From positions 248,001 through 312,000 of IMG/VR virus record IMGVR_UViG_3300028654_000001: DNA of 64,000 nt. One strand, 5' to 3'. Of this stretch, positions 1 through 64,000 are shown piece by piece. The position numbers and the translations under genes are program-made. Numbering within the stretch: the stretch's first letter is position 1; each line of letters starts with the position of its first letter. The notes beneath the pieces were generated by a model. The model did no database searches and was not told the DNA's origin. It saw only the letters and a program-made list of their open reading frames with translations.

Positions 1-236
1 CTCGGATCTTCCTTGTTCCGATTCTCACTCGGACCCCACAACTGGTCATCAGTGAAATCAAACACATCTTTCAGGATACGCTTAAGGGGATCAGCAAAAG
101 CAATCGGAACATAGTTGTGGGCTTGAACTAGCTGTCTAGCAGCTTCGTCCTTACCCGCACCGGCGCTACCTCTCTTACGGGAGAGCCCATTGAACCAACC
201 AGCCTCAGTGGTGAGACCCGAGATAGCTATCAACAT
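1..236 (-). CDS. deoxynucleoside monophosphate kinase, T4 gp1-like (partial, runs off the left edge)
   Basis: Not in the ORF track; my translation from ATG 236 is MLIAISG(LTTEAGWFNGLSRKRGS)AGAGKDEAARQLVQAHNYVPIAFADPLKRILKDVFDFTDDQLWGPSENRNK, with the P-loop GAGKD and the AFADPLK motif of phage dNMP kinases. Confidence 0.75.
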   Translation of the reverse strand, partial: MLIAISGLTTEAGWFNGLSRKRGSAGAGKDEAARQLVQAHNYVPIAFADPLKRILKDVFDFTDDQLWGPSENRNKEDP

Positions 237-245
237 GTACTCGGA

Positions 246-1493
246 CTACACCGAGTAAGGGACGAGGCCTTCGTCTGAGTTCAATATAGACCAAAGGATC
301 ATTCCTAGTGTAGACCAATCTACACTAGTCTTATCTATAGACGAGGAATCATTGACCAAGTCCCTAAGCTTGATTACCTCAACGTAGGTTTTCTCTGTGT
401 CAACCTCTATACCGAAAGTCTCTCCGGATTGAGCTATTCCCATAAGGTGGTCTCGCTCAGCCTTAGTGATCCTCCCGTAGAACAACGTGCTTGTGTGAGC
501 TGATAGAGTACCTGCCAGCTGCAAGGTACCCAGCTCCTTGAGTCGAGCTGGGTCTATGGTGAAAGAGGTTTCCTCGTGGAGCTCTTCGAGGGCCACTTTC
601 TTGGTCTCCCCTTTATCTTCCTTGGCGCTCCCACCTGGTAGCTCAATAATATACCCTGTATTAGTCCTAGCCGGGCTTCTAAACTCTTTTACCAAGAGAA
701 CCTCAGTATCCCACAGATGCTTGAGACCCTCTTCCTCAGGACGGTAGAGAAGCGCTACAGATGAGACGTCTGAACGTCCGAACACGAACTCATTTTTCTT
801 GGCCCTTTGTTCGGCTGCAATCCAAACATTGACATGAAGGCACCAGCAAAAGACTTTGTCCATCTGCTGTCCCACCCGGAATGTCCAAAGGACTCGAGCA
901 CTGTCCAGGCGGTTGCCAGCGGCCGTCTGGGACTTATACCACCTCTGGAAGGTGGTGTCCTTCCAGACGAGCAAGGGTACCTGAGCTTCGCCGCCGACTC
1001 GTAGGGAACCCTCTCCCAGGCTCTTGACGGCATCCTCGAGGGTGGTGTCCAGTGTCGAGTAGTTGGCCACCTTCAACTTGGTAGCCATGTGCTGAATGTA
1101 TTGAACCTTCTGAGCATCAGGTGGGGTACCAAGAATCACCTTCCCTGTGTCTGCCCAGACTCCGAATTCGACATTGGTTGTAAGACCTGGGAGAGTATTC
1201 AGATCTCGAGGAATCCAGAAAACAATCACATCAGCCATATTCAGTGCGGAGGTTTCCCACTCAACCTGGTCGACGTAATCTCCGAACACTTTTCCATCAC
1301 GAGGTTCCGGAACAAATACGTGACCATCGAACCCAAGCTTCTCAAGTAGTTCGAGGGCTTCGGGTCTCCAACTCTTGGTTTCCTTATCCCTAGGTGTAGG
1401 CCCCGCCAAAAACAGACTCTTCACAACCTCTGTGGGAAGATCCTCTTTAGCATAGACCACCTTCATGCCCGACTTCCATGTCTCTGGATTCAT
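246..1493 (-). CDS. nucleoside 2-deoxyribosyltransferase-like domain fused to a Nudix hydrolase
   Basis: N-terminus has FLAGPTPR...SWRPEALELL...QVEWE...ADVIVFWIPRDL..LPGLTTNVEFG (NDT-like); C-terminus has the Nudix box ELPGGSAKEDKGETKKVALEELHEETS. Confidence 0.8.
   Translation of the reverse strand: MNPETWKSGMKVVYAKEDLPTEVVKSLFLAGPTPRDKETKSWRPEALELLEKLGFDGHVFVPEPRDGKVFGDYVDQVEWETSALNMADVIVFWIPRDLNTLPGLTTNVEFGVWADTGKVILGTPPDAQKVQYIQHMATKLKVANYSTLDTTLEDAVKSLGEGSLRVGGEAQVPLLVWKDTTFQRWYKSQTAAGNRLDSARVLWTFRVGQQMDKVFCWCLHVNVWIAAEQRAKKNEFVFGRSDVSSVALLYRPEEEGLKHLWDTEVLLVKEFRSPARTNTGYIIELPGGSAKEDKGETKKVALEELHEETSFTIDPARLKELGTLQLAGTLSAHTSTLFYGRITKAERDHLMGIAQSGETFGIEVDTEKTYVEVIKLRDLVNDSSSIDKTSVDWSTLGMILWSILNSDEGLVPYSV
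247..253 (-). promoter_or_regulatory. YGGTGTA motif upstream of dNMP kinase
   Basis: TACACCG on the + strand, 10 nt from ATG 236. Confidence 0.55.
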
Positions 1494-1503
1494 GGTCCAG
1501 AAT

Positions 1504-1510
1504 TACACCG
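1504..1510 (-). promoter_or_regulatory. YGGTGTA motif upstream of the NDT-Nudix gene
   Basis: TACACCG on +, 10 nt from ATG 1493. Confidence 0.55.
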
Positions 1511-1557
1511 GAAGTTGGGTACCTAGTTTACTAAACCCCTTATCGGAGTGTTCAAGC

Positions 1558-2865
1558 ATGGCATCGGACCTCCACCTAATCCAACGGGTAGCATCAAAGT
1601 GGTCGAGTAAGGATTTTGAGTCAAGGTATGCCCGCCTTCTGCTTTCGATGTCAAGGGATCAAGCCAAAAAGGTCCTTGGTTTCCCTCCAAATGCTAACCC
1701 ATCAGAAAGTGAAATTACCAAGAACTATAGGGAGTTGGCTCTTAGGAACCACCCTGATCGTGGTGGTGATCTTGACACAATGGTGGAGATCAATGTTGCC
1801 AAGGATGTGCTGACCGGAAAGGCTCAGGAACGTTGGCAACCAGAGCCGAGCCCAGAGCGTACTAAATACAAGCCACCCCCACGTCCAGAGGCAGCCTACA
1901 CAGTGAAAGGGGTTCCATTTGCCGCCGCTTGGTCTGGAGCAGGGGTCCCAAGTGGCACTGATTGGAAGTTCGTCAGTGAGCAAGTTAGCTTGTACAGTAA
2001 GGGTTTCCCAACCCAACCTGGTTGTGTACTGTATGGGCAGACAGCAACACTCCATGTTTTCTGTGCAATCTTCAAGCAAGAGTCAACTGATAAGGTATGG
2101 CCCCCTACGGATTCTGATGGGAAGGTCTTTGAGGTTGAAGAAGGGTGGCGAGCTCAAGTTCTGACGGCCCCTATTGCTAAAGATCTAGATAAGATCGCCA
2201 TTAAGTACATCAAACAGATAGTCTCAAACTTCCCAGGTCCGGGCCCCAAAGATGGGAGTGTCCCAAAGAAGTATCTCCTCTATCCTCAAAGTATGGGAAG
2301 TCCAACGGAAGCCTATATCGGGAAGATCCCCTATCGTGGGAAGTTTGCCTTGAAAGAGGTTCTGAGACTTGCTGGTCTTGTTAAAGTTGATGAGGAGAAA
2401 GCTAAAGACACACCGGCTATTATTGAATTCTGGGGTGTCCAAAATAAGCAAAAACTACGAGATAACCCGAGAGGTTACTTGGGTAGTAGCGGTGACTTCT
2501 TCCTATCCATTGATGGCAAAGAGGTTAAACTAGAAGAGGGGACCTGCGAGAAGATCGTCAAGAGTATGTTCTTGGTCTCAGCTCTTCGAAACTTCGAGTA
2601 TCGAAAAGTCTACCGGTTGAATCGCCTGAAGGAGGGTTCTCTCTTCAAAGGCGGAGCTTACTACGCCTTCTTGACTCTTTTCGAGAGCCTCACTGGGGAA
2701 CCTTCTTGGGTAAAGGATGCCTTGGAAAAGAACGTAAGGATCTTCAAGCCTGAAGATCGAACAGCTTCAGTCTTCTTGAACCTCTGCTCTGAGATGTCTT
2801 TGAAGCAAGCTTCAGTTGTTACTGGGATCCCTATGCGTGAGCTAGTAGAGATGGTCTACGACTAA
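1558..2865 (+). CDS. DnaJ (J-domain) containing protein
   Basis: AKKVLGF...ITKNYRELALRNHPDRGGDLDTMVEINVAKDVL contains the HPD motif. I prefer start ATG 1558 (MASDLHLIQRVASKW) to 1465, which overlaps the divergent gene. Confidence 0.75.
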   Translation: MASDLHLIQRVASKWSSKDFESRYARLLLSMSRDQAKKVLGFPPNANPSESEITKNYRELALRNHPDRGGDLDTMVEINVAKDVLTGKAQERWQPEPSPERTKYKPPPRPEAAYTVKGVPFAAAWSGAGVPSGTDWKFVSEQVSLYSKGFPTQPGCVLYGQTATLHVFCAIFKQESTDKVWPPTDSDGKVFEVEEGWRAQVLTAPIAKDLDKIAIKYIKQIVSNFPGPGPKDGSVPKKYLLYPQSMGSPTEAYIGKIPYRGKFALKEVLRLAGLVKVDEEKAKDTPAIIEFWGVQNKQKLRDNPRGYLGSSGDFFLSIDGKEVKLEEGTCEKIVKSMFLVSALRNFEYRKVYRLNRLKEGSLFKGGAYYAFLTLFESLTGEPSWVKDALEKNVRIFKPEDRTASVFLNLCSEMSLKQASVVTGIPMRELVEMVYD

Positions 2866-4538
2866 TCATCCAAGTCAACAGCTACCGGAGCCCCTAAGGC
2901 TGACTTCTCTACCTCAATCAAATCAGGGGGAACTTTCCCTGAAGCTGCAACCATATCAAGCAGCTTCTTGATCATCGGTAAGTCCTGTTGGTAGCTCGCT
3001 GAGTGATTCGGGCTCGGAAGCCTCAGAACCATGTACAGAGATTCTGACAGAGTCAGCTCGAGAGGGTCCTTCTTCAGGATCAGATACGACGCAGGCCCTA
3101 TCCCGTAGATGTCCGGGCCGTATTCCACGACGTTGAGATACATCTCGATGATCTTGTCCTTGGTGAACGAGCTCTCTAGGGCGACCGTTAGGATGGCTTC
3201 TTGGATCTTCCTTCCAATGGTTCGGTTCCTGTTCAGCCACAAGTTCTTCGCCAACTGCATCGTGATGGTGGAGCCGCCGCGGAAGAACCTTCCGAGCTTC
3301 AAGTTGTCCTTCAAGCTGTTCTCGATGGCCTGAGGGATGAAACCCCTGTGGTAGAAGAACGCAGGGTCCTCTGTGGTCGTGAGGGCTGTGGTCATGTTCG
3401 GACTGATCATCTGATAGGGAGTCCAGTCCGGTGCCGATGGTCCAGCTTTACGCGTGAATGGCTTTCCATTTGGATGGTACGCGGTATAGGTGAACTCACC
3501 TGAGAGATCCTTGATGAACTTCGGGGGCGGACCGGTTAGCTTGCAGCCGTTTGAGATCTTGAGTTTCACATCCGGAAGAAGCCTCAAGTCGAACTTGAAG
3601 TCTCCGACTAACCTCACCTGTTTGAGTGGATCGATCAGCATCTCTTCTGGGATAGACTCGAGCCAGTGCTGGCAAGAGTCCACGCCCCAGACATGCTTGC
3701 CTTCCCAGTTGAAGTAGATTGTCGACCACTTACTCTTCACCCAAAGGTTAGGCATCCCAACCAGAGGATTCTTGGGGTCGATAGCTGTGACCTCTACATA
3801 CCTGAAGGTGACTGGCACCGGGTAGAATCTCTTGTGCTCCACCTGGATGGACTTCGCCTTCGGGTAGATCAGGCCATCGGTAAACTCAAGGGCTAGCCCT
3901 TCAATGGTAACCGGTGGGTAGTAGATATTCCCGAGCTCGAGATGCTTGGTTTGAGTATTGAAGGAACCCTCGGTGAACTTGACCTTGTCCAGCTTGAGGA
4001 AGTCACTGATCTTTTGGAAGGCGTCTGGTAGACCAACCCAACCACTGGCAACAGTGGCTACCTTCGACTTGAAGTCGTAGTGCACCCCCTCTACCATAAC
4101 CAGACCGTACTTGGTCTCAATCTTCCCCGTGGCGGCCCGTGCCTCATTCGAATCAAAGGAGGCCTTGTAGAGTTTAGCGGAGTCCAGTCCCCTGTAGAGC
4201 TTCACGGTCAGGTTCTTACCGGTAACCTTGAAACCGGAACCGTTCTTCTGATCCTTTGAGTCAGAGGTTATGTCGACAAGAGCCAGCCCTCCATCAACCG
4301 CAATCGTCTTGGATTTTCTACAGGCAATTGCAGAATCGAAGGTACCCTCGATGTTGTGGATCTTTACGTTAACCCTCTCAAGCCTAACACAATCGAGGTT
4401 GAGTAACTTGACTGACCCAACCTCGACGCCTGGTTTCAACCCGTTGATGTAATGCTTCAGAATTGAAGGAAGAAGCCAGCCAAGTAACAGCAGGGTTACT
4501 GGTATTGAACCGATAATTAGCCATTTCTTACGTAGCAC
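2862..4538 (-). CDS. membrane-anchored peptidoglycan transglycosylase (GT51 family, MtgA/PBP-TG-like)
   Basis: N-terminal TM helix; GT51 motifs EDPAFFYHRG, GGSTITMQLAKNL, RKIQEAILTVALE, KDKIIEMYLN; no transpeptidase domain. Confidence 0.85.
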   Translation of the reverse strand: MLRKKWLIIGSIPVTLLLLGWLLPSILKHYINGLKPGVEVGSVKLLNLDCVRLERVNVKIHNIEGTFDSAIACRKSKTIAVDGGLALVDITSDSKDQKNGSGFKVTGKNLTVKLYRGLDSAKLYKASFDSNEARAATGKIETKYGLVMVEGVHYDFKSKVATVASGWVGLPDAFQKISDFLKLDKVKFTEGSFNTQTKHLELGNIYYPPVTIEGLALEFTDGLIYPKAKSIQVEHKRFYPVPVTFRYVEVTAIDPKNPLVGMPNLWVKSKWSTIYFNWEGKHVWGVDSCQHWLESIPEEMLIDPLKQVRLVGDFKFDLRLLPDVKLKISNGCKLTGPPPKFIKDLSGEFTYTAYHPNGKPFTRKAGPSAPDWTPYQMISPNMTTALTTTEDPAFFYHRGFIPQAIENSLKDNLKLGRFFRGGSTITMQLAKNLWLNRNRTIGRKIQEAILTVALESSFTKDKIIEMYLNVVEYGPDIYGIGPASYLILKKDPLELTLSESLYMVLRLPSPNHSASYQQDLPMIKKLLDMVAASGKVPPDLIEVEKSALGAPVAVDLDD

Positions 4539-4548
4539 CTTGGCACCC

Positions 4549-4555
4549 TACACCA
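4549..4555 (-). promoter_or_regulatory. YGGTGTA motif upstream of the GT51 gene
   Basis: TACACCA on +, 10 nt from GTG 4538. Confidence 0.5.
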
Positions 4556-4566
4556 ACTGGTGGGCT

Positions 4567-5076
4567 TCAGCAAGAAACATATGTACAAAGGTACAGCTTA
4601 ATATCCCGACTTGTATGATCAAGAGCGCAGATGACCTCGAATAGGATTCTCTTGATCTCGTCTAATCGATCTAAATCAACTGAAAATAGGTCATTACCTC
4701 GGTACTCACTGCATTCGTACTCCAACAACCGGTAACCAAGAACGTAGTTTGAGTTACGATCCCAGTCATCTCCGTTCAAAGTTGGGTCCACAATATGGAA
4801 CTGAAGCTTATTAGTAGACCCATCGCTAGTGTTCCACTCGTCAAACAGCTCGTCTGGGGTCTTCTTACCAAACTGTTTTTTGGAGAATTCCATGAAGGCT
4901 GGTTTGAAACTGCGAACCATTTGAGGCTCAAGCTTAGCCCCACACTTGGAGCAGAAAGGACCTCCTTGAGGCGGGTGACCCTTTGGGCACACCACAGCTC
5001 CTGGAAGGGTAATCACCAAGTCATTGGGGCTTAGGGTGGCCCCAATGACCAATCGTGGATAGTAACTTGCTCCCAT
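4567..5076 (-). CDS. hypothetical protein with a small Zn-ribbon (CPKGH...CSKCG)
   Basis: 169-aa ORF packed between neighbouring genes on the same strand. Confidence 0.6.
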   Translation of the reverse strand: MGASYYPRLVIGATLSPNDLVITLPGAVVCPKGHPPQGGPFCSKCGAKLEPQMVRSFKPAFMEFSKKQFGKKTPDELFDEWNTSDGSTNKLQFHIVDPTLNGDDWDRNSNYVLGYRLLEYECSEYRGNDLFSVDLDRLDEIKRILFEVICALDHTSRDIKLYLCTYVSC

Positions 5077-5083
5077 GAAAACC

Positions 5084-7501
5084 TCAGATCTTGATCTCGA
5101 CTTCTCTCATGTCGACTTTGCAGAGGAGATCAGCGCCTCCGAGCTCGAGAGTCATAAAATTCTCATCCAAAGATTTGAACTCTATTGGCCATATTTGCCC
5201 AACTATGATGGCAAATTTGATCTGGGCTATCTCTCGGATCTTCTTGCGGGTGACCGCAACAGCATCCTTGGCCTTCTTGTCGATCCACGCAGTAAAGGCA
5301 GCAAGCTTCTCCTCATCGGAGGGTGGCTTCCCATCCTGTGCATTTGAGACCACAGCCATTGTGTATTCCTTGGAGGCCAGCCACTGCTCGACCTCGGTCA
5401 ACGCAGGTACCAAGAGAGCCCCGCTCGTGGTTTGCTTCTTGGTAGTACCGATCTTCTTCCGAACCTCATTCACGGAAGGGAGCTTGGATAGACCGGCAAT
5501 ACTGACCTCGAGCTTCTTGGCTACATAGAAGTCAATTGCAGCCGCTGAGACTGTGTGAGGGGGTGAAAAGCCAGAATAATCGGTGAACCCTTGCTCCTTC
5601 AACCAATTAGCTATCTCGTCTCCATACGTGGCTACGAACCCTGGTGACTTCTTGGGTGGTATCTTTTCGTCCCTGATGTCTTTATAGACCTTCTGGGCTG
5701 CCCTGGACTTCTCGAGCTCCCACTGAGCCAGGAACAGGGCCTTAGCACTGGCGGCCTTGATCATCCTTCGATTGATTACAGGGAGAGCTCGGAGGTTGAT
5801 GACCCCGATCACGAAACCACCAGCCATCGAAAGCTTGGTTGGCTTGGCTTCAGCAGGGAGCAACTCAGAGAGCTTCTTGGCGGTTGCCTCTGTAACCCTC
5901 ACTGGAAGAGACTCCACGTTGACTAAACCATCCTTAACAATGGCGTAGTTACGGAAGATAAAGGTTTGGAATGACGTCGGAACCTTCCCCTTGAACTCAT
6001 CCTTGAGACGAGCTGAAATGTCGACGGTGCCGGTTTTCCTAACCCCAATCGAGATATTCGGAAAGTCCTCGTTGTAAACCAAGGAAGAGATTGGATAGCC
6101 TTCAGGGGCTGGATCAGCCACGAACTTTAGAGGTGCTGGCTTGGAATTAAGAAGAGTTGTCAGCTCCTCATTCAGCTTCTTGATCTCAGAGGCCTTCTTC
6201 TCTGTACCCAACTTGACCTTGATCTCATCAACTCTAGCTTGCTCGGCAGCAGTGAGGATCTCGTCTGCATCAATTCGACTACGGCCGATCTTTGAGTACT
6301 TGAACTCAGGGTGCTCCAACAGGATATGAGCTGACTCATCACTGGCGAGTAACCCAAGAAGATCGAGAACCGTATAAGCATCGTCATCAGGTACCTTCTT
6401 TGGATCCCAGCCCTTCGTGTAGCGGAGCTTGACATCAAAAGCCGCCGCCTTGGTAGAGTCCATGAAGTCGCTGTATTTTTGCTTTCCAAAACATGACGAA
6501 AACCGATCGACGAAGTCAACATCGGCTAGAGCCTTCAGGAACGGGAAGACTACGTCAGACTTCATGCGAACCGAGTAGAGGGACACGGCCGCATATGCAG
6601 CTGCTAGGGCAACATTATCTGCTTCACAAGTTGGCAATTGTGAGTTGCTTGTATAAGCTGCGGATACCTGACCAAGATCAAGTTTGTAAGTAGTTCCTTC
6701 CTTGTGAGGGCTAACCCTCCAGAACTCGGTTACGTCAGTAGGAAGGTTAGCTTTACCGTCCTCAACGGCGTAGGTTGTCAGTTCCCCATCGATCAGAGTG
6801 TAGACGAAGTTCCCGATGGATCCCCCAGACACCTTGACTTCTATCTTGGGTGCTCCAGAGAGCTTCTTACTCAATGAGGCCTCGAGAGCTGGTTCGTACT
6901 TGGCAAAGTGCTCAGCGAAGATCAGTTGACCTCCGGCCTTTTCTGCCATGGCCGTCAAGAGAGGCCTATCAGCGTAGTAACCATACTCCACGAAGGTTGC
7001 CGCCGATAACCCACCAGCTGCCTCTTCAACGGTACTAAGGATCTCCCCTCTTGGCCAGCAATTATCACACCCATCCGACATGAAGAACAAAGAGAAGATT
7101 GACCCTGACCTCTTGGTACTCACACGCTTGATGAGTGCTGAGACCTCCTGGAGGGGCTCCTTGAACCCGGTTAGCCCAATTGGCTGCAACCACCTGTCGA
7201 TGGCCTTGTTGACGTCCTGCAGGTCAGTGAGGGTCGCTACAGGCTCGGCCTCGAGCAGAGTACCGAACTGCCCTCTACCTGAAAACCAGATGATAGATAC
7301 CGTGTCATTAATCCCAATGAGTTTCGGGAGCTTCCTCTTTAATTGCTCGCGAATCTTCGGAAGTTCGCCATACATGCTGCCTGAAACGTCAATAACCAAT
7401 AGGTGATTGGTTGGTACCTCGACAGGCTTCGCCTTCTCTTTTGTCTTCTTCAACTCTTGGTGAACAAGAAACAGCCCGTCAGCAACCTGGTATGACAGCA
7501 T
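5084..7501 (-). CDS. von Willebrand factor A (VWA) domain protein
   Basis: MIDAS motif LVIDVSGSM, then T...LFFMSDG; about 550 aa of unassigned C-terminal sequence. Confidence 0.8.
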   Translation of the reverse strand: MLSYQVADGLFLVHQELKKTKEKAKPVEVPTNHLLVIDVSGSMYGELPKIREQLKRKLPKLIGINDTVSIIWFSGRGQFGTLLEAEPVATLTDLQDVNKAIDRWLQPIGLTGFKEPLQEVSALIKRVSTKRSGSIFSLFFMSDGCDNCWPRGEILSTVEEAAGGLSAATFVEYGYYADRPLLTAMAEKAGGQLIFAEHFAKYEPALEASLSKKLSGAPKIEVKVSGGSIGNFVYTLIDGELTTYAVEDGKANLPTDVTEFWRVSPHKEGTTYKLDLGQVSAAYTSNSQLPTCEADNVALAAAYAAVSLYSVRMKSDVVFPFLKALADVDFVDRFSSCFGKQKYSDFMDSTKAAAFDVKLRYTKGWDPKKVPDDDAYTVLDLLGLLASDESAHILLEHPEFKYSKIGRSRIDADEILTAAEQARVDEIKVKLGTEKKASEIKKLNEELTTLLNSKPAPLKFVADPAPEGYPISSLVYNEDFPNISIGVRKTGTVDISARLKDEFKGKVPTSFQTFIFRNYAIVKDGLVNVESLPVRVTEATAKKLSELLPAEAKPTKLSMAGGFVIGVINLRALPVINRRMIKAASAKALFLAQWELEKSRAAQKVYKDIRDEKIPPKKSPGFVATYGDEIANWLKEQGFTDYSGFSPPHTVSAAAIDFYVAKKLEVSIAGLSKLPSVNEVRKKIGTTKKQTTSGALLVPALTEVEQWLASKEYTMAVVSNAQDGKPPSDEEKLAAFTAWIDKKAKDAVAVTRKKIREIAQIKFAIIVGQIWPIEFKSLDENFMTLELGGADLLCKVDMREVEIKI

Positions 7502-7533
7502 AGGTGAGGAATCCTTCCGTGGGAATCCCTTAA

Positions 7534-7540
7534 TACACCG
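7534..7540 (-). promoter_or_regulatory. YGGTGTA motif upstream of the VWA gene
   Basis: TACACCG on +, 32 nt from ATG 7501. Confidence 0.45.
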
Positions 7541-7576
7541 ATGGTCACCAGAATCAATGACTTTCTTGTGAACAGA

Positions 7577-8143
7577 TTACAGATCAGATATACTGATCCC
7601 AGTCATTTTTTGAAGCTTCTCAACGACATCAGTCTTTATCTGGCTGATTCTTGGTTCGGATACGTTCAGTTGAGCGGCCAATTCCTTTTGGGTCATACCT
7701 TCGAAGTAGTACTTCAGAATAATCGTCTCTTCGCGCTTGGTAAGCTTCGCCATTTTTGCTATAACTTTTAGGAGAAGCTGTCTAGAAGATACTTGATCCT
7801 CACCCAAGGTTAGATCAACCACGTCATTGTCTAGAACATCCCTAAACTCAGGTTGATTATCGGGTCCTGCCCTGCGCACATACCCGCTCTCTTTGCGGAT
7901 CTCATCAATGATCTGCCCGCGGATCCTCACTCGAGCATAGTAGACGAACTCATCTTCAGAACCCTCGTATCGGTTACAGGCATCCCATAGACCGATCTTA
8001 CCCCAGTGGATCAGTTCCTCAATTTGAAATGGAAATCCAGAACCTCTTAGACTCCATGCAACTTGCTTAGCTAAATAGCTATACTTGTTGAACCTCTTGT
8101 TGAAACCCCTACTGATAGGAGCCTTTTCCTTGTGATTGAACAA
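7577..8143 (-). CDS. sigma-70 family RNA polymerase sigma factor, FliA/WhiG (sigma28)-like
   Basis: Region 2 EELIHWGKIGLWDACNRY...FVYYARVRIRGQIIDEIRK; region 4 HTH LTKREETIILKYYFEGMTQKELAAQLNVSEPRISQI. Confidence 0.85.
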   Translation of the reverse strand: MFNHKEKAPISRGFNKRFNKYSYLAKQVAWSLRGSGFPFQIEELIHWGKIGLWDACNRYEGSEDEFVYYARVRIRGQIIDEIRKESGYVRRAGPDNQPEFRDVLDNDVVDLTLGEDQVSSRQLLLKVIAKMAKLTKREETIILKYYFEGMTQKELAAQLNVSEPRISQIKTDVVEKLQKMTGISISDL

Positions 8144-8164
8144 TTAAGATCCCTATCCTAGAAA

Positions 8165-9607
8165 TCATAACACCTTTTCGAGCAACTCAACTTGGTCCTG
8201 TGGAAGTTCATCCATGCAATAGAAGGCTACCATCTCAGCAAAGTTTTCTTCATCATTCTTACCAGCATATGGAGTTATGAATCCAGATCCTGGTGTTGAT
8301 TCAGGCTTTATACCTTTGAGTGCAGCCCATCCCTTGAGTGAGATACTAGCCTTATACGACGGATCATCCTCTCTATGCATGGTTACCTGGTAACCACTTC
8401 GAGACCCTCCGTATCCAACCCGTTCAACAACATAGGTCTTACCTTTCTCAACCACTGTGTCACCAGGTTTAGGAGAGAGGTCAGGGTTTTTCCTGATCTC
8501 AAACTCGAGGTCACTCGTTGATTGATCTACCTTGGACTTGATAATCTGGTAGATCCTAGCTATGTCTCGGCGCTTACTCTGTAGGAACTTAAATTGAAGC
8601 CGGTGTGCCAACTCATGGAGGATCGTTTGGAGGGCTGCCCCTTCATTACCATTCAGATTGGCTCGTACGAAGAACTCATCACTGGAAACCATGTAGAAGG
8701 CTAGTACCTTGGACTTGGTCAGTGTGTTGGAGATGAGGGCATCTCCATAGCATACTTTTCCAAGACCTTTCTTTGCTAGAAGATGAACAGCCTTCTCAAT
8801 GACCCTGGCACAGTTAGCCATCGTGGCTTCATTAAAACCACCAGTGTTCACAAGTCTAAAGGGACCAGCCTTCAATACGGTAGGAGCATCCACCCCACGC
8901 ACTGTAGCTTTACTAAAGGCATCCTTAGCTATCGCCAAGTGTTCCGTGTATAACTTGAACAACTTCTGGAAGGCTTTGACCCCATCCTCAAAGTTCTTTG
9001 GGCTAGCAAAGCGTGTCTTCTCGTAGAACCTCGAGCAGGCTTCAACCTTCCTTCTAACATCCGCTGGGAGGTCGTATTGCTGAAGAAGACCAAGGAAAAT
9101 GTTCTGAACCCCTATCCTCTGCATGGTACCAAGTGAGGACTTAGGGAAAAGTATGTACTCGTACTTCTTGTTACCAAAGAACCTGGATACCTCTAGCTTC
9201 TTGCCCTCGAAGGGCTCTCCTTCGTGTTGACTCAAGTACTCTTGTGCACTCAAGACATGAGGAAGTTCAATCTCCAAGTCTTCGTATCGATCCAGAGTGG
9301 TTTCCCAAGAACGAATGAGGTTCGGAATATCACCAATGGACATCGCATACCGGCGAGCTACCGAAGCAACGATTGGGCCCCCCTCCTTGCACTTGTTACA
9401 AGTAGTCAACACGGTTACCCGATCCGGACTGGTGCACCGGCACTGCTGGGTAACCGTACCGCAAACTCTGCACACCACCTTGTAGTGCTGCTTAGGGCCT
9501 GGAATGAAGTTACCCTCTGGCGTCCAAGAGCCAGAATCCTCAGAGGCTACTCTAGAGCCACCGGCGCTAGCATACCGCCTGGCGACAGACTGAATGAGAG
9601 AGTCCAC
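8165..9607 (-). CDS. multi-module protein with Zn-ribbon and C-terminal zincin-like metallopeptidase motif
   Basis: Two SVARRYA motifs flank CRVC...CRC...CNKC; LHELAHR (HExxH) plus downstream YAGKNDEENFAE. Confidence 0.6.
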   Translation of the reverse strand: MDSLIQSVARRYASAGGSRVASEDSGSWTPEGNFIPGPKQHYKVVCRVCGTVTQQCRCTSPDRVTVLTTCNKCKEGGPIVASVARRYAMSIGDIPNLIRSWETTLDRYEDLEIELPHVLSAQEYLSQHEGEPFEGKKLEVSRFFGNKKYEYILFPKSSLGTMQRIGVQNIFLGLLQQYDLPADVRRKVEACSRFYEKTRFASPKNFEDGVKAFQKLFKLYTEHLAIAKDAFSKATVRGVDAPTVLKAGPFRLVNTGGFNEATMANCARVIEKAVHLLAKKGLGKVCYGDALISNTLTKSKVLAFYMVSSDEFFVRANLNGNEGAALQTILHELAHRLQFKFLQSKRRDIARIYQIIKSKVDQSTSDLEFEIRKNPDLSPKPGDTVVEKGKTYVVERVGYGGSRSGYQVTMHREDDPSYKASISLKGWAALKGIKPESTPGSGFITPYAGKNDEENFAEMVAFYCMDELPQDQVELLEKVL

Positions 9608-9635
9608 CCTACTGAGGGTTTATCGAATGACTATC

Positions 9636-10760
9636 TCATGAAGCTCCACACTCAACCCAGGCCCGCTCAATCAGCTCCTGACAGAGTTGATCAATGGCGT
9701 TGACATCTGGTTCAGGAGGAAGTGGTGACACCTGCTCTAATTTGTTGAGTTCTTTGTTCTGTTGCTCGAACCAAGACACTAGGTCCTCAAACTCCCAGGC
9801 CCCGTTGCGAATAGCGAGTAGTTCTTCAGCATCTTTTCGTCGTATATCAAGCTCCCCGGTTATGAGGAGGTCTTTGCATGAACGGGATAACCTAACCAAG
9901 TGCATGGCGTGCTTCCCATCGTACCCAAACTTGGCCTCCATAGCGGCCCGCTCAGGGTTCCGACTATTCTTCCACTTCTGGAACTTGCTCCAATCGGATT
10001 TTTTGGAAGCATACCGCTTCTCTAACTCGAGTACCTGGATGAAGTTGGTGGTGAGACCCAAGCTGTTGGCGGCCGCATGCCAAACCTTGTCCTCTACCTC
10101 TAGATCAGCCCATGAGGTGACTTCAACCAGGCGACGCTGAAACTCATCCCGAATAGCCTGCCTCATGCTCGGAGCGATGTACTCGAGCTTGTGCCAGTTC
10201 CACGAGTCAACCTTCTTCTTGACCATGGCCATGGCAGCATCAATCTGATTCTTCGATGGATGAACGGGTATTGGAGCCAGCCCAAACTCTGCCCGCGTGG
10301 GCTCATGATCCGGCGGGTCAAATATCCACCGCCGGTGAAGTTTCACCTTCCTCATTTGTTCTGTAGCGTACCCTTGGAATGTTTCCCTAGCTCTTCGGCT
10401 GAGGAACATCCTCTTGTGATCCAGCAATGCTTGCCCTACAGGACTCACAAACAAGTGCTGCTCAGGGTTGGTGAAGAGGATCTCCAACGTATTAGGGTTG
10501 CACTCTGAAGCCAAGTACATGGCCTTCTTGATCTCGAAGATCACTAGGTCAGGATTCTTGAGTACCTCATGCTCGAAACTTCTCAGGATCCCAGTGTAGT
10601 AAGGCTTAGGGGCAATAGTGATTGCACGAATATCCAAGTCACTGCTTGGAGTATTGGTTCCATAAGCATGTGACCCATGAAGAGTCACAAAAATGGTACG
10701 GTTAGGCATCCAAGGATGCTCACCACCTGCATTGAAGTAATCTTGCCAGTCGAAGTTCAT
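9636..10760 (-). CDS. Pol-beta superfamily nucleotidyltransferase (YcgL/T4 NrdC.11-like)
   Basis: LHGSHAYGTNTPSSDLDIRAI and YDGKHAMHLVRL motifs; start ATG 10760 overlaps the upstream stop (ATGA). Confidence 0.85.
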   Translation of the reverse strand: MNFDWQDYFNAGGEHPWMPNRTIFVTLHGSHAYGTNTPSSDLDIRAITIAPKPYYTGILRSFEHEVLKNPDLVIFEIKKAMYLASECNPNTLEILFTNPEQHLFVSPVGQALLDHKRMFLSRRARETFQGYATEQMRKVKLHRRWIFDPPDHEPTRAEFGLAPIPVHPSKNQIDAAMAMVKKKVDSWNWHKLEYIAPSMRQAIRDEFQRRLVEVTSWADLEVEDKVWHAAANSLGLTTNFIQVLELEKRYASKKSDWSKFQKWKNSRNPERAAMEAKFGYDGKHAMHLVRLSRSCKDLLITGELDIRRKDAEELLAIRNGAWEFEDLVSWFEQQNKELNKLEQVSPLPPEPDVNAIDQLCQELIERAWVECGAS

Positions 10761-11191
10761 TTGGGTCTCAAGGGGCACAAAATATGAGCTTGGTTGAATA
10801 CATGATACACCTCATCCCAAGTACTCGGATCGAATCCAGCTTTATCGTCGATCAATATGGAGAAGTAGGGTTTACGCGTGAAGTCACCAGTCTTGGTGTT
10901 CTCCACAGGAGTTTCGTTCAAACCCTTGAAGTTGACTCCCTCTTCCGCAAGCCGATCGGTATATTTAGGGCCTTCTATTGGGTAACAGGAGGTCCAGAGA
11001 ACCAAGTAGATCTCAGGAAAGGAACTTATTTTTCTTAGGGCTTCGATAGCGTTAGGGTAAAAAGGTGCTGACGCATCCCTATAATTAGAGTCACAGATGG
11101 TATCATGGGCGTCAACCATGACATAGATAGTGTCCCACCCACGCTGCTGAGCAGTTAGGTACGCCTTGAGAATAGCTCGTCTCAGATCCAT
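10757..11191 (-). CDS. HAD-superfamily phosphatase-like protein
   Basis: IYVMVDAHDTI (DxxDT), LWTS and KPYFSILIDDKAG motifs. Confidence 0.6.
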   Translation of the reverse strand: MDLRRAILKAYLTAQQRGWDTIYVMVDAHDTICDSNYRDASAPFYPNAIEALRKISSFPEIYLVLWTSCYPIEGPKYTDRLAEEGVNFKGLNETPVENTKTGDFTRKPYFSILIDDKAGFDPSTWDEVYHVFNQAHILCPLRPK

Positions 11192-11202
11192 GGTGGTTAG
11201 AA

Positions 11203-11209
11203 TACACCG
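11203..11209 (-). promoter_or_regulatory. YGGTGTA motif upstream of the HAD gene
   Basis: TACACCG on +, 11 nt from ATG 11191. Confidence 0.55.
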
Positions 11210-11274
11210 GGAATCTGCAGAATCTCAACTAACTATCTAAGTTTTATGTAATTTGGCCCAATGGGCGGTAACCT

Positions 11275-11652
11275 TCAGACTTCACGCTGCCACTCACGAA
11301 GGACATGCTGAGCCTTATTTACCAGCTGTTTGAGTTCAACCACCGGTCGTTCAGACTTCCCAAGTATTTCTCGTAGTTCCATGAGCTTAGGACTTGATTC
11401 CATTGATCCTCGGAACATGTCAGGAAGACCATCCAATGAAAGGTTAATGTCTACGATCTTTTGCCAGATTCTAGCAAGTGATCCTCGACCCTCTTCAATG
11501 GTCTCCCTCTCGAGAGGTCCCTGAACAACACGTCCAGCCAGGTCACTCAGCGCTGCCGCTAGCTTCTCCCTCGAAGGTTCTGGCTCTTCAGTCATGGCCC
11601 AGATGGTCTTGATCTCTGCCTGAACCTCTTCGGCGGTGGCTAGCTTATTCAT
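11275..11652 (-). CDS. hypothetical helical protein
   Basis: ORF 11275-11667; ATG 11652 (MNKLATAEE) is the more likely start. Confidence 0.6.
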   Translation of the reverse strand: MNKLATAEEVQAEIKTIWAMTEEPEPSREKLAAALSDLAGRVVQGPLERETIEEGRGSLARIWQKIVDINLSLDGLPDMFRGSMESSPKLMELREILGKSERPVVELKQLVNKAQHVLREWQREV

Positions 11653-11815
11653 ACCCAGTAGTGGCAATAAGTAGATCAGTGCCAGACCCCCAAGAATGCC
11701 GATTCAATCAAATTTTGACGAGATTCTGACCTCTAGTGCGTAATAACTAAAGTGAATAGACAAACCTGATAACTAACTTATACCCACATAACAAGTAAAC
11801 TGGTGAGGATATCCA

Positions 11816-12172
11816 ATGGCTGAAGTTAAGAAATTCTGGATTGTAAGTGACCCCCCAAAAGTAGACGGTAGCTGGGACTGGATTTGGGAAGATCCAGCCA
11901 TTGTGAACTCATCGGATGTAGATGGTATGCGTATGGCTCAGTTCTGCGGGGCGTTGAGTGAGGGGGGTTACAGCATCCACGGACTTGTACGAGTTTATGA
12001 TGGTACTGAGACCGTCAGAGGACGTTGGGACAAGGAACACACCAAGGTGTACGATGATGAGGGTAGTGCCAAAACAGATGCTACCAAGCGTATGAACGCA
12101 CTGAAGAAGATCTACGATCGAAGGCACTCTGGTACGAAAGAAGCCAACGAAGCTATTCGTTGGAAGGCCTAA
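11816..12172 (+). CDS. hypothetical protein
   Basis: 118-aa ORF with SD-like GAGGA, divergent from the previous gene. Confidence 0.65.
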   Translation: MAEVKKFWIVSDPPKVDGSWDWIWEDPAIVNSSDVDGMRMAQFCGALSEGGYSIHGLVRVYDGTETVRGRWDKEHTKVYDDEGSAKTDATKRMNALKKIYDRRHSGTKEANEAIRWKA

Positions 12173-12636
12173 GCTCTCCTGTAGGGCATCCTGTAGCTTC
12201 GCCGACGTCTCACTTGGGGCTCTGCTGCCTCAAGTGATTTCGTTGCATCCTTCAATACCGCTTCGAAAGTTATATCCTCTTCGTAGCTTAGCCCGTCGTC
12301 ATCCGGGAAGCTGAAGTCCACCCCTGTCCCGTCATCCCCGATGATCAGGTACCGAGGGTGAAGTCCTTCATGAACCTCACGATGACATCTACTACACAAG
12401 AGATGGCACTTGTCTAACTCACTTCTGAGAAGTTCTATAGAAGCTAGCCGGTCGGAAATGTTGTATTCCTTCTCTAGTGGATTTGCATGGTGAAAGTCAA
12501 ATGCGCTAGGAAACCCCGTGTAGCCACAGATCTCGCATTTCCCACCCAGGTAATCCACAGCCTGTTGACGGAGCTCGCGTCTGCGGACACTGGCCTCGTG
12601 TCTCAGAACCCAAGCGGTGTCTTCATCAGTGTACAT
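12169..12636 (-). CDS. HNH endonuclease
   Basis: GGKCEICG...FDFHHANP...ELDKCHLLCSRCHREVH. Confidence 0.8.
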   Translation of the reverse strand: MYTDEDTAWVLRHEASVRRRELRQQAVDYLGGKCEICGYTGFPSAFDFHHANPLEKEYNISDRLASIELLRSELDKCHLLCSRCHREVHEGLHPRYLIIGDDGTGVDFSFPDDDGLSYEEDITFEAVLKDATKSLEAAEPQVRRRRSYRMPYRRA

Positions 12637-12707
12637 CTAAGTAGATGCTCTAAAAGAAGATCAGACAACTTGGCCCCGCTCACCAGACTCTTGTACCTAC
12701 CATCCTT

Positions 12708-12959
12708 ATGCAGACTGAAGAAGTTACTGTTTTCTCTGGGTTATCATTCAAACTATTGGAGTCAGGACCGTGGGATCCGAACTCCTTCGGGCTTGTCGAC
12801 ATCACTATAACCAAGGCCGAAACCAAGCTTGAAGTACTCATAGACTTAAACACAGAGGTACCCATCCAGTTCGAAATCGATTCGTATCTTTGGACGGGTT
12901 CCAAGTTGCTTCTGAGAACCAATGACAGAGTTCGTTGGATTCTCCAAGCTACCAATTGA
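12708..12959 (+). CDS. hypothetical protein
   Basis: 83-aa ORF filling the gap before dam; weak support. Confidence 0.4.
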   Translation: MQTEEVTVFSGLSFKLLESGPWDPNSFGLVDITITKAETKLEVLIDLNTEVPIQFEIDSYLWTGSKLLLRTNDRVRWILQATN

Positions 12960-12962
12960 TCT

Positions 12963-12969
12963 CGGTGTA
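12963..12969 (+). promoter_or_regulatory. YGGTGTA motif upstream of dam
   Basis: CGGTGTA on +, 15 nt from ATG 12985; the motif flips orientation with the gene. Confidence 0.55.
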
Positions 12970-12984
12970 AGTAGTGAGAATCAT

Positions 12985-13845
12985 ATGACAACAGCTAAGC
13001 CTGTGGTTAAGTGGGCCGGTGGGAAAAGACAGATTCTGGCACAAATCCGACGACGACTACCCAGATCCATGGATACTTACTATGAACCCTTCATCGGCGG
13101 CGGGTCTGTTTTCTTCGCACTGGCAAACCGAAAAGCCTTCAAGAGGGCAGTCATCAACGACAAGAACAAGGAGTTGACGGACACCTACTTGGCCATATCC
13201 ACAGGAAAGGTCAATGATATCATCAGTATTTTGACTGACTACCCAAACACGCGCGAGTTCTACAACGAGATCCGAGCTCGAGTACCCAGTGAGATCCCAG
13301 AGCTCGAGGTCAGGGTGGCCAGGTTCATCTACTTAAACAAGACCGGGTTCAATGGTCTCTACAGAGTCAACCAGAGCGGCGGCTTCAACACCCCCTTTGG
13401 AAAGTACCCCAACCCTAACTACTGCGATAAGGCTGGCCTCCTAGAAGCCGCACGAGCCCTTGAAGGTGTTACCATCGAGTGCGGAGACTTTGAAACCTCA
13501 GTCGCCGGGGCGAAACCTGGTGATGCCGTCTATTTCGACCCCCCTTACCTCCCCAAGAGTGAGACAGCTAACTTCACCTCGTATACGGAGGGCGGCTTCA
13601 GCCTTGCGGATCATGAGAGGCTGGCTAGGACGTTTAGAGAGCTGGCTGATCGTGGGGTGGCTGTTCTTCTATCTAATGCGGATGTAAGGAGAGCCAGAGC
13701 CCTGTATGCTGACTATCGAATCGCAAGGATTCAAGCCCGTAGAAACATCAACAGCGACGGGGACAAGCGGGGAGAGGTCAGTGAGATCTTGGTCGGAGCA
13801 AATCTCCCCCCGATAGCCAGCCTAAGTGTTGAGATCACTCCCTAA
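12985..13845 (+). CDS. dam: DNA adenine methyltransferase (Dam/D12 class)
   Basis: KPVVKWAGGKRQ, YYEPFIGGGSVFF, YLNKTGFNGLYRVN and VYFDPPY motifs; start set at ATG 12985. Confidence 0.9.
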   Translation: MTTAKPVVKWAGGKRQILAQIRRRLPRSMDTYYEPFIGGGSVFFALANRKAFKRAVINDKNKELTDTYLAISTGKVNDIISILTDYPNTREFYNEIRARVPSEIPELEVRVARFIYLNKTGFNGLYRVNQSGGFNTPFGKYPNPNYCDKAGLLEAARALEGVTIECGDFETSVAGAKPGDAVYFDPPYLPKSETANFTSYTEGGFSLADHERLARTFRELADRGVAVLLSNADVRRARALYADYRIARIQARRNINSDGDKRGEVSEILVGANLPPIASLSVEITP

Positions 13846-14793
13846 CATATAGTCACAGATCAGTTCGATGATTCGACGGTAGGGATTCTCATGCTGAGTC
13901 CCCACTGTCTCTACAAAACTGGCAGCCTTGACGTGACCACCACCTCCGTAGTGGAGAGCCAACTCACGAACGTTGAAGTCTTTTCGTGACCGGAGGGACA
14001 CCTTGAACTTGGCATTCTTTGCAAAACCTTCACACCAGTCTTCGCGATTCGAGTTGTCTTCAAGGTAGTAGCGGAACCCAGCAACAATATCCACACCAGC
14101 TTCGGCTGCCTCAGCGATCTCATTAATGGCCGTGGTGTCCTGAACCATGAGAACCTTGAGTGGCCCAATCGTAGCTCGGTAAGCCTCCTCGAGAGCCTTC
14201 TTGACAGTCCAGTCTTTTTTCTCTACTAAAACCCGGCCTATATCCATTCTACTATCCCAAGTACTCTGGAAGTTTGGAAAGATTGGTTCTTTAAGCCAAT
14301 CCTTCTTTGAGAAAAAGAATAGTGCCTCAGTGTACTCTCTCGACCTGTCCCATAATGGATGCTTAGTCTGCCAGGTATCGTAGATACCACAGATATTGGC
14401 GAAGTTCTTCACCAACTTGTTCTCACCAAGTAGGGGGACATAGACATAACGATATGCCAGCATAGCCCCCGAGACTCCAGGCTCCACTTTGACATCAGCA
14501 AAGATCCCTGACTCTCCAAAGGGCTCGACTACTTCCTTGGAGTGATGATCAAGGACAATGACACTTACAGGGATAAAGTCCTGGGTTCGGGTCTTATGAG
14601 GAGAGAAGTCACAAAAGAGCATTCCTTCCTCAGCTTCTAGCTTCTCGTGCTCCTCACTGTTGTACTTGATGAAACGGATTTTCGCTTCTGGAAGGGCCGC
14701 TTTGAGGATCATGGCCGAAGCCAAACCATCAGCACAGGTTTCATGCGAGATGATGGTCTTGATTGCTTTCAACCGCTCGAGGGAAAATGTCAT
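13822..14793 (-). CDS. DHH/DHHA1 family phosphoesterase
   Basis: HETCADG, FCDFS, VLDHH, SGAMLAY and GGGGHVKAAS motifs. Confidence 0.8.
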   Translation of the reverse strand: MTFSLERLKAIKTIISHETCADGLASAMILKAALPEAKIRFIKYNSEEHEKLEAEEGMLFCDFSPHKTRTQDFIPVSVIVLDHHSKEVVEPFGESGIFADVKVEPGVSGAMLAYRYVYVPLLGENKLVKNFANICGIYDTWQTKHPLWDRSREYTEALFFFSKKDWLKEPIFPNFQSTWDSRMDIGRVLVEKKDWTVKKALEEAYRATIGPLKVLMVQDTTAINEIAEAAEAGVDIVAGFRYYLEDNSNREDWCEGFAKNAKFKVSLRSRKDFNVRELALHYGGGGHVKAASFVETVGTQHENPYRRIIELICDYMLGSDLNT

Positions 14794-15269
14794 AGCTGAC
14801 CCCCGGACAGTTCGCCCTTCTTCTGACGAATCGAATCCATCAGTATGTTTCGAAGGGACTGGGTGAGTACCTTGTCTCGATCCCCCTTGGTGGTTAGGTA
14901 CCAGTCGTTCAATTCAGCAGTAGTAGTAATGGCTGTTAGTTCACCCAACAACCTCTTCTGAATGTCGTACTCTCCGAAAGTGTACGGGGCAGTTGTGAAT
15001 TCAGTGGAGGCCTTACCTCTGTTCTCTTCAGGTACCTCCTCATACTTTTTAGTGATATCTGTAGCCGTTCTGGCAGCCTCTAGGGCTTTCTCCAGAGTAC
15101 TTATTGCCTCAATCTCACCCGGGACATTACCAGAGAAGATTGACTCTATCACGAGTCTGAATGAATCGAAGGCTATTGCGAAGGCATTGAACTGGGCCTG
15201 ACTCTTCATGCTGGGGATTGACTGACGCAACACCTCAGCCATGGCATCGGGTGGAACATCTACCGGCAT
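14790..15269 (-). CDS. hypothetical protein
   Basis: 159-aa ORF coupled to the DHH gene. Confidence 0.6.
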   Translation of the reverse strand: MPVDVPPDAMAEVLRQSIPSMKSQAQFNAFAIAFDSFRLVIESIFSGNVPGEIEAISTLEKALEAARTATDITKKYEEVPEENRGKASTEFTTAPYTFGEYDIQKRLLGELTAITTTAELNDWYLTTKGDRDKVLTQSLRNILMDSIRQKKGELSGGQL

Positions 15270-15290
15270 TAAACTGATCCAATCTTGGAG

Positions 15291-15596
15291 TTATGAGTTA
15301 GGTGCTTCTGGAGTAGCTGCTACGAGCTTGTTGCAGAAGGTCTCTGCAAGTTTCTCGGCTACTGCGATGGATACACCGGCGGCTCGGAACTGAGAGATGA
15401 TCGTTCCTCGAATAAGTTGGACAGCTGTCCCCTTGTTCTCAAGAATCCTAGAACAAGCTTGGCAGATAGCGTAGAGATCCTTTGGCTGCTCTACACCCAT
15501 CTTCTTGAGAGTTTCTTGCTCAGAGGAGGGGACACGAAACACCTTCATGGTGCTCTCTTCTCGTTCCCGGTCACAGATTGAGCACTTGCGCTTCAC
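15291..15596 (-). CDS. hypothetical protein with two CxxC pairs
   Basis: CSIC and CQAC motifs; operon packing. Confidence 0.6.
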   Translation of the reverse strand: MKRKCSICDREREESTMKVFRVPSSEQETLKKMGVEQPKDLYAICQACSRILENKGTAVQLIRGTIISQFRAAGVSIAVAEKLAETFCNKLVAATPEAPNS

Positions 15597-16237
15597 GTCT
15601 TATCCCCGTATTCCTTGATGAGGATCCTGTCCACAGACTCTAGGTCAATATCCTCGTTGCAGATCTTTTCAGCCATCAATAGGGCAGCCCCTATTGGCAT
15701 GGTTATTAGCTGAAGCTTGTGCCTTCGAAGAATCTCGGCTTGTTTCACGTGAAAAGCGTCTGTTATGTTGTCCCTTGGTAGTAACTTAGTGTATTCATTA
15801 GATATTCTGTGAGGGTGGCAGTAGTGAGGGTCACTGACCGCATAGTAAACCCTGCAAATAAGTGGTCGAGTTTGGTAAACAGAGCATCGATTCTGGTCAT
15901 TTAGGAGAGGGCAAGGGATCATAGCCTTCATCCACACGTGATACTCAGTACCAAACTGCTGGTCAGCGGAGAACTTCATTCTTTCTTTGATACCAGAAGT
16001 CCACTTACCCTGCTCCAACATCCAACGGTAAATCAAGATCCCTTCGAGAATTGAGATCACAACAGGATGGTAGCAACACCAGGCACAGCCAGCAGTACAG
16101 GTAATTCTCTGACCATGCTTGGGTACCTCCGATCGTAGCTGCATCTCGAAGTCGGAAGATAGATCACTTCGGAGAACTTCAGTCTTCCCAACTGATTCCT
16201 CAATGGCTAAAGGGAGGCGGTGTTTAGTCATCATCAT
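15593..16237 (-). CDS. YkgJ/FliB-like cysteine-cluster protein
   Basis: CTAGCAWCCY...CPLL...CSVYQTRPLICR. Confidence 0.75.
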   Translation of the reverse strand: MMMTKHRLPLAIEESVGKTEVLRSDLSSDFEMQLRSEVPKHGQRITCTAGCAWCCYHPVVISILEGILIYRWMLEQGKWTSGIKERMKFSADQQFGTEYHVWMKAMIPCPLLNDQNRCSVYQTRPLICRVYYAVSDPHYCHPHRISNEYTKLLPRDNITDAFHVKQAEILRRHKLQLITMPIGAALLMAEKICNEDIDLESVDRILIKEYGDKT

Positions 16238-16760
16238 CCAGTAGGATCCTGCTGAACCGATTGAACTCTGCTTTTGGTTGAGCAGCAGAGTTCACTGCTG
16301 CTTGGCGACGAGCAACAGTACCAATGGTTTGAGGGACAGTGATCCTAACAGAGTGCCCCTTCTGGTGAGTGGCCAAGATCAGAACTCCAGGACGAAGTTT
16401 GAGACTTGGGTTCACGAAGAATGAACCCCCCTCGCGGAAGATGTCACTCTGAATCCAATCGACCCAGGGCTCTAATATGATCTCAGGTCGGCGAAGAATA
16501 GCTGGAACTACCATCTTCACGAACGGCCCTGCCCCAGACTTGACGGGAGCAGTAAGGAGTTGCCAGACCTTCGGTGGGTTGCAGACTACTTCCGGATTGG
16601 TAGGATCTAGTTTATTGGCCTCTTCAGGAAGCTCAATCTTGAAACCATCTTGCCCAATAAGTGCGACAAGACGAGAGTGTCGATCATAACCGGTGACAAC
16701 CCATCTCTGACGAGTTCCCCCTTGGGCTTCATACGATACTAGGTCACCAACATCCATCAC
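16224..16760 (-). CDS. hypothetical protein
   Basis: 178-aa ORF in the operon; ends FNRFSRILLDDDD. Confidence 0.6.
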   Translation of the reverse strand: MMDVGDLVSYEAQGGTRQRWVVTGYDRHSRLVALIGQDGFKIELPEEANKLDPTNPEVVCNPPKVWQLLTAPVKSGAGPFVKMVVPAILRRPEIILEPWVDWIQSDIFREGGSFFVNPSLKLRPGVLILATHQKGHSVRITVPQTIGTVARRQAAVNSAAQPKAEFNRFSRILLDDDD

Positions 16761-17113
16761 TCCACTCTAACACCAGGACGGAAACCTTGTACTATCAAAT
16801 CAACGTCAGGGATCGCAGCTTGAAGTTTTCTGATAACAGACTCCTTGGCCGCCTCACACGCGGTGCCCAAGAATTGATTGACTATTTCAGTCCTATAAGC
16901 CGGATCCCCTAGTATTACAAGTACTTCGCTCCACTCTCGTTCGGCGCCAACAAGGAAGTCCTGCTCGACTCGGGTCAAAGACCCCCAGGTTCCATCAGGT
17001 TCTTCTTCATCTTTCTTCGTGTAGATATACAAACGAAGCTGTACCTTTAGGAGCCTGGTAAGAGCCGAGAAGGTTCTTCCTTGCACATCTTGGGTGGCCG
17101 GTGGCATCGTCAC
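16757..17113 (-). CDS. hypothetical protein
   Basis: 118-aa ORF with overlapping start/stop. Confidence 0.55.
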   Translation of the reverse strand: MTMPPATQDVQGRTFSALTRLLKVQLRLYIYTKKDEEEPDGTWGSLTRVEQDFLVGAEREWSEVLVILGDPAYRTEIVNQFLGTACEAAKESVIRKLQAAIPDVDLIVQGFRPGVRVE

Positions 17114-17141
17114 AAAGGCGATGCCATAAGTAACTCAACCA

Positions 17142-17963
17142 TTACTCCGGCATTGGAGGGGCTTGTCTGCCAAAGGCTTTCATCCCACTATCCATGAGAA
17201 GATCTCGCACTACGTCAGCTGGGTCCTCTTGGTTGCCTTCTAGAGCTACAATAGGGGTAGGAGCTGAAACAGGAGGTTGCGTGGTAATGGTAGCTTCAAC
17301 GGGCCCCCCTTCAACTGAAGCATCATCCTTGGCCTTCTTTTTGCTCTTTGGGTTTACATGACCTTCAATCGGTCCCTTGTGTTTCCCAGTAGCATAAGGG
17401 TTGACTGGGTCTAAGTGATATTTTCCTCGTACCCCATCCCTGCGTAAGAAGATAGCTGGGTTAGCTGATAAGGCATAACGAATGTACCCTAAGGGATCCT
17501 TTGAGTCTGGTATCCAATGTCGACTCTTGAGTTCGACGTGGATCTCGGGTGCTGATAACTCTTTGCCACCCATCACAATCTGAATTGAATCCTCAAGGCG
17601 GGGTCGCGGTACCTCAACACCTTTTTTTGCCTTCGGGGGGACACCAGAGGCCTTTGTGAAAACCTTAGGTGGTTTCTTGGAGCTCTTCTTAGTTGTTACA
17701 GGCTTCTTGGAAGATTGGATCGACTTTTTCTTTGCCTTCTTCGATGATACCGAAGCCTCTACAGGCTCAGCTTCTGATTCCTCCTCGTCAGTTGGTACCT
17801 CCGATTCGGAAGATTCACCTAAGGTAATAAGCTTCTTGATCCCGTCGATCAGATCACGAATTGTAGCCACCCTAGCATCGATCTTCGCATTCACATCAAC
17901 CCGAAACTGTTCCTCAGCTTCAATGGCTTTCAGGTAAGTGGCAAGCTGTTCCTTGACCTTCAT
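17142..17963 (-). CDS. coiled-coil, Lys-rich linker and winged-HTH (HARE-HTH-like) protein
   Basis: LEDSIQIVMGGKELSAPEIHVELKSRHW...YIRYALS...RGKYHL resembles winged-helix domains. Confidence 0.5.
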   Translation of the reverse strand: MKVKEQLATYLKAIEAEEQFRVDVNAKIDARVATIRDLIDGIKKLITLGESSESEVPTDEEESEAEPVEASVSSKKAKKKSIQSSKKPVTTKKSSKKPPKVFTKASGVPPKAKKGVEVPRPRLEDSIQIVMGGKELSAPEIHVELKSRHWIPDSKDPLGYIRYALSANPAIFLRRDGVRGKYHLDPVNPYATGKHKGPIEGHVNPKSKKKAKDDASVEGGPVEATITTQPPVSAPTPIVALEGNQEDPADVVRDLLMDSGMKAFGRQAPPMPE

Positions 17964-18001
17964 GTGATCTAATCCTTTCCGATAGGCCTCCAGACACCTA
18001 C

Positions 18002-18008
18002 TACACCG
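18002..18008 (-). promoter_or_regulatory. YGGTGTA motif upstream of the wHTH gene
   Basis: TACACCG on +, 38 nt from ATG 17963. Confidence 0.45.
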
Positions 18009-18101
18009 ATTAGTAGACTGAGGTCATAAATTCGGTAGCAGCCATAATACTGAGTAACTTGCCTATTGCAAGATTCTGCAGTCATGAATGCTAAGGAAAA
18101 G

Positions 18102-18641
18102 TCACTCCGATGTCATCTTCCGAAGAATGCGAATGTGACGTGGACTAGAACTTTCTTCCAGAACATTTTGAAATTCACATTTTCTAATCTGAAAGCACGT
18201 TGCCGCAACTCCAGGGCCTGCCCTAAGTCCTTCGCAGTTTTCGCAATTTTTGGTTCCAAAGTTCAATTTGAATCTAAGCTTTCCGGATTCTAATAACGAT
18301 TCTCGATAGGCCAGCTGCAGTTCTTGCGCTGCAACCAAAGCAACTTCAAAGTTACCGTCCAGGAATGCCTTTAATAGAATTTCGGAAGGGTCTACTTCGC
18401 GATGCCCTGGAATTCCCGTTGGAGGTCGTCTTCTGAGATAATCCCGAAGCTCCTCAATACTTGTTCGGACTTCCCCTCCTGAATCGCCCTCTGCAACCCT
18501 GCTAGCCTCCGATCCCCAGTCTTTTCCGCTACTCTGATGGCTTGGGACATCAGAGTATCCCAGGCTACGGTCCCCTTCGGGGTCAACTGCTTGACTTGTT
18601 CGTGTGCTCTGGTCTTCATTGTACGTCATGCGCCTCTTCAT
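18102..18641 (-). CDS. hypothetical protein; only the 3' half (CENC...C...C) looks coding, start uncertain
   Basis: The 5' half overlaps ORF 18392-18619 in another frame. Confidence 0.35.
   Translation of the reverse strand: MKRRMTYNEDQSTRTSQAVDPEGDRSLGYSDVPSHQSSGKDWGSEASRVAEGDSGGEVRTSIEELRDYLRRRPPTGIPGHREVDPSEILLKAFLDGNFEVALVAAQELQLAYRESLLESGKLRFKLNFGTKNCENCEGLRAGPGVAATCFQIRKCEFQNVLEESSSPRHIRILRKMTSE
18392..18619 (-). CDS. hypothetical protein
   Basis: 75 aa; start overlaps the stop of 18616-19050. Confidence 0.5.
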   Translation of the reverse strand: MKTRAHEQVKQLTPKGTVAWDTLMSQAIRVAEKTGDRRLAGLQRAIQEGKSEQVLRSFGIISEDDLQREFQGIAK

Positions 18642-19050
18642 TAGTAGATGGAGTCACAGTGAGGTCTGAGTCCTCAGCTAGCTTATCGTTAAGCTTAAGC
18701 AATAGGTTAGCTAAGGTAGGATCTGAAGACTTCTCCAGTAGCCACTGTACTAAGTCCCTCAATACCTCTGATTGACGTTGTTGACCCTCAATAATAGCAG
18801 GAAGCTGATCTTGAACGGTATCAGCAAGCCTCTTCATAGCAGAAACCGCCTCCTCAAGATCCTCTACGCTATCGAGTTGGGCTGCTATAGCCTCCATCCT
18901 CGCAGAGGCAGCAACAAACTCATCTATCTTAGCTGGTAAGGTTGCGACCCCATCCAGGTTGGAAAGAGAGTTAATCAGCTTAATAGGGGATACCCCTTGA
19001 TGTCGAGACTTCTTCTCGGCTGCCCTACGGAGACTTCGGTTGACACTCAT
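18616..19050 (-). CDS. hypothetical coiled-coil protein
   Basis: Starts MSVNRSLRRAAEKK; operon packing. Confidence 0.6.
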   Translation of the reverse strand: MSVNRSLRRAAEKKSRHQGVSPIKLINSLSNLDGVATLPAKIDEFVAASARMEAIAAQLDSVEDLEEAVSAMKRLADTVQDQLPAIIEGQQRQSEVLRDLVQWLLEKSSDPTLANLLLKLNDKLAEDSDLTVTPSTNEEAHDVQ

Positions 19051-19406
19051 CGGTTGTTACAATTCCCACGGTATAGTTCGTAGAATGGGTAGGGGTTTTC
19101 ACCCTTATTTAGTTGATCTGGTAACTCATTGTCCTCAGTCATTAGTGAGAGCAATGGAACCAACTCAAGAAGCTGCAATAACTCAGGACAGGACGTAATT
19201 TTTGGAAGATCCATCCTTGCCTGCGGAGTACGTTCGATGATGTAGACTAACTGATCCTTCCGTAGAGGGTACAGATCATCCAACATGCACTTTCCTTCTT
19301 CGAACCAATAGTTGTTACTGGTATTTCCGTCGCACAGGGTTCGGAAAGGTGGCTCACAACAAGGGTCTGAATCTCGGTCTCGGTCACTCATGACTTCCTC
19401 ATCCAA
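19047..19406 (-). CDS. hypothetical protein
   Basis: 119-aa ORF in the operon. Confidence 0.5.
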   Translation of the reverse strand: MDEEVMSDRDRDSDPCCEPPFRTLCDGNTSNNYWFEEGKCMLDDLYPLRKDQLVYIIERTPQARMDLPKITSCPELLQLLELVPLLSLMTEDNELPDQLNKGENPYPFYELYRGNCNNR

Positions 19407-19675
19407 CCCATTCTGAAGAGTTGTTTCTTACTGTCTATTGATACCCTACAGTAATAGATTCCTGTTCTTACACGCCTCTCGTAGAGTGGCTTGCCAGAGC
19501 TACCGCTTTCCTTCTCTTTACGAAGGTAGTCGATGAGTTTCTGTTCAAAGTCAGATGTGCTGTCAGTATCAACAGCCGTCAGGATCTCTTCTTTGAGCAG
19601 GTCATCCGAGTCCTCATCCAACTCGATGCCAAGGTCACTGAGAGTGAGGTGCTGCTGAGGGGATGCCATTGGCAT
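19388..19675 (-). CDS. hypothetical acidic protein
   Basis: 95-aa ORF; TACACC motif at 19680. Confidence 0.55.
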   Translation of the reverse strand: MPMASPQQHLTLSDLGIELDEDSDDLLKEEILTAVDTDSTSDFEQKLIDYLRKEKESGSSGKPLYERRVRTGIYYCRVSIDSKKQLFRMGWMRKS

Positions 19676-19685
19676 CCATTACACC

Positions 19686-19964
19686 TCAGGCCACCACTAC
19701 TAAGACGGGAGCCAGCTCCTCAGCCCAGAACTCTACTTGTCGACCATCAGGGAAAGAAACCCCAATCATCGGGTCATCGGGGAAGTGCTGCCCACATCCA
19801 CATGAGTACTCCAAGTAATCGACTATTCCGAATAGACCTATAAACTCTGATACATCTGTAAACGGAGGATTGATGTCAATTGCATCTACTACCTTAACCC
19901 GTTGCCCTGGCTGATAAGGAGAGCCATCAACAGGCACTGTAATGTACTCCAGAACTTCTAGCAT
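19686..19964 (-). CDS. hypothetical protein, possible SH3-like fold
   Basis: YQPGQRVKV...GIV...IGVSF...EFWAEEL pattern. Confidence 0.55.
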   Translation of the reverse strand: MLEVLEYITVPVDGSPYQPGQRVKVVDAIDINPPFTDVSEFIGLFGIVDYLEYSCGCGQHFPDDPMIGVSFPDGRQVEFWAEELAPVLVVVA

Positions 19965-19972
19965 AGGAGCCC

Positions 19973-21817
19973 CTACTTGGCGATCGGAAGAGTCCTTTGC
20001 CGCGTGGTGTCTCTCCGCTTAGAGCTGAAGTCTTTGACACCAGCATAGCAATTATGAGTAGCAAGACCAGCAGCTAGGAACGTCTTACTGCTAGTTCGAA
20101 TATCAGTAACATCTCTAACCCCTACTTGCTCTATAGACACAATTCGATCTTTAGAGAAGTCAACTGATCTACCAAAGAAGTTTGAGGACTTTCTGATTAT
20201 CGCTGGCTGTACTAGTGAGAAAAACTTAGCGTATTGACGGAGCCCACCACTAACTCTTGCTGAAACTCTAGAACCTTCCACTGGCATCTCGATGCCCAAT
20301 GAAGAGGCATACTTAGACACTCGAGTAAGCAAACCGTTATCCTTGGTTTGGTGAACCCTCAGGGACTTATTATAGCTACCCTCAGCATCGAATATACCTG
20401 CTAGGAAACCTTTTCTATACTCGTCTGACTCGAAGTAATGATCTAGGTTCAGTAACGTTCGAATTGAATCTATTGATCTTGTCTCAACTTTTTGCATGGG
20501 TAACTTAGAGAGCTTAGACCCAGAATCAAAAGGCCTAATTTCTACACCAACTCCAAAACACTCTAAGTATTCTCTGAGACGAACTAGTGGCTCTTGATCT
20601 GTTAGAGCTACTCTCCAATAAGGTTGTTTAGGGCGATGACTTTCAGTCAATCGTGAAGTACCGTCTCCGATAGTCATAGCTGCAACATAGCCAGCCTTAT
20701 ACTCACTAGAGAACAACGGCCCCTTAGTTATACCGAACTGTTGTAAGTCACAATCTAGAGCTAGGTGGTCGGTTCTTTTCCAAGACTTTCGTGTTTTACC
20801 TTCAAACCAGAGATGTTCAGCTGTCGTGAGCACCTCACTTGACTCAGTGATCACTCTAGTAACCGGCCTACGAAAATTCCACACACCCTCAACTATAGAG
20901 CGTCTGAATCTCCTATCCATCCTAAAACCAGGCGGATCTTCATCAAAACCAATTAGAGTATCCCCAACTTGGATATCCCCAAGTGGCCTCCATGAAAAGT
21001 TATCATGGAGTACTAGTGTTTCTGGTGCTAGGCAGTACTTACACCCAACTGAGCAGGACTCGTTCACCGTGAAGGGGTCTACCATCAACACGCAACCACA
21101 GCCCTCTGAAGCTGGTTTTGAGTACCCGGTAAGAGAGAAGTCTTCCGGAGGAGCACACACCCCTGAATCCAAGTTTGGGTGTGCCCCTGGGTGCCCAAGG
21201 AGAAGCCTATCCTCGTTACAAAGGTAGACCTTGATCCCGTGCCTCTGCGATACCTCAGCCAACTCGAGTAAGATGTTCACTCGGTCAACTTCAGATCGAG
21301 TCTCCGGCATCAAGTCGTTCTCCTGAAGGAAGGACAGGTATACCCTGTCAATTCCCTCACTAGAGGCCATGGCCGCAATTTGCTCAAACCGAGCTATGAT
21401 CACTGGGTGTGGTAGGATAGGAACTGGAGAGAATCTCCAATAGACATTCTTCGGCCCAAGTATGTGAGCTGCCGTGGCAAGAGTATTGATGGCCTCGCCA
21501 AGCTTAGGAGCTTTCCCCTCAACCTCCATCCACCCGGTCACCGTGATGTGAGCCTTGATGTTGTACCCGAAATCCGTTAAGTTCGACCGAATGAGGTTAT
21601 TTGGATTCTTAGTCCAGAAAATCAGGCCAAGAACATCGTCAGGCCGCAATGACCATCGATAGGGGATAGCTTCCGTCGGGTGAAACCCAATGAAGTGCCC
21701 TACCTTGAGGGCCGCCAAAAAGTAATCCCATTTGTCTATGCAGACATCAGTCCACCGCGAGAACGAGTAAGGAAAGCCGATCTCCTTACCACTTAGAACC
21801 TCTTTTGCCTTGCTCAT
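19973..21817 (-). CDS. DUF1848-family (radical-SAM/spore photoproduct lyase-like) protein containing an intein
   Basis: SFSRWTD, IFWTKNP, WRFSP and GCGC motifs; spliced C-terminal CSVGCKYCYA (CxxxCxxC). Confidence 0.75.
   Translation of the reverse strand: MSKAKEVLSGKEIGFPYSFSRWTDVCIDKWDYFLAALKVGHFIGFHPTEAIPYRWSLRPDDVLGLIFWTKNPNNLIRSNLTDFGYNIKAHITVTGWMEVEGKAPKLGEAINTLATAAHILGPKNVYWRFSPVPILPHPVIIARFEQIAAMASSEGIDRVYLSFLQENDLMPETRSEVDRVNILLELAEVSQRHGIKVYLCNEDRLLLGHPGAHPNLDSGVCAPPEDFSLTGYSKPASEGCGCVLMVDPFTVNESCSVGCKYCLAPETLVLHDNFSWRPLGDIQVGDTLIGFDEDPPGFRMDRRFRRSIVEGVWNFRRPVTRVITESSEVLTTAEHLWFEGKTRKSWKRTDHLALDCDLQQFGITKGPLFSSEYKAGYVAAMTIGDGTSRLTESHRPKQPYWRVALTDQEPLVRLREYLECFGVGVEIRPFDSGSKLSKLPMQKVETRSIDSIRTLLNLDHYFESDEYRKGFLAGIFDAEGSYNKSLRVHQTKDNGLLTRVSKYASSLGIEMPVEGSRVSARVSGGLRQYAKFFSLVQPAIIRKSSNFFGRSVDFSKDRIVSIEQVGVRDVTDIRTSSKTFLAAGLATHNCYAGVKDFSSKRRDTTRQRTLPIAK
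20051..21034 (-). mobile_element. intein with LAGLIDADG homing endonuclease (328 aa) in the DUF1848 gene
   Basis: Begins CLAPET, ends THN followed by C; internal YVAAMTIGDG and FLAGIFDAEG. Confidence 0.9.
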
Positions 21818-21896
21818 ACGGTTTGGCCTATTTTTCCAGGCTTTTCAAGTAGTAATCTAGGCTAGCCAGCCTGTCAACCACTTTCAGAACCTCACC

Positions 21897-21908
21897 CGGT
21901 GTAACACC
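21897..21908. promoter_or_regulatory. overlapping head-to-head motif at a divergent gene junction (CGGTGTA on +, GGTGTTA on -)
   Basis: CCCGGTGTAACACCAGGG; 9 nt from ATG 21913. Confidence 0.5.
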
Positions 21909-21912
21909 AGGG

Positions 21913-22512
21913 ATGCAGAGCCTAAATGAGTTAGCCAAAACGTCTCATGAAGTTTCCAGAAGCAAGGGGTGGTGGGAACCAGGATCCAATAAGTCGGATG
22001 CAGCCCTCATCTCACTTATTCACTCGGAAGTCTCCGAAGCCTTGGAGGACTACCGCATGGGTCACGCTCCTAACGAGTACTGGTTCGAAAGTACAGCAGA
22101 GCAGGGTGGGGTAAAATACTCAATCCGAGACGACGTCAATGGAACGAAACCGTGTGGGGTACCCTCTGAACTTTCGGACGTAGCCATTAGAATTGGTGAC
22201 TACTTCGGGGGTAGGAACCTGGATCTAGAAGAAGCCCACAAGCGAACTTTGGAACTGGAACCGGTCAAAGACTTTGAAGGCGGGCTCGCGAGGATTCATC
22301 ACGCTCTTTCTATGGCCTTCGGGGAGAGTCACGAGTTCAGTCCCGCCATTAGTCAGGGCACCACAGCTGGAAAAACCTTTTGGTTGGCCACTGCCTTACG
22401 ATATACCTTTGATCTGGCTAAGATCTGTGATATCGACCTGTGGTACCACATAAACCTGAAAACAGAGTTCAACAAAACGAGATCTCATAGGCATGGCGGG
22501 AAGAAACTCTGA
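21913..22512 (+). CDS. MazG-like nucleotide pyrophosphohydrolase
   Basis: SHEVSRSKGWW, LIHSEVSEALEDYR, KPCGVPSELSDVAIRIGD; ends KTEFNKTRSHRHGGKKL. Confidence 0.75.
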   Translation: MQSLNELAKTSHEVSRSKGWWEPGSNKSDAALISLIHSEVSEALEDYRMGHAPNEYWFESTAEQGGVKYSIRDDVNGTKPCGVPSELSDVAIRIGDYFGGRNLDLEEAHKRTLELEPVKDFEGGLARIHHALSMAFGESHEFSPAISQGTTAGKTFWLATALRYTFDLAKICDIDLWYHINLKTEFNKTRSHRHGGKKL

Positions 22513-23182
22513 GGTCGAGGGGCCAGATCCTCCTCTAAGGGATGACCGAGCCGAATACGAAAAGCTGAAGAGTTCTGCTCAGTTCATACTTGGGTCTGAT
22601 GAGTGTGGGCTTGGATCTTGGGCCGGTCCTTGTGTTACCTGTGCCGTCGCGGTACCAAAAGATTGGAAACCACCTTTTGGCCTGAATGATTCCAAGAAGG
22701 TTGGGTCTAAGAAGCGAGAGCAGCTCTTCGAGATACTCAGGAACCGGATCCCATACGCCTGTGAGATGGCTCAATCTGATGAGATTGACCGTGTAGGGAT
22801 TACTTTGGCTCTTCGAAGGTGTTTTAGGGCTTGCATCGAGAACGTCCTAGCGAGGGCACCAGGGGCTCTCATCGTCATCGATGGTGAGGTTAGGATCCCA
22901 GGTATAGATCATCTCCGTTTTCCAAAGGCTGATGGTATAGTGCCCGCGGTCATGGCAGCCTCAGTCATCGGAAAGGTTATTCACGACCGATACATGTGGC
23001 TGATGGCCGAGAAATTCCCAGGTTATTCTTTTCATAAGTCATCTGGGTATGGAACACCAAAACACCGTGAAGCTCTCGAACGTCTCGGGCCATGTCCAAT
23101 CCACAGAAGAAGTTACCTTCCGGTTGCTAAAATTGGAATTAGGTCAGAAGAAGGAATCAGTGTTGACTCTGACGAAGACTGA
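22493..23182 (+). CDS. rnhB: ribonuclease HII
   Basis: GSDECGLGSWAGP, LNDSKK, IDG, KADG...AASVIGKV.HD, GYGTPKH and IHRRSY motifs. Confidence 0.88.
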   Translation: MAGRNSEVEGPDPPLRDDRAEYEKLKSSAQFILGSDECGLGSWAGPCVTCAVAVPKDWKPPFGLNDSKKVGSKKREQLFEILRNRIPYACEMAQSDEIDRVGITLALRRCFRACIENVLARAPGALIVIDGEVRIPGIDHLRFPKADGIVPAVMAASVIGKVIHDRYMWLMAEKFPGYSFHKSSGYGTPKHREALERLGPCPIHRRSYLPVAKIGIRSEEGISVDSDED

Positions 23183-23969
23183 TGCCTCTTACCTAGCAGG
23201 CTTATTTGATGGTGAAGGATGCCTTACTGTTGTACTGCAAAAAGGTCATCGAGGAAAACGTACCAAAGGAGTCCTAACTCCACATCTTATGTTTACAATT
23301 GCTAACACCGATAGGGGAGTCCTTCAATGGTGCTTAGATACCATAGGTACTGGGATAGTAGTAATTGGTAGGGGTTACTCAGCAAAGCACCCCCGTAGAT
23401 TACCACTGTATCGCTATAATCTAGAAGCTAATGCAAATCTAGTGACCTTACTACCACGAATGATACCTTACTTGAAGGTAAAGAAGGAGAGAGCTATACT
23501 ATCCATGAGGTTTTTGGAACTAAGAAGTAATCGGGACAGGAGGGCGTATACGGAGGAAGATGTAACAATTCTGTTCAATATCAGACAAGCAAACCTCAGA
23601 GATTATGACTTGCATGGAACTCCTACCTTACGCTACATGGGTAAATCTTATACCAAGGATGAGTTTATTGAGTTGTTTTTCAGGGATAGAGACGGATCAA
23701 TCTATCGGCACGTAGACTGGACACCAGAAATGGATTCAGTAATTGGAACAGATACTGATCTTAACGTAGCTAAACTACTTGGATTAAAGATAAGTATGGT
23801 TCAAAAGAGGCGGGTTCACTTAGGTATACCTTCTTCGATGGATCTCAGACCAAAGAAAGAAAGGGTACTACAACTCAGATCCGAAGGACTCACCTTAAAA
23901 GAGATCTCCTCGAAGATTGGTATCAGTAAGTCTTCGGTGGCTAGAGTCCTAGACGAAGTGGTGTACTAA
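23160..23969 (+). CDS. free-standing LAGLIDADG homing endonuclease with C-terminal HTH
   Basis: ASYLAGLFDGEGCL; probable GTG start at 23160 after AAGGA; C-terminal GLTLKEISSKIGISKSSVARVL. Confidence 0.8.
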   Translation: MLTLTKTDASYLAGLFDGEGCLTVVLQKGHRGKRTKGVLTPHLMFTIANTDRGVLQWCLDTIGTGIVVIGRGYSAKHPRRLPLYRYNLEANANLVTLLPRMIPYLKVKKERAILSMRFLELRSNRDRRAYTEEDVTILFNIRQANLRDYDLHGTPTLRYMGKSYTKDEFIELFFRDRDGSIYRHVDWTPEMDSVIGTDTDLNVAKLLGLKISMVQKRRVHLGIPSSMDLRPKKERVLQLRSEGLTLKEISSKIGISKSSVARVLDEVVY

Positions 23970-25058
23970 CTAGGCACCAGCTGGGCCTATAGCCCACCCA
24001 AGCGCTGGCCTCACCTGATCAGTCTCGGGGTCATGACTGGTACCAACGAAACCCCCAATAAACTGCATGGGGATCTTCTCACCATAGTAGAGCCAAGTAA
24101 ACGGAACTCCTGAGATTCCTGTGGGGAACTGGTCTGTTGTTGGCCCACCGCACATGCAACCAAGCCCTTGATCCCAATTTTCAACGAACTGGTTTGGAGC
24201 GTTGAACTTGCCACCGTAACCCCTGAGGTACGGGAACAAGGCATTGACCGCCCCAGTCACGTAGGGGCCTCCTGAGCCGTTGCCTTTCTTGTAGAGGCTA
24301 TTCCAGAACTTCAAGTCGGAGTTACCCTTGAATGCCGAAACGAAGTGAGCGAGCACATTCTTCAAGGCATCGATCCACCACTTACAATCAAACTCAGCTA
24401 GGCACGAGACCCGATCGATGATGTTAGACCAGTCATCCTCGGTACCTAAGAGTGTGATCTGTGGAATACCACAGCAGGTTTTGCAGCCAAATGAGAAGTA
24501 GGACTGCATGGCATCCAAGAGAACCACTTCCGATGCGGCCCGCTCGATAGCCGTCGTAGTCGAGAAGTTGGACACAATCAAGTCCCGCTTGGGACCGATG
24601 TACTCAGCAATTCGGTCTGAGAACTCAGAAAAAGCCCCTTGCCAGTCATTCTTCGGAGAACCCTTGGAGAACCCGTCTCTACTGATCTCGATGTAGATCT
24701 TGTCGTCAAGAGCCTCTTTCCCTACTGGGTTCACGAACAAGTGCCGAAATCGATCTGAGTTGGCATTGATGTGATTGGCAAACCCCTGAGCGATGGCAAC
24801 CCAGATGTCATCCGGGGACAGCACCAACGGGCAGTGGATCTCGAATGAGTGGTGAATAGCTCGGACCAACCCATGCAGCTTCTGAGTACCATTCCACCTG
24901 TCTTCGTAAAATCCTATTAGATTATCTTGGTTTGACCCGCAAGCTTCAACCGAGACTTCGGAGAGGCACTTCACGGAATCAGCAAGTTCAATACGCCCCG
25001 GAGCCCCTTTACCAGGCTCAACCCTTGAAACATCTGCAACCTTGAATGTGACAGGCAT
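23970..25058 (-). CDS. DUF4419-family protein
   Basis: HCPLVLSPDDIWVAIAQGF, FSTTT, LLDAMQSYF, CGIPQITLLGTEDDW and GSGGPYVTG motifs; start ATG 25058. Confidence 0.75.
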   Translation of the reverse strand: MPVTFKVADVSRVEPGKGAPGRIELADSVKCLSEVSVEACGSNQDNLIGFYEDRWNGTQKLHGLVRAIHHSFEIHCPLVLSPDDIWVAIAQGFANHINANSDRFRHLFVNPVGKEALDDKIYIEISRDGFSKGSPKNDWQGAFSEFSDRIAEYIGPKRDLIVSNFSTTTAIERAASEVVLLDAMQSYFSFGCKTCCGIPQITLLGTEDDWSNIIDRVSCLAEFDCKWWIDALKNVLAHFVSAFKGNSDLKFWNSLYKKGNGSGGPYVTGAVNALFPYLRGYGGKFNAPNQFVENWDQGLGCMCGGPTTDQFPTGISGVPFTWLYYGEKIPMQFIGGFVGTSHDPETDQVRPALGWAIGPAGA

Positions 25059-25067
25059 ACGGCCTAT

Positions 25068-25074
25068 TACACCG
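25068..25074 (-). promoter_or_regulatory. YGGTGTA motif upstream of the DUF4419 gene
   Basis: TACACCG on +, 9 nt from ATG 25058. Confidence 0.55.
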
Positions 25075-25095
25075 ATGGACACACAAACATCAAGC

Positions 25096-26115
25096 TTAAT
25101 TCAGCGAATTCAGTGATTCTAGTGGGAGGCTGCCCTTCGGACCTTCAATGATACCACCGTCGATTGGCCAGCTCTTAGGGACTGCAAGCCGTGGAACATC
25201 ACGGCCACGGACGAAGGCATCCGCAATAGCTTCAGACATACCGATAGTTAGCCCGGTAGTTTCTTTGATGTACTGGGTGACACGCTCAACCTTGTGAGCC
25301 TTGGTTTCCTTGGGTACGTACTTGAAAGCAGTCAAACCCTCCCTAGGAACATACACCCGATAGGCCTTTTCATTCACGTCTTGAATAGCCCAATCGACCC
25401 ACTGCCCAGCCTCTTCAACGTCAACACCTTTTGAACGCAGGTACTTCTCGACAGCTCCCTGGGTCATCTCCCTCTTCATCGTCTGGTAGAAAGCGAACGA
25501 AAGCATTTGGTGCTCTCGAGGGACTGGAACCCTCTCGTTGAAGTCGAACCCAAGTGGGGTGGCCCCACGCTCAACAGAAGAGAGGGCCTTGTCCAACTTA
25601 GGAGCTACGTGAGACTCAAAGAACTCTTCGACAAGCTTGTCGACTTGCTTGGTGAGCTCGTCCTTACTCTCCGCAACACTCTTCTCAAGAGCCTCCATAG
25701 TTTCGTTATAGCGTCGCTTCATGTCCGCTTCGATCCTATGAAACTCGGACTTCGAGACCCGGTTGAGCTGCCCTTTCTTCTCAAGTTTGGCGATAATATC
25801 AGCGCTACTGTTTGCAGAGCCCCAGAACTTTTCGTCCCCGTCACTCACTCTCCACATAACAACGGTGGAGCTATCTAGGTCATACACCCAGAGGTACCTC
25901 CATTTGTTAGCATGGGGTTTCTCAATCAACCGAGAGGGTCCTTGCCTAGCACCCTCCTCAAAGTCACTGCCTGTTGGTCCTATATAATCGGATAGGTTGT
26001 ACCGCTTACCGGAAATAGTGACAGTAGGAACCCTTGGCTTCTGGGGCAGTCTTACCAGGGGTCCCGCTTGACGGAACCTGGCTACAACATTGCGAATGAT
26101 CTTGAGGTCGTCCAT
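25096..26115 (-). CDS. hypothetical protein with VAxR(Y/F)-type leader
   Basis: MDDLKIIRNVVARFRQAG. Confidence 0.65.
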   Translation of the reverse strand: MDDLKIIRNVVARFRQAGPLVRLPQKPRVPTVTISGKRYNLSDYIGPTGSDFEEGARQGPSRLIEKPHANKWRYLWVYDLDSSTVVMWRVSDGDEKFWGSANSSADIIAKLEKKGQLNRVSKSEFHRIEADMKRRYNETMEALEKSVAESKDELTKQVDKLVEEFFESHVAPKLDKALSSVERGATPLGFDFNERVPVPREHQMLSFAFYQTMKREMTQGAVEKYLRSKGVDVEEAGQWVDWAIQDVNEKAYRVYVPREGLTAFKYVPKETKAHKVERVTQYIKETTGLTIGMSEAIADAFVRGRDVPRLAVPKSWPIDGGIIEGPKGSLPLESLNSLN

Positions 26116-26221
26116 TCAATACTTACCAATATCGATCCGCTTCTTTTCACCAGTCTCGAGATTAACTACTTGGATCCCAATGATGTCTACTACCCTACGG
26201 AGGATGGGATCACTTAACATC

Positions 26222-26701
26222 CTAGACTATTACCCCTAGGTCCCCCAAGTTCTCAACCACCTGCATCAAGCTATCCACAGCATGTACGTCGTCCGTAATG
26301 AGTTTCCTTAGTTCACGATCGTGAACCTTAGTTTCTATACTCTTGAAGTCGTGTATTATATCGTTTACATCAGCTAGGTCATTGGATACAGCGTCAAGGA
26401 CATCATCCTTCTTACGTCTCCAGGACACCAACTTCTCTTCAACTTCCTCTGGAAGGGCCAAGGCACTCTTGTATCTAGAGGCAACCCTTCGAATGAGTAG
26501 GGCATCTTGAAATTCTTTGAGGGGTTCCATTGTAGCTTCTTTCCCTTTTAGGTATTCACTCTGGGGTTTGTGACAGTGAGGAGAACCTGGATTCTTGTGC
26601 TTACAAAATACGGACCACGCAGTTGCCCAGGCCTGCTCATCAGAGTAGTCTGGGTTATCCTTTTTAATTTTCTCGTGGTATTTGTCAACTGGAGAGGGCA
26701 T
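26222..26701 (-). CDS. two-module hypothetical protein (ChaB-like N-terminus, internal RVASRY)
   Basis: EQAWATAWS; DALLIRRVASRYKSA. Confidence 0.6.
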   Translation of the reverse strand: MPSPVDKYHEKIKKDNPDYSDEQAWATAWSVFCKHKNPGSPHCHKPQSEYLKGKEATMEPLKEFQDALLIRRVASRYKSALALPEEVEEKLVSWRRKKDDVLDAVSNDLADVNDIIHDFKSIETKVHDRELRKLITDDVHAVDSLMQVVENLGDLGVIV

Positions 26702-26705
26702 GTTA

Positions 26706-28049
26706 TCACCTGATGCTTGGTTGTGCCTTCACTCGAGCGGCTACTCTTGAAGCAAGCACTGCATCCTCAAATTCACGAAGTGATTCGGTTGCTGACTTCT
26801 CAGACCCTTCGTTCTTCTTGACGAACCAGATCTCGGACACGTCACTCAAGTTTACCTTAACCGTACCCTCTTCATCATTGGAGGTTGCCTCTTCCGTTGG
26901 CTCTTCCTCAGGGGGCTCCTCTTCCGTTGGTTCTTCCTCGTCAAGATCCTCTTCGGGCTCTTCAGCACCCTCATCAAAAGAGGTAAGAACACTGTCAACA
27001 TCCTCGTCACCAAAGTCCTCAAACTCCTTGGCGACGTTAGCCGTCATGAAGTTACCGAGAACGTCATCAACATCTACCTCAGCACCCTCAGCCGCATAGC
27101 GGTATAGGACCAGAGCCGGGTTTCCAGTAGAAGCCAAATGGCTCATGAACTCCTCAACTCCGTGTCCGATGTGACCGATCTCATCCAGAACATGGAGGTG
27201 ACCCATTGCACGCGACACAGCCTTCATGGCTGTGTGTCTTGCCATCCCTTTGGCAAAGGCCCCAGCGGCTGCAATCGGGCTGCTAGCAGTCAGAGCTGCA
27301 GCTGCAACACCAATGGCTATATGCATGGCAACGGTCTTGACAGCCTTTTTCTGATCCTTGCTCATCTTCTTTCCACTAAGTACAGTCTTGATCCCTTGAC
27401 CGGCTTCTTTGTACTCGTGGACTTCGTGCTTGACGGCCTTTACCACTCCTTTAGTGATCTTCTCTGGAGCTTCAACTAGAGACTTGTGGATCTCATGAAG
27501 GACCTTGCGGCGATGGCTGTCATCCTGAATGAACTGTTGGACTTCCTTAGGGGCATTCTTGACGAAGTCGAGCGCCTTGGCGCCGAGCCCCTTCATCCGT
27601 TCCTTCCAGTTCTTCTTCGGAGACTCCTTATGCTCGTCGGTCTTGGCTTTTGGCTTTTCCTCAGTCGTAGTCTCCTCTGGTTTCTCACCAGTGGGCTTCT
27701 CCTTGGTCTTATCGTCAGTGGGCTTTCCTTTTGACTTATCCTTTTCTTCAGCCTTCTCCACCCAGGCCTGGTAGGCCTTCATGGCCTCCTGATAGAAGTG
27801 CTTGTTCTTCAGAGCTGTGCTGAACGAGACTTGGCGGTGCCGGTCACGAGACAGTGGATTGGGACTCGGGTTCGGAACCATCCTCTTGCCACCCTGTTGG
27901 GTGGTCTCGAGCCACTCACGCCACCGGGGGGGTACACGACCCTTGTTGCTCGAGGAACCCTCTTCCGGATCTTCGCCCTCACTCAGAGCAACTTTCTGAT
28001 AGAGAGCGGCTACTCGAAGAGCCAGCACATGATCAGCTAGGTTAATCAT
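26706..28049 (-). CDS. hypothetical protein with charged low-complexity tracts and two RVAA motifs
   Basis: LALRVAALYQKVA; DAVLASRVAARVKA. Confidence 0.65.
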   Translation of the reverse strand: MINLADHVLALRVAALYQKVALSEGEDPEEGSSSNKGRVPPRWREWLETTQQGGKRMVPNPSPNPLSRDRHRQVSFSTALKNKHFYQEAMKAYQAWVEKAEEKDKSKGKPTDDKTKEKPTGEKPEETTTEEKPKAKTDEHKESPKKNWKERMKGLGAKALDFVKNAPKEVQQFIQDDSHRRKVLHEIHKSLVEAPEKITKGVVKAVKHEVHEYKEAGQGIKTVLSGKKMSKDQKKAVKTVAMHIAIGVAAAALTASSPIAAAGAFAKGMARHTAMKAVSRAMGHLHVLDEIGHIGHGVEEFMSHLASTGNPALVLYRYAAEGAEVDVDDVLGNFMTANVAKEFEDFGDEDVDSVLTSFDEGAEEPEEDLDEEEPTEEEPPEEEPTEEATSNDEEGTVKVNLSDVSEIWFVKKNEGSEKSATESLREFEDAVLASRVAARVKAQPSIR

Positions 28050-28327
28050 ACCTTTTGCAGGTAGTCAGGGTTGCACATGTACATCCTCTGAGTAACCTTC
28101 CCACGAGTTGTAATCTCAGTCACCTGAGCAACTTCAACCCCACGATCACTATAGAGCTTCGTCATGGTACGCTTGGAGTGCATGTACCGCGGTTCTGGCC
28201 AATGAGCTTTCGCTATTGCATCGAGATACTCTTTCTCGGTGCACTCCATCATCCCAGAAGCTGTTTTGGCAGTAGTTTGCTCAGCAAGAACTCTAGCGGC
28301 TACCCTGGCAATGATCTGAAGGCTCAT
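28046..28327 (-). CDS. hypothetical protein with RVAARV leader
   Basis: MSLQIIARVAARVLAEQTTAKTAS. Confidence 0.6.
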   Translation of the reverse strand: MSLQIIARVAARVLAEQTTAKTASGMMECTEKEYLDAIAKAHWPEPRYMHSKRTMTKLYSDRGVEVAQVTEITTRGKVTQRMYMCNPDYLQKV

Positions 28328-28363
28328 GAACGTCTCCTGCTACAGAAGACGTTATCAAAAGAA

Positions 28364-29047
28364 TCAGGTAGCGTTGCCCGTATCTCGAAGCTTATCTAAC
28401 CACTCCTGGATATTATCCAAATCTGTATACAGGAATAGGACACCGTAAAGAGTGCTAGCCCCGTACAGAACATCTGTGAAGAATGAGTTGTTCTGGGCAG
28501 CTTTTTCGATTTTTTGGTATACAATGGCCTCACTACCCAGGTATACCTCGAGATTCCAATCGATACTGAACTCCTCCTCCTCTTTCAGAAGCTTGTCTTG
28601 AAGCACCCCTGCTTCCTTAGCAAGCTGATACATCTTGATCATGCTAGGAAGGTCTTGAACAGCCTCAATAATACCGTGCGATAGCTTAAGTCCCTCAACG
28701 ATCTGTTTCATGAGGGTCTCCCACTCTTTGTCAAGCTTCTTTGCTACGGTAACCCCCTCTTGCAACAGGCTAACTAGTTGCTCAGTATCTTTGATCCTCT
28801 GTTCGATCTTGTCCGCTTCAACCCCAATTGCAGGAGTCTGGAGTGGGCCGACTAAGGATCTGAAGATAGAAGCCAAGTACTTGCACTTCTTTATGTAACC
28901 CCCAGCAGCCTTAACGTCTCGTTTGACCGAATCTCTGGCGTCTTCCCATTCAATAGCCTCCGCATCCCCGAACCAATCAATGGCAGAGGTTACTTGTTGT
29001 TGATAGCGTTTAACAACAGAGGCTATGAGGGTTCTATCGTCAGTCAC
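28364..29047 (-). CDS. hypothetical helical protein with SVVKRY leader
   Basis: MTDDRTLIASVVKRYQQQVTSA. Confidence 0.6.
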   Translation of the reverse strand: MTDDRTLIASVVKRYQQQVTSAIDWFGDAEAIEWEDARDSVKRDVKAAGGYIKKCKYLASIFRSLVGPLQTPAIGVEADKIEQRIKDTEQLVSLLQEGVTVAKKLDKEWETLMKQIVEGLKLSHGIIEAVQDLPSMIKMYQLAKEAGVLQDKLLKEEEEFSIDWNLEVYLGSEAIVYQKIEKAAQNNSFFTDVLYGASTLYGVLFLYTDLDNIQEWLDKLRDTGNAT

Positions 29048-29070
29048 ATAGAACTAACTCAATCAAAAGA

Positions 29071-31446
29071 TCAGGCTTCAGCAGCGGCCGGAGAAATCTC
29101 CCCCCGAGGGGGTATGTCAGCAGGCTCCCGCTCTCGCAAGGTAATCATACAATCCCCACCATTGACGGCTTGTTTCGTTACAACAATCTTTTCAATGTCA
29201 GGGTTGTTTGGAGCTTCATAGGAGATCTTCCTGGTTGCTTTCTCTACAATCGAACGCAGAGCCCTGGCACCCGTTGGCTTCTTCTTAGCCAGAGTGGCGA
29301 TCTCGGTGAGAGCTTCTGGATCAAATTCAAGGTTGATCCCATCCATTCTGAAGAGGGCCTGAACCTGTTGCACTATACTATTCCGTGGTTTCACCAAAAT
29401 CTCGACTAACTGTTCTTCTGTTAGCTCGATAGTACTAGTAATTATAGGAAGGCGTCCCATCATCTCAGGTATGATCCCAAAGTCCAGAACATCTTGCTCT
29501 ATAACCTCAGTATAACCACGGGTTTTATCAACTTTTTCCTTTGCTACAGCCCCAAAACCCATGCTGGAACTCTTGTTCAACCTTCGAGCAACAATCTCAT
29601 CAATGCTAGCAAAGGCACCCGCGCAGATGAAGAGAATGTTCGTAGTATCCACCAAGTCAAAGGTCTGCATCCCGGCGCCAGCCTTACCCATTCCACGAGG
29701 GACTGCCACTGTCGACCCCTCGAGGAGCTTGAGGAGGGCTTGCTGAACACCCTCACCAGATACATCCCGGTACCCAGCTCGGTCACGACCGCTACCCCTG
29801 GCGATCTTGTCTACCTCGTCTAAAAACACGATTCCCCATTGAGCACGCTCCACATCTCCACCCGCATCTAATATGAGACCCTGGATGAGAGTCTCCACAT
29901 CAGCCCCAACATAACCGGCTTGTGTGAGGGTGGTTGCGTCTCCAACATGGAATGGAACGTTCAGCATCCGAGCTAACGTCTCAAAAATATGAGTTTTTCC
30001 AGTGTTATGGGTAACAGTGAAGTCGTCCAGTAGGTAGCGGTGGTCCCCATCTAAAACAAATCCAAAGTATTCCTCAGCCGGCATAGTTCGAGTCTTGAAT
30101 CCAATCCTGAGAACATTTTTACTAGACTGCCTCTCAGCTGCCTTCTTACGAGGTATTCTAGTAGGGACTTCAGAGGTACTTCCGGATATGCACATCCGAT
30201 AGTAAGCCCCTACAAATCCTGTTTGACAACTCTTTGTACAAGGTTGCGGGTAACAAGCAAAACCAAGACTCCTAGTAATGAAGGTTAGGTCCCCCACTAA
30301 GGTTTTCGACTTGTTTACGAAGTCAAAGCAACTGCATTCATCGAGAGAACCATCTGTATCGATTAACCCTGCTAGGATCTCTAACCGATCTTTCCTAGAT
30401 GCTGTTTTGTAACAATGAGGTATGAACTTGTTCTCTCCAGTAACCCTAAGTAAACCTAGGCCCTCTAATGCTTTTGCTATTGGATTCTGAGGCTTACCGC
30501 ATCCTGGCTTGTCTGGGTTGGGGGAGTAACTATCACTCTGGGTCAAGTAATAAGTTGGGCACCGTTCCCCATTAGAATCATTCGGGGATAGGGTTAATCC
30601 AAATTTAGCAGCTTGCCTCTCTAGCTCTGCAAGTATCTCTGGGTCATCTGTAGTCACACCTGGGGTGCCTCCTAATGAACCGTCACCTAGTAGGATACCT
30701 AAGAAGTAAGGGTCAATAGGGAGTTCAGTTGTAGTAGCGGTAAACTCAACTGGTACCCGGAATAACTTGTGAACCGACTTCCTAGTTCTAGACCAAGATA
30801 GCCAATCCATTAGGGCAACGTCAGAAACATCATTAGCAGGGCGGTACCCTGATCCACCATTGTATCCAGTACGAACAAGAGTAAGGATATGACCCTCATT
30901 AACTACCCAGGGCTCGCCCTTAGTTGGAACAATCTCAACCATCCCACTAGTACCCCGATGTAATTCAAGTACATTGCGAGGGGTACTATCTGGACCCATA
31001 AGCTGATCACCCACCTGAACATCCTCTACAGCTTTTAGGGTCCCATCGAACATCAGCACAAGCTGACCTTTTTGGTGGCACCCGCTCGGCCCTAGAAACA
31101 AAATATTGCTTTTCCTAATTTCCACGGGTTTTGACCCGTCAGTCGGTTGCTCAGTAGCCCACTTACGACGTTTGAAGTGGTTGTAGACCACCGTGGAGAT
31201 GTCAATCTTGGCTTGCTCTTGTCCAATCACAAATTCATCCAAGTGAGCTTTGATCTCAAAGGGCTTCTTAAGAGGTTCTTCTTTCTTAGCCTCAAAGCCA
31301 CCCTTTTCAGCACCAGCTTCAAGAGAGGCAGCAGCCTGTACAATACATCGATTGCAGATCGATGGCCCCTTCTCTGGATTTGCTACAACGAGGTTCTTAA
31401 CCTCGTTTCGGGGGCGTCCGCAAAAGTCACAGGTAGTTACTGCCAT
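29071..31446 (-). CDS. clpX: ATP-dependent Clp protease ATP-binding subunit ClpX, containing an intein
   Basis: Zn-binding CDFCG...CNRC; spliced Walker A GPSG|TGKT; AGYVG pore loop; FLDEVDKI; RDVSGEGVQQALLKLLEG; MGF loop; GARALR. Confidence 0.92.
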   Translation of the reverse strand: MAVTTCDFCGRPRNEVKNLVVANPEKGPSICNRCIVQAAASLEAGAEKGGFEAKKEEPLKKPFEIKAHLDEFVIGQEQAKIDISTVVYNHFKRRKWATEQPTDGSKPVEIRKSNILFLGPSGCHQKGQLVLMFDGTLKAVEDVQVGDQLMGPDSTPRNVLELHRGTSGMVEIVPTKGEPWVVNEGHILTLVRTGYNGGSGYRPANDVSDVALMDWLSWSRTRKSVHKLFRVPVEFTATTTELPIDPYFLGILLGDGSLGGTPGVTTDDPEILAELERQAAKFGLTLSPNDSNGERCPTYYLTQSDSYSPNPDKPGCGKPQNPIAKALEGLGLLRVTGENKFIPHCYKTASRKDRLEILAGLIDTDGSLDECSCFDFVNKSKTLVGDLTFITRSLGFACYPQPCTKSCQTGFVGAYYRMCISGSTSEVPTRIPRKKAAERQSSKNVLRIGFKTRTMPAEEYFGFVLDGDHRYLLDDFTVTHNTGKTHIFETLARMLNVPFHVGDATTLTQAGYVGADVETLIQGLILDAGGDVERAQWGIVFLDEVDKIARGSGRDRAGYRDVSGEGVQQALLKLLEGSTVAVPRGMGKAGAGMQTFDLVDTTNILFICAGAFASIDEIVARRLNKSSSMGFGAVAKEKVDKTRGYTEVIEQDVLDFGIIPEMMGRLPIITSTIELTEEQLVEILVKPRNSIVQQVQALFRMDGINLEFDPEALTEIATLAKKKPTGARALRSIVEKATRKISYEAPNNPDIEKIVVTKQAVNGGDCMITLREREPADIPPRGEISPAAAEA
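30004..31080 (-). mobile_element. intein with LAGLIDADG endonuclease (359 aa) in the ClpX Walker A
   Basis: Begins CHQKG, ends THN followed by T; LGILLGDG and LAGLIDTDG. Confidence 0.9.
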
Positions 31447-31459
31447 AGAGGAGGTATAC

Positions 31460-31466
31460 TACACCG
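31460..31466 (-). promoter_or_regulatory. YGGTGTA motif upstream of clpX
   Basis: TACACCG on +, 13 nt from ATG 31446. Confidence 0.55.
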
Positions 31467-31498
31467 ACAGCCTACTAATGCCAAGTAAATCGTGGATT

Positions 31499-33715
31499 CT
31501 AGCCCATCAGCTTCTCAAACCGCTCGACTTTTAAGTGGTCCCATGGGCCGGTTATATTGAAGTGTCCAAGAGCGAATAACTCAGCAAATGACTCACTAGA
31601 ACCTGACATGGACTCGGTCATACTGTACTTGCTAGTCCACCACTCCGGCTTGTCGAAGTCAACGGGTAACTTGTGTAGTTTCTCGTACCGGTGCCCAAGT
31701 TCGTGAATCAAAATGTAGTCTACGCTGCCGTATGTGCCACCAGAACGCTGGAGAATCTTTGGGACAGCCCGAACATAGAGCGTGTCTTCAGATGCGCTAT
31801 ACCTGCCTGAGGATGTACCCCTGAAGTTTTTCGGTGGGGCTAGAGCTACAGTCAGGCCTCCCGAGAGAGCCTTCTTCCTCCATCCTGAAAGGCCACTGAA
31901 CAGGGAGTCTAATCGAGTTGCATACTTGATGAGATTGTCCTCGGACATACCTACCTTGTTGAGGTAGGTGTCAGATCCAATCTTGTACTCTGCTACAAGC
32001 TTGCTACCACCTTCATCAGTGAAATACTGAATGAGCTCATCCATCTTTGGCTTCAAGTCTCGTTCCCATAGAGTCTTGACAACCACTTGAGTCATTTTAT
32101 CGGAATCTGGAGAGAGGTTCCACCCATGCTCGTTTCTGGATTGATTCAAGATCCCCATAAAGCGATCCAAAGAGTCAACCATACCCCGGTGCCCACGGAC
32201 ACTGACTCCAACCTTGAAGTTCTGCTTCATCCAATCAGCCAAGTCATAGGCCTTGGATCTATCATAGGGGCCATGCAGAAGAGATTCAACTCTCTTTTCA
32301 AGATCATCAGCTAAGCCCGCTAAGAAAAGGCGAGCTATTCGAAGTGGGTATATTGCGGCTGACTTGTTGTGTTTGAAGAACTCAACCTGCTTGAGCCGAT
32401 CCTCTGCTTCTTCCTTGGACTTATAGCAACCACCACTCCAATCAGGGTTATTTGGGCTACGAACGCAGTACTGCCCTTTTTCCTTATGGATGACTGCCAG
32501 CACCGATCCTGCAAGCTTCACCTCACCTGGGATAACAATCCTCAACCAGTCCTTTACTTGGTCTAGGACTGTAGCGGAACCGTAGCCAACTAACCTACCG
32601 ATAGCATCACAGAAAGCCTCTTCTGGCTTCTTACCAGCGTACCCTGTGACGGGGTTCTTGGGTACCTTGAGTGTGGTGACCCCAGCATCAAACCCACTCT
32701 GAAAGTCTTCTCGAGTCTCGTAAGCGTGGCTAGATTGATGTCCGTGAGATAGGACGTCCACTTGGAGGGCAAGGACAGGATCCTTGGTCTTCATGTAGTC
32801 GGTGAAGTCCGAACTCCAGGTGAGACGTTCTGGCCACTTGTCAAGAAGCTCCTTTAGATCAAGGGGACCATAGTCCTGACGAATAGCCGTGTCCCAGTAC
32901 TCCTGAGCGGAACCAGAGAGGCCCTTGTACATGTGGTGGGCCATCTCGTGAGCCATCATATGAGCCCCCCACAGCGAGCTTTCCCCTGTCATGGACAACA
33001 TAGAGACCATGATGTGATCCGTTAGGTATTCCCCACCCTGGTCTAATTTACCCTCGAAGTTGATCTCAATCGGAAGTTGGTGATGGATCAACCAAGGGAC
33101 AGTCTTAGAGGCATTGCGCCTGTAGATTCGGAGGGACTCCCTAAACTTGGCGAGAGTCTCCTGTTGCCAATCCTCTTTAGGATCGAACCCGTAGACCTCT
33201 GCTTGGAAACCCTCGATCACCAATCGATCTCGGTTTGGGACTTTGACCTTGATCTCAGAATCCGGAACATTCTCAAGTGCACCCTTGATAGCTTTCCAGA
33301 ACTTCTGTGCTCGGACTTTGACTTTCTTTTCCCAAGGATCCTTATCCATCAGGAATCTTTGGAATCTAGCATCCTTGCCTGCAACTGTAGCAGGAAGGCT
33401 TGGGGCCATCAAGGGAAACGCTAGCTCCAAGTAAAAGTCCCAAGCTGGAGTCCTAAGTTTATCGAAACGGTGATCCCCATTATCCTTGTACTCATTCAGG
33501 AACTGTTCGAACATGAGGAGCTTGAATCTCCCCTTGTACACATCGAAGGCCTCTTTTAGCTCAACGGCCTCATCATAGTCCTTGACCAGAGGTAGGTTCT
33601 TCATCAAGGTGAGGAAGTCCTTGCGCATCTTCTCCACCCAGTTCACATTGATCTGTGAGATACCCGCTACTTTACGGCGGTACCTGTGGGCTACGGTGAG
33701 TACGAGAGGATCCAA
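31499..33715 (-). CDS. multi-module protein with two zincin-like (HExxH) domains
   Basis: AHEMAHH...YAGKKPEEAF and IHELGHR...SKYS...ESFAE; leader TVAHRY; internal LRIARLF. Confidence 0.6.
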   Translation of the reverse strand: MDPLVLTVAHRYRRKVAGISQINVNWVEKMRKDFLTLMKNLPLVKDYDEAVELKEAFDVYKGRFKLLMFEQFLNEYKDNGDHRFDKLRTPAWDFYLELAFPLMAPSLPATVAGKDARFQRFLMDKDPWEKKVKVRAQKFWKAIKGALENVPDSEIKVKVPNRDRLVIEGFQAEVYGFDPKEDWQQETLAKFRESLRIYRRNASKTVPWLIHHQLPIEINFEGKLDQGGEYLTDHIMVSMLSMTGESSLWGAHMMAHEMAHHMYKGLSGSAQEYWDTAIRQDYGPLDLKELLDKWPERLTWSSDFTDYMKTKDPVLALQVDVLSHGHQSSHAYETREDFQSGFDAGVTTLKVPKNPVTGYAGKKPEEAFCDAIGRLVGYGSATVLDQVKDWLRIVIPGEVKLAGSVLAVIHKEKGQYCVRSPNNPDWSGGCYKSKEEAEDRLKQVEFFKHNKSAAIYPLRIARLFLAGLADDLEKRVESLLHGPYDRSKAYDLADWMKQNFKVGVSVRGHRGMVDSLDRFMGILNQSRNEHGWNLSPDSDKMTQVVVKTLWERDLKPKMDELIQYFTDEGGSKLVAEYKIGSDTYLNKVGMSEDNLIKYATRLDSLFSGLSGWRKKALSGGLTVALAPPKNFRGTSSGRYSASEDTLYVRAVPKILQRSGGTYGSVDYILIHELGHRYEKLHKLPVDFDKPEWWTSKYSMTESMSGSSESFAELFALGHFNITGPWDHLKVERFEKLMG

Positions 33716-33718
33716 TGA

Positions 33719-34423
33719 TCACACCCCGAGTAGGTTAGCCAGCGCGGCCGCGGCTTCAGCAGGCTTGTTGTACTCGATGTTGTTCACCGCTTCCCAAGTC
33801 ATGCCCTGACGGTCAAGCCTCCACCTCGAACCATCCTGGATGATTCTGTATGTGCCCTTTGGGGTCTCGGCAAGATACACCAAGTAGTTCTCGTCTCGTC
33901 GACTTATCTCCAAGATTTGGAATTGGATCTTCGTACCAAGCTTAGTCTTGCCCTTCGGAACCGACTTGACCTTCATCCAATCGTTGTACTCTTCAACAGA
34001 GGTCTCAATAGCTTTAATCTTGACCTTCTGGCTCTCGTTCTCCCCGATCTCACCCTTGATCCAATCGACCCAAGTGTTGAGAGCTAAGAGGTGTGCCTTC
34101 AGGGTTCGGATAGCTTCATCCAGGTCACCTGACAGCTGACTGACCTTTTCAGGAGGGATGACAGTGCTATGACTGAGTATCCCAAGGAACTGGAATAGAT
34201 GATTGTCAAGCCGAGCTCTAGCTTGCTCTGCATTCACGAACGTTTCAAGAGAGGGTTTGGAGTATCCAGGAAGGTAACCCTTCATGTCCAGTGTACGGAG
34301 CTCTTTCAACAACTCACGAACGAGATCCCCAGTCTTTTCTGACTTGTCCGAAGAAACCTTCCAACGATCATTACCCATCGACATGTTCAAACTTCTCCGT
34401 AGACAATACAGTCTTGCCCCCAA
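33719..34423 (-). CDS. hypothetical protein
   Basis: 234-aa ORF; the true start is probably slightly downstream (MSMGND). Confidence 0.55.
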   Translation of the reverse strand: MGARLYCLRRSLNMSMGNDRWKVSSDKSEKTGDLVRELLKELRTLDMKGYLPGYSKPSLETFVNAEQARARLDNHLFQFLGILSHSTVIPPEKVSQLSGDLDEAIRTLKAHLLALNTWVDWIKGEIGENESQKVKIKAIETSVEEYNDWMKVKSVPKGKTKLGTKIQFQILEISRRDENYLVYLAETPKGTYRIIQDGSRWRLDRQGMTWEAVNNIEYNKPAEAAAALANLLGV

Positions 34424-35148
34424 ATCAAACCATCACAATGAACCTTACCGGTTTTCTCAATGATGCAGATCCCACCATCACCAAAGTCGTTCGGCCCCTC
34501 GACTCCATATCGATTGGAGACTACGAGTGTAACCTTGTTCTCCTCTGCAAACTCAATCCAACTGTTCGAAGGAAACCCGCCCTTTCCCCAATTTGCGCTT
34601 AATACAACTACATCTGCATCACCAGGGGAGTAGAAATTAGACCAATCATCATTCTTCTTGTCTCGAACGTCTCGACAGATGAGGAGGCCGATCCTCTTAT
34701 CCTCGAATTGAGACTTGATCACCGGTGGGTTAGAGATTCCCTTGGAAGCCCACAGGTGGTCATTGGCAAAATGGTTGATTTTACGGTAGCTCTCGTAGTA
34801 ACCCCCAGGCTCCATGTATATCTGTGAGTTGTAGATCTTGGAGGTACCAGAATCTACCTCGATGAACCCAAAGACGATGATGACATTGAGCTCCCTGGAT
34901 AGCTTTCGAAACACAAATAAAGCCATGTTAGGGTCTATTGAATCAACCTCATCCAACCCACTTACAGACTCTGCAAGGGGTCGAGCTTCAGCATCCGACA
35001 TGAAGGAGTAGCCAGTTGAGCAAAGTTCTGGCAAAACTACTAACTTAGCCCCATGAGTAGCTGCCTCTACAACGAGATTGGCCATCCGCATTATATTTGC
35101 GGACTTTTTCTTGAAGGTTGGGCAAAACTGTACTGTACCTACGCGCAT
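34387..35148 (-). CDS. carbon-nitrogen hydrolase (nitrilase/amidase superfamily)
   Basis: Catalytic E-K-C triad: VVLPELCSTGY, YRKINH, GLLICRDV. Confidence 0.85.
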   Translation of the reverse strand: MRVGTVQFCPTFKKKSANIMRMANLVVEAATHGAKLVVLPELCSTGYSFMSDAEARPLAESVSGLDEVDSIDPNMALFVFRKLSRELNVIIVFGFIEVDSGTSKIYNSQIYMEPGGYYESYRKINHFANDHLWASKGISNPPVIKSQFEDKRIGLLICRDVRDKKNDDWSNFYSPGDADVVVLSANWGKGGFPSNSWIEFAEENKVTLVVSNRYGVEGPNDFGDGGICIIEKTGKVHCDGLIWGQDCIVYGEV

Positions 35149-35155
35149 AGGGTAC

Positions 35156-36871
35156 TCACTTGAGAAGTGTGTAACGAGCCGTCAACTTGCTCTTCAGGTA
35201 ACTCCAAACAGAGTTCCTAACTTCACGATTCACCGCAGCAAGTCTTTTTTGAATAATTCTTGTCTGATCTGGAGTCAGGGACTTTAGGACCCCCGATTGC
35301 CAACGATCGAAGATATCCATACAGAAGGAGGTGTCCGCTGGAGTATTGGTAGTGAAAGCCTGGAACACCTTTTGTATATCGATGTCTAGATCATAACCCA
35401 TCTTTTGAGCGATGGTGATCCCACGGGTCTCCCTCACGAGCTCGGCAACCTCATCTACTTCCTTTGCCACAATCTCAAGAGCCCTACTATCCTTCTCTTG
35501 AAGGAGGTCTTCAAAAGCATTGATGGCCTTGGCTCCCATAACATCAGCATCGATGAGGGATTCGTCAGCCGCCCTGAAGAGAGATATCTGGACTCCGGCA
35601 ATATCTCTGACCGTACCCCTCCCTAACTTGTACAGATCCTCAATGGATTCTCGAACTTTAGCATAACCACCTTTGCCAACGAACTCAGCAAATTGCCCGA
35701 CGTTGTAGGCAGCCTTTTGGGCAGCCCCGTCCGAGTTTGACAGGTCAGGGTAAAACTCGATGCGTAATGCCTGGCTGACAACAGAGGCTTCCCTCTTGAG
35801 TTGTTCAATGAAGTCATCGCTCATCAGGGCCAAGCGAACAGTTTCGAACTGCTGATCAAATAAATCTCTCTGAGCCTTCAGACCAGCTTCCAAGATGGCA
35901 CTTAGGTGCTTGTACTGTCGGACTAGAGTCGACTCGAAGCGGTAGTCCTCGGTGAGTTGACTCTTACCCTTATCACACTTCCGTTGAACCGAATCAAGGA
36001 GTGAGTCCTTCTTCTCAGCCACTGCACCCCATGAGATAGAGATCACCTGGGAGGCTGTACCAAGATTGGCCAAGTCGGTAACCAGGTCGAAGTAGTCAGT
36101 AAGAATCTCGAACTTCTCGTCGAGCTTCCTTTTTGACATGATCGCTGAGGTGAGTGCTCCAAGCCCGTTTCCAGTGAACTTTTGCTTGGCCCGCACGGCC
36201 TTCATCTTCTTCTCAATCTTCTTGGCTAGGACATACGCGTCTGAGCCAACTTTGCTTGAAGAGTTCTTAATACCAAGGGTATTGCAGATGAAAACCACCT
36301 CAAACAGGGCTTCACTGTATTCGACGATGTCTAAGTCACCTGAGCCACCAGAGAGAGCCGCAATGATCCTACGAAGGTAGGTTTCGATAGCATCAACTTT
36401 GCTCAGGGTAGCTAAGTCAGTTTCATCCACTTGCCCCTTGTCCATCTTCTTGAGGATGGCCTTTTGGGCGTTGAGCTTCTTCATGATGGCTGCTGGAGCT
36501 TCGTAGCCACCTATCTCTAAATAGTGGTAGATACACTCGCAACCGACGATGAGCTTGTTCCCAGAGGTGCGGTTTCTGATTGGGAAGTGGTACTTGATGG
36601 GGGTCTTATCGCAGAGCTCACATGTCCCTGACGAGATGAATGGGAGACCGTTGCTCTCCCATTCACGAATAGCCTCATCAATGTTGTCAGATGATGAAGC
36701 TGCAAGAAGCCTCTCCCTGATCTTTGGCCAGTATTCACTACTGCGCCCCTTCCTACCGATAGCTTCCCCCTGCTCAAGATCTATGAGGGCGTCATCAATC
36801 TCAGAAATATCCCCGATGCCGGTCAGGTCATCGACGGGCTTCTTCTTGCTGGCGGCAAAGTTCAGAAACAT
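35156..36871 (-). CDS. hypothetical protein with a Zn-binding module
   Basis: TCELCDKTPIKYHFPIRNRTSGNKLIVGCECI followed by a long helical region. Confidence 0.65.
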   Translation of the reverse strand: MFLNFAASKKKPVDDLTGIGDISEIDDALIDLEQGEAIGRKGRSSEYWPKIRERLLAASSSDNIDEAIREWESNGLPFISSGTCELCDKTPIKYHFPIRNRTSGNKLIVGCECIYHYLEIGGYEAPAAIMKKLNAQKAILKKMDKGQVDETDLATLSKVDAIETYLRRIIAALSGGSGDLDIVEYSEALFEVVFICNTLGIKNSSSKVGSDAYVLAKKIEKKMKAVRAKQKFTGNGLGALTSAIMSKRKLDEKFEILTDYFDLVTDLANLGTASQVISISWGAVAEKKDSLLDSVQRKCDKGKSQLTEDYRFESTLVRQYKHLSAILEAGLKAQRDLFDQQFETVRLALMSDDFIEQLKREASVVSQALRIEFYPDLSNSDGAAQKAAYNVGQFAEFVGKGGYAKVRESIEDLYKLGRGTVRDIAGVQISLFRAADESLIDADVMGAKAINAFEDLLQEKDSRALEIVAKEVDEVAELVRETRGITIAQKMGYDLDIDIQKVFQAFTTNTPADTSFCMDIFDRWQSGVLKSLTPDQTRIIQKRLAAVNREVRNSVWSYLKSKLTARYTLLK

Positions 36872-36933
36872 CTTACCTACAAAAGTTTCATAGGTAGTTT
36901 TTGATTAACCTGTTATGACAAGCTCATGTTTCT

Positions 36934-37267
36934 CTGACAACCATTTTTGACCTGAATACCTACCGAGAGGGCTGCCCTAGCTGACAACCGCTGCTGGCCT
37001 GAGCACCAACCGTAAGTACGTGGCCAAGCTATAGAAAATGACGAACTGGAGCCGTAAGGCTCGATGCTGAAGACATCGAGCTCTTGCTGACAACCGCTGC
37101 TGGCCTGAGCACCAACCGTAAGAGCTTGCTGCGTTCTTCACCGGTCTCAGGCCGTCGACTGACAACCGCTGCTGGCCTGAGCACCAACCGTAAGGGCCTG
37201 AGCACCAACCGTAAGCACACTCGGCACCCATCTGACAACCGCTGCTGGCCTGAGCACCAACCGTAAG
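36934..37267 (-). CRISPR. degenerate CRISPR-like mini-array, 36-nt repeat CTTACGGTTGGTGCTCAGGCCAGCAGCGGTTGTCAG (minus strand)
   Basis: Identical repeats at 36981-37016, 37087-37122, 37159-37194 and 37232-37267; 21-nt partial repeat at 37195-37215; 7-nt remnant at 37052-37058; degenerate terminal repeat at 36934-36969 (26/36 identical); unique spacers of 16, 36, 28, 35 and 11 nt. Confidence 0.8.
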
Positions 37268-37338
37268 TCCAGTCGTCATAAACCAATAAACTCCTGTACT
37301 TGAGGCGTGCTTTGCGAGAGATTCCTTTCCTCCTCCTT

Positions 37339-38967
37339 TTAAAAGAACCTAAGTTGTTGATTTCCTTTAGGTTGTCTTTTAGAAGCGCCTGGGCGCTCGC
37401 GATGGGTACTCAGATCAGTAACGGGCTGGTAAGGCTCACACCCTTTTCCTGGCTCTCGTTCCCCACAAGCAGGTTCTACAACATCCAGGATCTCAGGCGC
37501 AACCGTTTCTTGGCCAGCTGATACAGGCGATCCAATCTGACTCCGGTTTCTAAGGCCGAAGCTGGTAGGTAACTCTCGTCCCTTGCCTATCTCGGATTCT
37601 TTTCCACTCAATGTCGCCTGTAAAAGCTTGTCCACTTCCGGCCAGGTTTTTAACGCCTGACCCACATTGAGCTGATCCCCTTCCACGCAAGTAGCGAGGA
37701 AAGCAGAGTATAAGTCTCGTTGAGACTTCAAACCACAGTCACACGAATGCCACCTCTGACTGAGAGACTTCTTCTCTATAGTCCCGCACCCATGGCAGGT
37801 TTGACTCAAACGAGTTGTTCTTGTTGAGAATTCAGTAACCTTTGAGGCTTTACGGCGAAGCTCAGCCATGAACATCCCAGGTGCCCGATACCCAACTGAT
37901 CTACCAAAGTTTTTCTGAAAAGATCTGTAAGATACTTTTTCTGTCCTAATATCGTCACCCAAAGTAAGGATTCGGTTAACCAAGTTACCTTGGAGGCTCT
38001 TTCGATGAGCTGCTTGCTTACGCTGAATAGATGATCTCTGTAAGGATACTTTGGTCTGTCTCTTGGAGATAACCCACTTCTTCGATCCCTTACGGATAGT
38101 TCCATCTGGGTTATAGTTGTTCGGATTATTGGATCGACGCTGACGATCCTCCTGTCTCTGAAGTTGGCGAATAGTCTCTTGTTTATCATCGAGTTCCGAA
38201 CAAAACTCCTCTAAAAGAGCTACTCCAGCTTGAGGAGCCACTACTGCAATAGTTGAAGGTCCTAAGTCTAACCCAACTACCCCGTGTCCAGGGAGGTTAC
38301 TTTCCTTTATGTATGGAAGACCCTCACAAACTAGTTGAGCATAGTACCGAAGTTTACTGCCAACTTGTCGACGGACTAGTTGAACATGTTTAATCCGGTG
38401 GGACAAACCATGGGCAGTAACCTTGTCGTTTGGGTCAATGACTGCTTTGATCCCCTTGAGCCCAAACCAATCAATATGATCCTTCTTCCATTTGACGCCG
38501 GAGTTGCTACGACCATCAATACAATTAAAAGTTCCTTTCCGTAAGAAATGTGGTCTACCACGTTTACTAAAGCTGTACCCCTGAACGATTTTGAACTCCC
38601 GAGAGGCAATAGCCATCATCGTGGAGGCGTCTAAATGACCGTCACTATTGAGCCAAGAATGAGTTAGATTAGCAGTAACCCAGTTATGAAGGTCAAACTC
38701 TCGAAAGTTAAATTCCTCATTCAACTGATTAAAGGTCTCGAACCTGGTCTTCGATTCTAATGAGCCCCTACCACCCTTTGGGAGTTTTATAGCAGTTCGG
38801 TATGCCTTGGATTCCTTCATCAAGTCCAACCGTTTGAGAGTCTCTGTCAAGCAAGCATTACCAACCATCCGAGCGACCTCAAATCGAATAGCAAGGATTC
38901 GCTCATCCCTAGGCGACGTAGCCAGAGGAAGCTCACAAACGAAGGTTGGACTTGAGTTACGAGCCAC
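37339..38967 (-). CDS. tnpB: TnpB/Cas12-like RNA-guided RuvC nuclease (542 aa)
   Basis: RuvC-I VGLDLGPS, RuvC-II IRTEKVSY, Zn finger CHGC...CDC and RuvC-III QRDLYSAFLA; all three catalytic residues present. Confidence 0.88.
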   Translation of the reverse strand: MARNSSPTFVCELPLATSPRDERILAIRFEVARMVGNACLTETLKRLDLMKESKAYRTAIKLPKGGRGSLESKTRFETFNQLNEEFNFREFDLHNWVTANLTHSWLNSDGHLDASTMMAIASREFKIVQGYSFSKRGRPHFLRKGTFNCIDGRSNSGVKWKKDHIDWFGLKGIKAVIDPNDKVTAHGLSHRIKHVQLVRRQVGSKLRYYAQLVCEGLPYIKESNLPGHGVVGLDLGPSTIAVVAPQAGVALLEEFCSELDDKQETIRQLQRQEDRQRRSNNPNNYNPDGTIRKGSKKWVISKRQTKVSLQRSSIQRKQAAHRKSLQGNLVNRILTLGDDIRTEKVSYRSFQKNFGRSVGYRAPGMFMAELRRKASKVTEFSTRTTRLSQTCHGCGTIEKKSLSQRWHSCDCGLKSQRDLYSAFLATCVEGDQLNVGQALKTWPEVDKLLQATLSGKESEIGKGRELPTSFGLRNRSQIGSPVSAGQETVAPEILDVVEPACGEREPGKGCEPYQPVTDLSTHRERPGASKRQPKGNQQLRFF

Positions 38968-38976
38968 GTATTTAGT

Positions 38977-38983
38977 TACACCA
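38977..38983 (-). promoter_or_regulatory. YGGTGTA motif upstream of the tnpB/cas12-like gene
   Basis: TACACCA on +, 9 nt from GTG 38967. Confidence 0.5.
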
Positions 38984-38995
38984 GAGATAAGTTAG

Positions 38996-39352
38996 TTACT
39001 CGAATTGTCGTTTCCAATACTGATCCCCCGGGCCTCGGTATTGAACACTAGTCCTGGGTGCTGATTGCATCAAGGAGATAGGAATCTTCGCCGTTTTACT
39101 CTTGACCCTGACCTCAAACCCATCGCTACAGGGTCGGATCACAGCACGCCCCCTCTTGAAAATCTCATCCATGAGCTTGTTCAAGTCAACACTGTCGGGC
39201 AGCTTGAACCTCTGATACTCAACCGATCCGATCGAAAGCTTGTCCAATACCATAAGGTGTTTGAACACATAACCAAGCTCGGAAGCCACCTCAACAACTA
39301 ATTGTGCAACAAGTTTTGGTGATTGGTGTTGGGTCTCAACAGCAAAATTCAT
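38996..39352 (-). CDS. hypothetical protein
   Basis: 118-aa ORF. Confidence 0.55.
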   Translation of the reverse strand: MNFAVETQHQSPKLVAQLVVEVASELGYVFKHLMVLDKLSIGSVEYQRFKLPDSVDLNKLMDEIFKRGRAVIRPCSDGFEVRVKSKTAKIPISLMQSAPRTSVQYRGPGDQYWKRQFE

Positions 39353-39391
39353 GAGGTCAGTCTCGCTCTGGAAGTGGTTATCGAAGGAATC

Positions 39392-39787
39392 TCAGTCATC
39401 ATCCTCTAGGATTCGTTCGAACCTCGTTCGAGGATTTACTTTCTCTGGCTTCACAATTTTGTGAGATGTTCGAATGTAGGTGGTACGTAACTCCCATCGG
39501 TCTTGTCCGTATTCAACCTGGGATAAAACATAGACAGGACCCTCGTGACCTCTGAGGTGATTGTGTGCCCTTTCACCCTCTAGAGTCAAAAACTTAAGAA
39601 ACCCACCCGATGGTAATCTAATGGTGAAAGCATCCATCCGTTGAATGTGTTCACTAGACAGTGAGGACCTAGCAGCAGCTATTAGGAATCTGGAATGGTT
39701 ATTATTGAATGCGAACACGATTACCCTTTGACCCCCAAGGGCAGCCGGTACGGCTTCCGCTAACATCTGTGCTTGATTCAACTCCAC
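39392..39787 (-). CDS. hypothetical protein
   Basis: 131 aa; ends PRTRFERILEDDD. Confidence 0.55.
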   Translation of the reverse strand: MELNQAQMLAEAVPAALGGQRVIVFAFNNNHSRFLIAAARSSLSSEHIQRMDAFTIRLPSGGFLKFLTLEGERAHNHLRGHEGPVYVLSQVEYGQDRWELRTTYIRTSHKIVKPEKVNPRTRFERILEDDD

Positions 39788-39794
39788 TGGGTCC

Positions 39795-40769
39795 TCAGGT
39801 TGTTCGCTCTTTTGGTACCGCTGCTTCAGCTTCTCTCACGAAGTCTTCGATTGGTCGGGCGCATGGCAACTCAAAGTCTGCCGGCTGGTAGTCATTAACG
39901 TCGAATGCAGTAAGGAACTCATCGATCTCCCGCTGAGCCATACCATGTTCCTTGCATAACATCTCTATAGATTGGGTTCCAGTTAGTGGAATCCCAAGTT
40001 TGAGCATGTTACACAGGACCAACATCTCTTGGCGGCTGAAGTTGTGCGACTTATAGTTGTAGTCGGACCACGCGGAGAATAGGTTTGGCCATCCCTGTTG
40101 AAGAATTCCAGCAATGCTGTTAGCAAAGGCCCTGATCTCCCACTGGGCGTGATTATCACACCGAAGAGTCAGAAAGTGCATCAGGTTGTGAGCATCAATC
40201 TTCCACCGCCATTGAGTATAGGTCGAGAGTGGGAGATCAATCCTGGACAACTCTCTAGCTACATCTTCGGCCAAGAGCCACTCATAGTTGTCCTTGGTAG
40301 TGACCCGTCCATCAACCCACCGTTGAACCGCCTTAGTGTAGGTGTTGGCATCCGTCTCAGAGTTCTCACGCCCCTGTTTATTGTTCGTAGATTGCTTGGC
40401 AAAGTTACCAAGTTCCGGAGTGTGGAAGAGCATCGGAAGAAGACTATATCGACCACTGACCTCATTTACCGCTGCTGTTCGATGCCTGATCCACTGACGA
40501 GCTACGAAGATCGGCATCGAACAATGGAAGTGCAGCTCGACAAACTCGAATGGACTTGTGTGCATCTTTCGACGAAGGTATCTAACCAAACCACGGTCAT
40601 TGTTACCAGCTTTTGTGCCATGCCCATAGCTTGTTCTGGCACAAGTCGGCACAGTATTGTCCGTCCCCATGTAGTCCACTAGTGCCACAAAGCCATGATC
40701 CAGAACTGGAAAGTATTCGCCCAGAAGGGCTTCCGCAGTCTCTGAGGTGGCACGCTTGGTCTCGGTCAT
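39795..40769 (-). CDS. thyX: FAD-dependent thymidylate synthase
   Basis: HTSPFEF, PIFVARQWIRHR, NEVSGRYS and HAQWEIR motifs. Confidence 0.93.
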   Translation of the reverse strand: MTETKRATSETAEALLGEYFPVLDHGFVALVDYMGTDNTVPTCARTSYGHGTKAGNNDRGLVRYLRRKMHTSPFEFVELHFHCSMPIFVARQWIRHRTAAVNEVSGRYSLLPMLFHTPELGNFAKQSTNNKQGRENSETDANTYTKAVQRWVDGRVTTKDNYEWLLAEDVARELSRIDLPLSTYTQWRWKIDAHNLMHFLTLRCDNHAQWEIRAFANSIAGILQQGWPNLFSAWSDYNYKSHNFSRQEMLVLCNMLKLGIPLTGTQSIEMLCKEHGMAQREIDEFLTAFDVNDYQPADFELPCARPIEDFVREAEAAVPKERTT

Positions 40770-41425
40770 ATGACGTCCTCTCGTTCAAAACGGGTGGGTA
40801 TCTTACTTCGATCGAACTCGGGCTCAGGAAGAGGAAATCGTGCTTCCTTCAGGAACCCAGATTCGAACACCCTGTTTACACCAGAGTCACCAAACCTATT
40901 CTTACTGATTGTAAACGATCTACCTCTATCATCCAAACGTATGGTGAGACTCGCATAATAACCAACCCCAGCTGGAAAGTCCTCTGGTAAGGTTCTCCGA
41001 TTCCATGTAATAACCATGGCTAAGTCTGGTCTTCTTCTACGAACTCTACTAATGACCCTAACCATCTCCTGAGCTCGAGCCGCCATACCCTCAGATACAG
41101 AGACCATGTTTTGAATACCCTCAACAAGGACTAGATCATAGCTTTGATCCAGTAGCAACTCACCTAATTCATAAAGCGATGTCACATCTTGATTGATATC
41201 GTAGTGGTGGTAACTAGGATCTGGTCCGTTCTCGATATCAACTACAAGAACTCGAGCACTAGTGTGTCTTGCAACATTATCAGCAATGGATCGAATAAGA
41301 GAGGTCTTACCAGACATCGGGGTCCCTATAACAGTAGTAAGAGATCCGCGGGGGATTCCAGGACAATCCTCCCCTATGAGAGAATCTATAGCTGGAAATC
41401 CAGTGCTGTAGTGTGGGACAGACAT
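40766..41425 (-). CDS. short RecA/RadA-superfamily ATPase
   Basis: GIPRGSLTTVIGTPMSGKTS, Walker-B-like LVLVE and ISKNRFG. Confidence 0.65.
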   Translation of the reverse strand: MSVPHYSTGFPAIDSLIGEDCPGIPRGSLTTVIGTPMSGKTSLIRSIADNVARHTSARVLVVDIENGPDPSYHHYDINQDVTSLYELGELLLDQSYDLVLVEGIQNMVSVSEGMAARAQEMVRVISRVRRRRPDLAMVITWNRRTLPEDFPAGVGYYASLTIRLDDRGRSFTISKNRFGDSGVNRVFESGFLKEARFPLPEPEFDRSKIPTRFEREDVI

Positions 41426-41991
41426 CAGCAGATCCCCTTACTCACCATGGATACAATCGCATCCCAGTGATAGACCCGAAACCCATCCCAAGACATGTGG
41501 TTGTTATTGGTTGTATTCCAAAGAATAGGAACCCCTCTAGGATTAAACTTATACCAGCTTCGAAGTTGATCTAAGTTATCCTCAACGAACCAATCTCCTG
41601 AAATGAGATATTTAGCCGACAAGAAGGCAACGTGGTCTTTGTCAAAACCGAAGTGCTTATCTAGCCATTCATACCGCTCTGATACCCATGGAACACTATC
41701 GTGGGGGTTGGTAACAGCGAACACCTCAACCAACCCCTGAAGTTTTCTGATAGCCTCTTGAGAACCCTCGATTGGCTTTAGTCCAAGGCAAAACCCAGGT
41801 TCTGCCATCTCTCTGAACACACCCATCCGTTGAACATCAGTCAGGATACTAAATAGATCCCATACTTTGAAGTCCTCAAGCTTCCAGTTCTGGTCAGTAA
41901 CCCGTCGAATAATCTCAACTACTGGTGCTTGTAGTGAAGCCAATACTTCGTCAACATCAACTAAAAGTCTACGAGGTGCTGCCACTGGCAT
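41425..41991 (-). CDS. 5'(3')-deoxyribonucleotidase (NT5C-like HAD)
   Basis: LLVDVDEVLA, LKPIEGSQEA, ERYEWLDKHF and GDWFVED motifs. Confidence 0.85.
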   Translation of the reverse strand: MPVAAPRRLLVDVDEVLASLQAPVVEIIRRVTDQNWKLEDFKVWDLFSILTDVQRMGVFREMAEPGFCLGLKPIEGSQEAIRKLQGLVEVFAVTNPHDSVPWVSERYEWLDKHFGFDKDHVAFLSAKYLISGDWFVEDNLDQLRSWYKFNPRGVPILWNTTNNNHMSWDGFRVYHWDAIVSMVSKGIC

Positions 41992-42000
41992 CTAGCCCTA

Positions 42001-42007
42001 TACACCG
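42001..42007 (-). promoter_or_regulatory. YGGTGTA motif upstream of the deoxyribonucleotidase gene
   Basis: TACACCG on +, 9 nt from ATG 41991. Confidence 0.55.
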
Positions 42008-42012
42008 GGAAG

Positions 42013-42270
42013 TCACTGTCTAGCTGGTAAAAATGGAACTTCTGTCTGATCCTGAAGCTGTGGGTCTAAAGGCTCCACTGGAATTGGACTAAACTTGTCC
42101 AGTTGATTTATCTCAAGAATCTCTACATTGTGCTCTTTCAGGGCCGCCTCAAACTTAGGTAGATCCTGAACTACCAGGCAAAATGCATCGATCCCTTCGC
42201 CGATGGCAACTGTCCACTCGGGAAGTAAGATTTCACTCTGAGACTTAACCTTGAACGAATAATAGGCCAT
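42013..42270 (-). CDS. hypothetical protein
   Basis: ATG 42270 (MAYYSF) overlaps the upstream TGA. Confidence 0.55.
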   Translation of the reverse strand: MAYYSFKVKSQSEILLPEWTVAIGEGIDAFCLVVQDLPKFEAALKEHNVEILEINQLDKFSPIPVEPLDPQLQDQTEVPFLPARQ

Positions 42271-43430
42271 CAGGTCAGTATCTCCACAGAAAGTCCAGAG
42301 GTAGTGATATCTTCGATCCTGAAGGCACTTATCGCCCAAACGTTTAACCACAAGGTGGCTTCGGTTACCGCCTCAATCGTCCATCTCCCGTGCATCTCCC
42401 GAGAGTGTAGCCCAAAATCAAGCAAGGGCAGCTCCAGGATGCCTGCAGACGAGTGGGTGTAGATGGCTAGGTAGTCTGGTCCAGGAACGGCTATGGTTCT
42501 GCAGCCGCGCTTCTGAAGGGCAGCAGCTAGGTTGGGCTCAGCAATCCAAAGACCCTCAGTATGACCTTGGACAGCTTCCTCGAACGGAGTCAACCGTGGA
42601 TTCAGGTTCCTATACTCGAGCATGGCCGAAGCTATACTCCGAATCCAAGAGGTGGCGATAACCGCGGTTGAAGCCGTTAGCTGGTCATACTTTAGATTGA
42701 TGGCTAATGGATCTTGGATCGGCCTACGTTGAAGGCTACTCGGGTGGACCTGAATTCTAGTATAGTCATGCTCAGAGTCAGGCTGAGCACCGATCGGAAA
42801 GTATTGAAGAAAATCTTCGACAACCCCCTTTGGGTTTTCGAAGATAGTCGGGATAACCTGCTCAATCTTACCAACTATATCCCGTCGGCCTCCACGAGAG
42901 AGGGTCAGTAATCTTGAGTCCCCCTCCTCACGAAGTCTCTCGGTTTGATTGACCCTTGAGAGAGCTCGCTCTCTCACCCTGCTCTCTAGCTGGTCCTCAA
43001 ACCTCCACATGGTTATGAAGGCCTCAATCTCAGGTTTTACGGCCTGGGACCTCTCAACCAGACGCCCATCTTCTCTGAGTACTGGCGCTGGTTGGTAAAA
43101 ATCTTCATTGCTCAGCTTGGCAATGGCCCTTCCGGTTTCACTAGAGATCATAAGGATCCCATCACCAAGCTGAGCATACTCATCAGCAAGATACTGGGCT
43201 ACGTCATCCAAACCCTCATCAAAATGGAGTTTCTCACGCAACCGCTGGGTCAACGTCTCCACGTCAATGACACCCGTGGTGAATAGGCCCCCCAGATTAG
43301 GATCCTCCTGAATCTTTTCCCTACTGCGCCTAAGTAACCCAGAGCTCGGGTTAGCTTTCGAAAGAACCCTGACATTAACCTTCCTGGATAGGGCCTGCTG
43401 TTGAGGTGTCAGGGTGGTTAGGTCAGGCAT
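42270..43430 (-). CDS. hypothetical protein (possible divergent capsid-fold paralog, unverified)
   Basis: Long ORF 42270-43463; ATG 43430 is the likely start. Confidence 0.6.
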   Translation of the reverse strand: MPDLTTLTPQQQALSRKVNVRVLSKANPSSGLLRRSREKIQEDPNLGGLFTTGVIDVETLTQRLREKLHFDEGLDDVAQYLADEYAQLGDGILMISSETGRAIAKLSNEDFYQPAPVLREDGRLVERSQAVKPEIEAFITMWRFEDQLESRVRERALSRVNQTERLREEGDSRLLTLSRGGRRDIVGKIEQVIPTIFENPKGVVEDFLQYFPIGAQPDSEHDYTRIQVHPSSLQRRPIQDPLAINLKYDQLTASTAVIATSWIRSIASAMLEYRNLNPRLTPFEEAVQGHTEGLWIAEPNLAAALQKRGCRTIAVPGPDYLAIYTHSSAGILELPLLDFGLHSREMHGRWTIEAVTEATLWLNVWAISAFRIEDITTSGLSVEILT

Positions 43431-43480
43431 GATTCGTACTCCTACCGGCCCTACTGTGGTCACGTTGGGTCGGATGTCAA

Positions 43481-46426
43481 CTACTTGGTGGCCTTCTCTG
43501 CTGCAGTAGCCGAGATTGTCTTGAATTGAGTTGAACGACCCTTAGAAGCAAATCTGGCTCGGATACCGTCCCCAGATTCCTTGTCGAACCCTACCCAATC
43601 AATGATATTATGGATCTCATCAGACATAGTCTTGATGATACGGGGCCGCCGCGTTAGGTCCTCCAGAAGGATCTCATAGTCCAGACCCTTGCACTTTGCA
43701 TTGAAGCTTTTGACCATCGAAGCTTCAACAGCCTGTTCGATCTCACGACCTACTAGACCATCAGCTTTCTCGGCCAAAGTAGCTAGGTTGAAGTTGGATA
43801 CATCTTGCGAGAAGTTCTTTGCATGGATCTTTATGATATCGATGAGGGTTTCCTCATCAGGGATATCGAAGAAGAACCTTTCTGGCATCCTGTTGACCAT
43901 CTCCGCGGGCATGGTCTTCAGGGAGTTGGCAGTCATCACCAAACAGGCTGGAGCATTAGATTCTTGGGTCCAGGTTGAGAGGATACCCAGCAAGCGAGAG
44001 GTGGTACCCGCATCTGATTGAGCCGATGAATCCCCACCGGATAGGCTCTTCTCAGCTTCATCTATCCACATAATGCAATTATGTGTGATCAATCCATTTG
44101 CAATAAATGAATGAGTGTCCTCACCCTCACAAACCAAGTCATAAACATCTTGAGTCCCAATGGGTTCAATGCTCTTCACCTGTACCCACCTACAATCAGC
44201 CTCAAGAATACGCTTGAGCTCAGATCCGCTAGACCCGAACTTCTCAATGTAGTTAATGAGATGACGTTCACTAACTGGAACTCTACCACTCTCATAAGAC
44301 CAGGTAACCCCAGACGAAGCACCTAAATCTGAGAACTTGGTACCAGACGCCTTTCTGGCCTCATGTAATAGTTGACCACAAGCAAACCCTGAACCTCGAT
44401 CAAAACCAATAGATGAAGAACTAATTTGTGTGGCCTTGACACTCTTTTCAACAAGGTACTCCCTAATAATTCCGGCTAAGTGAACAGCTCTACTACCGGT
44501 AATCTCCATTGAAGGGAAGTCAAACTTAGAAGGTATTACCCCCAGTGATTGGATTAGTTGACGACCCAATAACTGACGCTGAGCCCACATCTTCGGATGT
44601 TTGACAGTAAGAGCGATCTTATTACGGCCAATACATCCATCAGCATCAATCCACCCCGCAAGGAAAGCAGCTCGTACCTCCGGTGGTGCTGTCAAGATAT
44701 GCTTACGTGCTTCTCTGAGAAATTCAGCTGCTAACTGATTTGTAACTAAAGATGTCCAACAGGTTTTGAAAACTGAATCTTCAGTTAGTCCAGTTAGTAT
44801 AGGATCCTTAGAGTTATTCTCATGACGTGTTGCTTGAAGTCCAAATTGATTGATTAACCCGTGCTCAAAATAGGAGAGTAACCCCTCAGACGTGTTAACC
44901 AAACCAATTCCGTCATTAGCGCCGATGAAGCCATCACCCTCAAGTATACCTAGAACCCAACCTAGTTCTGTAGACCAAACCCTTGGGAGCTTTGGTACAA
45001 TGGCATCCCGAAAACCGCCACCCCCCCTACGAAACTCCATTCTTCCCTGGGCAGCTTCATAATTACGCATTCCAACTGGATGGAACCTAGTGCAATCTGA
45101 ATCCCCGGGATACTTGGCTATAGAAACCGCCATCATATCCCCAGGTAAAAGCTCGTCAGTGCTGACCCAATCTGGTAACCCACCTCGCATAATATAGTGG
45201 AGGTGGTTTTCTGTAGCGTTCAAGTAGTAACCATTAGCAGCATCAATACGGAAGGCTTCTGCTTGACGACATGTGATAGCACTCACCCGGGTTGAACCCA
45301 ATCGAAGTGTCTTTTCATTCCAACATTGAACGGAAAGATCAGTGGTTCCAGACAAGGACTCTTGCCATAAAACACCAATTGGTTTTGAAGTCCCATCTGC
45401 AAGAGTGACCTCGGTCTCTTCCGTCACGCATGGGGATACCGACTCCACGATCCTCAGAGCCCGATACAAGTTAGCTTCGGACTCACCCACTGCAGAGTTT
45501 CTAAGTTTTCCCATCTCGAACTGAATGAGAGGGAGCTTCCATTCTGTGGCAAGAGCCTTGGCTGAAAGTGACTTACCACAACCATAAACCCCCATGAGAA
45601 GGACCCCGCGGGGTGGTACCAAACCGAATGCCTGCCCCTCTTCAGTCCAACAAGATTGAGTACTACGTGCCCATTCTTTGAAGCACTCGGCCCCACCAAC
45701 CGAGTCAAAGCTAACTTTGCTCGAGTCGACGATCTGTACCAGATCGGTTTTCTTAATCTGGTTCCGCTTGTACTTACTAATCAAGACCGGGTCTACACGC
45801 TTTGGATCTACGGAGTCCTTCTTGGTTCTCACCACTGATTGAGTGATGGCAGCCTCTACCTCAAAGCTAGTAAACCCACGGAATAACTTGCCGATATTGG
45901 AGGGCACAGGTGTCTGAAGTTGCCTACAGAAATCTGTAACAAGAGTAGTCAACTCTTCTTCCTGGAGCCCCTTAGTGTCAACGATCTCAAAGTACCGAGC
46001 AAGCTTCTCTGGAATGACTCGCCGAGTGCTCACAAATATAAGGCACTTCACAACTCTGAGATCCACATGGAGTTGATGGATGATGTTCAGAACACGCCGG
46101 ACAGCTTGTTCATCTCGAAAGATCCTTTCAGGATCAGTGAAGATGTAGAAGTGCTCCTTGTCTTTCGGGTCATCCTTGTAGACCTGAGTAAGAGCCTCAT
46201 GGAGCTCGCGTGGAGTAGCCTCCGTATGACTCCTTTGAGTCCAATCTCTAGTCAGATCACCAATCTTCTTCAACCCGAGGCACCAATTGTAGACCCATGT
46301 TCGGTCTTCATGCTTATTCATCTGGAGTTGGAAGTCTTTGATGAAGTTATCCTCTTCATCGGTGACTACATAAACCAGACGGGTAAGTGCCCGTAGGTGA
46401 TGAACCATCTCAGCATTCAGGGTCAT
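43481..46426 (-). CDS. Ycf46-like AAA+ ATPase containing an intein
   Basis: PPRGVLLMGVYGCGKSLSAKA, VGESEAN, spliced SP|CIMWIDEAEK, TAN and RFFFDIPD motifs. Confidence 0.85.
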   Translation of the reverse strand: MTLNAEMVHHLRALTRLVYVVTDEEDNFIKDFQLQMNKHEDRTWVYNWCLGLKKIGDLTRDWTQRSHTEATPRELHEALTQVYKDDPKDKEHFYIFTDPERIFRDEQAVRRVLNIIHQLHVDLRVVKCLIFVSTRRVIPEKLARYFEIVDTKGLQEEELTTLVTDFCRQLQTPVPSNIGKLFRGFTSFEVEAAITQSVVRTKKDSVDPKRVDPVLISKYKRNQIKKTDLVQIVDSSKVSFDSVGGAECFKEWARSTQSCWTEEGQAFGLVPPRGVLLMGVYGCGKSLSAKALATEWKLPLIQFEMGKLRNSAVGESEANLYRALRIVESVSPCVTEETEVTLADGTSKPIGVLWQESLSGTTDLSVQCWNEKTLRLGSTRVSAITCRQAEAFRIDAANGYYLNATENHLHYIMRGGLPDWVSTDELLPGDMMAVSIAKYPGDSDCTRFHPVGMRNYEAAQGRMEFRRGGGGFRDAIVPKLPRVWSTELGWVLGILEGDGFIGANDGIGLVNTSEGLLSYFEHGLINQFGLQATRHENNSKDPILTGLTEDSVFKTCWTSLVTNQLAAEFLREARKHILTAPPEVRAAFLAGWIDADGCIGRNKIALTVKHPKMWAQRQLLGRQLIQSLGVIPSKFDFPSMEITGSRAVHLAGIIREYLVEKSVKATQISSSSIGFDRGSGFACGQLLHEARKASGTKFSDLGASSGVTWSYESGRVPVSERHLINYIEKFGSSGSELKRILEADCRWVQVKSIEPIGTQDVYDLVCEGEDTHSFIANGLITHNCIMWIDEAEKSLSGGDSSAQSDAGTTSRLLGILSTWTQESNAPACLVMTANSLKTMPAEMVNRMPERFFFDIPDEETLIDIIKIHAKNFSQDVSNFNLATLAEKADGLVGREIEQAVEASMVKSFNAKCKGLDYEILLEDLTRRPRIIKTMSDEIHNIIDWVGFDKESGDGIRARFASKGRSTQFKTISATAAEKATK
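44078..45430 (-). mobile_element. intein with LAGLIDADG endonuclease (451 aa) just before Walker B of the AAA+ ATPase
   Basis: Begins CVTEET, ends THN followed by C; LGILEGDG and FLAGWIDADG. Confidence 0.9.
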
Positions 46427-46461
46427 ATTCTCCTGGACTCCATCAAGTGTTCGTCAGGGTA

Positions 46462-46468
46462 TACACCA
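46462..46468 (-). promoter_or_regulatory. YGGTGTA motif upstream of the Ycf46-like gene
   Basis: TACACCA on +, 35 nt from ATG 46426. Confidence 0.4.
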
Positions 46469-46478
46469 CAAAACAGGA

Positions 46479-46514
46479 AAGGCCCACTAAATTCTTTCTA
46501 ATTTAGTGGGCCTT
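46479..46514 (-). terminator. intrinsic terminator-like hairpin
   Basis: Perfect 15-bp stem AAGGCCCACTAAATT/AATTTAGTGGGCCTT with a 6-nt loop, followed on - by TCCTGTTTTG; lies downstream of the DUF1257 gene. Confidence 0.7.
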
Positions 46515-46535
46515 CTGCCGAACAATCAGGCTTGC

Positions 46536-46880
46536 TCACGCTTCTCGTGAGCAACACAAAACGTAGACTTGCTGACCTTTTACGGTCTCAGTCTCCGTGC
46601 TCACCGTGGTACCCTTTTGGAAGTGGAACTCCTTGCGTTCGGTAACCGTGTAGTGCTGACGAAGGGCGGAAATCTTTGCATCCGTTGCATCACGGTTATT
46701 ATCTATATCGGCACCAATAACTTGACCCGTGCGGGTGTCAATGGTGGTTCCGTCGAAGGCACCAGTCTGAAGGTTGAAACGAGTCCCCTCCTGGCGGTAT
46801 TTGATACCCTGTGAATCTAGAGTCTTGGCCAGGATCTTTGTGTCCTTCATCTGAGTGGTGATACTCGCTCTGTGCGACAT
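46536..46880 (-). CDS. DUF1257 (Ycf35-like) protein
   Basis: MSHRASITTQMKDTKILAKTL N-terminus; adjacent to the Ycf46-like gene. Confidence 0.65.
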   Translation of the reverse strand: MSHRASITTQMKDTKILAKTLDSQGIKYRQEGTRFNLQTGAFDGTTIDTRTGQVIGADIDNNRDATDAKISALRQHYTVTERKEFHFQKGTTVSTETETVKGQQVYVLCCSREA

Positions 46881-46942
46881 AGTACTATACTCTCCTTGAT
46901 TGGTTGAATCTTTACCCTAATAGGTGTTCAAAGTTTAGTGGA

Positions 46943-47131
46943 TTAGCTACTGGCGATCTCGTGGACTTCATCAGCCAGATCACTGGGCAACTTTTCGTCC
47001 TTCTCTAAAGTTCCAGTCCCAGCGATGTAGTTTCGAAGGATGTGGTCACAACCCTCTGAGGTTGCACCATTAATCTTCTCAACTTCCATGTGACCGTCTA
47101 CAAAAACTCGTTCCTTCCACGTAACCGTCAT
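46943..47131 (-). CDS. DUF2997-like small protein
   Basis: VFVDGHMEVEKINGATSEGC pattern; context with DUF1257 and Ycf46. Confidence 0.55.
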   Translation of the reverse strand: MTVTWKERVFVDGHMEVEKINGATSEGCDHILRNYIAGTGTLEKDEKLPSDLADEVHEIASS

Positions 47132-47159
47132 AAATCCTCTTTTCAGTTGCTAGTACCTT

Positions 47160-47166
47160 TACACCG
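47160..47166 (-). promoter_or_regulatory. YGGTGTA motif upstream of the DUF2997 gene
   Basis: TACACCG on +, 28 nt from ATG 47131. Confidence 0.45.
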
Positions 47167-47168
47167 AT

Positions 47169-47834
47169 TCACTTTGAACCACCAAGGCGAATCGTAGCCC
47201 CCGCCTCAACAACAACTTCTGAAGAATGTCTTTGCTTCGGGGCTGCCCAAGGGTCATTGCTAGGATCCCCTTTTACACTAGGTTTACTTCCACGTCCACT
47301 ACCATTTGGGAATTCTGTCGATGAAGAAGGATTGCCCGGTAAATAAAGACCGCTACGATTCGATGTATTCATCAAAGCCAAAGATTCTAGGTTACCTCTA
47401 GCTGGAATTACTAGCGGGGTCCCGACCTCCTTAGACAGAGGTTGAGTCTCACTCTCAGGTTGATTTTCGGTACCTTCCGACTCACTGGCCTCTTTTATGA
47501 GAACCTCTTCTGTCGGTACTGCTAGGAATGAAACTGGCTGGTCAGGTTGCTCTTTTGCTGTGGGAATTTCAGAAGAAATTTCCCAAGAGTCCAAAACGGG
47601 ATGGAACTCTTTGCTGGAAATGTCCCTGAATCTAGGGTCTCCTGTCTCCATCTTCGGTACCTTAAGAAAAAGACGGTCAAGCCAAGTGGTGACCCGTCTC
47701 TCAAACTTGGTGGTTCCGTAGAGACTTCGCGTGCAATCTGGTTGAAGGCACCGATTGCACCAAAACATTTTGAAGTCCTCTGTCGGGACTTTCAACTGAT
47801 TGCATTCACCTAAGTTATCTCTACGATCTGGCAC
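47169..47834 (-). CDS. hypothetical protein with Cys-rich N-terminus
   Basis: C..WCNRC..PDC, followed by a low-complexity C-terminus. Confidence 0.6.
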   Translation of the reverse strand: MPDRRDNLGECNQLKVPTEDFKMFWCNRCLQPDCTRSLYGTTKFERRVTTWLDRLFLKVPKMETGDPRFRDISSKEFHPVLDSWEISSEIPTAKEQPDQPVSFLAVPTEEVLIKEASESEGTENQPESETQPLSKEVGTPLVIPARGNLESLALMNTSNRSGLYLPGNPSSSTEFPNGSGRGSKPSVKGDPSNDPWAAPKQRHSSEVVVEAGATIRLGGSK

Positions 47835-47842
47835 GTTAACCC

Positions 47843-50800
47843 TCAGAGGTTATGGTCATCCATCAGTACTTTGAAAAGATTCACGTTCACTTTAATTTGC
47901 AAAGCCGGATCAATCAAGGTCTCGTTGTTACCACTCTCGAGAAGATGAAGAACCCTCCCTTCTGGATCCCGACACCTCATGCAGGCTGCACTCACTTGTT
48001 TTACCGTATTCTGTGTTAGATTGTAGGGGCTGATATGGTATATTAGAACCCCATTACCATTATCAGACTTAGACTTCCCATTGCCGTTAGGTGGAACTGA
48101 AGTTCGTGCCGGAGGGAGGTTTGATGCCAGATTGGGTTCCGGAGTCTCAACTTGAATTGAAGTGGCTGTCTGTGGAACCGAAGTCTCAGTAGTAGAAGTG
48201 GTTGAACTGACTGGACTTGAGTTGGAGGGAGGAGGATCCTGCGCGGGAGGCGACTGGGGAGTCTCCCCCTTCCGCATGTAGTCTGGTACCAAATGCCCCT
48301 CTAGCCAAGGGGGTATTTGCTGATAGTACCTTCCGTTTACTTCCACGTCAGTTTTCTTAGGTGACTTGCCCTTCTCCGGAATATACCCGTGCATGATCTT
48401 GTAGTAGTCATACTTGGGATCCCAGTGCAGGTCGAGTAAGGGCTCAACCTCAAGATGGACTGGCCACCCACGAGCCATCTTCGCCGGTGAGCACATGATA
48501 TCAGTGAGGACTGGCATTACCTCCATGAGCTTCTCATGTTGTACCTCAAAAACAAGCTCATCATGTACTGTCAACAAGAACCTGACGGTATTATCCTGTA
48601 ACCACCCCATCTTGTAGAACTTCTTGTAGAGCATGACCATCGACATCTTCATGATGTCGGCACCCGAGTTCTTAGTAATAACCCCGTCAGCTTCAAATCG
48701 ATGAAGGGGATCTTTGACCGAAAGTGTGTAGGTCTCCTCCACTTGGTCAAGAATCTTGATCTTCTTGATCTTCTTGTGGCCGTAAATAGGATTCCGAAGG
48801 GTTACCCCAACTTGCTTGCATAAGTCATCAAGCGTATAAACAGTGACCTTACCCCCATTGACGAGTCGACGGTACAGAACATAGCTTGAATTGTCTCTGA
48901 AATCGGACTGTACCCACTTACCACGACTCAAAAAGTCTTGTACCAAAAAGTCAGGGGCAAACATATCATGGAACTTAGGTCCCCGGTTCTGCACCCCTTG
49001 TACATTACGCTCAAACATTCTGCGATTGATGTCAAGACGGTAACTAGTAGTATCGTCTCCGTTCTTATCAGACCCACTCCGATAGGGTCCACGAATGACT
49101 GATTCCACCCCAAGGGTACGAAGGAGCAACTTCAAGTCCTCAAGTAAGGGGCGCTGGCACAAATGGATATTGTAGGGATTCCCTTTTGCACTCACCAGTG
49201 GAGGCTTATGACCATCAGAATCCATGACACCACGGATAAAAGATTTCCGGTGCTCCAACCTCTCTTGAAGAATACGTGCTGGTAATCTCTTGGTGTGCGC
49301 TGTTGCCCCAGGGGTCAACCCTAATCGTTCAAGAAAACAAGTAAGTTCCACATTTTGGACTATCACTTGATGTCTTGTTGATTCTTTATTCTTTGGAGTA
49401 TGGGTGTTAGTCCTGAATTGCGTATTAAGCCCACAGGCCCCCCAGAAGTCTCGACACCTTTTGATAGCTATAGCCTCATGTGAACCAAAACAGGTCCTAA
49501 ATATCCCATCATTGAAGCAACCGTCTCCAATATAGCGTCCAACCCAATACCAGAACTCGGAGTGACTACCTCCAAGTTGAAAGTGTCTCTGTGCTTTTTC
49601 TACCCGAGTTACTGAATGTAGCTTAGGTGGGTTGAACTCTATAGGGTAGCAAAGTGCAGTTGCAGACCTGTCACCTGGACTCAGGTTTTTGAAGTTTATC
49701 CAAGAGTACCCAGAATCCGACACAACCAATTGTTTATGTCGAATATCACAACGAACGGTTGTTCCATCACTCAAAGTGATCTCAGCCAACCGGCACTCAC
49801 CCATAGAATGCGCTGTTGCCTTAGCCCATTTTGATCCAGTCCAAACCTGAACTAACTTATTGGCTGCAGATAAATCCCCGATCTTTTTCAACCCACTTTT
49901 GGTTGTGATAAGACTGGCATAAAAATTGCACCCCTGGATCGGATAATTCAGAGAATATCTCTCACAGGCAGCTACCACTGCCTTATCCTGGCTGTCAACA
50001 TCCGGAACAGCCATCCATCTACCGAATGCTGTATAGACCCCCTTGTCCTTCTTGACAAGAGCTTTCTGTTTTTTGACCCACTCATTGAAAATGGGCATTG
50101 CCTTATCGAATGCGGCTTTCCTCCGAGCTGCCTCCTGCTGGGTACACTTGGTAGCCCGCATGATGGCCATCGTCCCACCACCGTAAACCAAACTGAAATT
50201 CGCCATTTTTCCTTGTTGGCGTTGCTGTTTGGTGATCTCACTACCGAAAAAAGCCTTGGCCGTGATGGTATGCAAGTCCCCCGTACCCTCATTGAACTCC
50301 TTAATCCAAGCAGGCTCTCTCGATAGATTGGTGACGATTCTAAGCTCTTCACCAGCGAAGTCAATCTTGACCATCGTGTAACCCTCACGGGCTACGAAGG
50401 CTTTTCTCAATGCTGTAGCTACCTTAGGCTTCTTCTCATCATACGTGGAGGGGATGCCGTGGATCGGGATTGCACCATACCCTTGAGAAGCTTCCCCAGC
50501 CGGAGCTGTGAACCTACCTGTTGGTGCACCAGTCTGCTTGAATTGGTACCGAAGTTCTTGATTTTCATCACAATTGTTCAGCATACCTTCAAGATAAGTG
50601 CCAATGACCTTCTCTATCTGGCGATACTTGACAATTACCAATAAAATCGGGTTTATATCAGGGTGTTCTTCAACCAACTTTTCAAGAGTATCGGCATCTG
50701 TCTTGTACTGTTGAGAACCAACGGCCGAAGTCTTATCTGGCTTTGGTTCGATGTTGAGCCCCGTCGAACTAGCAAAGAGGAAGTTGCTTAGTTGTTGAGT

Positions 50801-52093
50801 GGACTGAGGGTCAAAGTTTTTGAAACCCTTGAGTTCAGCTAACCCAACAATTTGCTTGCGATAGAGGTCAGCTTCTTCCTTGGCTTCGGTGAGGAGATTT
50901 CTAACATACTCGTGATCAATCTTGATTCTCAGCCTCTCCATCCACCGTAGGACTTGGCTGACTTGTTTCTCGAGTCGATAGATGTTGGCATATCGAGGGT
51001 CCTTAGCAACCGAGAGGATGCTAGGCTTGTCACACAGTAGAAAGGTGCAGATAGCATCCGAGCAAGCGTAGTAGCGGGCCTCGCTCGGTTTCAAAGTAGC
51101 AAACTTGATCTCCCTACCCTTGACGAACAAGTCTTTCAACTTAATCATTTCATATTGGATAGGGGACCCTTTGGGATCTTCGTCGACGAGCTCGTGCAAC
51201 GGATTCTTAGGATCAGCCTTGATGTACCCTCTGATCGTAGTACCCTTCTTGTCGGTGACCCACAGATTGGCCTTAGCTTTCTCCTTGAGACCCAGTGACT
51301 TGTCACCGGTGAAGATGCAGTAGTAGATGAGAAGACCATCCTCAAAGGACTCTGGGTGCCAAAAGTCGATCCCAGTAACCGGATACAAGAATTCCTGGTC
51401 GAACTTAGCGTGCCAGAAGTAGATTTTCACTTTTCCTGGACGTTCCAAGAGAGGACTACCAAGTGGATCGGTCTTCTTCCCATCGGCGCTAATCACTGGC
51501 TGTGCTGCTAGACACAACCTTTTAATCTCTCTCCCGGCTTCAATCGGATTTACGTTGATAATCTCTTCTCCGGGAGCCGCATGGCGAACTGGAACATAGT
51601 ACCCAGTGTACCCATCGTAACTAAGACAGTAACCCACAATCTTGTGAACGGTTGTTGGAATGACATCGGGTCTGGTATCATTCCAATGCTCAACTGGAAC
51701 CTTGATCTCAGATTGTTTTTTCCAATAAATCCTATTATCTAGACCCTCAGTTTCTAAGTCGAGGGAGCACTTACCGGCTTTGATGGCTTGATCGACAATC
51801 TCAGTTAGCTCAGCCAGGGTCTCAACTACCACGAACTTGTGGTAGTTCATCCAGGCCTTCATAATGTCGGTGGCATCGGGTTCCAGATTAGCACCCATGC
51901 TTTCCATAATGGAATCGAAGTCATCCCCAGAGGTATCTGAATCTGGTGGGTTGAATTCTGGAGAACTAATCGTCTGAGGAATGGGCAAGGGTTCATCATC
52001 CCCTGTCGCTTCCGCAAGAGTTGGTGGTTGACTTGACTGAATTTCTACCTGTCCAAGAATCGCGGCCAACTCATCATCGTCAATTGACGGCAT
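47843..52093 (-). CDS. polA: family A DNA polymerase with 3'-5' exonuclease, containing an intein
   Basis: Exo DLETE, HAKFD, YACSD; TGRF; motif A KIDFAGEELRI; motif B RQQGKMANFSLVYG; NYPIQG|SGAD; motif C TVHDELVFE. Confidence 0.92.
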   Translation of the reverse strand: MPSIDDDELAAILGQVEIQSSQPPTLAEATGDDEPLPIPQTISSPEFNPPDSDTSGDDFDSIMESMGANLEPDATDIMKAWMNYHKFVVVETLAELTEIVDQAIKAGKCSLDLETEGLDNRIYWKKQSEIKVPVEHWNDTRPDVIPTTVHKIVGYCLSYDGYTGYYVPVRHAAPGEEIINVNPIEAGREIKRLCLAAQPVISADGKKTDPLGSPLLERPGKVKIYFWHAKFDQEFLYPVTGIDFWHPESFEDGLLIYYCIFTGDKSLGLKEKAKANLWVTDKKGTTIRGYIKADPKNPLHELVDEDPKGSPIQYEMIKLKDLFVKGREIKFATLKPSEARYYACSDAICTFLLCDKPSILSVAKDPRYANIYRLEKQVSQVLRWMERLRIKIDHEYVRNLLTEAKEEADLYRKQIVGLAELKGFKNFDPQSTQQLSNFLFASSTGLNIEPKPDKTSAVGSQQYKTDADTLEKLVEEHPDINPILLVIVKYRQIEKVIGTYLEGMLNNCDENQELRYQFKQTGAPTGRFTAPAGEASQGYGAIPIHGIPSTYDEKKPKVATALRKAFVAREGYTMVKIDFAGEELRIVTNLSREPAWIKEFNEGTGDLHTITAKAFFGSEITKQQRQQGKMANFSLVYGGGTMAIMRATKCTQQEAARRKAAFDKAMPIFNEWVKKQKALVKKDKGVYTAFGRWMAVPDVDSQDKAVVAACERYSLNYPIQGCNFYASLITTKSGLKKIGDLSAANKLVQVWTGSKWAKATAHSMGECRLAEITLSDGTTVRCDIRHKQLVVSDSGYSWINFKNLSPGDRSATALCYPIEFNPPKLHSVTRVEKAQRHFQLGGSHSEFWYWVGRYIGDGCFNDGIFRTCFGSHEAIAIKRCRDFWGACGLNTQFRTNTHTPKNKESTRHQVIVQNVELTCFLERLGLTPGATAHTKRLPARILQERLEHRKSFIRGVMDSDGHKPPLVSAKGNPYNIHLCQRPLLEDLKLLLRTLGVESVIRGPYRSGSDKNGDDTTSYRLDINRRMFERNVQGVQNRGPKFHDMFAPDFLVQDFLSRGKWVQSDFRDNSSYVLYRRLVNGGKVTVYTLDDLCKQVGVTLRNPIYGHKKIKKIKILDQVEETYTLSVKDPLHRFEADGVITKNSGADIMKMSMVMLYKKFYKMGWLQDNTVRFLLTVHDELVFEVQHEKLMEVMPVLTDIMCSPAKMARGWPVHLEVEPLLDLHWDPKYDYYKIMHGYIPEKGKSPKKTDVEVNGRYYQQIPPWLEGHLVPDYMRKGETPQSPPAQDPPPSNSSPVSSTTSTTETSVPQTATSIQVETPEPNLASNLPPARTSVPPNGNGKSKSDNGNGVLIYHISPYNLTQNTVKQVSAACMRCRDPEGRVLHLLESGNNETLIDPALQIKVNVNLFKVLMDDHNL
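48668..49930 (-). mobile_element. intein with LAGLIDADG endonuclease (421 aa) in PolA
   Basis: Begins CNFYAS, ends TKN followed by S; GRYIGDG and IRGVMDSDG. Confidence 0.88.
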
Positions 52094-52103
52094 AACAGAG
52101 TAC

Positions 52104-52538
52104 CTATCCTTCTACTAATTGATGAACCACTACCACTACATACACCCCTTCTCGCCACAGCTTTATGAGCTCTCCGCCTAACCTTCGAGCCTCAAGATCT
52201 TCTATCCCTGACGGCTCAAAGCACCAGGGCATGTGCTTTGACTTCGGAGTACACTTAGTTTTGTCGTGATATTGGCAGATCTTCTTTTTGTCACAATCGA
52301 AGTGTGGTAGCTTTCTAAGGGCAAATTCAGGTGCAAGCATTAGGGCTTTGAACAATGGCTTGGTCCAACCCTTGAGAGCGTGGGTCATATCCTCTTGTGA
52401 GACTACAGTAAGCAATAAAGTGATTGCAGACCCCTGAAGCGGCTTCCACTCTTGTTCCCAATTAACCCCATACTGGTAGATGAGGTACAAGGATAGGTCC
52501 TTGAGTTCGTTAGTCTTTATGGTAAGTTTTCTAGACAC
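52104..52538 (-). CDS. hypothetical Cys-containing protein
   Basis: 144 aa, lying between the primase Zn finger and polA. Confidence 0.6.
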   Translation of the reverse strand: MSRKLTIKTNELKDLSLYLIYQYGVNWEQEWKPLQGSAITLLLTVVSQEDMTHALKGWTKPLFKALMLAPEFALRKLPHFDCDKKKICQYHDKTKCTPKSKHMPWCFEPSGIEDLEARRLGGELIKLWREGVYVVVVVHQLVEG

Positions 52539-53166
52539 TTCTTAGCTTCTCAGCTATCTTCTCCAGTATCTGTCGAGCTACTTTCTCAGCCGTTTCAAGG
52601 TCAATCGTTTGATGAGCCATCCTGTAGTGTAGGTTATCAAGAATACGACCTACCGTTAGGAACCCATTCATAGTGAATGCCTCTTTGGAGCTTCGGAGTC
52701 GACACTCGCATACACCAAGCAACCGAAGAACCGCTAACTCTTCTTCGGTTGGGCCTCGTTGTACTGGCTCTCTGCTCATGTCAGGAGCCTCAGGGGTAAT
52801 GATCCCAAAAGCTTTTTCTAGACCCCGAAGAATCATGGTGAACTTCATCTCAGGATCACCACTGAACTCACGCCAGAGGCCGAATATATCCCACCTTTTT
52901 CGACAAGTGAAACAGTACAGACCTGATCTGCTATCACCTTGTTGGGGGTGAAGTCGTGCCGATGGTATAGAATCACTGTGAAACGGACATAAGATCTGTT
53001 CTTCACGGCTATCATCATGATACTTTAACTCAACCCAGAAGTGCCTTAGTACATCATGAGCTGAGACTTTATCCAGAAGAACCTCTACTCGTTGGTCAAC
53101 CCACATCTTGTAGACAGTGTTCCGATGGGAGTTCTGAAAAGCCTCTTGCATTCTCGATTGAGCCAT
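52531..53166 (-). CDS. stand-alone CHC2 zinc-finger (DnaG primase Zn-binding domain) protein
   Basis: LCPFHSDSIPSA...YCFTC...WDIF; no TOPRIM domain. Confidence 0.75.
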   Translation of the reverse strand: MAQSRMQEAFQNSHRNTVYKMWVDQRVEVLLDKVSAHDVLRHFWVELKYHDDSREEQILCPFHSDSIPSARLHPQQGDSRSGLYCFTCRKRWDIFGLWREFSGDPEMKFTMILRGLEKAFGIITPEAPDMSREPVQRGPTEEELAVLRLLGVCECRLRSSKEAFTMNGFLTVGRILDNLHYRMAHQTIDLETAEKVARQILEKIAEKLRSV

Positions 53167-53169
53167 AGG

Positions 53170-54672
53170 TTAGATTCCCTGGAACATGTTGTTTCCAAGC
53201 CCTTGACCAGCCCTAAGGTCATCAATAGACATCCCTTGGTCATTCTGACCTCTGAAGGGGTCACAATCTCCAATTCTTCGTGAGCCCCAATGGATCCTCG
53301 CCATGAAGGGTTGAAATGGGATACCGTCTCTCCTTTTTAGGCAATCGAACATGGTGGTCCCATTCTTACGATGTTCATCGTTGAGGTAAGTTGTCGTAAT
53401 TACATCAGAAGATCGTTCGGCCTCGTTCGCATAGGATAGAGCTCGAAGCTTGTATCGGCCCTCATTCTTATCCGCGAAGTCCTTGCCATCACGGTTGATT
53501 TGGAACAGCAAAAGGATCGGCACCTTCTCACCGTGATTGAAGTGAAGAGCCATCTTCTTGGTGTCCCGTAGAACCGAGTTCAATTCAACAGTGTAGTCCT
53601 TATTTCTACGCTTCTTGCGCGGCTCTAAGAGCCCACCGTGGTCAATGATCAGGAGGTGAACCTCAGCTTCCTGGTGTCTTAACTCAGCGAACATCTGGAT
53701 GTCATCAGTATTGACATCATCATCCGGCCCCCAGAGATCAAATCTTCCATACTCGGCATTGGTTCCAAAGTCATTGATTACGATCTCGTAGAAAGCCTTC
53801 TCATCTGCGGTTAGGGTTCCTGATTTGACTTTGTCATAGTCCAATGGTGCACACATGCTGTAGTCTTTTGACCTAGGATCTGTATACTTCCCGTTAGAGG
53901 AATGCATGACATGGATCATTAACAGAACCTGTTCATAGGGCATCTCCAACGTCACGTAGACGATGTTAGATCTATAACGAGTCACCAGGTTGTAGGCCCA
54001 ATTCAGAGCAAAGCTTGTCTTAAGCTCACCGGTGAAGGCGGCATGGAGCCACATCTCACCTTTCTTGATCCCTCGAATTACCTTATCGATGCCATTGAGA
54101 CCGCAGAACTTACCCCAAGCGAGAGCTTTATTGGCTTCCGCCTCCTCATACATCTTCTTTACGAGTTCCCCATCCTCTCGGATGTTACCCTCAATTTTGG
54201 CGTTAGACTCGTAGAATAGGAGTTCGTGAGCCTTTTTTACAATGTGGTTGATTCCGTCTCGAAGACCTTGCTTCTTCTCGTTATCTAGAATCAAGCCCTT
54301 GTTGATTATCTCTTGAGCTTCCTTTAGGTACTGGACCGCCCTCAGCTTGCTCTGTTCTTCAACAGTGGTCTTGAGAAGATAGGTATAGTTTGTTCCCTTG
54401 TGAGCTGGATGCTTCTCAAAGTCCCCTACACGTTCTTTACACTCCTCATCCCGCTTAGCCTCAAAGTAGTCCTTGATAGTCTGAGGAGTGGGCATCTCCA
54501 AGCTCGAGTGGAAGTACCACTTCAAGAACTCAAAGATCCTAGCATCAGGCGGCTGATCCCATTCAATGTGGGATCGCTCCAACTTTTGGAAGTTGGAGAT
54601 CATGTCGACTTGTTGAAGTCCGCCAAAGTCGATGACCGAGTGGAGAATCCCTCTCATCGATTTTTCCCCCAA
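53170..54672 (-). CDS. dnaB: DnaB-like replicative helicase
   Basis: GIKKGEMWLHAAFTGELKTS, VTLEM, LIIDH, FQINR and AERSSDVI motifs. Confidence 0.8.
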   Translation of the reverse strand: MGEKSMRGILHSVIDFGGLQQVDMISNFQKLERSHIEWDQPPDARIFEFLKWYFHSSLEMPTPQTIKDYFEAKRDEECKERVGDFEKHPAHKGTNYTYLLKTTVEEQSKLRAVQYLKEAQEIINKGLILDNEKKQGLRDGINHIVKKAHELLFYESNAKIEGNIREDGELVKKMYEEAEANKALAWGKFCGLNGIDKVIRGIKKGEMWLHAAFTGELKTSFALNWAYNLVTRYRSNIVYVTLEMPYEQVLLMIHVMHSSNGKYTDPRSKDYSMCAPLDYDKVKSGTLTADEKAFYEIVINDFGTNAEYGRFDLWGPDDDVNTDDIQMFAELRHQEAEVHLLIIDHGGLLEPRKKRRNKDYTVELNSVLRDTKKMALHFNHGEKVPILLLFQINRDGKDFADKNEGRYKLRALSYANEAERSSDVITTTYLNDEHRKNGTTMFDCLKRRDGIPFQPFMARIHWGSRRIGDCDPFRGQNDQGMSIDDLRAGQGLGNNMFQGI

Positions 54673-55532
54673 CTACTGTTTTTCTTGTACCCCTTACTGT
54701 CACCAAAGAGGAGCGGGTCACTTGTATCCATTCTAGGGGTTGGCTCCTTATCTGGAATCACAATTCTTTCCTTCGGCATAACCGCCTTCACTGGGTTAGT
54801 TCTCTCATCATCAATAGCTAGACCTTCTTCACTCTGTAACTCAGAACCCTCAAAACCCCTCGGGGTAATGACATGCCCCTTATTGGTCAGGGTTAGGTCA
54901 ACGACTTCGAAGTTGTTCGCTACGAAGTCACCAACGTCTTCGCTGTAAGCAAAGTGCCCAGGCCCAAATAGGCTGTTGGGTTCCTCAATGATCCAAGTTG
55001 GTTTGCAGATCATTGCCCGTGTTATTAGGGCTTCCTTGAAGTACCCAGGCAGAGCCTTGTTCTTGTGCCCAGCACCTCCAAGCCTAATCACAACTAGTTC
55101 GAAGTCACCTCCGATGAAATCCGCTAGCGTATTGAATACTGGGATATCTTCCCGCTTCGACTTTGGTCTCGCAGTGTAAGAGTTGAGACCCATACGGACA
55201 TTGAAGATATCAATCTCGTTCACTATCCTAAATCTGTAGTGCAGACTTTCGTTCATCATTTTGACTGACAGAACTATGAACAAGTGCGAGACAATGTCAG
55301 TCCACCATCCCTTGATGAATAGGTTCTCGTGGGTGCGGTCTACGGGTACTTCGCCACCAACCCTCCCTGGCATCATAAGAGGGGAGTACTCTATCGGTGG
55401 GGCTTGACCAATCTCCGGCCCCATCCGTCTCTTAGCCTCCCTCCAGAAGAAACAAGAGCAGGGTTTCCAACGAGTATCACCAACCAGAACGAACCCATCA
55501 TGACATTTTGGATTTTTGCATTCCTCGTCCAT
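54654..55532 (-). CDS. degenerate DnaC/IstB-like helicase loader
   Basis: N-terminal CKNPKC...CSC Zn motif; Walker-B-like ELVVIRLG; KPTWII; no intact Walker A; directly upstream of dnaB. Confidence 0.5.
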   Translation of the reverse strand: MDEECKNPKCHDGFVLVGDTRWKPCSCFFWREAKRRMGPEIGQAPPIEYSPLMMPGRVGGEVPVDRTHENLFIKGWWTDIVSHLFIVLSVKMMNESLHYRFRIVNEIDIFNVRMGLNSYTARPKSKREDIPVFNTLADFIGGDFELVVIRLGGAGHKNKALPGYFKEALITRAMICKPTWIIEEPNSLFGPGHFAYSEDVGDFVANNFEVVDLTLTNKGHVITPRGFEGSELQSEEGLAIDDERTNPVKAVMPKERIVIPDKEPTPRMDTSDPLLFGDSKGYKKNSSWGKNR

Positions 55533-55544
55533 GTAGATGGTCAC

Positions 55545-55551
55545 TACACCG
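55545..55551 (-). promoter_or_regulatory. YGGTGTA motif upstream of the DnaC-like gene
   Basis: TACACCG on +, 12 nt from ATG 55532. Confidence 0.5.
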
Positions 55552-55556
55552 AAGGA

Positions 55557-58500
55557 TCATTTATTTGAGGTATCTCTTAGAGATTGCAGCAAATCCTTGA
55601 TGTCATTCTCGCTTCGATCAAACTTTAGAGCTCCGGCAGCAGCTTCCCCGATGACCTGATCGATCAGCCCTTTCTTCCGACGAAGCTTCTGAACTACCTT
55701 GCTGTCAATCGTTTCAGCCTTTTTACCTGAGAGGCCGGGTCGTCTCGTAATCAAGTGAACAGCAAGAACTCGAGGGTGCGGTGACCCAATTCGAATCATC
55801 CGACCAAGAAGCTGAACATACCTGCCCCAAGACCACGGGGAATCAAACAGAATCATCGCAGAAGCGGCCTGGAGGTTAATTGCCTCACTACCGGCATCGG
55901 TGATGATGACTACCCTGACTTTACTGCTAAGATCCTGAAATTGGTCTTGAGCACTCTTTCTATTTTTACCGCTCTGTGAGCCGGATATGGAAACACTCTT
56001 GATACCCTCTTTGGTCAAAATAGCTTGAAGTCTAGGGATATGACTGGCAAACCGAGTGTAGACAATGACCTTCTCACCGTCGAACTCTTCAGACAGTAAT
56101 TCAACAAGAGCCGCTTCTTTGGAGCTTCGCCCCTCGAAGTCAGACCCCCCACCCTCTTCAAACTTCAGTAAAGAAAGAGAATTACAGATCTCTTGAATGT
56201 AAATGAGGCTTGTAAGTTGTTTGGTGTCCTTGTAGTCACGAAGTTCACCGTCTCCAAGTTCAAGAAGCCCTCCCAGTGCTTCTGCGTACTTTCTCTCTTC
56301 CACTTTGGAGAGTTCACACACAACTTCGCGAGTTGTGAGGGCTGGGAGTTCTGTAGAAACATCCTGTTTCGCCCGCCCGTAGAAGAATGGGTCGATAGTT
56401 TGTCTGAAGTGTTGTAGGTTCTTATACCCAACAACAATAGGTACCTTTCCCCCACCCTTAATCCGCTGCATCTCAGTGACGCAGTAAACATTAAGGAATG
56501 CATTCTTGGTACCGAAGGTCTCCGGCCTAATGACCTTGTAGATACCAAAACCCTCCATCAAGTGATTCTGAAGGAGAGTGGCGGTTAAACCCCAGACACG
56601 TTTAGCTTTACCAGACAAGAACTTGCAAGTTTGATGAGTCTTAGTTGTCGGATTTTTGCAGGCTGTGATCTCATCGAAGATCACAGTAAGCCGTGGAATA
56701 CCTGATGTCAGCTTGTCGAGGAAACCCAGGCCAGCAACAGCTTGAGTACCCTTTTTGGCCCCCACCGGCGGTGGCTCCTTGGTAATCCCTTGATCCCAAT
56801 CACGAACCACCCCGTGATAGTTGACGACAAGGACTCCAGGCCCTGTATGCCTAAACCAAGCAGAGTAGGCTTCTTTACGCTGATCTAGGGTACCAGAAGC
56901 AATGAAGTATTTGATCCCAATCGAGAACTTGTCAATCTCAGAAGCCCACTGTCCAATAGCCGACTTCGGACACACTACCATGACCTTCATGGTAGGATCC
57001 CTCTCCCAGATATAACAGAGAGCACCAATAGCTTGGAGGGTGTTGTGGTTGATGAATCCGTTTCCTGCGAAGCAATGCTCAGGATCGTCAATCTCCAAGT
57101 CCATCACAGGAGCTGACTTATACTCAACGGATACAATTGGGTCGTAGTAAAAATGGCGCTGAGTGACTTGAAGCACTCTCCGGTACTCATTTGTACTTGA
57201 TAAACCCATCTTATAGGAGACCTCCAAAAGCTTCTGTAGCCACTGGTAGCTCGGATCACGATATCCGCACAGAATATTCTTCAAAGTTGACCTGAAGCAT
57301 TCTCCAAACTGCTTCAAACCTGAACCAACTCGATTGGAATTTGCTCCCTGCTTAGAAGTAGCTTGCAGGATTAGTTTTTTGAGAGCACCAACCTCGGAGG
57401 TGAAGTTTGGTATTAGGTCTTTGTTCGGATTGGAGGATCGTGTAAGACTAGACTTCAACAAGGCTACCTTGCGCTTGGATCGAAGCCCAATCTCCCTCTG
57501 AAAAACCCTAGCATCGTCACCAAAGAACGTTACCCTCCAGTAGGTATGAGAGTACCCTTTAACTTTCTTTGGCTGACGGTTAGAAACCACACCAAAGCGC
57601 AAGAGTAACAATTGAACCTGCTTGGCTAATTCCTCTGAGGCAGTACTAAACTCTATGCCACCCCCATTAGATACAGAACACTCAGCCTCAATGAGAGCAG
57701 ACAAGAAGCATCGAATTGCCTCCCTTGTACCCCGCAGTATCAAGTCGGGTATACTCTTCTCTGCAGAAAGAACTTCCCTGACCCCGCAAGATATCAGATA
57801 ACGACGTATGTCCTTTGATGAAACGGCTACGAGCTTGTCTTTCGCCTTACTGTTGGCATTCCCCTTCCAACCAAATATAGCATACAACAGATCCCGTATC
57901 TCACGGTGGTTGTCGGGGTTCGACTCCAGGTGTTGAGTAATCTGGACGCTTGTTGGATGCCTATTACCCTCGCTGATTAACCATCCCAATAAGGTGGCTA
58001 ACTTGGGAGTTAGACGGTTTGGGTAGGTATACCCACGTGAACATTGAGCTAGATCAAAGTCAATGATGGGCTCTTTAGTTGGAAATGGTACCTCACAGCG
58101 ATCTATACAAATGTGGTCTCCAATCTTGAGGTCAGGGAGCTTGACAAAACCCTCTCTAGAAGTCTGCCTAGCGTATACAGGATGGATCAAACTCCCTTCA
58201 AGTTGATAACCATTTCTAGTTGTCAACTTGATAGTTGGCTTGGTACCTCCCCAGTAGAAACTCTTAACTGGAGCCACCCTTGATCCTGTCCACACAGATA
58301 CTGGATAATCTAAGTTGTAAAAACCCTCAGACTTAACCCCCTTCGGCTTCAAAGAATCAATCGTTAGTAGTCCGAGATCAGTATTCAGTAGAGTGCTGCC
58401 GGTGACACACTTCCCCAAACCAGTTCCATCCCCCAGAATCATTCGATTTACCCTAAGTAAGTGGTAAATCCCCTGAACCTGATAGTATCTGAGCCTTAGA

Positions 58501-58655
58501 GGTTGGGTAGTCCCATCAATTCCGACAATCTCCTCACGGAGCATCTTGGTCGGTCTCAATTGACAAGTCTTACTAGCCCGAACTTGCTTTAGCTGTTCGT
58601 AGATCTGTTCAAATTCGGTAGCCCGAGTGGCTACCGGTATTGCTGCTGTCGGCAT
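55557..58655 (-). CDS. SNF2-family helicase containing an intein
   Basis: LRYYQVQG, ILGDGTGLGK|TLQ, DEIT, LTATLLQN, GSEAINLQAA and QLLGRMIRIG motifs. Confidence 0.88.
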   Translation of the reverse strand: MPTAAIPVATRATEFEQIYEQLKQVRASKTCQLRPTKMLREEIVGIDGTTQPLRLRYYQVQGIYHLLRVNRMILGDGTGLGKCVTGSTLLNTDLGLLTIDSLKPKGVKSEGFYNLDYPVSVWTGSRVAPVKSFYWGGTKPTIKLTTRNGYQLEGSLIHPVYARQTSREGFVKLPDLKIGDHICIDRCEVPFPTKEPIIDFDLAQCSRGYTYPNRLTPKLATLLGWLISEGNRHPTSVQITQHLESNPDNHREIRDLLYAIFGWKGNANSKAKDKLVAVSSKDIRRYLISCGVREVLSAEKSIPDLILRGTREAIRCFLSALIEAECSVSNGGGIEFSTASEELAKQVQLLLLRFGVVSNRQPKKVKGYSHTYWRVTFFGDDARVFQREIGLRSKRKVALLKSSLTRSSNPNKDLIPNFTSEVGALKKLILQATSKQGANSNRVGSGLKQFGECFRSTLKNILCGYRDPSYQWLQKLLEVSYKMGLSSTNEYRRVLQVTQRHFYYDPIVSVEYKSAPVMDLEIDDPEHCFAGNGFINHNTLQAIGALCYIWERDPTMKVMVVCPKSAIGQWASEIDKFSIGIKYFIASGTLDQRKEAYSAWFRHTGPGVLVVNYHGVVRDWDQGITKEPPPVGAKKGTQAVAGLGFLDKLTSGIPRLTVIFDEITACKNPTTKTHQTCKFLSGKAKRVWGLTATLLQNHLMEGFGIYKVIRPETFGTKNAFLNVYCVTEMQRIKGGGKVPIVVGYKNLQHFRQTIDPFFYGRAKQDVSTELPALTTREVVCELSKVEERKYAEALGGLLELGDGELRDYKDTKQLTSLIYIQEICNSLSLLKFEEGGGSDFEGRSSKEAALVELLSEEFDGEKVIVYTRFASHIPRLQAILTKEGIKSVSISGSQSGKNRKSAQDQFQDLSSKVRVVIITDAGSEAINLQAASAMILFDSPWSWGRYVQLLGRMIRIGSPHPRVLAVHLITRRPGLSGKKAETIDSKVVQKLRRKKGLIDQVIGEAAAGALKFDRSENDIKDLLQSLRDTSNK
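57042..58409 (-). mobile_element. intein with LAGLIDADG endonuclease (456 aa) in the SNF2 Walker A
   Basis: Begins CVTGST, ends NHN followed by T; LGWLISEG and LSALIEAEC. Confidence 0.9.
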
Positions 58656-58661
58656 TAAAAC

Positions 58662-59264
58662 TCACCAAAAAGAGAAGTAGAGTCCCGCTTGCGGGTTTAC
58701 TTTCAGAGTCCACCAAGAGTAGGCAGCCCCTATAAACCAACCAAAGTTACGAGTGATGTCCATTCCAACCCCAGCCCCCGCGGATCTGAATCCAGTGGCT
58801 ACATTGAAGTTGACGGCCTTGTAATAGAGGATATCCCAGAGAATCCCGACATCAACCGCTTGCTTTGCTGAACTCTGGCTGAAGGCATCCACGAAAAGAA
58901 AACTGCCTGAAAACTTAGGCCGGAACCTGAACCCCCAGACAGGAGGTTCCTTCTTAGCCACTATAAGTGTCAGCTTCTCGTTAGCCGACACATCATACCC
59001 GCACCAGGACATATTGATGGTGTACGGGTGTGGATCTGATCCTGAGTAGTAAACCCTTCCATCCACATCAGTGGTGATTGTCACCGAATCAAGCTTGAAC
59101 GTTGGTTTGGTTTTCTGAAAACAACTCTTCTCTTTAAGAATTGAGACGAAAGAACTCATGTCAGCTTTGGGGACACAGGTGTCGTCAGCATTCGGGCATG
59201 AAACATCAGCCCTACTAGGAGAAGCATAGAATACGACTGCCAAAACTAGAGGGAGGTTTTTCAT
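58662..59264 (-). CDS. secreted/outer-membrane protein, possible spanin-type lysis component
   Basis: Signal peptide MKNLPLVLAVVFYASPSRA; C-terminal amphipathic beta-strands ending QAGLYFSFW. Confidence 0.5.
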   Translation of the reverse strand: MKNLPLVLAVVFYASPSRADVSCPNADDTCVPKADMSSFVSILKEKSCFQKTKPTFKLDSVTITTDVDGRVYYSGSDPHPYTINMSWCGYDVSANEKLTLIVAKKEPPVWGFRFRPKFSGSFLFVDAFSQSSAKQAVDVGILWDILYYKAVNFNVATGFRSAGAGVGMDITRNFGWFIGAAYSWWTLKVNPQAGLYFSFW

Positions 59265-59273
59265 GGTGTTAGT

Positions 59274-59280
59274 TACACCG
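59274..59280 (-). promoter_or_regulatory. YGGTGTA motif upstream of 58662-59264
   Basis: TACACCG on +, 9 nt from ATG 59264. Confidence 0.55.
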
Positions 59281-59314
59281 AAGGGCTGTGCCTAAGGATT
59301 GCTTTTTCTGTCCG

Positions 59315-59899
59315 TTACTTACTGTACTTTTTGAGTAACTCGTCAACTTCTGAAGCCGGAACTCCAGTGTTGTCTTTTACTGTGACAGCAACTGTTGTAG
59401 GATTAATCACCACAACTTGATCTACCTGACTATTCTTTACACCCTCTGGCAACACCACTGTTGTAGGCTGGCTATCCCCAGGAGCAGTGAAGACCACTGT
59501 ACCCGGATCTGAGAACAACCCAGGGGGCTGAATGGGAACCACCACTGCCTGGGTATCACCCTTCTGATCTGGGTCCCCTTCCGGAATCAGCTTCCCGTCT
59601 GGACCTACTCGCTTTGGATCAATCGAGTTAGCCGTCTCTACAGTGGGTCCACGATCCGGAGTTGCCCCACCCTTCTTTCCTAAGAGCTTTCCAAGAACCC
59701 CACCGATCTGAAGCTCTTTGAAACCCATAGAAACCAAGACAACTGCGATTACGAGGACAGCAAGGGCAGCAAACGGTCCTAGAACCTTCGGACTGATCTT
59801 TCGAATGATGGACCAGAGCTTAGAAAAGAAGTTTTTGAATGATGTCCATACGCTTGCCCCAAAAGAGGTTTGGGCTGATGGTTTGATTTCTTCAGGCAT
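59315..59899 (-). CDS. single-pass membrane protein, possible i-spanin-like
   Basis: TM segment FAALAVLVIAVVLVSMGF followed by a Pro/Gly/Val-rich region. Confidence 0.5.
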   Translation of the reverse strand: MPEEIKPSAQTSFGASVWTSFKNFFSKLWSIIRKISPKVLGPFAALAVLVIAVVLVSMGFKELQIGGVLGKLLGKKGGATPDRGPTVETANSIDPKRVGPDGKLIPEGDPDQKGDTQAVVVPIQPPGLFSDPGTVVFTAPGDSQPTTVVLPEGVKNSQVDQVVVINPTTVAVTVKDNTGVPASEVDELLKKYSK

Positions 59900-59906
59900 A
59901 GTGTCC

Positions 59907-60374
59907 TTAGGCTGCAGTAGGTTTTGGAGGTTCCTTGTTCTTCTCTTTGAGGTCCCCTAAAACGACAGGAGCTGTTAGGCCAACTGGCTCAGCTGTAAAA
60001 CTGTCATCATCATCTCTCCCACGTCCACTTTTTAGCCAACCACGGATTCGGTTGTAGATGAAGGCTGAGAACAAACCACAGATACACCCATAGAGAACTC
60101 TGGCTAACTTGGTCTTCACCGCAAAGTCAGGCCAAACAAAGGTTTTTGCAGCAAAACTCAGGGCTCCACCAATGATAATCGGCAGAATCGGCACAATTAC
60201 CTCACCCCAGATCCTACTGGATAGGGATGCATTCTTGGCCTCACCCTGCTGAATCAGGATACCCCAAGTTCCCTCAATTATCCGGCGAATCAAATAGGTT
60301 ACTACGTAAATTGCCAGACATATATAGATCGTCTGTACATTGAAAATGGTTGAAGCTAGTGAGTTGAGGTCCAT
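59907..60374 (-). CDS. probable holin (three TM helices)
   Basis: Three hydrophobic segments and a charged C-terminal tail; lies after the tail-fibre-like gene. Confidence 0.55.
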   Translation of the reverse strand: MDLNSLASTIFNVQTIYICLAIYVVTYLIRRIIEGTWGILIQQGEAKNASLSSRIWGEVIVPILPIIIGGALSFAAKTFVWPDFAVKTKLARVLYGCICGLFSAFIYNRIRGWLKSGRGRDDDDSFTAEPVGLTAPVVLGDLKEKNKEPPKPTAA

Positions 60375-60531
60375 TTCATCCGTTCCTTGAATGAGGGGTC
60401 AACAATTCGAACGGATAAGAGGAAAAGGCGGTTAGGGTGGTAGTTGTCTGTAGCCAAAACTCCCAGCAGCATGAAAGTCAACTATTTTGTTGAGATCTTG
60501 TGATAGCTCGACTCAAACCTCTTCACGACTT

Positions 60532-63500
60532 TTAGGTACCTGCTGCACCTACGATATGCTTGGCAAACAGCCACTTATCACCATTACTTGGAGTGGTCAC
60601 ATTTAGAGATCCACCACTAACCGCAGCCTCTGCTTTGATCGATACTGTCCCAGAGTTAGTATTAGAAACAGTGTAAGAGAAGGGTACCGTTAGGTAGACA
60701 TCAACACCATTGTCCATAGGGAATTGATAAGTTGTGATATCTACTGGGGTAACCCCATCGACCAATATCAAGTAAAAGCTAGCTATGTTACCAGCAGATG
60801 CAGCTGCCACTAAGTGAACAATGACAGTACCCTCTAGGAGGTCACCCCCCTCTACGGTGAACGCTTGAGGAAATGCACTAAGCAGGACCGGAGAGGCTGA
60901 AATGACAGGGTTAGCCGAAGTTATTGGGTTGATGATACTGGTGCTATTAACAACAACCCTCTCTGTAACTCCCTCAATGTATCGGGTAACAGAGGAACCA
61001 TCTGAATATCTTAGTTGGTTCGCCGCTGACAGCGGGCTACCAAATGAAAAGATAGCGCTGGTACAATTGTTCGGCATTGCTGGAGGATTTGCTGAAGATT
61101 CAACAAGGCCAAACCCGTTGTTACCGCTACTAGACCCCCGGAAGGCCAAACCCGTTCTATCTGCTGCTAGTATGGGATAGACCTCAGAACCGAGGTACAA
61201 GTTGACGGCCCCATCAGCACCACCACTTGGACCATGCTTGCCTGAGATGAGAAATAGACCGCCACCATCCTGAGAGGATCCAGCGAGCTGCTTACCATTC
61301 TGAGCCTGAATTTTGAAGTTCTCGCCAAATGAACCAGTTAGAACGTCAGCTTGGCTGATAACAATTGGGTTCCCAATGTTCTCGTCAAATGTGACAGCTG
61401 GGTTGTATAGGTGGACCCCGTCTACCCCCACAACCATCACTGTCACTGGTGAGGGAGACATGGTTGTACCATTCTCAACCTGTAAGAACACCTTACCCAT
61501 GCTGGAGAAAGAACCCTTACCAGCCTTCAGGTAGATATCACCACCTGGATGCGGATGAGAGACGTCACCCAGAGCATTACCAGCGAAGATACCTAGATCT
61601 CCACCCTTACCTTGGAAAGCTGTTGCTACATCAGCAGACTTGATAGTGAGAGTTTCACCATCACCATTAGTGGATTTCTGCCCGATTTTAGGTGCTAGAA
61701 CTCTTGAACTAAAAGTCAGGCTATAGACGTCAACAGCATTTGGATCACCCAATTCGGTGATATTGTGGTCAAAAAATGCACTTTCAGTGTCGGTAGCACT
61801 AATCAGTAAGTTACTGCGTAAGCCATTAGCTACTTGAATAGTTCCAGTTCGACCTGAGCCGGTACTTTGCCCTGCTACGATACGGATACCACCACCATCA
61901 TTATTCCCAGGTGCCGCAACCTGGGATTTAATGGTGAGTTCGGATCCATTACCTGTTAGGGCATCATCTTGATCAATTGTGGTGTTGGTAGTCTCAGCAG
62001 TGAAGTGGATTCCGTAGTTTCCGGAATTACTTGGACCAAGAATGAGATCCGTATTGGTGAAGCTTGCTACGGTAACGAGAGGTCCTATCCTAACAGAAAC
62101 GGTGCCATTAGTGATAGTTCCGAGACCTGCTGATACAGTAACATCACCACCATTACCAACACCCGCAGTTCCACCTCGTATAGCGACGTTACCTCCGTTC
62201 CCGTCGAAAGTGGTACCTCCTGCTAGAGTAACCCCCCCACCATTACCTGAAGAACCAGTGGAAGAACCCCCCACTAGAACGAGTCCACCAGCGGTCCCAG
62301 AACCACTTGAAGTCCCAGAAGCAACTGTGAGGTTACCTGTGCTTGCAGTCCCAGTACCGTCTCCGGTACTGATAATTAGGGTACTTGTAGTACCAGAAGA
62401 CCGATTAGAAGTACTAATGTGTGAGGCATTGGTGAATGTGAGTGCATTGGATGATATTAGTACATCCCCAGCAATGCTAGCTGTACCGCCAACAGACAAG
62501 TCATTGGTCAAGAATAGTGCTGTCAGGGTAGGAGCATTTGACCAGAAGTTGTAGGTCCCATTGCTGGCATAGACTGTGTTGGGAGCCCCCTTCGGGAACG
62601 ATTCAATAGCTGGAGGATCAACAATCTGACTTATCGTCTTCCCAATTGGCAAGTCAATAGTGGTTGGATCCACATTGTAGAAAGTATGGTTGGCGAGAAG
62701 CGGATGCCCTTCGATACGATACAGGTCAGCCCCTGATACCGATTCTCCGCTGCCATTTGTACCTAGTAAGATCATGGCTTCAGATGGAGTGGTATTGAGT
62801 TCCATCACATTGGTAACAATGGCCATCATCAACTCATCTCCAGCGGATACCTGAGCTGATCCAACACTAGTAAGGGAGTTCCTAACTAAGAAGGCCCTAC
62901 CGACAAGAGCCCTAGTCCCACTAACCGAACCCAGGATTCTCTCATAGGTGGCGAAGATCTCTCCACCAGGACGATCCCCAGAGCCGATGAAAGCAGACCC
63001 ACCCCTATTGGTTCTGAAGTTTGTGAGAGAACTATAGCTTTGACTACCATCCACAAGGATTATCACATCCCCTGGAAGACCAGCAGAGGTCTCCGATGGC
63101 ATACTTGAGGTTTCAGTCTGGTCCAATGTTGTAGAGCTGCCTAAGCCAGCTACGCCAGATCCCACACCCGTGTTGGAAGTGTAAATCAAAGGGGAGGCAA
63201 AGTCATCCGAGAACCGCCCTCCATGAAAATCCATGTCTCGGTATAGAGCTCCTAGAGGGAGTCGGGTAGTAAGACCCAGATAGTCCGGGTTTGCCTCAAG
63301 GTCACTGAAGATGGATGAGCTTCCAATAGCCCCAAGCTTGGTAATTGGTCGAGGTGTTGATGCTCCACCAGATGCTACTGTTGGAGGGTAGGGTCGAACA
63401 CCACTTGGGTCTACTGGATCTTCATAACCAACATTTCTAGGTTCATAGGTATTTGGCTGAACAAAGTCTCCGCTGAGCCTCCCAGTGCCCAAACTAGTAA

Positions 63501-64000
63501 TGAATCCGATCGAAGCAAGCACCTCAAGGGGTTTCTGATTTGGTCTAGTTAGGGTGCTGACTGTAAGAGAGGTCGAGGCTAACTCAAATGCTGTAGCTGA
63601 ATCAAGGGGTCCTCTTTGATACCCAATATCGAGTCCTGAAGAACTAGATGTTTGCCAGGGGTCCCCTTGGTAGACTGACCTGGAATAATTGACCAAAGCT
63701 GTGGCCGTAGCCGGTAACGGCCCAGGCAGAATTGTGTTAGGACCTGGTATTGGTTGAGCTGGGGTAACAGCGGATGAGAGTGCCAATCGGAAAGGCTGGT
63801 TAAGATCAAATGACCCAATACCAAACCCGAAGACACTAGCCTCAATTACATAATCTCCAACTGCAAATGAACTAGGTGGGTGGGGGGCTTTGGAAATATC
63901 AATGGCGTCTGAATTTAGGATGAAGGTGCTAACCCCATTGTTCAAATCATCTCGTTCAATCCAGAATACAGGCCCATCGAAGGACTGACGAAGCAGATTC
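60532..64000 (-). CDS. large virion structural/tail fibre-like protein (partial, open to the right edge)
   Basis: Gly/Ser/Thr-rich repeats (GGxxxxxxGxxxGG). My translation of 63946-64000 has no in-frame stop, so the gene starts beyond the window. Confidence 0.65.
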   Translation of the reverse strand, partial: NLLRQSFDGPVFWIERDDLNNGVSTFILNSDAIDISKAPHPPSSFAVGDYVIEASVFGFGIGSFDLNQPFRLALSSAVTPAQPIPGPNTILPGPLPATATALVNYSRSVYQGDPWQTSSSSGLDIGYQRGPLDSATAFELASTSLTVSTLTRPNQKPLEVLASIGFITSLGTGRLSGDFVQPNTYEPRNVGYEDPVDPSGVRPYPPTVASGGASTPRPITKLGAIGSSSIFSDLEANPDYLGLTTRLPLGALYRDMDFHGGRFSDDFASPLIYTSNTGVGSGVAGLGSSTTLDQTETSSMPSETSAGLPGDVIILVDGSQSYSSLTNFRTNRGGSAFIGSGDRPGGEIFATYERILGSVSGTRALVGRAFLVRNSLTSVGSAQVSAGDELMMAIVTNVMELNTTPSEAMILLGTNGSGESVSGADLYRIEGHPLLANHTFYNVDPTTIDLPIGKTISQIVDPPAIESFPKGAPNTVYASNGTYNFWSNAPTLTALFLTNDLSVGGTASIAGDVLISSNALTFTNASHISTSNRSSGTTSTLIISTGDGTGTASTGNLTVASGTSSGSGTAGGLVLVGGSSTGSSGNGGGVTLAGGTTFDGNGGNVAIRGGTAGVGNGGDVTVSAGLGTITNGTVSVRIGPLVTVASFTNTDLILGPSNSGNYGIHFTAETTNTTIDQDDALTGNGSELTIKSQVAAPGNNDGGGIRIVAGQSTGSGRTGTIQVANGLRSNLLISATDTESAFFDHNITELGDPNAVDVYSLTFSSRVLAPKIGQKSTNGDGETLTIKSADVATAFQGKGGDLGIFAGNALGDVSHPHPGGDIYLKAGKGSFSSMGKVFLQVENGTTMSPSPVTVMVVGVDGVHLYNPAVTFDENIGNPIVISQADVLTGSFGENFKIQAQNGKQLAGSSQDGGGLFLISGKHGPSGGADGAVNLYLGSEVYPILAADRTGLAFRGSSSGNNGFGLVESSANPPAMPNNCTSAIFSFGSPLSAANQLRYSDGSSVTRYIEGVTERVVVNSTSIINPITSANPVISASPVLLSAFPQAFTVEGGDLLEGTVIVHLVAAASAGNIASFYLILVDGVTPVDITTYQFPMDNGVDVYLTVPFSYTVSNTNSGTVSIKAEAAVSGGSLNVTTPSNGDKWLFAKHIVGAAGT

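What the first reader, a model, noticed from the sequence alone, without database searches (positions are those of the whole stretch)
38960..38998. The nuclease gene appears wired into the phage's own regulons (domestication rather than transposon insertion)
Seen: TGGTGTA lies 9 nt before the GTG start, the same spacing as core phage genes. Just upstream is TAACTAACTTAT (38987-38998, minus strand), an exact 12-nt match to 11770-11781 upstream of gene 11816; part of it overlaps the preceding stop codon. I saw no transposase or IS left-end hairpin. Inference: the nuclease is a resident phage gene with timed expression.
Basis: partly seen in the sequence, partly recalled or inferred. Interest (0 to 1): 0.6.

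Follow-up and report, generated by a model that had tools for sequence, protein, structure and literature searches.

The report
Phage TnpB insertion with homing guide
The nuclease gene is not an old resident of this 512-kb phage: it is part of a ~2.1-kb cassette (an RNA-guided TnpB nuclease plus a small repeat-spacer array) inserted at a site that is empty in every related phage sampled. The cassette carries a guide-like sequence matching that empty site, so it probably spreads like a homing endonuclease.

Summary
TGGTGTA does lie 9 nt before the GTG of a 542-aa TnpB. (Y)GGTGTA-N9/10-start is a genuine signal across this phage lineage and is not position-enriched in the bacterial loci examined. 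The 12-mer match is exact but is what chance gives: 89% of genes have such a recurring upstream 12-mer.

The gene is not a conserved resident. In 13 of 14 related phage loci the 118-aa upstream gene abuts the 571-aa downstream gene (36 nt apart in the close relatives), with no tnpB; the fourteenth has an unrelated insert at the same point. The ~2.1-kb insert (window ~36901-38995) holds the GGTGTA leader, tnpB with an intact D-E-D triad, a conserved omegaRNA scaffold lacking its terminal hairpin, and an array of a 36-nt repeat unique to this locus.

One spacer equals 36/36 nt of the phage's own genome, with identity ending exactly at the repeat edges. The 17 nt after the last, degenerate repeat match the relatives' empty-site allele exactly. 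The phage's own allele matches only 8 of those 17.

Best reading: a phage-adapted, TranC-like TnpB homing cassette. The insertion is near certain; the homing mechanism is inferred.

The parts
38996..39352 (-). Upstream neighbour p118 (118 aa, no family). It is conserved in related huge phages, and its stop codon marks the left edge of the insertion.
   Evidence: Homologues at 66-94% identity on contigs up to 510 kb. In relatives it is followed directly by the p571 gene.
36901..38995 (-). The inserted cassette as a whole (~2.09 kb). It is absent from all 14 related loci. The right edge is uncertain by 2-3 nt because of a run of A.
   Evidence: Junction comparison of the window with L054, L055, L057, L058, L059 and L060. 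tblastn found no TnpB-1 homologue in L054-L067.
38968..38995 (-). 28-nt leader inside the insert, containing T-GGTGTA (38983..38977) 9 nt before the GTG.
   Evidence: The leader has no counterpart in the empty sites (leader versus spacer alignment is not above shuffles).
37339..38967 (-). tnpB-1: a 542-aa RNA-guided-nuclease-family protein with a GTG start and an intact RuvC-like D234/E343/D418 triad.
   Evidence: NF040570 4.5e-19, phrog_506 7.5e-33, PF07282 6e-5. 3422 homologues at E <= 0.001 among the candidates scored, 47-57% identical among the listed ones apart from P0002 (83%); invariant D/E/D columns. The family profile hits ISDra2 TnpB structures 8h1j/8bf8.
37408..37581 (-). omegaRNA-like scaffold within the 3' part of tnpB-1. 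It matches the family covariance model, except that the terminal hairpin is not present.
   Evidence: Model R1 was built from 13 bacterial homologues (13 of 26 pairs covary). It scores 56.3 bits, E 5e-15, with model positions ~147-175 skipped.
37396..37428 (-). Candidate anti-repeat (tracr-like 3' tail of the scaffold), predicted to pair with nt 1-32 of the array repeat.
   Evidence: 28 bp including 5 G-U, -34.8 kcal/mol, against -27.4 +/- 3.8 for 400 random genome segments (p 0.037). The degenerate repeat R7 keeps the duplex despite 10 substitutions (1.8% of random substitution sets do as well).
36934..37267 (-). Repeat-spacer array of a 36-nt repeat. Exact copies: 37267-37232, 37194-37159, 37122-37087 and 37016-36981. 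Exact 21-nt stub: 37215-37195. 7-nt stub: 37058-37052. Degenerate last copy R7: 36969-36934. Unique spacers of 16, 36, 28, 35 and 11 nt.
   Evidence: The repeat occurs nowhere else in the genome. ORF 36977..37279 reads the repeats in three frames and has no homologue or family.
37123..37158 (-). Spacer S3, which is 36/36 identical to the phage's own genome at G000 500679..500714. Identity stops exactly at both repeat edges. The protospacer's 5' flank ends in TTT.
   Evidence: Both loci were also seen in contigs of independent runs (loose ends at 37123/37158).
36917..36933 (-). Guide-like 17-mer immediately after the last repeat. It is the exact reverse complement of the relatives' empty-site allele (end of the p118-p571 spacer plus the first 8 nt of p571).
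   Evidence: 17/17 in L057, L058 and L060-62, and 14/14 in L059. 23/25 when extended. The own allele matches only the first 8 nt. The target's 5' flank ends in TTC.
36872..36900 (-). The phage's own (diverged) copy of the p118-p571 intergenic spacer, directly upstream of the p571 start codon.
   Evidence: Alignment with the empty sites of L060 and others.
35156..36871 (-). Downstream neighbour p571 (571 aa), conserved across the phage group. Its first codons are part of the guide's target in relatives.
   Evidence: 89-94% identical in close relatives and 38-46% in IMG/VR relatives.
11770..11781 (+). Second exact copy of TAACTAACTTAT, in a divergent intergenic region 34 nt before the ATG at 11816.
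   Evidence: Judged a chance match.

Best explanation
The nuclease is a TnpB that arrived in this phage as part of a ~2.1-kb mobile cassette. It was inserted immediately after the stop codon of a conserved 118-aa gene, at a site that is empty in all sampled relatives.

The cassette descends from IS200/IS605 elements of the kind found in Anaerolineales and other bacteria, but it is no longer an IS. It has no transposase and no left end, and the right-end/omegaRNA terminal hairpin has been lost. Instead it has three new features:
(i) a phage-type start signal (YGGTGTA, 9 nt before the GTG);
(ii) a tracr-like scaffold ending in a stretch complementary to a 36-nt repeat;
(iii) a small array of that repeat with unique spacers.
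This is the 'split omegaRNA' arrangement of transposon-CRISPR intermediates (TranC).

The unit after the last, degenerate repeat carries 17 nt that match the TnpB-less relatives' allele of the very site the cassette occupies. The phage's own allele is mismatched beyond 8 nt.

Proposed mechanism (inferred): in a cell co-infected with a relative, TnpB loaded with this guide cuts the relative's empty site next to a TTC flank. Repair from the cassette-bearing genome then copies the cassette in, or the rival is simply damaged. This would be RNA-guided 'intronless homing' or marker exclusion. The other spacers would aim at further targets.

Shown: the insertion, the scaffold, the array, the two exact matches, and the genome-wide motif. 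Inferred: RNA processing, repeat/anti-repeat pairing, the TAM, cleavage, and homing itself.
For: Insertion:
- 9 close and 5 distant related loci keep ThyX-p131-p118-[36-90 nt]-p571-CN_hydrolase with no tnpB.
- Five distant relatives' records, one of them complete at 407 kb, have no PF07282 match.
- The 83%-identical relative P0002 sits among different phage-like genes.
- Only the filled form is seen in four rhizosphere runs.

Origin:
- The closest bacterial homologues (48-55%) are Anaerolineales copies. In several of them (L001, L002, L005, L010) a Y1 tnpA ends right before tnpB.
- The family has a covariation-supported omegaRNA.
- The phage keeps 56 bits of this model but lacks the terminal hairpin.
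- The genome has no Y1 or serine recombinase.
- The catalytic D/E/D residues are intact.

Array:
- Four exact 36-nt repeats, stubs and a degenerate last repeat, unique to this locus.
- Spacer S3 is 36/36 identical to the phage's own genome with exact edges.
- An anti-repeat candidate sits exactly where the hairpin is missing (p 0.037), and R7's substitutions spare the duplex (p 0.018).

Homing guide:
- A 17/17 match to the relatives' empty-site allele against 8/17 to self, with a TTC flank.

Phage adaptation:
- The GGTGTA-N9/10 signal is found in this phage and its relatives but not in the bacterial loci.

Precedents:
- TranC systems with 32-38-bp repeats and 3-20 units, some in phages (bioRxiv 10.64898/2026.03.27.714800).
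- CAST homing by an atypical crRNA with a degenerate repeat (PMC11656645).
- Free-standing homing endonucleases of phages and non-restorative transposon homing (PMC13565253).
Against: - There are no expression or cleavage data, because no RNA run holds the locus.
- The array is irregular: spacers of 11-36 nt and truncated repeats.
- There is no adaptation module (no Cas1).
- The repeat alone is unstructured, and the anti-repeat statistics are only modest (p ~0.02-0.04).
- The 17-mer could be a by-product of an inverted duplication made during insertion rather than a working guide. The intergenic spacer is itself partly palindromic.
- Spacer S3 matches the phage's own genome perfectly next to a T-rich flank. 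That would be self-destructive if every unit were active.
- The TAM is inferred from only two flanks.
- The closest relative of the protein (P0002) could not be inspected at the DNA level.
- The leader with GGTGTA could have evolved after insertion.
Confidence: 0.6

Rival explanations
1. One reading: tnpB is a domesticated, resident phage gene. It would be vertically inherited at this locus and expressed on the phage's own timed programme for the phage's benefit.
For: - YGGTGTA lies at the canonical 9-nt spacing.
- The gene is on the same strand as, and tightly packed with, replication and nucleotide-metabolism genes.
- There is no transposase in the genome.
- The IS right-end hairpin is lost.
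Against: - The gene is absent from the same site in all 14 related loci, down to 38% identity of the neighbouring protein.
- There is no TnpB in five distant relatives.
- The 83% relative lies in another gene context.
- The motif lies inside the inserted DNA.
- The 12-mer link is at chance level.
- A guide-like match to the relatives' empty site points to selfish spread.
Confidence: 0.07
2. An ordinary IS200/IS605 (or solo-tnpB, IS1341-like) insertion mobilised by a host TnpA in trans and now decaying. The downstream repeats and matches would be debris of no function.
For: - The nearest bacterial homologues are canonical tnpA-tnpB elements with a conserved omegaRNA.
- The gene is single-copy and lineage-specific.
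- The array is irregular, with truncated repeats.
Against: - There is no left end, and no right-end hairpin, which TnpA needs.
- The insert begins with a phage-specific start signal that was not position-enriched in the bacterial loci.
- The ORF and catalytic triad are intact.
- The four repeats are 100% identical, which argues against decay.
- Two exact matches (36/36 and 17/17) begin exactly at repeat edges.
Confidence: 0.13
3. The array is a viral mini-CRISPR array that borrows a host (or other) Cas system to fight related phages, and it lies next to tnpB only by co-insertion or chance. TnpB would use a separate, unrecognised guide, or none.
For: - Virus-borne mini-arrays aimed at related viruses are known (PMC11656645).
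- Repeat and spacer sizes (36/36 nt) are typical of CRISPR.
- The phage itself carries a type I-C-like system.
Against: - The repeat differs from the phage's own I-C repeat.
- It was not found in IMG/VR.
- In JGI metagenomes it was found only in this phage.
- It was not found in the 401 genomes sampled from the class of the closest bacterial homologue, allowing up to 3 mismatches.
- The scaffold's missing hairpin and the anti-repeat candidate tie the array to tnpB-1.
- The host is unknown, so this rival is not excluded.
Confidence: 0.12
4. The repeats are protein-binding iterons (for example a replication origin or regulatory site in the replication module), or they belong to a small repetitive protein gene, and are unrelated to RNA guidance.
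For: - The location is within the replication gene cluster.
- An ORF of 100 aa spans the repeats.
- The spacing is irregular.
Against: - The whole array lies within the insert and is absent from relatives that share the replication module.
- The ORF reads the repeats in three frames and has no homologue.
- The exact-edged 36-nt copy of a distant gene is not explained by this reading.
Confidence: 0.05

Closest known systems
IS200/IS605-family TnpB with omegaRNA (e.g. ISDra2; OMEGA systems)
   Same: - The protein family and catalytic D-E-D residues match.
- The RNA scaffold is encoded in the 3' end of the gene and matches the family covariance model.
- The logic of a guide that recognises the element-free allele is the same (Meers et al. 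2023, cited in PMC11656645; PMC13565253).
   Different: - There is no TnpA, no left end, and no right-end/terminal hairpin.
- The guide is not the adjacent flank. It is an inverted copy of a site ~30 nt away, in the relatives' allele.
- A multi-unit repeat array follows the gene.
- The carrier is a virulent-type giant phage and the start signal is phage-specific.
TranC (transposon-CRISPR intermediates) and miniature type V effectors (Cas12f/Cas12n)
   Same: - The effector is TnpB-sized.
- It sits next to a short array of ~36-nt repeats with no adaptation genes.
- The tracr-like part derives from the omegaRNA.
- Some members of this group are phage-borne (bioRxiv 10.64898/2026.03.27.714800; PMC13565253).
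   Different: - The protein is still 48-57% identical to bona fide IS605 TnpBs, and its scaffold still scores 56 bits against their omegaRNA. This would make it a very young split.
- The array is irregular.
- One guide aims at the cassette's own empty site and one at the carrier genome.
- Membership of a defined TranC clade was not tested.
Atypical / delocalised crRNA of CRISPR-associated transposons (CAST I-F, V-K)
   Same: Both have a guide that follows a degenerate copy of the repeat, at or beyond the array's end, and that specifies the element's homing site (PMC11656645).
   Different: CASTs insert by Tn7-type transposition with nuclease-deficient effectors. Here the effector keeps its nuclease residues, and spread would rely on a break followed by recombination.
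Free-standing homing endonuclease genes of phages (T4 Seg/Mob; intronless homing, marker exclusion)
   Same: - The gene is inserted between two conserved genes.
- It is absent from relatives.
- The target lies in the neighbouring conserved gene's start region.
- The carrier's own allele is diverged at the target (PMC13565253).
- The same phage group shows other mobile inserts at this and neighbouring sites (L056 insert; GIY-YIG gene in L055).
   Different: Recognition would be by RNA guide rather than by protein.
Domesticated TnpB repressors (TldR)
   Same: It is a TnpB outside an IS, with a retargeted guide, and some examples lie in prophages (bioRxiv 10.1101/2023.11.30.569447, listed).
   Different: TldRs have an inactivated or truncated RuvC. 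Here D234/E343/D418 are intact and the gene is not conserved among relatives.

Membership tests
TnpB (IS200/IS605-family RNA-guided nuclease) | Sequence membership: RuvC-like fold with a zinc-ribbon TNB domain | tested here: met
   NF040570 4.5e-19 (below NCBI's curated cut-off), phrog_506 7.5e-33, PF07282 6e-5. 3422 homologues at E <= 0.001 among the candidates scored. The family profile hits ISDra2 TnpB 8h1j/8bf8 at 1e-7.
TnpB (IS200/IS605-family RNA-guided nuclease) | Catalytic D-E-D triad present | tested here: met
   D234, E343 and D418 are invariant columns in A1 and align with the GvDLG / E / RD motifs of ISDra2.
TnpB (IS200/IS605-family RNA-guided nuclease) | omegaRNA scaffold overlapping the 3' end of the gene | tested here: met
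   Covariance model R1 scores 56.3 bits, E 5e-15, at 37581..37408. Only the terminal hairpin is missing.
IS200/IS605 insertion sequence (mobile by TnpA) | Y1 (or serine) transposase in the element or genome | tested here: not met
   PF01797 and PF00239 give no match in the 512-kb genome, while the controls ring.
IS200/IS605 insertion sequence (mobile by TnpA) | Subterminal hairpins at the left and right ends. In this family the right-end hairpin is the omegaRNA terminal stem around the stop codon. | tested here: not met
   The terminal hairpin is conserved and covarying in 13 bacterial copies. It is skipped in the phage hit and is not found elsewhere in 36800-37700. No inverted repeats were found in 36500-37500.
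TranC / type V CRISPR-like system | Effector adjacent to an array of direct repeats with unique spacers | tested here: met
   Four exact 36-nt repeats plus stubs and a degenerate terminal repeat, 71 nt after the stop codon, unique to this locus.
TranC / type V CRISPR-like system | Spacers correspond to protospacers, with identity ending at the repeat edges | tested here: met
   S3 is 36/36 identical to G000 500679..500714 with non-matching flanks. The terminal 17-mer matches the relatives' allele 17/17. The other spacers have no match.
TranC / type V CRISPR-like system | tracrRNA anti-repeat complementary to the repeat | tested here: inconclusive
   The candidate at 37428..37396 forms 28 bp (p 0.037 against random segments). 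R7's substitutions preserve the duplex (p 0.018). A first, wider scan was not above shuffles.
TranC / type V CRISPR-like system | Guide-dependent, PAM/TAM-dependent DNA cleavage; processed crRNA | not testable with these tools
   No RNA runs hold the locus. Both known flanks end in TTY, but two flanks cannot define a motif.
Free-standing homing endonuclease cassette (intronless homing) | Present/absent polymorphism between conserved flanking genes in related genomes | tested here: met
   Empty site in L054, L055 and L057-L067.
Free-standing homing endonuclease cassette (intronless homing) | The nuclease's target lies at or near the empty site, and the carrier's own allele is resistant | tested here: inconclusive
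   At the sequence level this holds: 17/17 to relatives and 8/17 to self. Cleavage and resistance were not tested.
Domesticated TnpB (TldR-like or core phage gene) | Conserved synteny/orthology across related genomes; often an inactivated nuclease | tested here: not met
   No orthologue at the site or elsewhere in the relatives examined. The nuclease residues are intact.

The most novel reading that the evidence does not exclude
A giant phage carries a TnpB caught in the act of turning from a transposon nuclease into a CRISPR-like effector. Its omegaRNA has split into a tracr-like scaffold and a repeat-guide array. It uses one guide, behind a degenerate repeat, as an RNA-programmed homing or marker-exclusion weapon against sibling phages that lack the cassette. 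This would make phage-phage competition, not cellular defence, a setting in which arrays arise from transposon guides.
Probability: 0.4. Interest if true: 0.85.

Novelty: new variant of a known kind. Interest (0 to 1): 0.68.

Why it matters
Three points matter if the reading holds.
1. It would be a natural example of RNA-guided 'intronless homing' between viruses. It joins three literatures that are usually separate: TnpB homing in transposons, free-standing homing endonucleases of phages, and the TnpB-to-Cas12 transition.
2. The effector is still about half identical to working IS605 TnpBs and keeps their RNA scaffold. The locus therefore offers a very short evolutionary step on which to test the 'RNA splitting' model experimentally.
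3. It shows that a lineage-specific expression signal next to a gene is not evidence of residency. Mobile cassettes that circulate among related phages carry the same signal.

Practically, it yields a compact nuclease with a predicted natural guide-target pair and a likely short T-rich flank.

Tried and rejected
- Raw enrichment of TGGTGTA in the window is not significant; only the positional analysis is.
- The 12-mer as a motif family fails. Sub-words are barely enriched, and copies with up to 2 mismatches fall mostly in coding DNA. It was rejected as a regulon signal.
- Near-identity search of 35000-42000 against GenBank phages found no match.
- Protein-seeded scans of IMG/VR with TnpB-1 and with p571 as single sequences found nothing. 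Only an alignment query found distant relatives.
- The repeat was not found in IMG/VR. In JGI metagenomes it occurs only in this phage and in an identical 1.8-kb fragment. It was not found in four Chloroflexota MAGs (three Anaerolineales, one Chloroflexia) or in 401 genomes of their class.
- Rfam gave nothing above noise in 36400-39400.
- The repeat alone has no fold better than shuffles.
- The first anti-repeat scan over the whole gene was not above shuffles.
- The repeat shows no similarity to the region downstream of TnpB-2. An 11-nt identity I had noticed there is taken as chance.
- The translated array ORF has no homologue.
- Spacers S1, S4, S5 and S6 have no match in the phage's own genome, the relatives' loci, GenBank phages or IMG/VR.
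- The leader (38968-38998) is no more similar to the empty-site spacer than shuffles are. My impression that it is a third spacer copy was dropped.
- My first forward-strand alignment of the post-array segment to the spacer was superseded by the exact reverse-complement match.
- Population data from 4 runs showed no empty-site joint and no variants of the array.
- Other regions of the close relatives' contigs (the ENA/Logan records behind L055-L057) could not be reached.
- The consensus promoter/terminator scan of the locus gave nothing above expectation.
Full report
CONTEXT. The window is bases 248001-312000 of a single 512,571-bp virus record. The record is 49% G+C, has a 127-bp direct terminal repeat, and is rated complete. 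It came from rhizosphere metagenomes. The part of the window around the finding is a minus-strand replication and nucleotide-metabolism module. It holds family-A DNA polymerase, an SNF2 helicase, an AAA ATPase and ClpX (all four with inteins), plus NT5C, a RecA-like protein, ThyX and a CN-hydrolase.

THE OBSERVATION.
- TGGTGTA lies at 38983..38977 (-), followed by 9 nt and then the GTG at 38967 of a 542-aa ORF (37339..38967).
- TAACTAACTTAT lies at 38998..38987 (-), overlapping the TAA of the upstream 118-aa ORF.
- A second exact copy lies at 11770..11781 (+).
- The GTG is the true start. The first 33 residues are conserved in homologues, although a gene caller had started the protein 33 codons later.

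The ORF is a TnpB: NF040570 4.5e-19, phrog_506 7.5e-33, PF07282 6e-5. Its RuvC-type D234/E343/D418 residues are invariant in the family and align with the catalytic motifs of ISDra2 TnpB.

THE GGTGTA SIGNAL IS REAL.
- As a plain count in the window the 7-mer is unremarkable (9 found, 6.3 expected).
- Genome-wide, GTGTA and GGTGT are the most enriched 5-mers in the 20 nt before long ORFs.
- Of 297 GGTGTA copies, 24, 33, 8 and 12 have the start codon of an ORF of at least 80 aa exactly 9, 10, 11 and 12 nt downstream. The background is 1-5 per spacing. GGAGG shows no positional peak.
- The consensus is YYGGTGTA with nothing conserved further upstream. It is sharply defined: 64 genes have an exact copy against 34 for all one-mismatch variants together.
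- The same positional peak is seen in close and distant related phages, but not in 217 kb of bacterial DNA around TnpB homologues.
- Genes with the motif seldom abut the preceding gene (gap under 15 nt in 9% against 38%) and more often face a divergent neighbour (43% against 26%).
- The phage has three sigma-70-family genes and no match to the RNA polymerase beta-subunit family PF00562.

I therefore take the motif to be either a compact promoter element giving near-leaderless mRNAs or a non-Shine-Dalgarno initiation signal. Which of the two is not settled.

THE 12-MER IS NOT A REGULON SIGNAL.
- It occurs exactly twice in the genome.
- However, 493 of 551 genes have some upstream 12-mer that recurs elsewhere in this 512-kb genome. 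That is what 1.02 million positions against 16.7 million possible words predicts.
- Relaxed copies fall mostly in coding DNA.
- The distance from the 12-mer to the GGTG motif is 4 nt at tnpB and 20 nt at gene 11816.

THE GENE IS AN INSERTION.
- The 118-aa upstream protein has homologues of 66-94% identity on contigs of up to 510, 473 and 169 kb.
- In L054, L055, L057, L058, L059 (the closest, 94%) and L060-L062, the gene order is AAA - NT5C - RecA-like - ThyX - p131 - p118 - 36 nt - p571 - CN-hydrolase. This matches the window except that tnpB and what follows it are missing.
- Five more distant IMG/VR relatives (p571 38-46% identical) also have p118 directly before p571.
- tblastn finds no TnpB-1 homologue in any of the 14 loci.
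- The five distant records, one of them a complete 407-kb genome, have no TNB-domain match at all.
- Junction comparison places the insert immediately after the p118 stop codon (TAG in relatives, TAA here). On the other side it ends just before the phage's own, diverged copy of the 36-nt spacer, which precedes the p571 ATG. The insert is therefore roughly window 36901-38995.
- The 28-nt leader with GGTGTA, and nine of the twelve bases of the '12-mer', are inside the insert.
- In L056 a different ORF of about 190 aa (no family) is inserted at the same point. It is also preceded by GGGTGTA.
- In L055 a GIY-YIG gene sits after p571. Mobile genes are evidently common in this neighbourhood.
- Contigs from four other rhizosphere runs show only the filled, nearly identical form.
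- The closest protein relative (P0002, 83%) lies on a 5.5-kb contig among other phage-like genes (UDG, Tad2-like), which is a different context.

WHERE IT CAME FROM, AND WHAT IT HAS LOST.
- Thousands of homologues of about 510-535 aa exist. Among those listed, all but P0002 are 47-57% identical.
- The closest in genomes are Anaerolineales MAGs, then Bacillota and cyanobacteria.
- In several of these, a Y1 transposase gene ends right at the tnpB start.
- The 3' end of tnpB plus about 11 nt encodes a conserved RNA. Its terminal hairpin straddles the stop codon and shows compensatory changes (13 of 26 pairs covary).
- A covariance model of this omegaRNA hits the phage gene at 37581..37408 with 56.3 bits, but the terminal hairpin is skipped. 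Nothing else in 36800-37700 matches it.
- The phage has neither a Y1 nor a serine transposase.

The cassette is thus an IS605 derivative that can no longer move as an IS.

THE ARRAY.
- Seventy-one nucleotides after the stop codon begins an array of a 36-nt direct repeat.
- It has four exact copies, an exact 21-nt stub, a 7-nt stub, and a last copy differing at 10 of its 36 positions (72% identical).
- The spacers are unique, at 16, 36, 28, 35 and 11 nt.
- The repeat occurs nowhere else in the genome.
- It was not found in IMG/VR.
- In JGI metagenomes it occurs only in this phage.
- It was not found in 401 genomes of the Anaerolineales MAG's class.
- The 100-aa ORF over the array reads the repeats in three frames and has no relatives.
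- The 36-nt spacer S3 (37158..37123) is identical over all 36 nt to G000 500679..500714, and the identity stops exactly at both repeat edges. The protospacer lies in a small gene about 380 nt downstream of a second, very divergent TnpB (TnpB-2) and is preceded by TTT.
- Immediately after the scaffold's end, where the hairpin should be, a 33-nt stretch (37428..37396) can pair with nt 1-32 of the repeat. The predicted duplex is 28 bp at -34.8 kcal/mol, against -27.4 +/- 3.8 for random genome segments (p 0.037).
- The degenerate last repeat differs at 10 positions yet keeps this duplex (-34.5 kcal/mol). Only 1.8% of random sets of 10 substitutions do as well.

This is the topology expected if the omegaRNA's terminal stem has been split into a tracr-like 5' arm and a repeat-borne 3' arm, as described for TranC systems (PMC13565253). 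The phage has no Cas1, which is also true of the described TranC loci.

THE HOMING GUIDE.
- The 17 nt that follow the last repeat (36933..36917) are the exact reverse complement of the relatives' sequence spanning the end of the p118-p571 spacer, the ATG, and the next five bases of p571.
- The match is 17/17 in L057, L058 and L060-L062, and 14/14 in L059. It is 23/25 if extended.
- L054 and L056 carry polymorphisms in the target.
- The phage's own allele matches only the first 8 nt.
- The target is preceded by TTC on the guide-sense strand.

A guide-position sequence that recognises the cassette-free allele of the cassette's own site, and not the carrier's allele, is the hallmark of homing. 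It resembles both the TnpB/omegaRNA logic in transposons and the atypical crRNA behind a degenerate repeat that CASTs use to home. It also matches the 'intronless homing' of free-standing phage endonucleases, whose targets lie in the adjacent conserved gene and whose carriers have resistant alleles.

VERDICT. The inference of residency does not survive comparison with relatives. The best-supported account is a phage-adapted, transposase-less TnpB cassette of the TranC kind that spreads, or excludes rivals, by RNA-guided cutting of sibling phages.
- The insertion is near certain.
- The RNA splitting is supported by four independent but individually modest lines: the missing hairpin, the anti-repeat's position, the R7 substitutions, and the exact-edged spacer.
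- The homing function rests on one striking sequence match and on analogy.

Four things are unexplained: the perfect self-match of S3, the irregular array, how units are added, and the exact role of GGTGTA (note).

Noticed in passing
whole genome; in the window e.g. 4554, 11208, 19685, 21898(+), 25073, 42006, 55550, 59279: YYGGTGTA 9-10 nt before start codons is a sharply defined signal in about 12% of genes of this phage and in its relatives. No Shine-Dalgarno-like peak is seen. The motif often forms back-to-back palindromes between divergent genes and sits right after tRNA genes. It may be a compact promoter giving near-leaderless mRNAs or a new kind of initiation signal.
   Followed up: partly
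G000 113.7-126.5 kb (locus L046), outside the window: The phage encodes a type I-C-like CRISPR-Cas module (Cas5d, Csd1/Cas8c, Cas7, a Cas3-like helicase). It is flanked by arrays of about 36 and about 33 units of a GTTTCAATGAACGGGG... repeat, in several repeat variants. No Cas1 is found in the genome.
   Followed up: partly
G000 501094..502503 (-) (L047 4094..5503), outside the window: There is a second, very divergent TnpB (469 aa; PF07282 4.9e-12; no GGTGTA before its GTG). The self-matching protospacer of array spacer S3 lies about 380 nt downstream of it, inside a small gene of unknown function.
   Followed up: partly
window 29071-31446, 43481-46426, 47843-52093, 55557-58655: Four replication/chaperone genes (ClpX-like, AAA ATPase, family-A DNA polymerase, SNF2 helicase) each carry an intein with Hint and/or LAGLIDADG domains. 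In relatives the AAA ATPase gene is only 529 aa, which suggests it lacks the intein there.
   Followed up: no
L056 6358..6931; L055 8058..8942: Other mobile-looking genes occupy the same neighbourhood in relatives. In the 473-kb phage an ORF of about 190 aa with no family is inserted at exactly the same point after the p118 stop, also behind GGGTGTA. In another relative a GIY-YIG endonuclease gene follows p571.
   Followed up: partly
window 7577..8143 (-) and G000 77304.., 485246..: Three sigma-70-family genes are present and no match to the RNA polymerase beta-subunit family (PF00562) was found. The phage probably redirects host polymerase with its own sigma factors.
   Followed up: no
G000 1-230 and 512057-512571: Both genome ends carry arrays of a 42-nt tandem repeat around the 127-bp direct terminal repeat. 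These may be packaging or end-related repeats.
   Followed up: no
window 37059..37086 (-): Spacer S4 of the mini-array contains a perfect 8-bp hairpin with a 7-nt loop. It gives a faint, non-significant hit to the terminal-hairpin part of the omegaRNA model.
   Followed up: no
window 37596..37624 (-): A sigma-70-like promoter match (TTTACA-17-AAGAAT) lies just upstream of the start of the omegaRNA-like scaffold inside tnpB. It is not above the number expected by chance.
   Followed up: no
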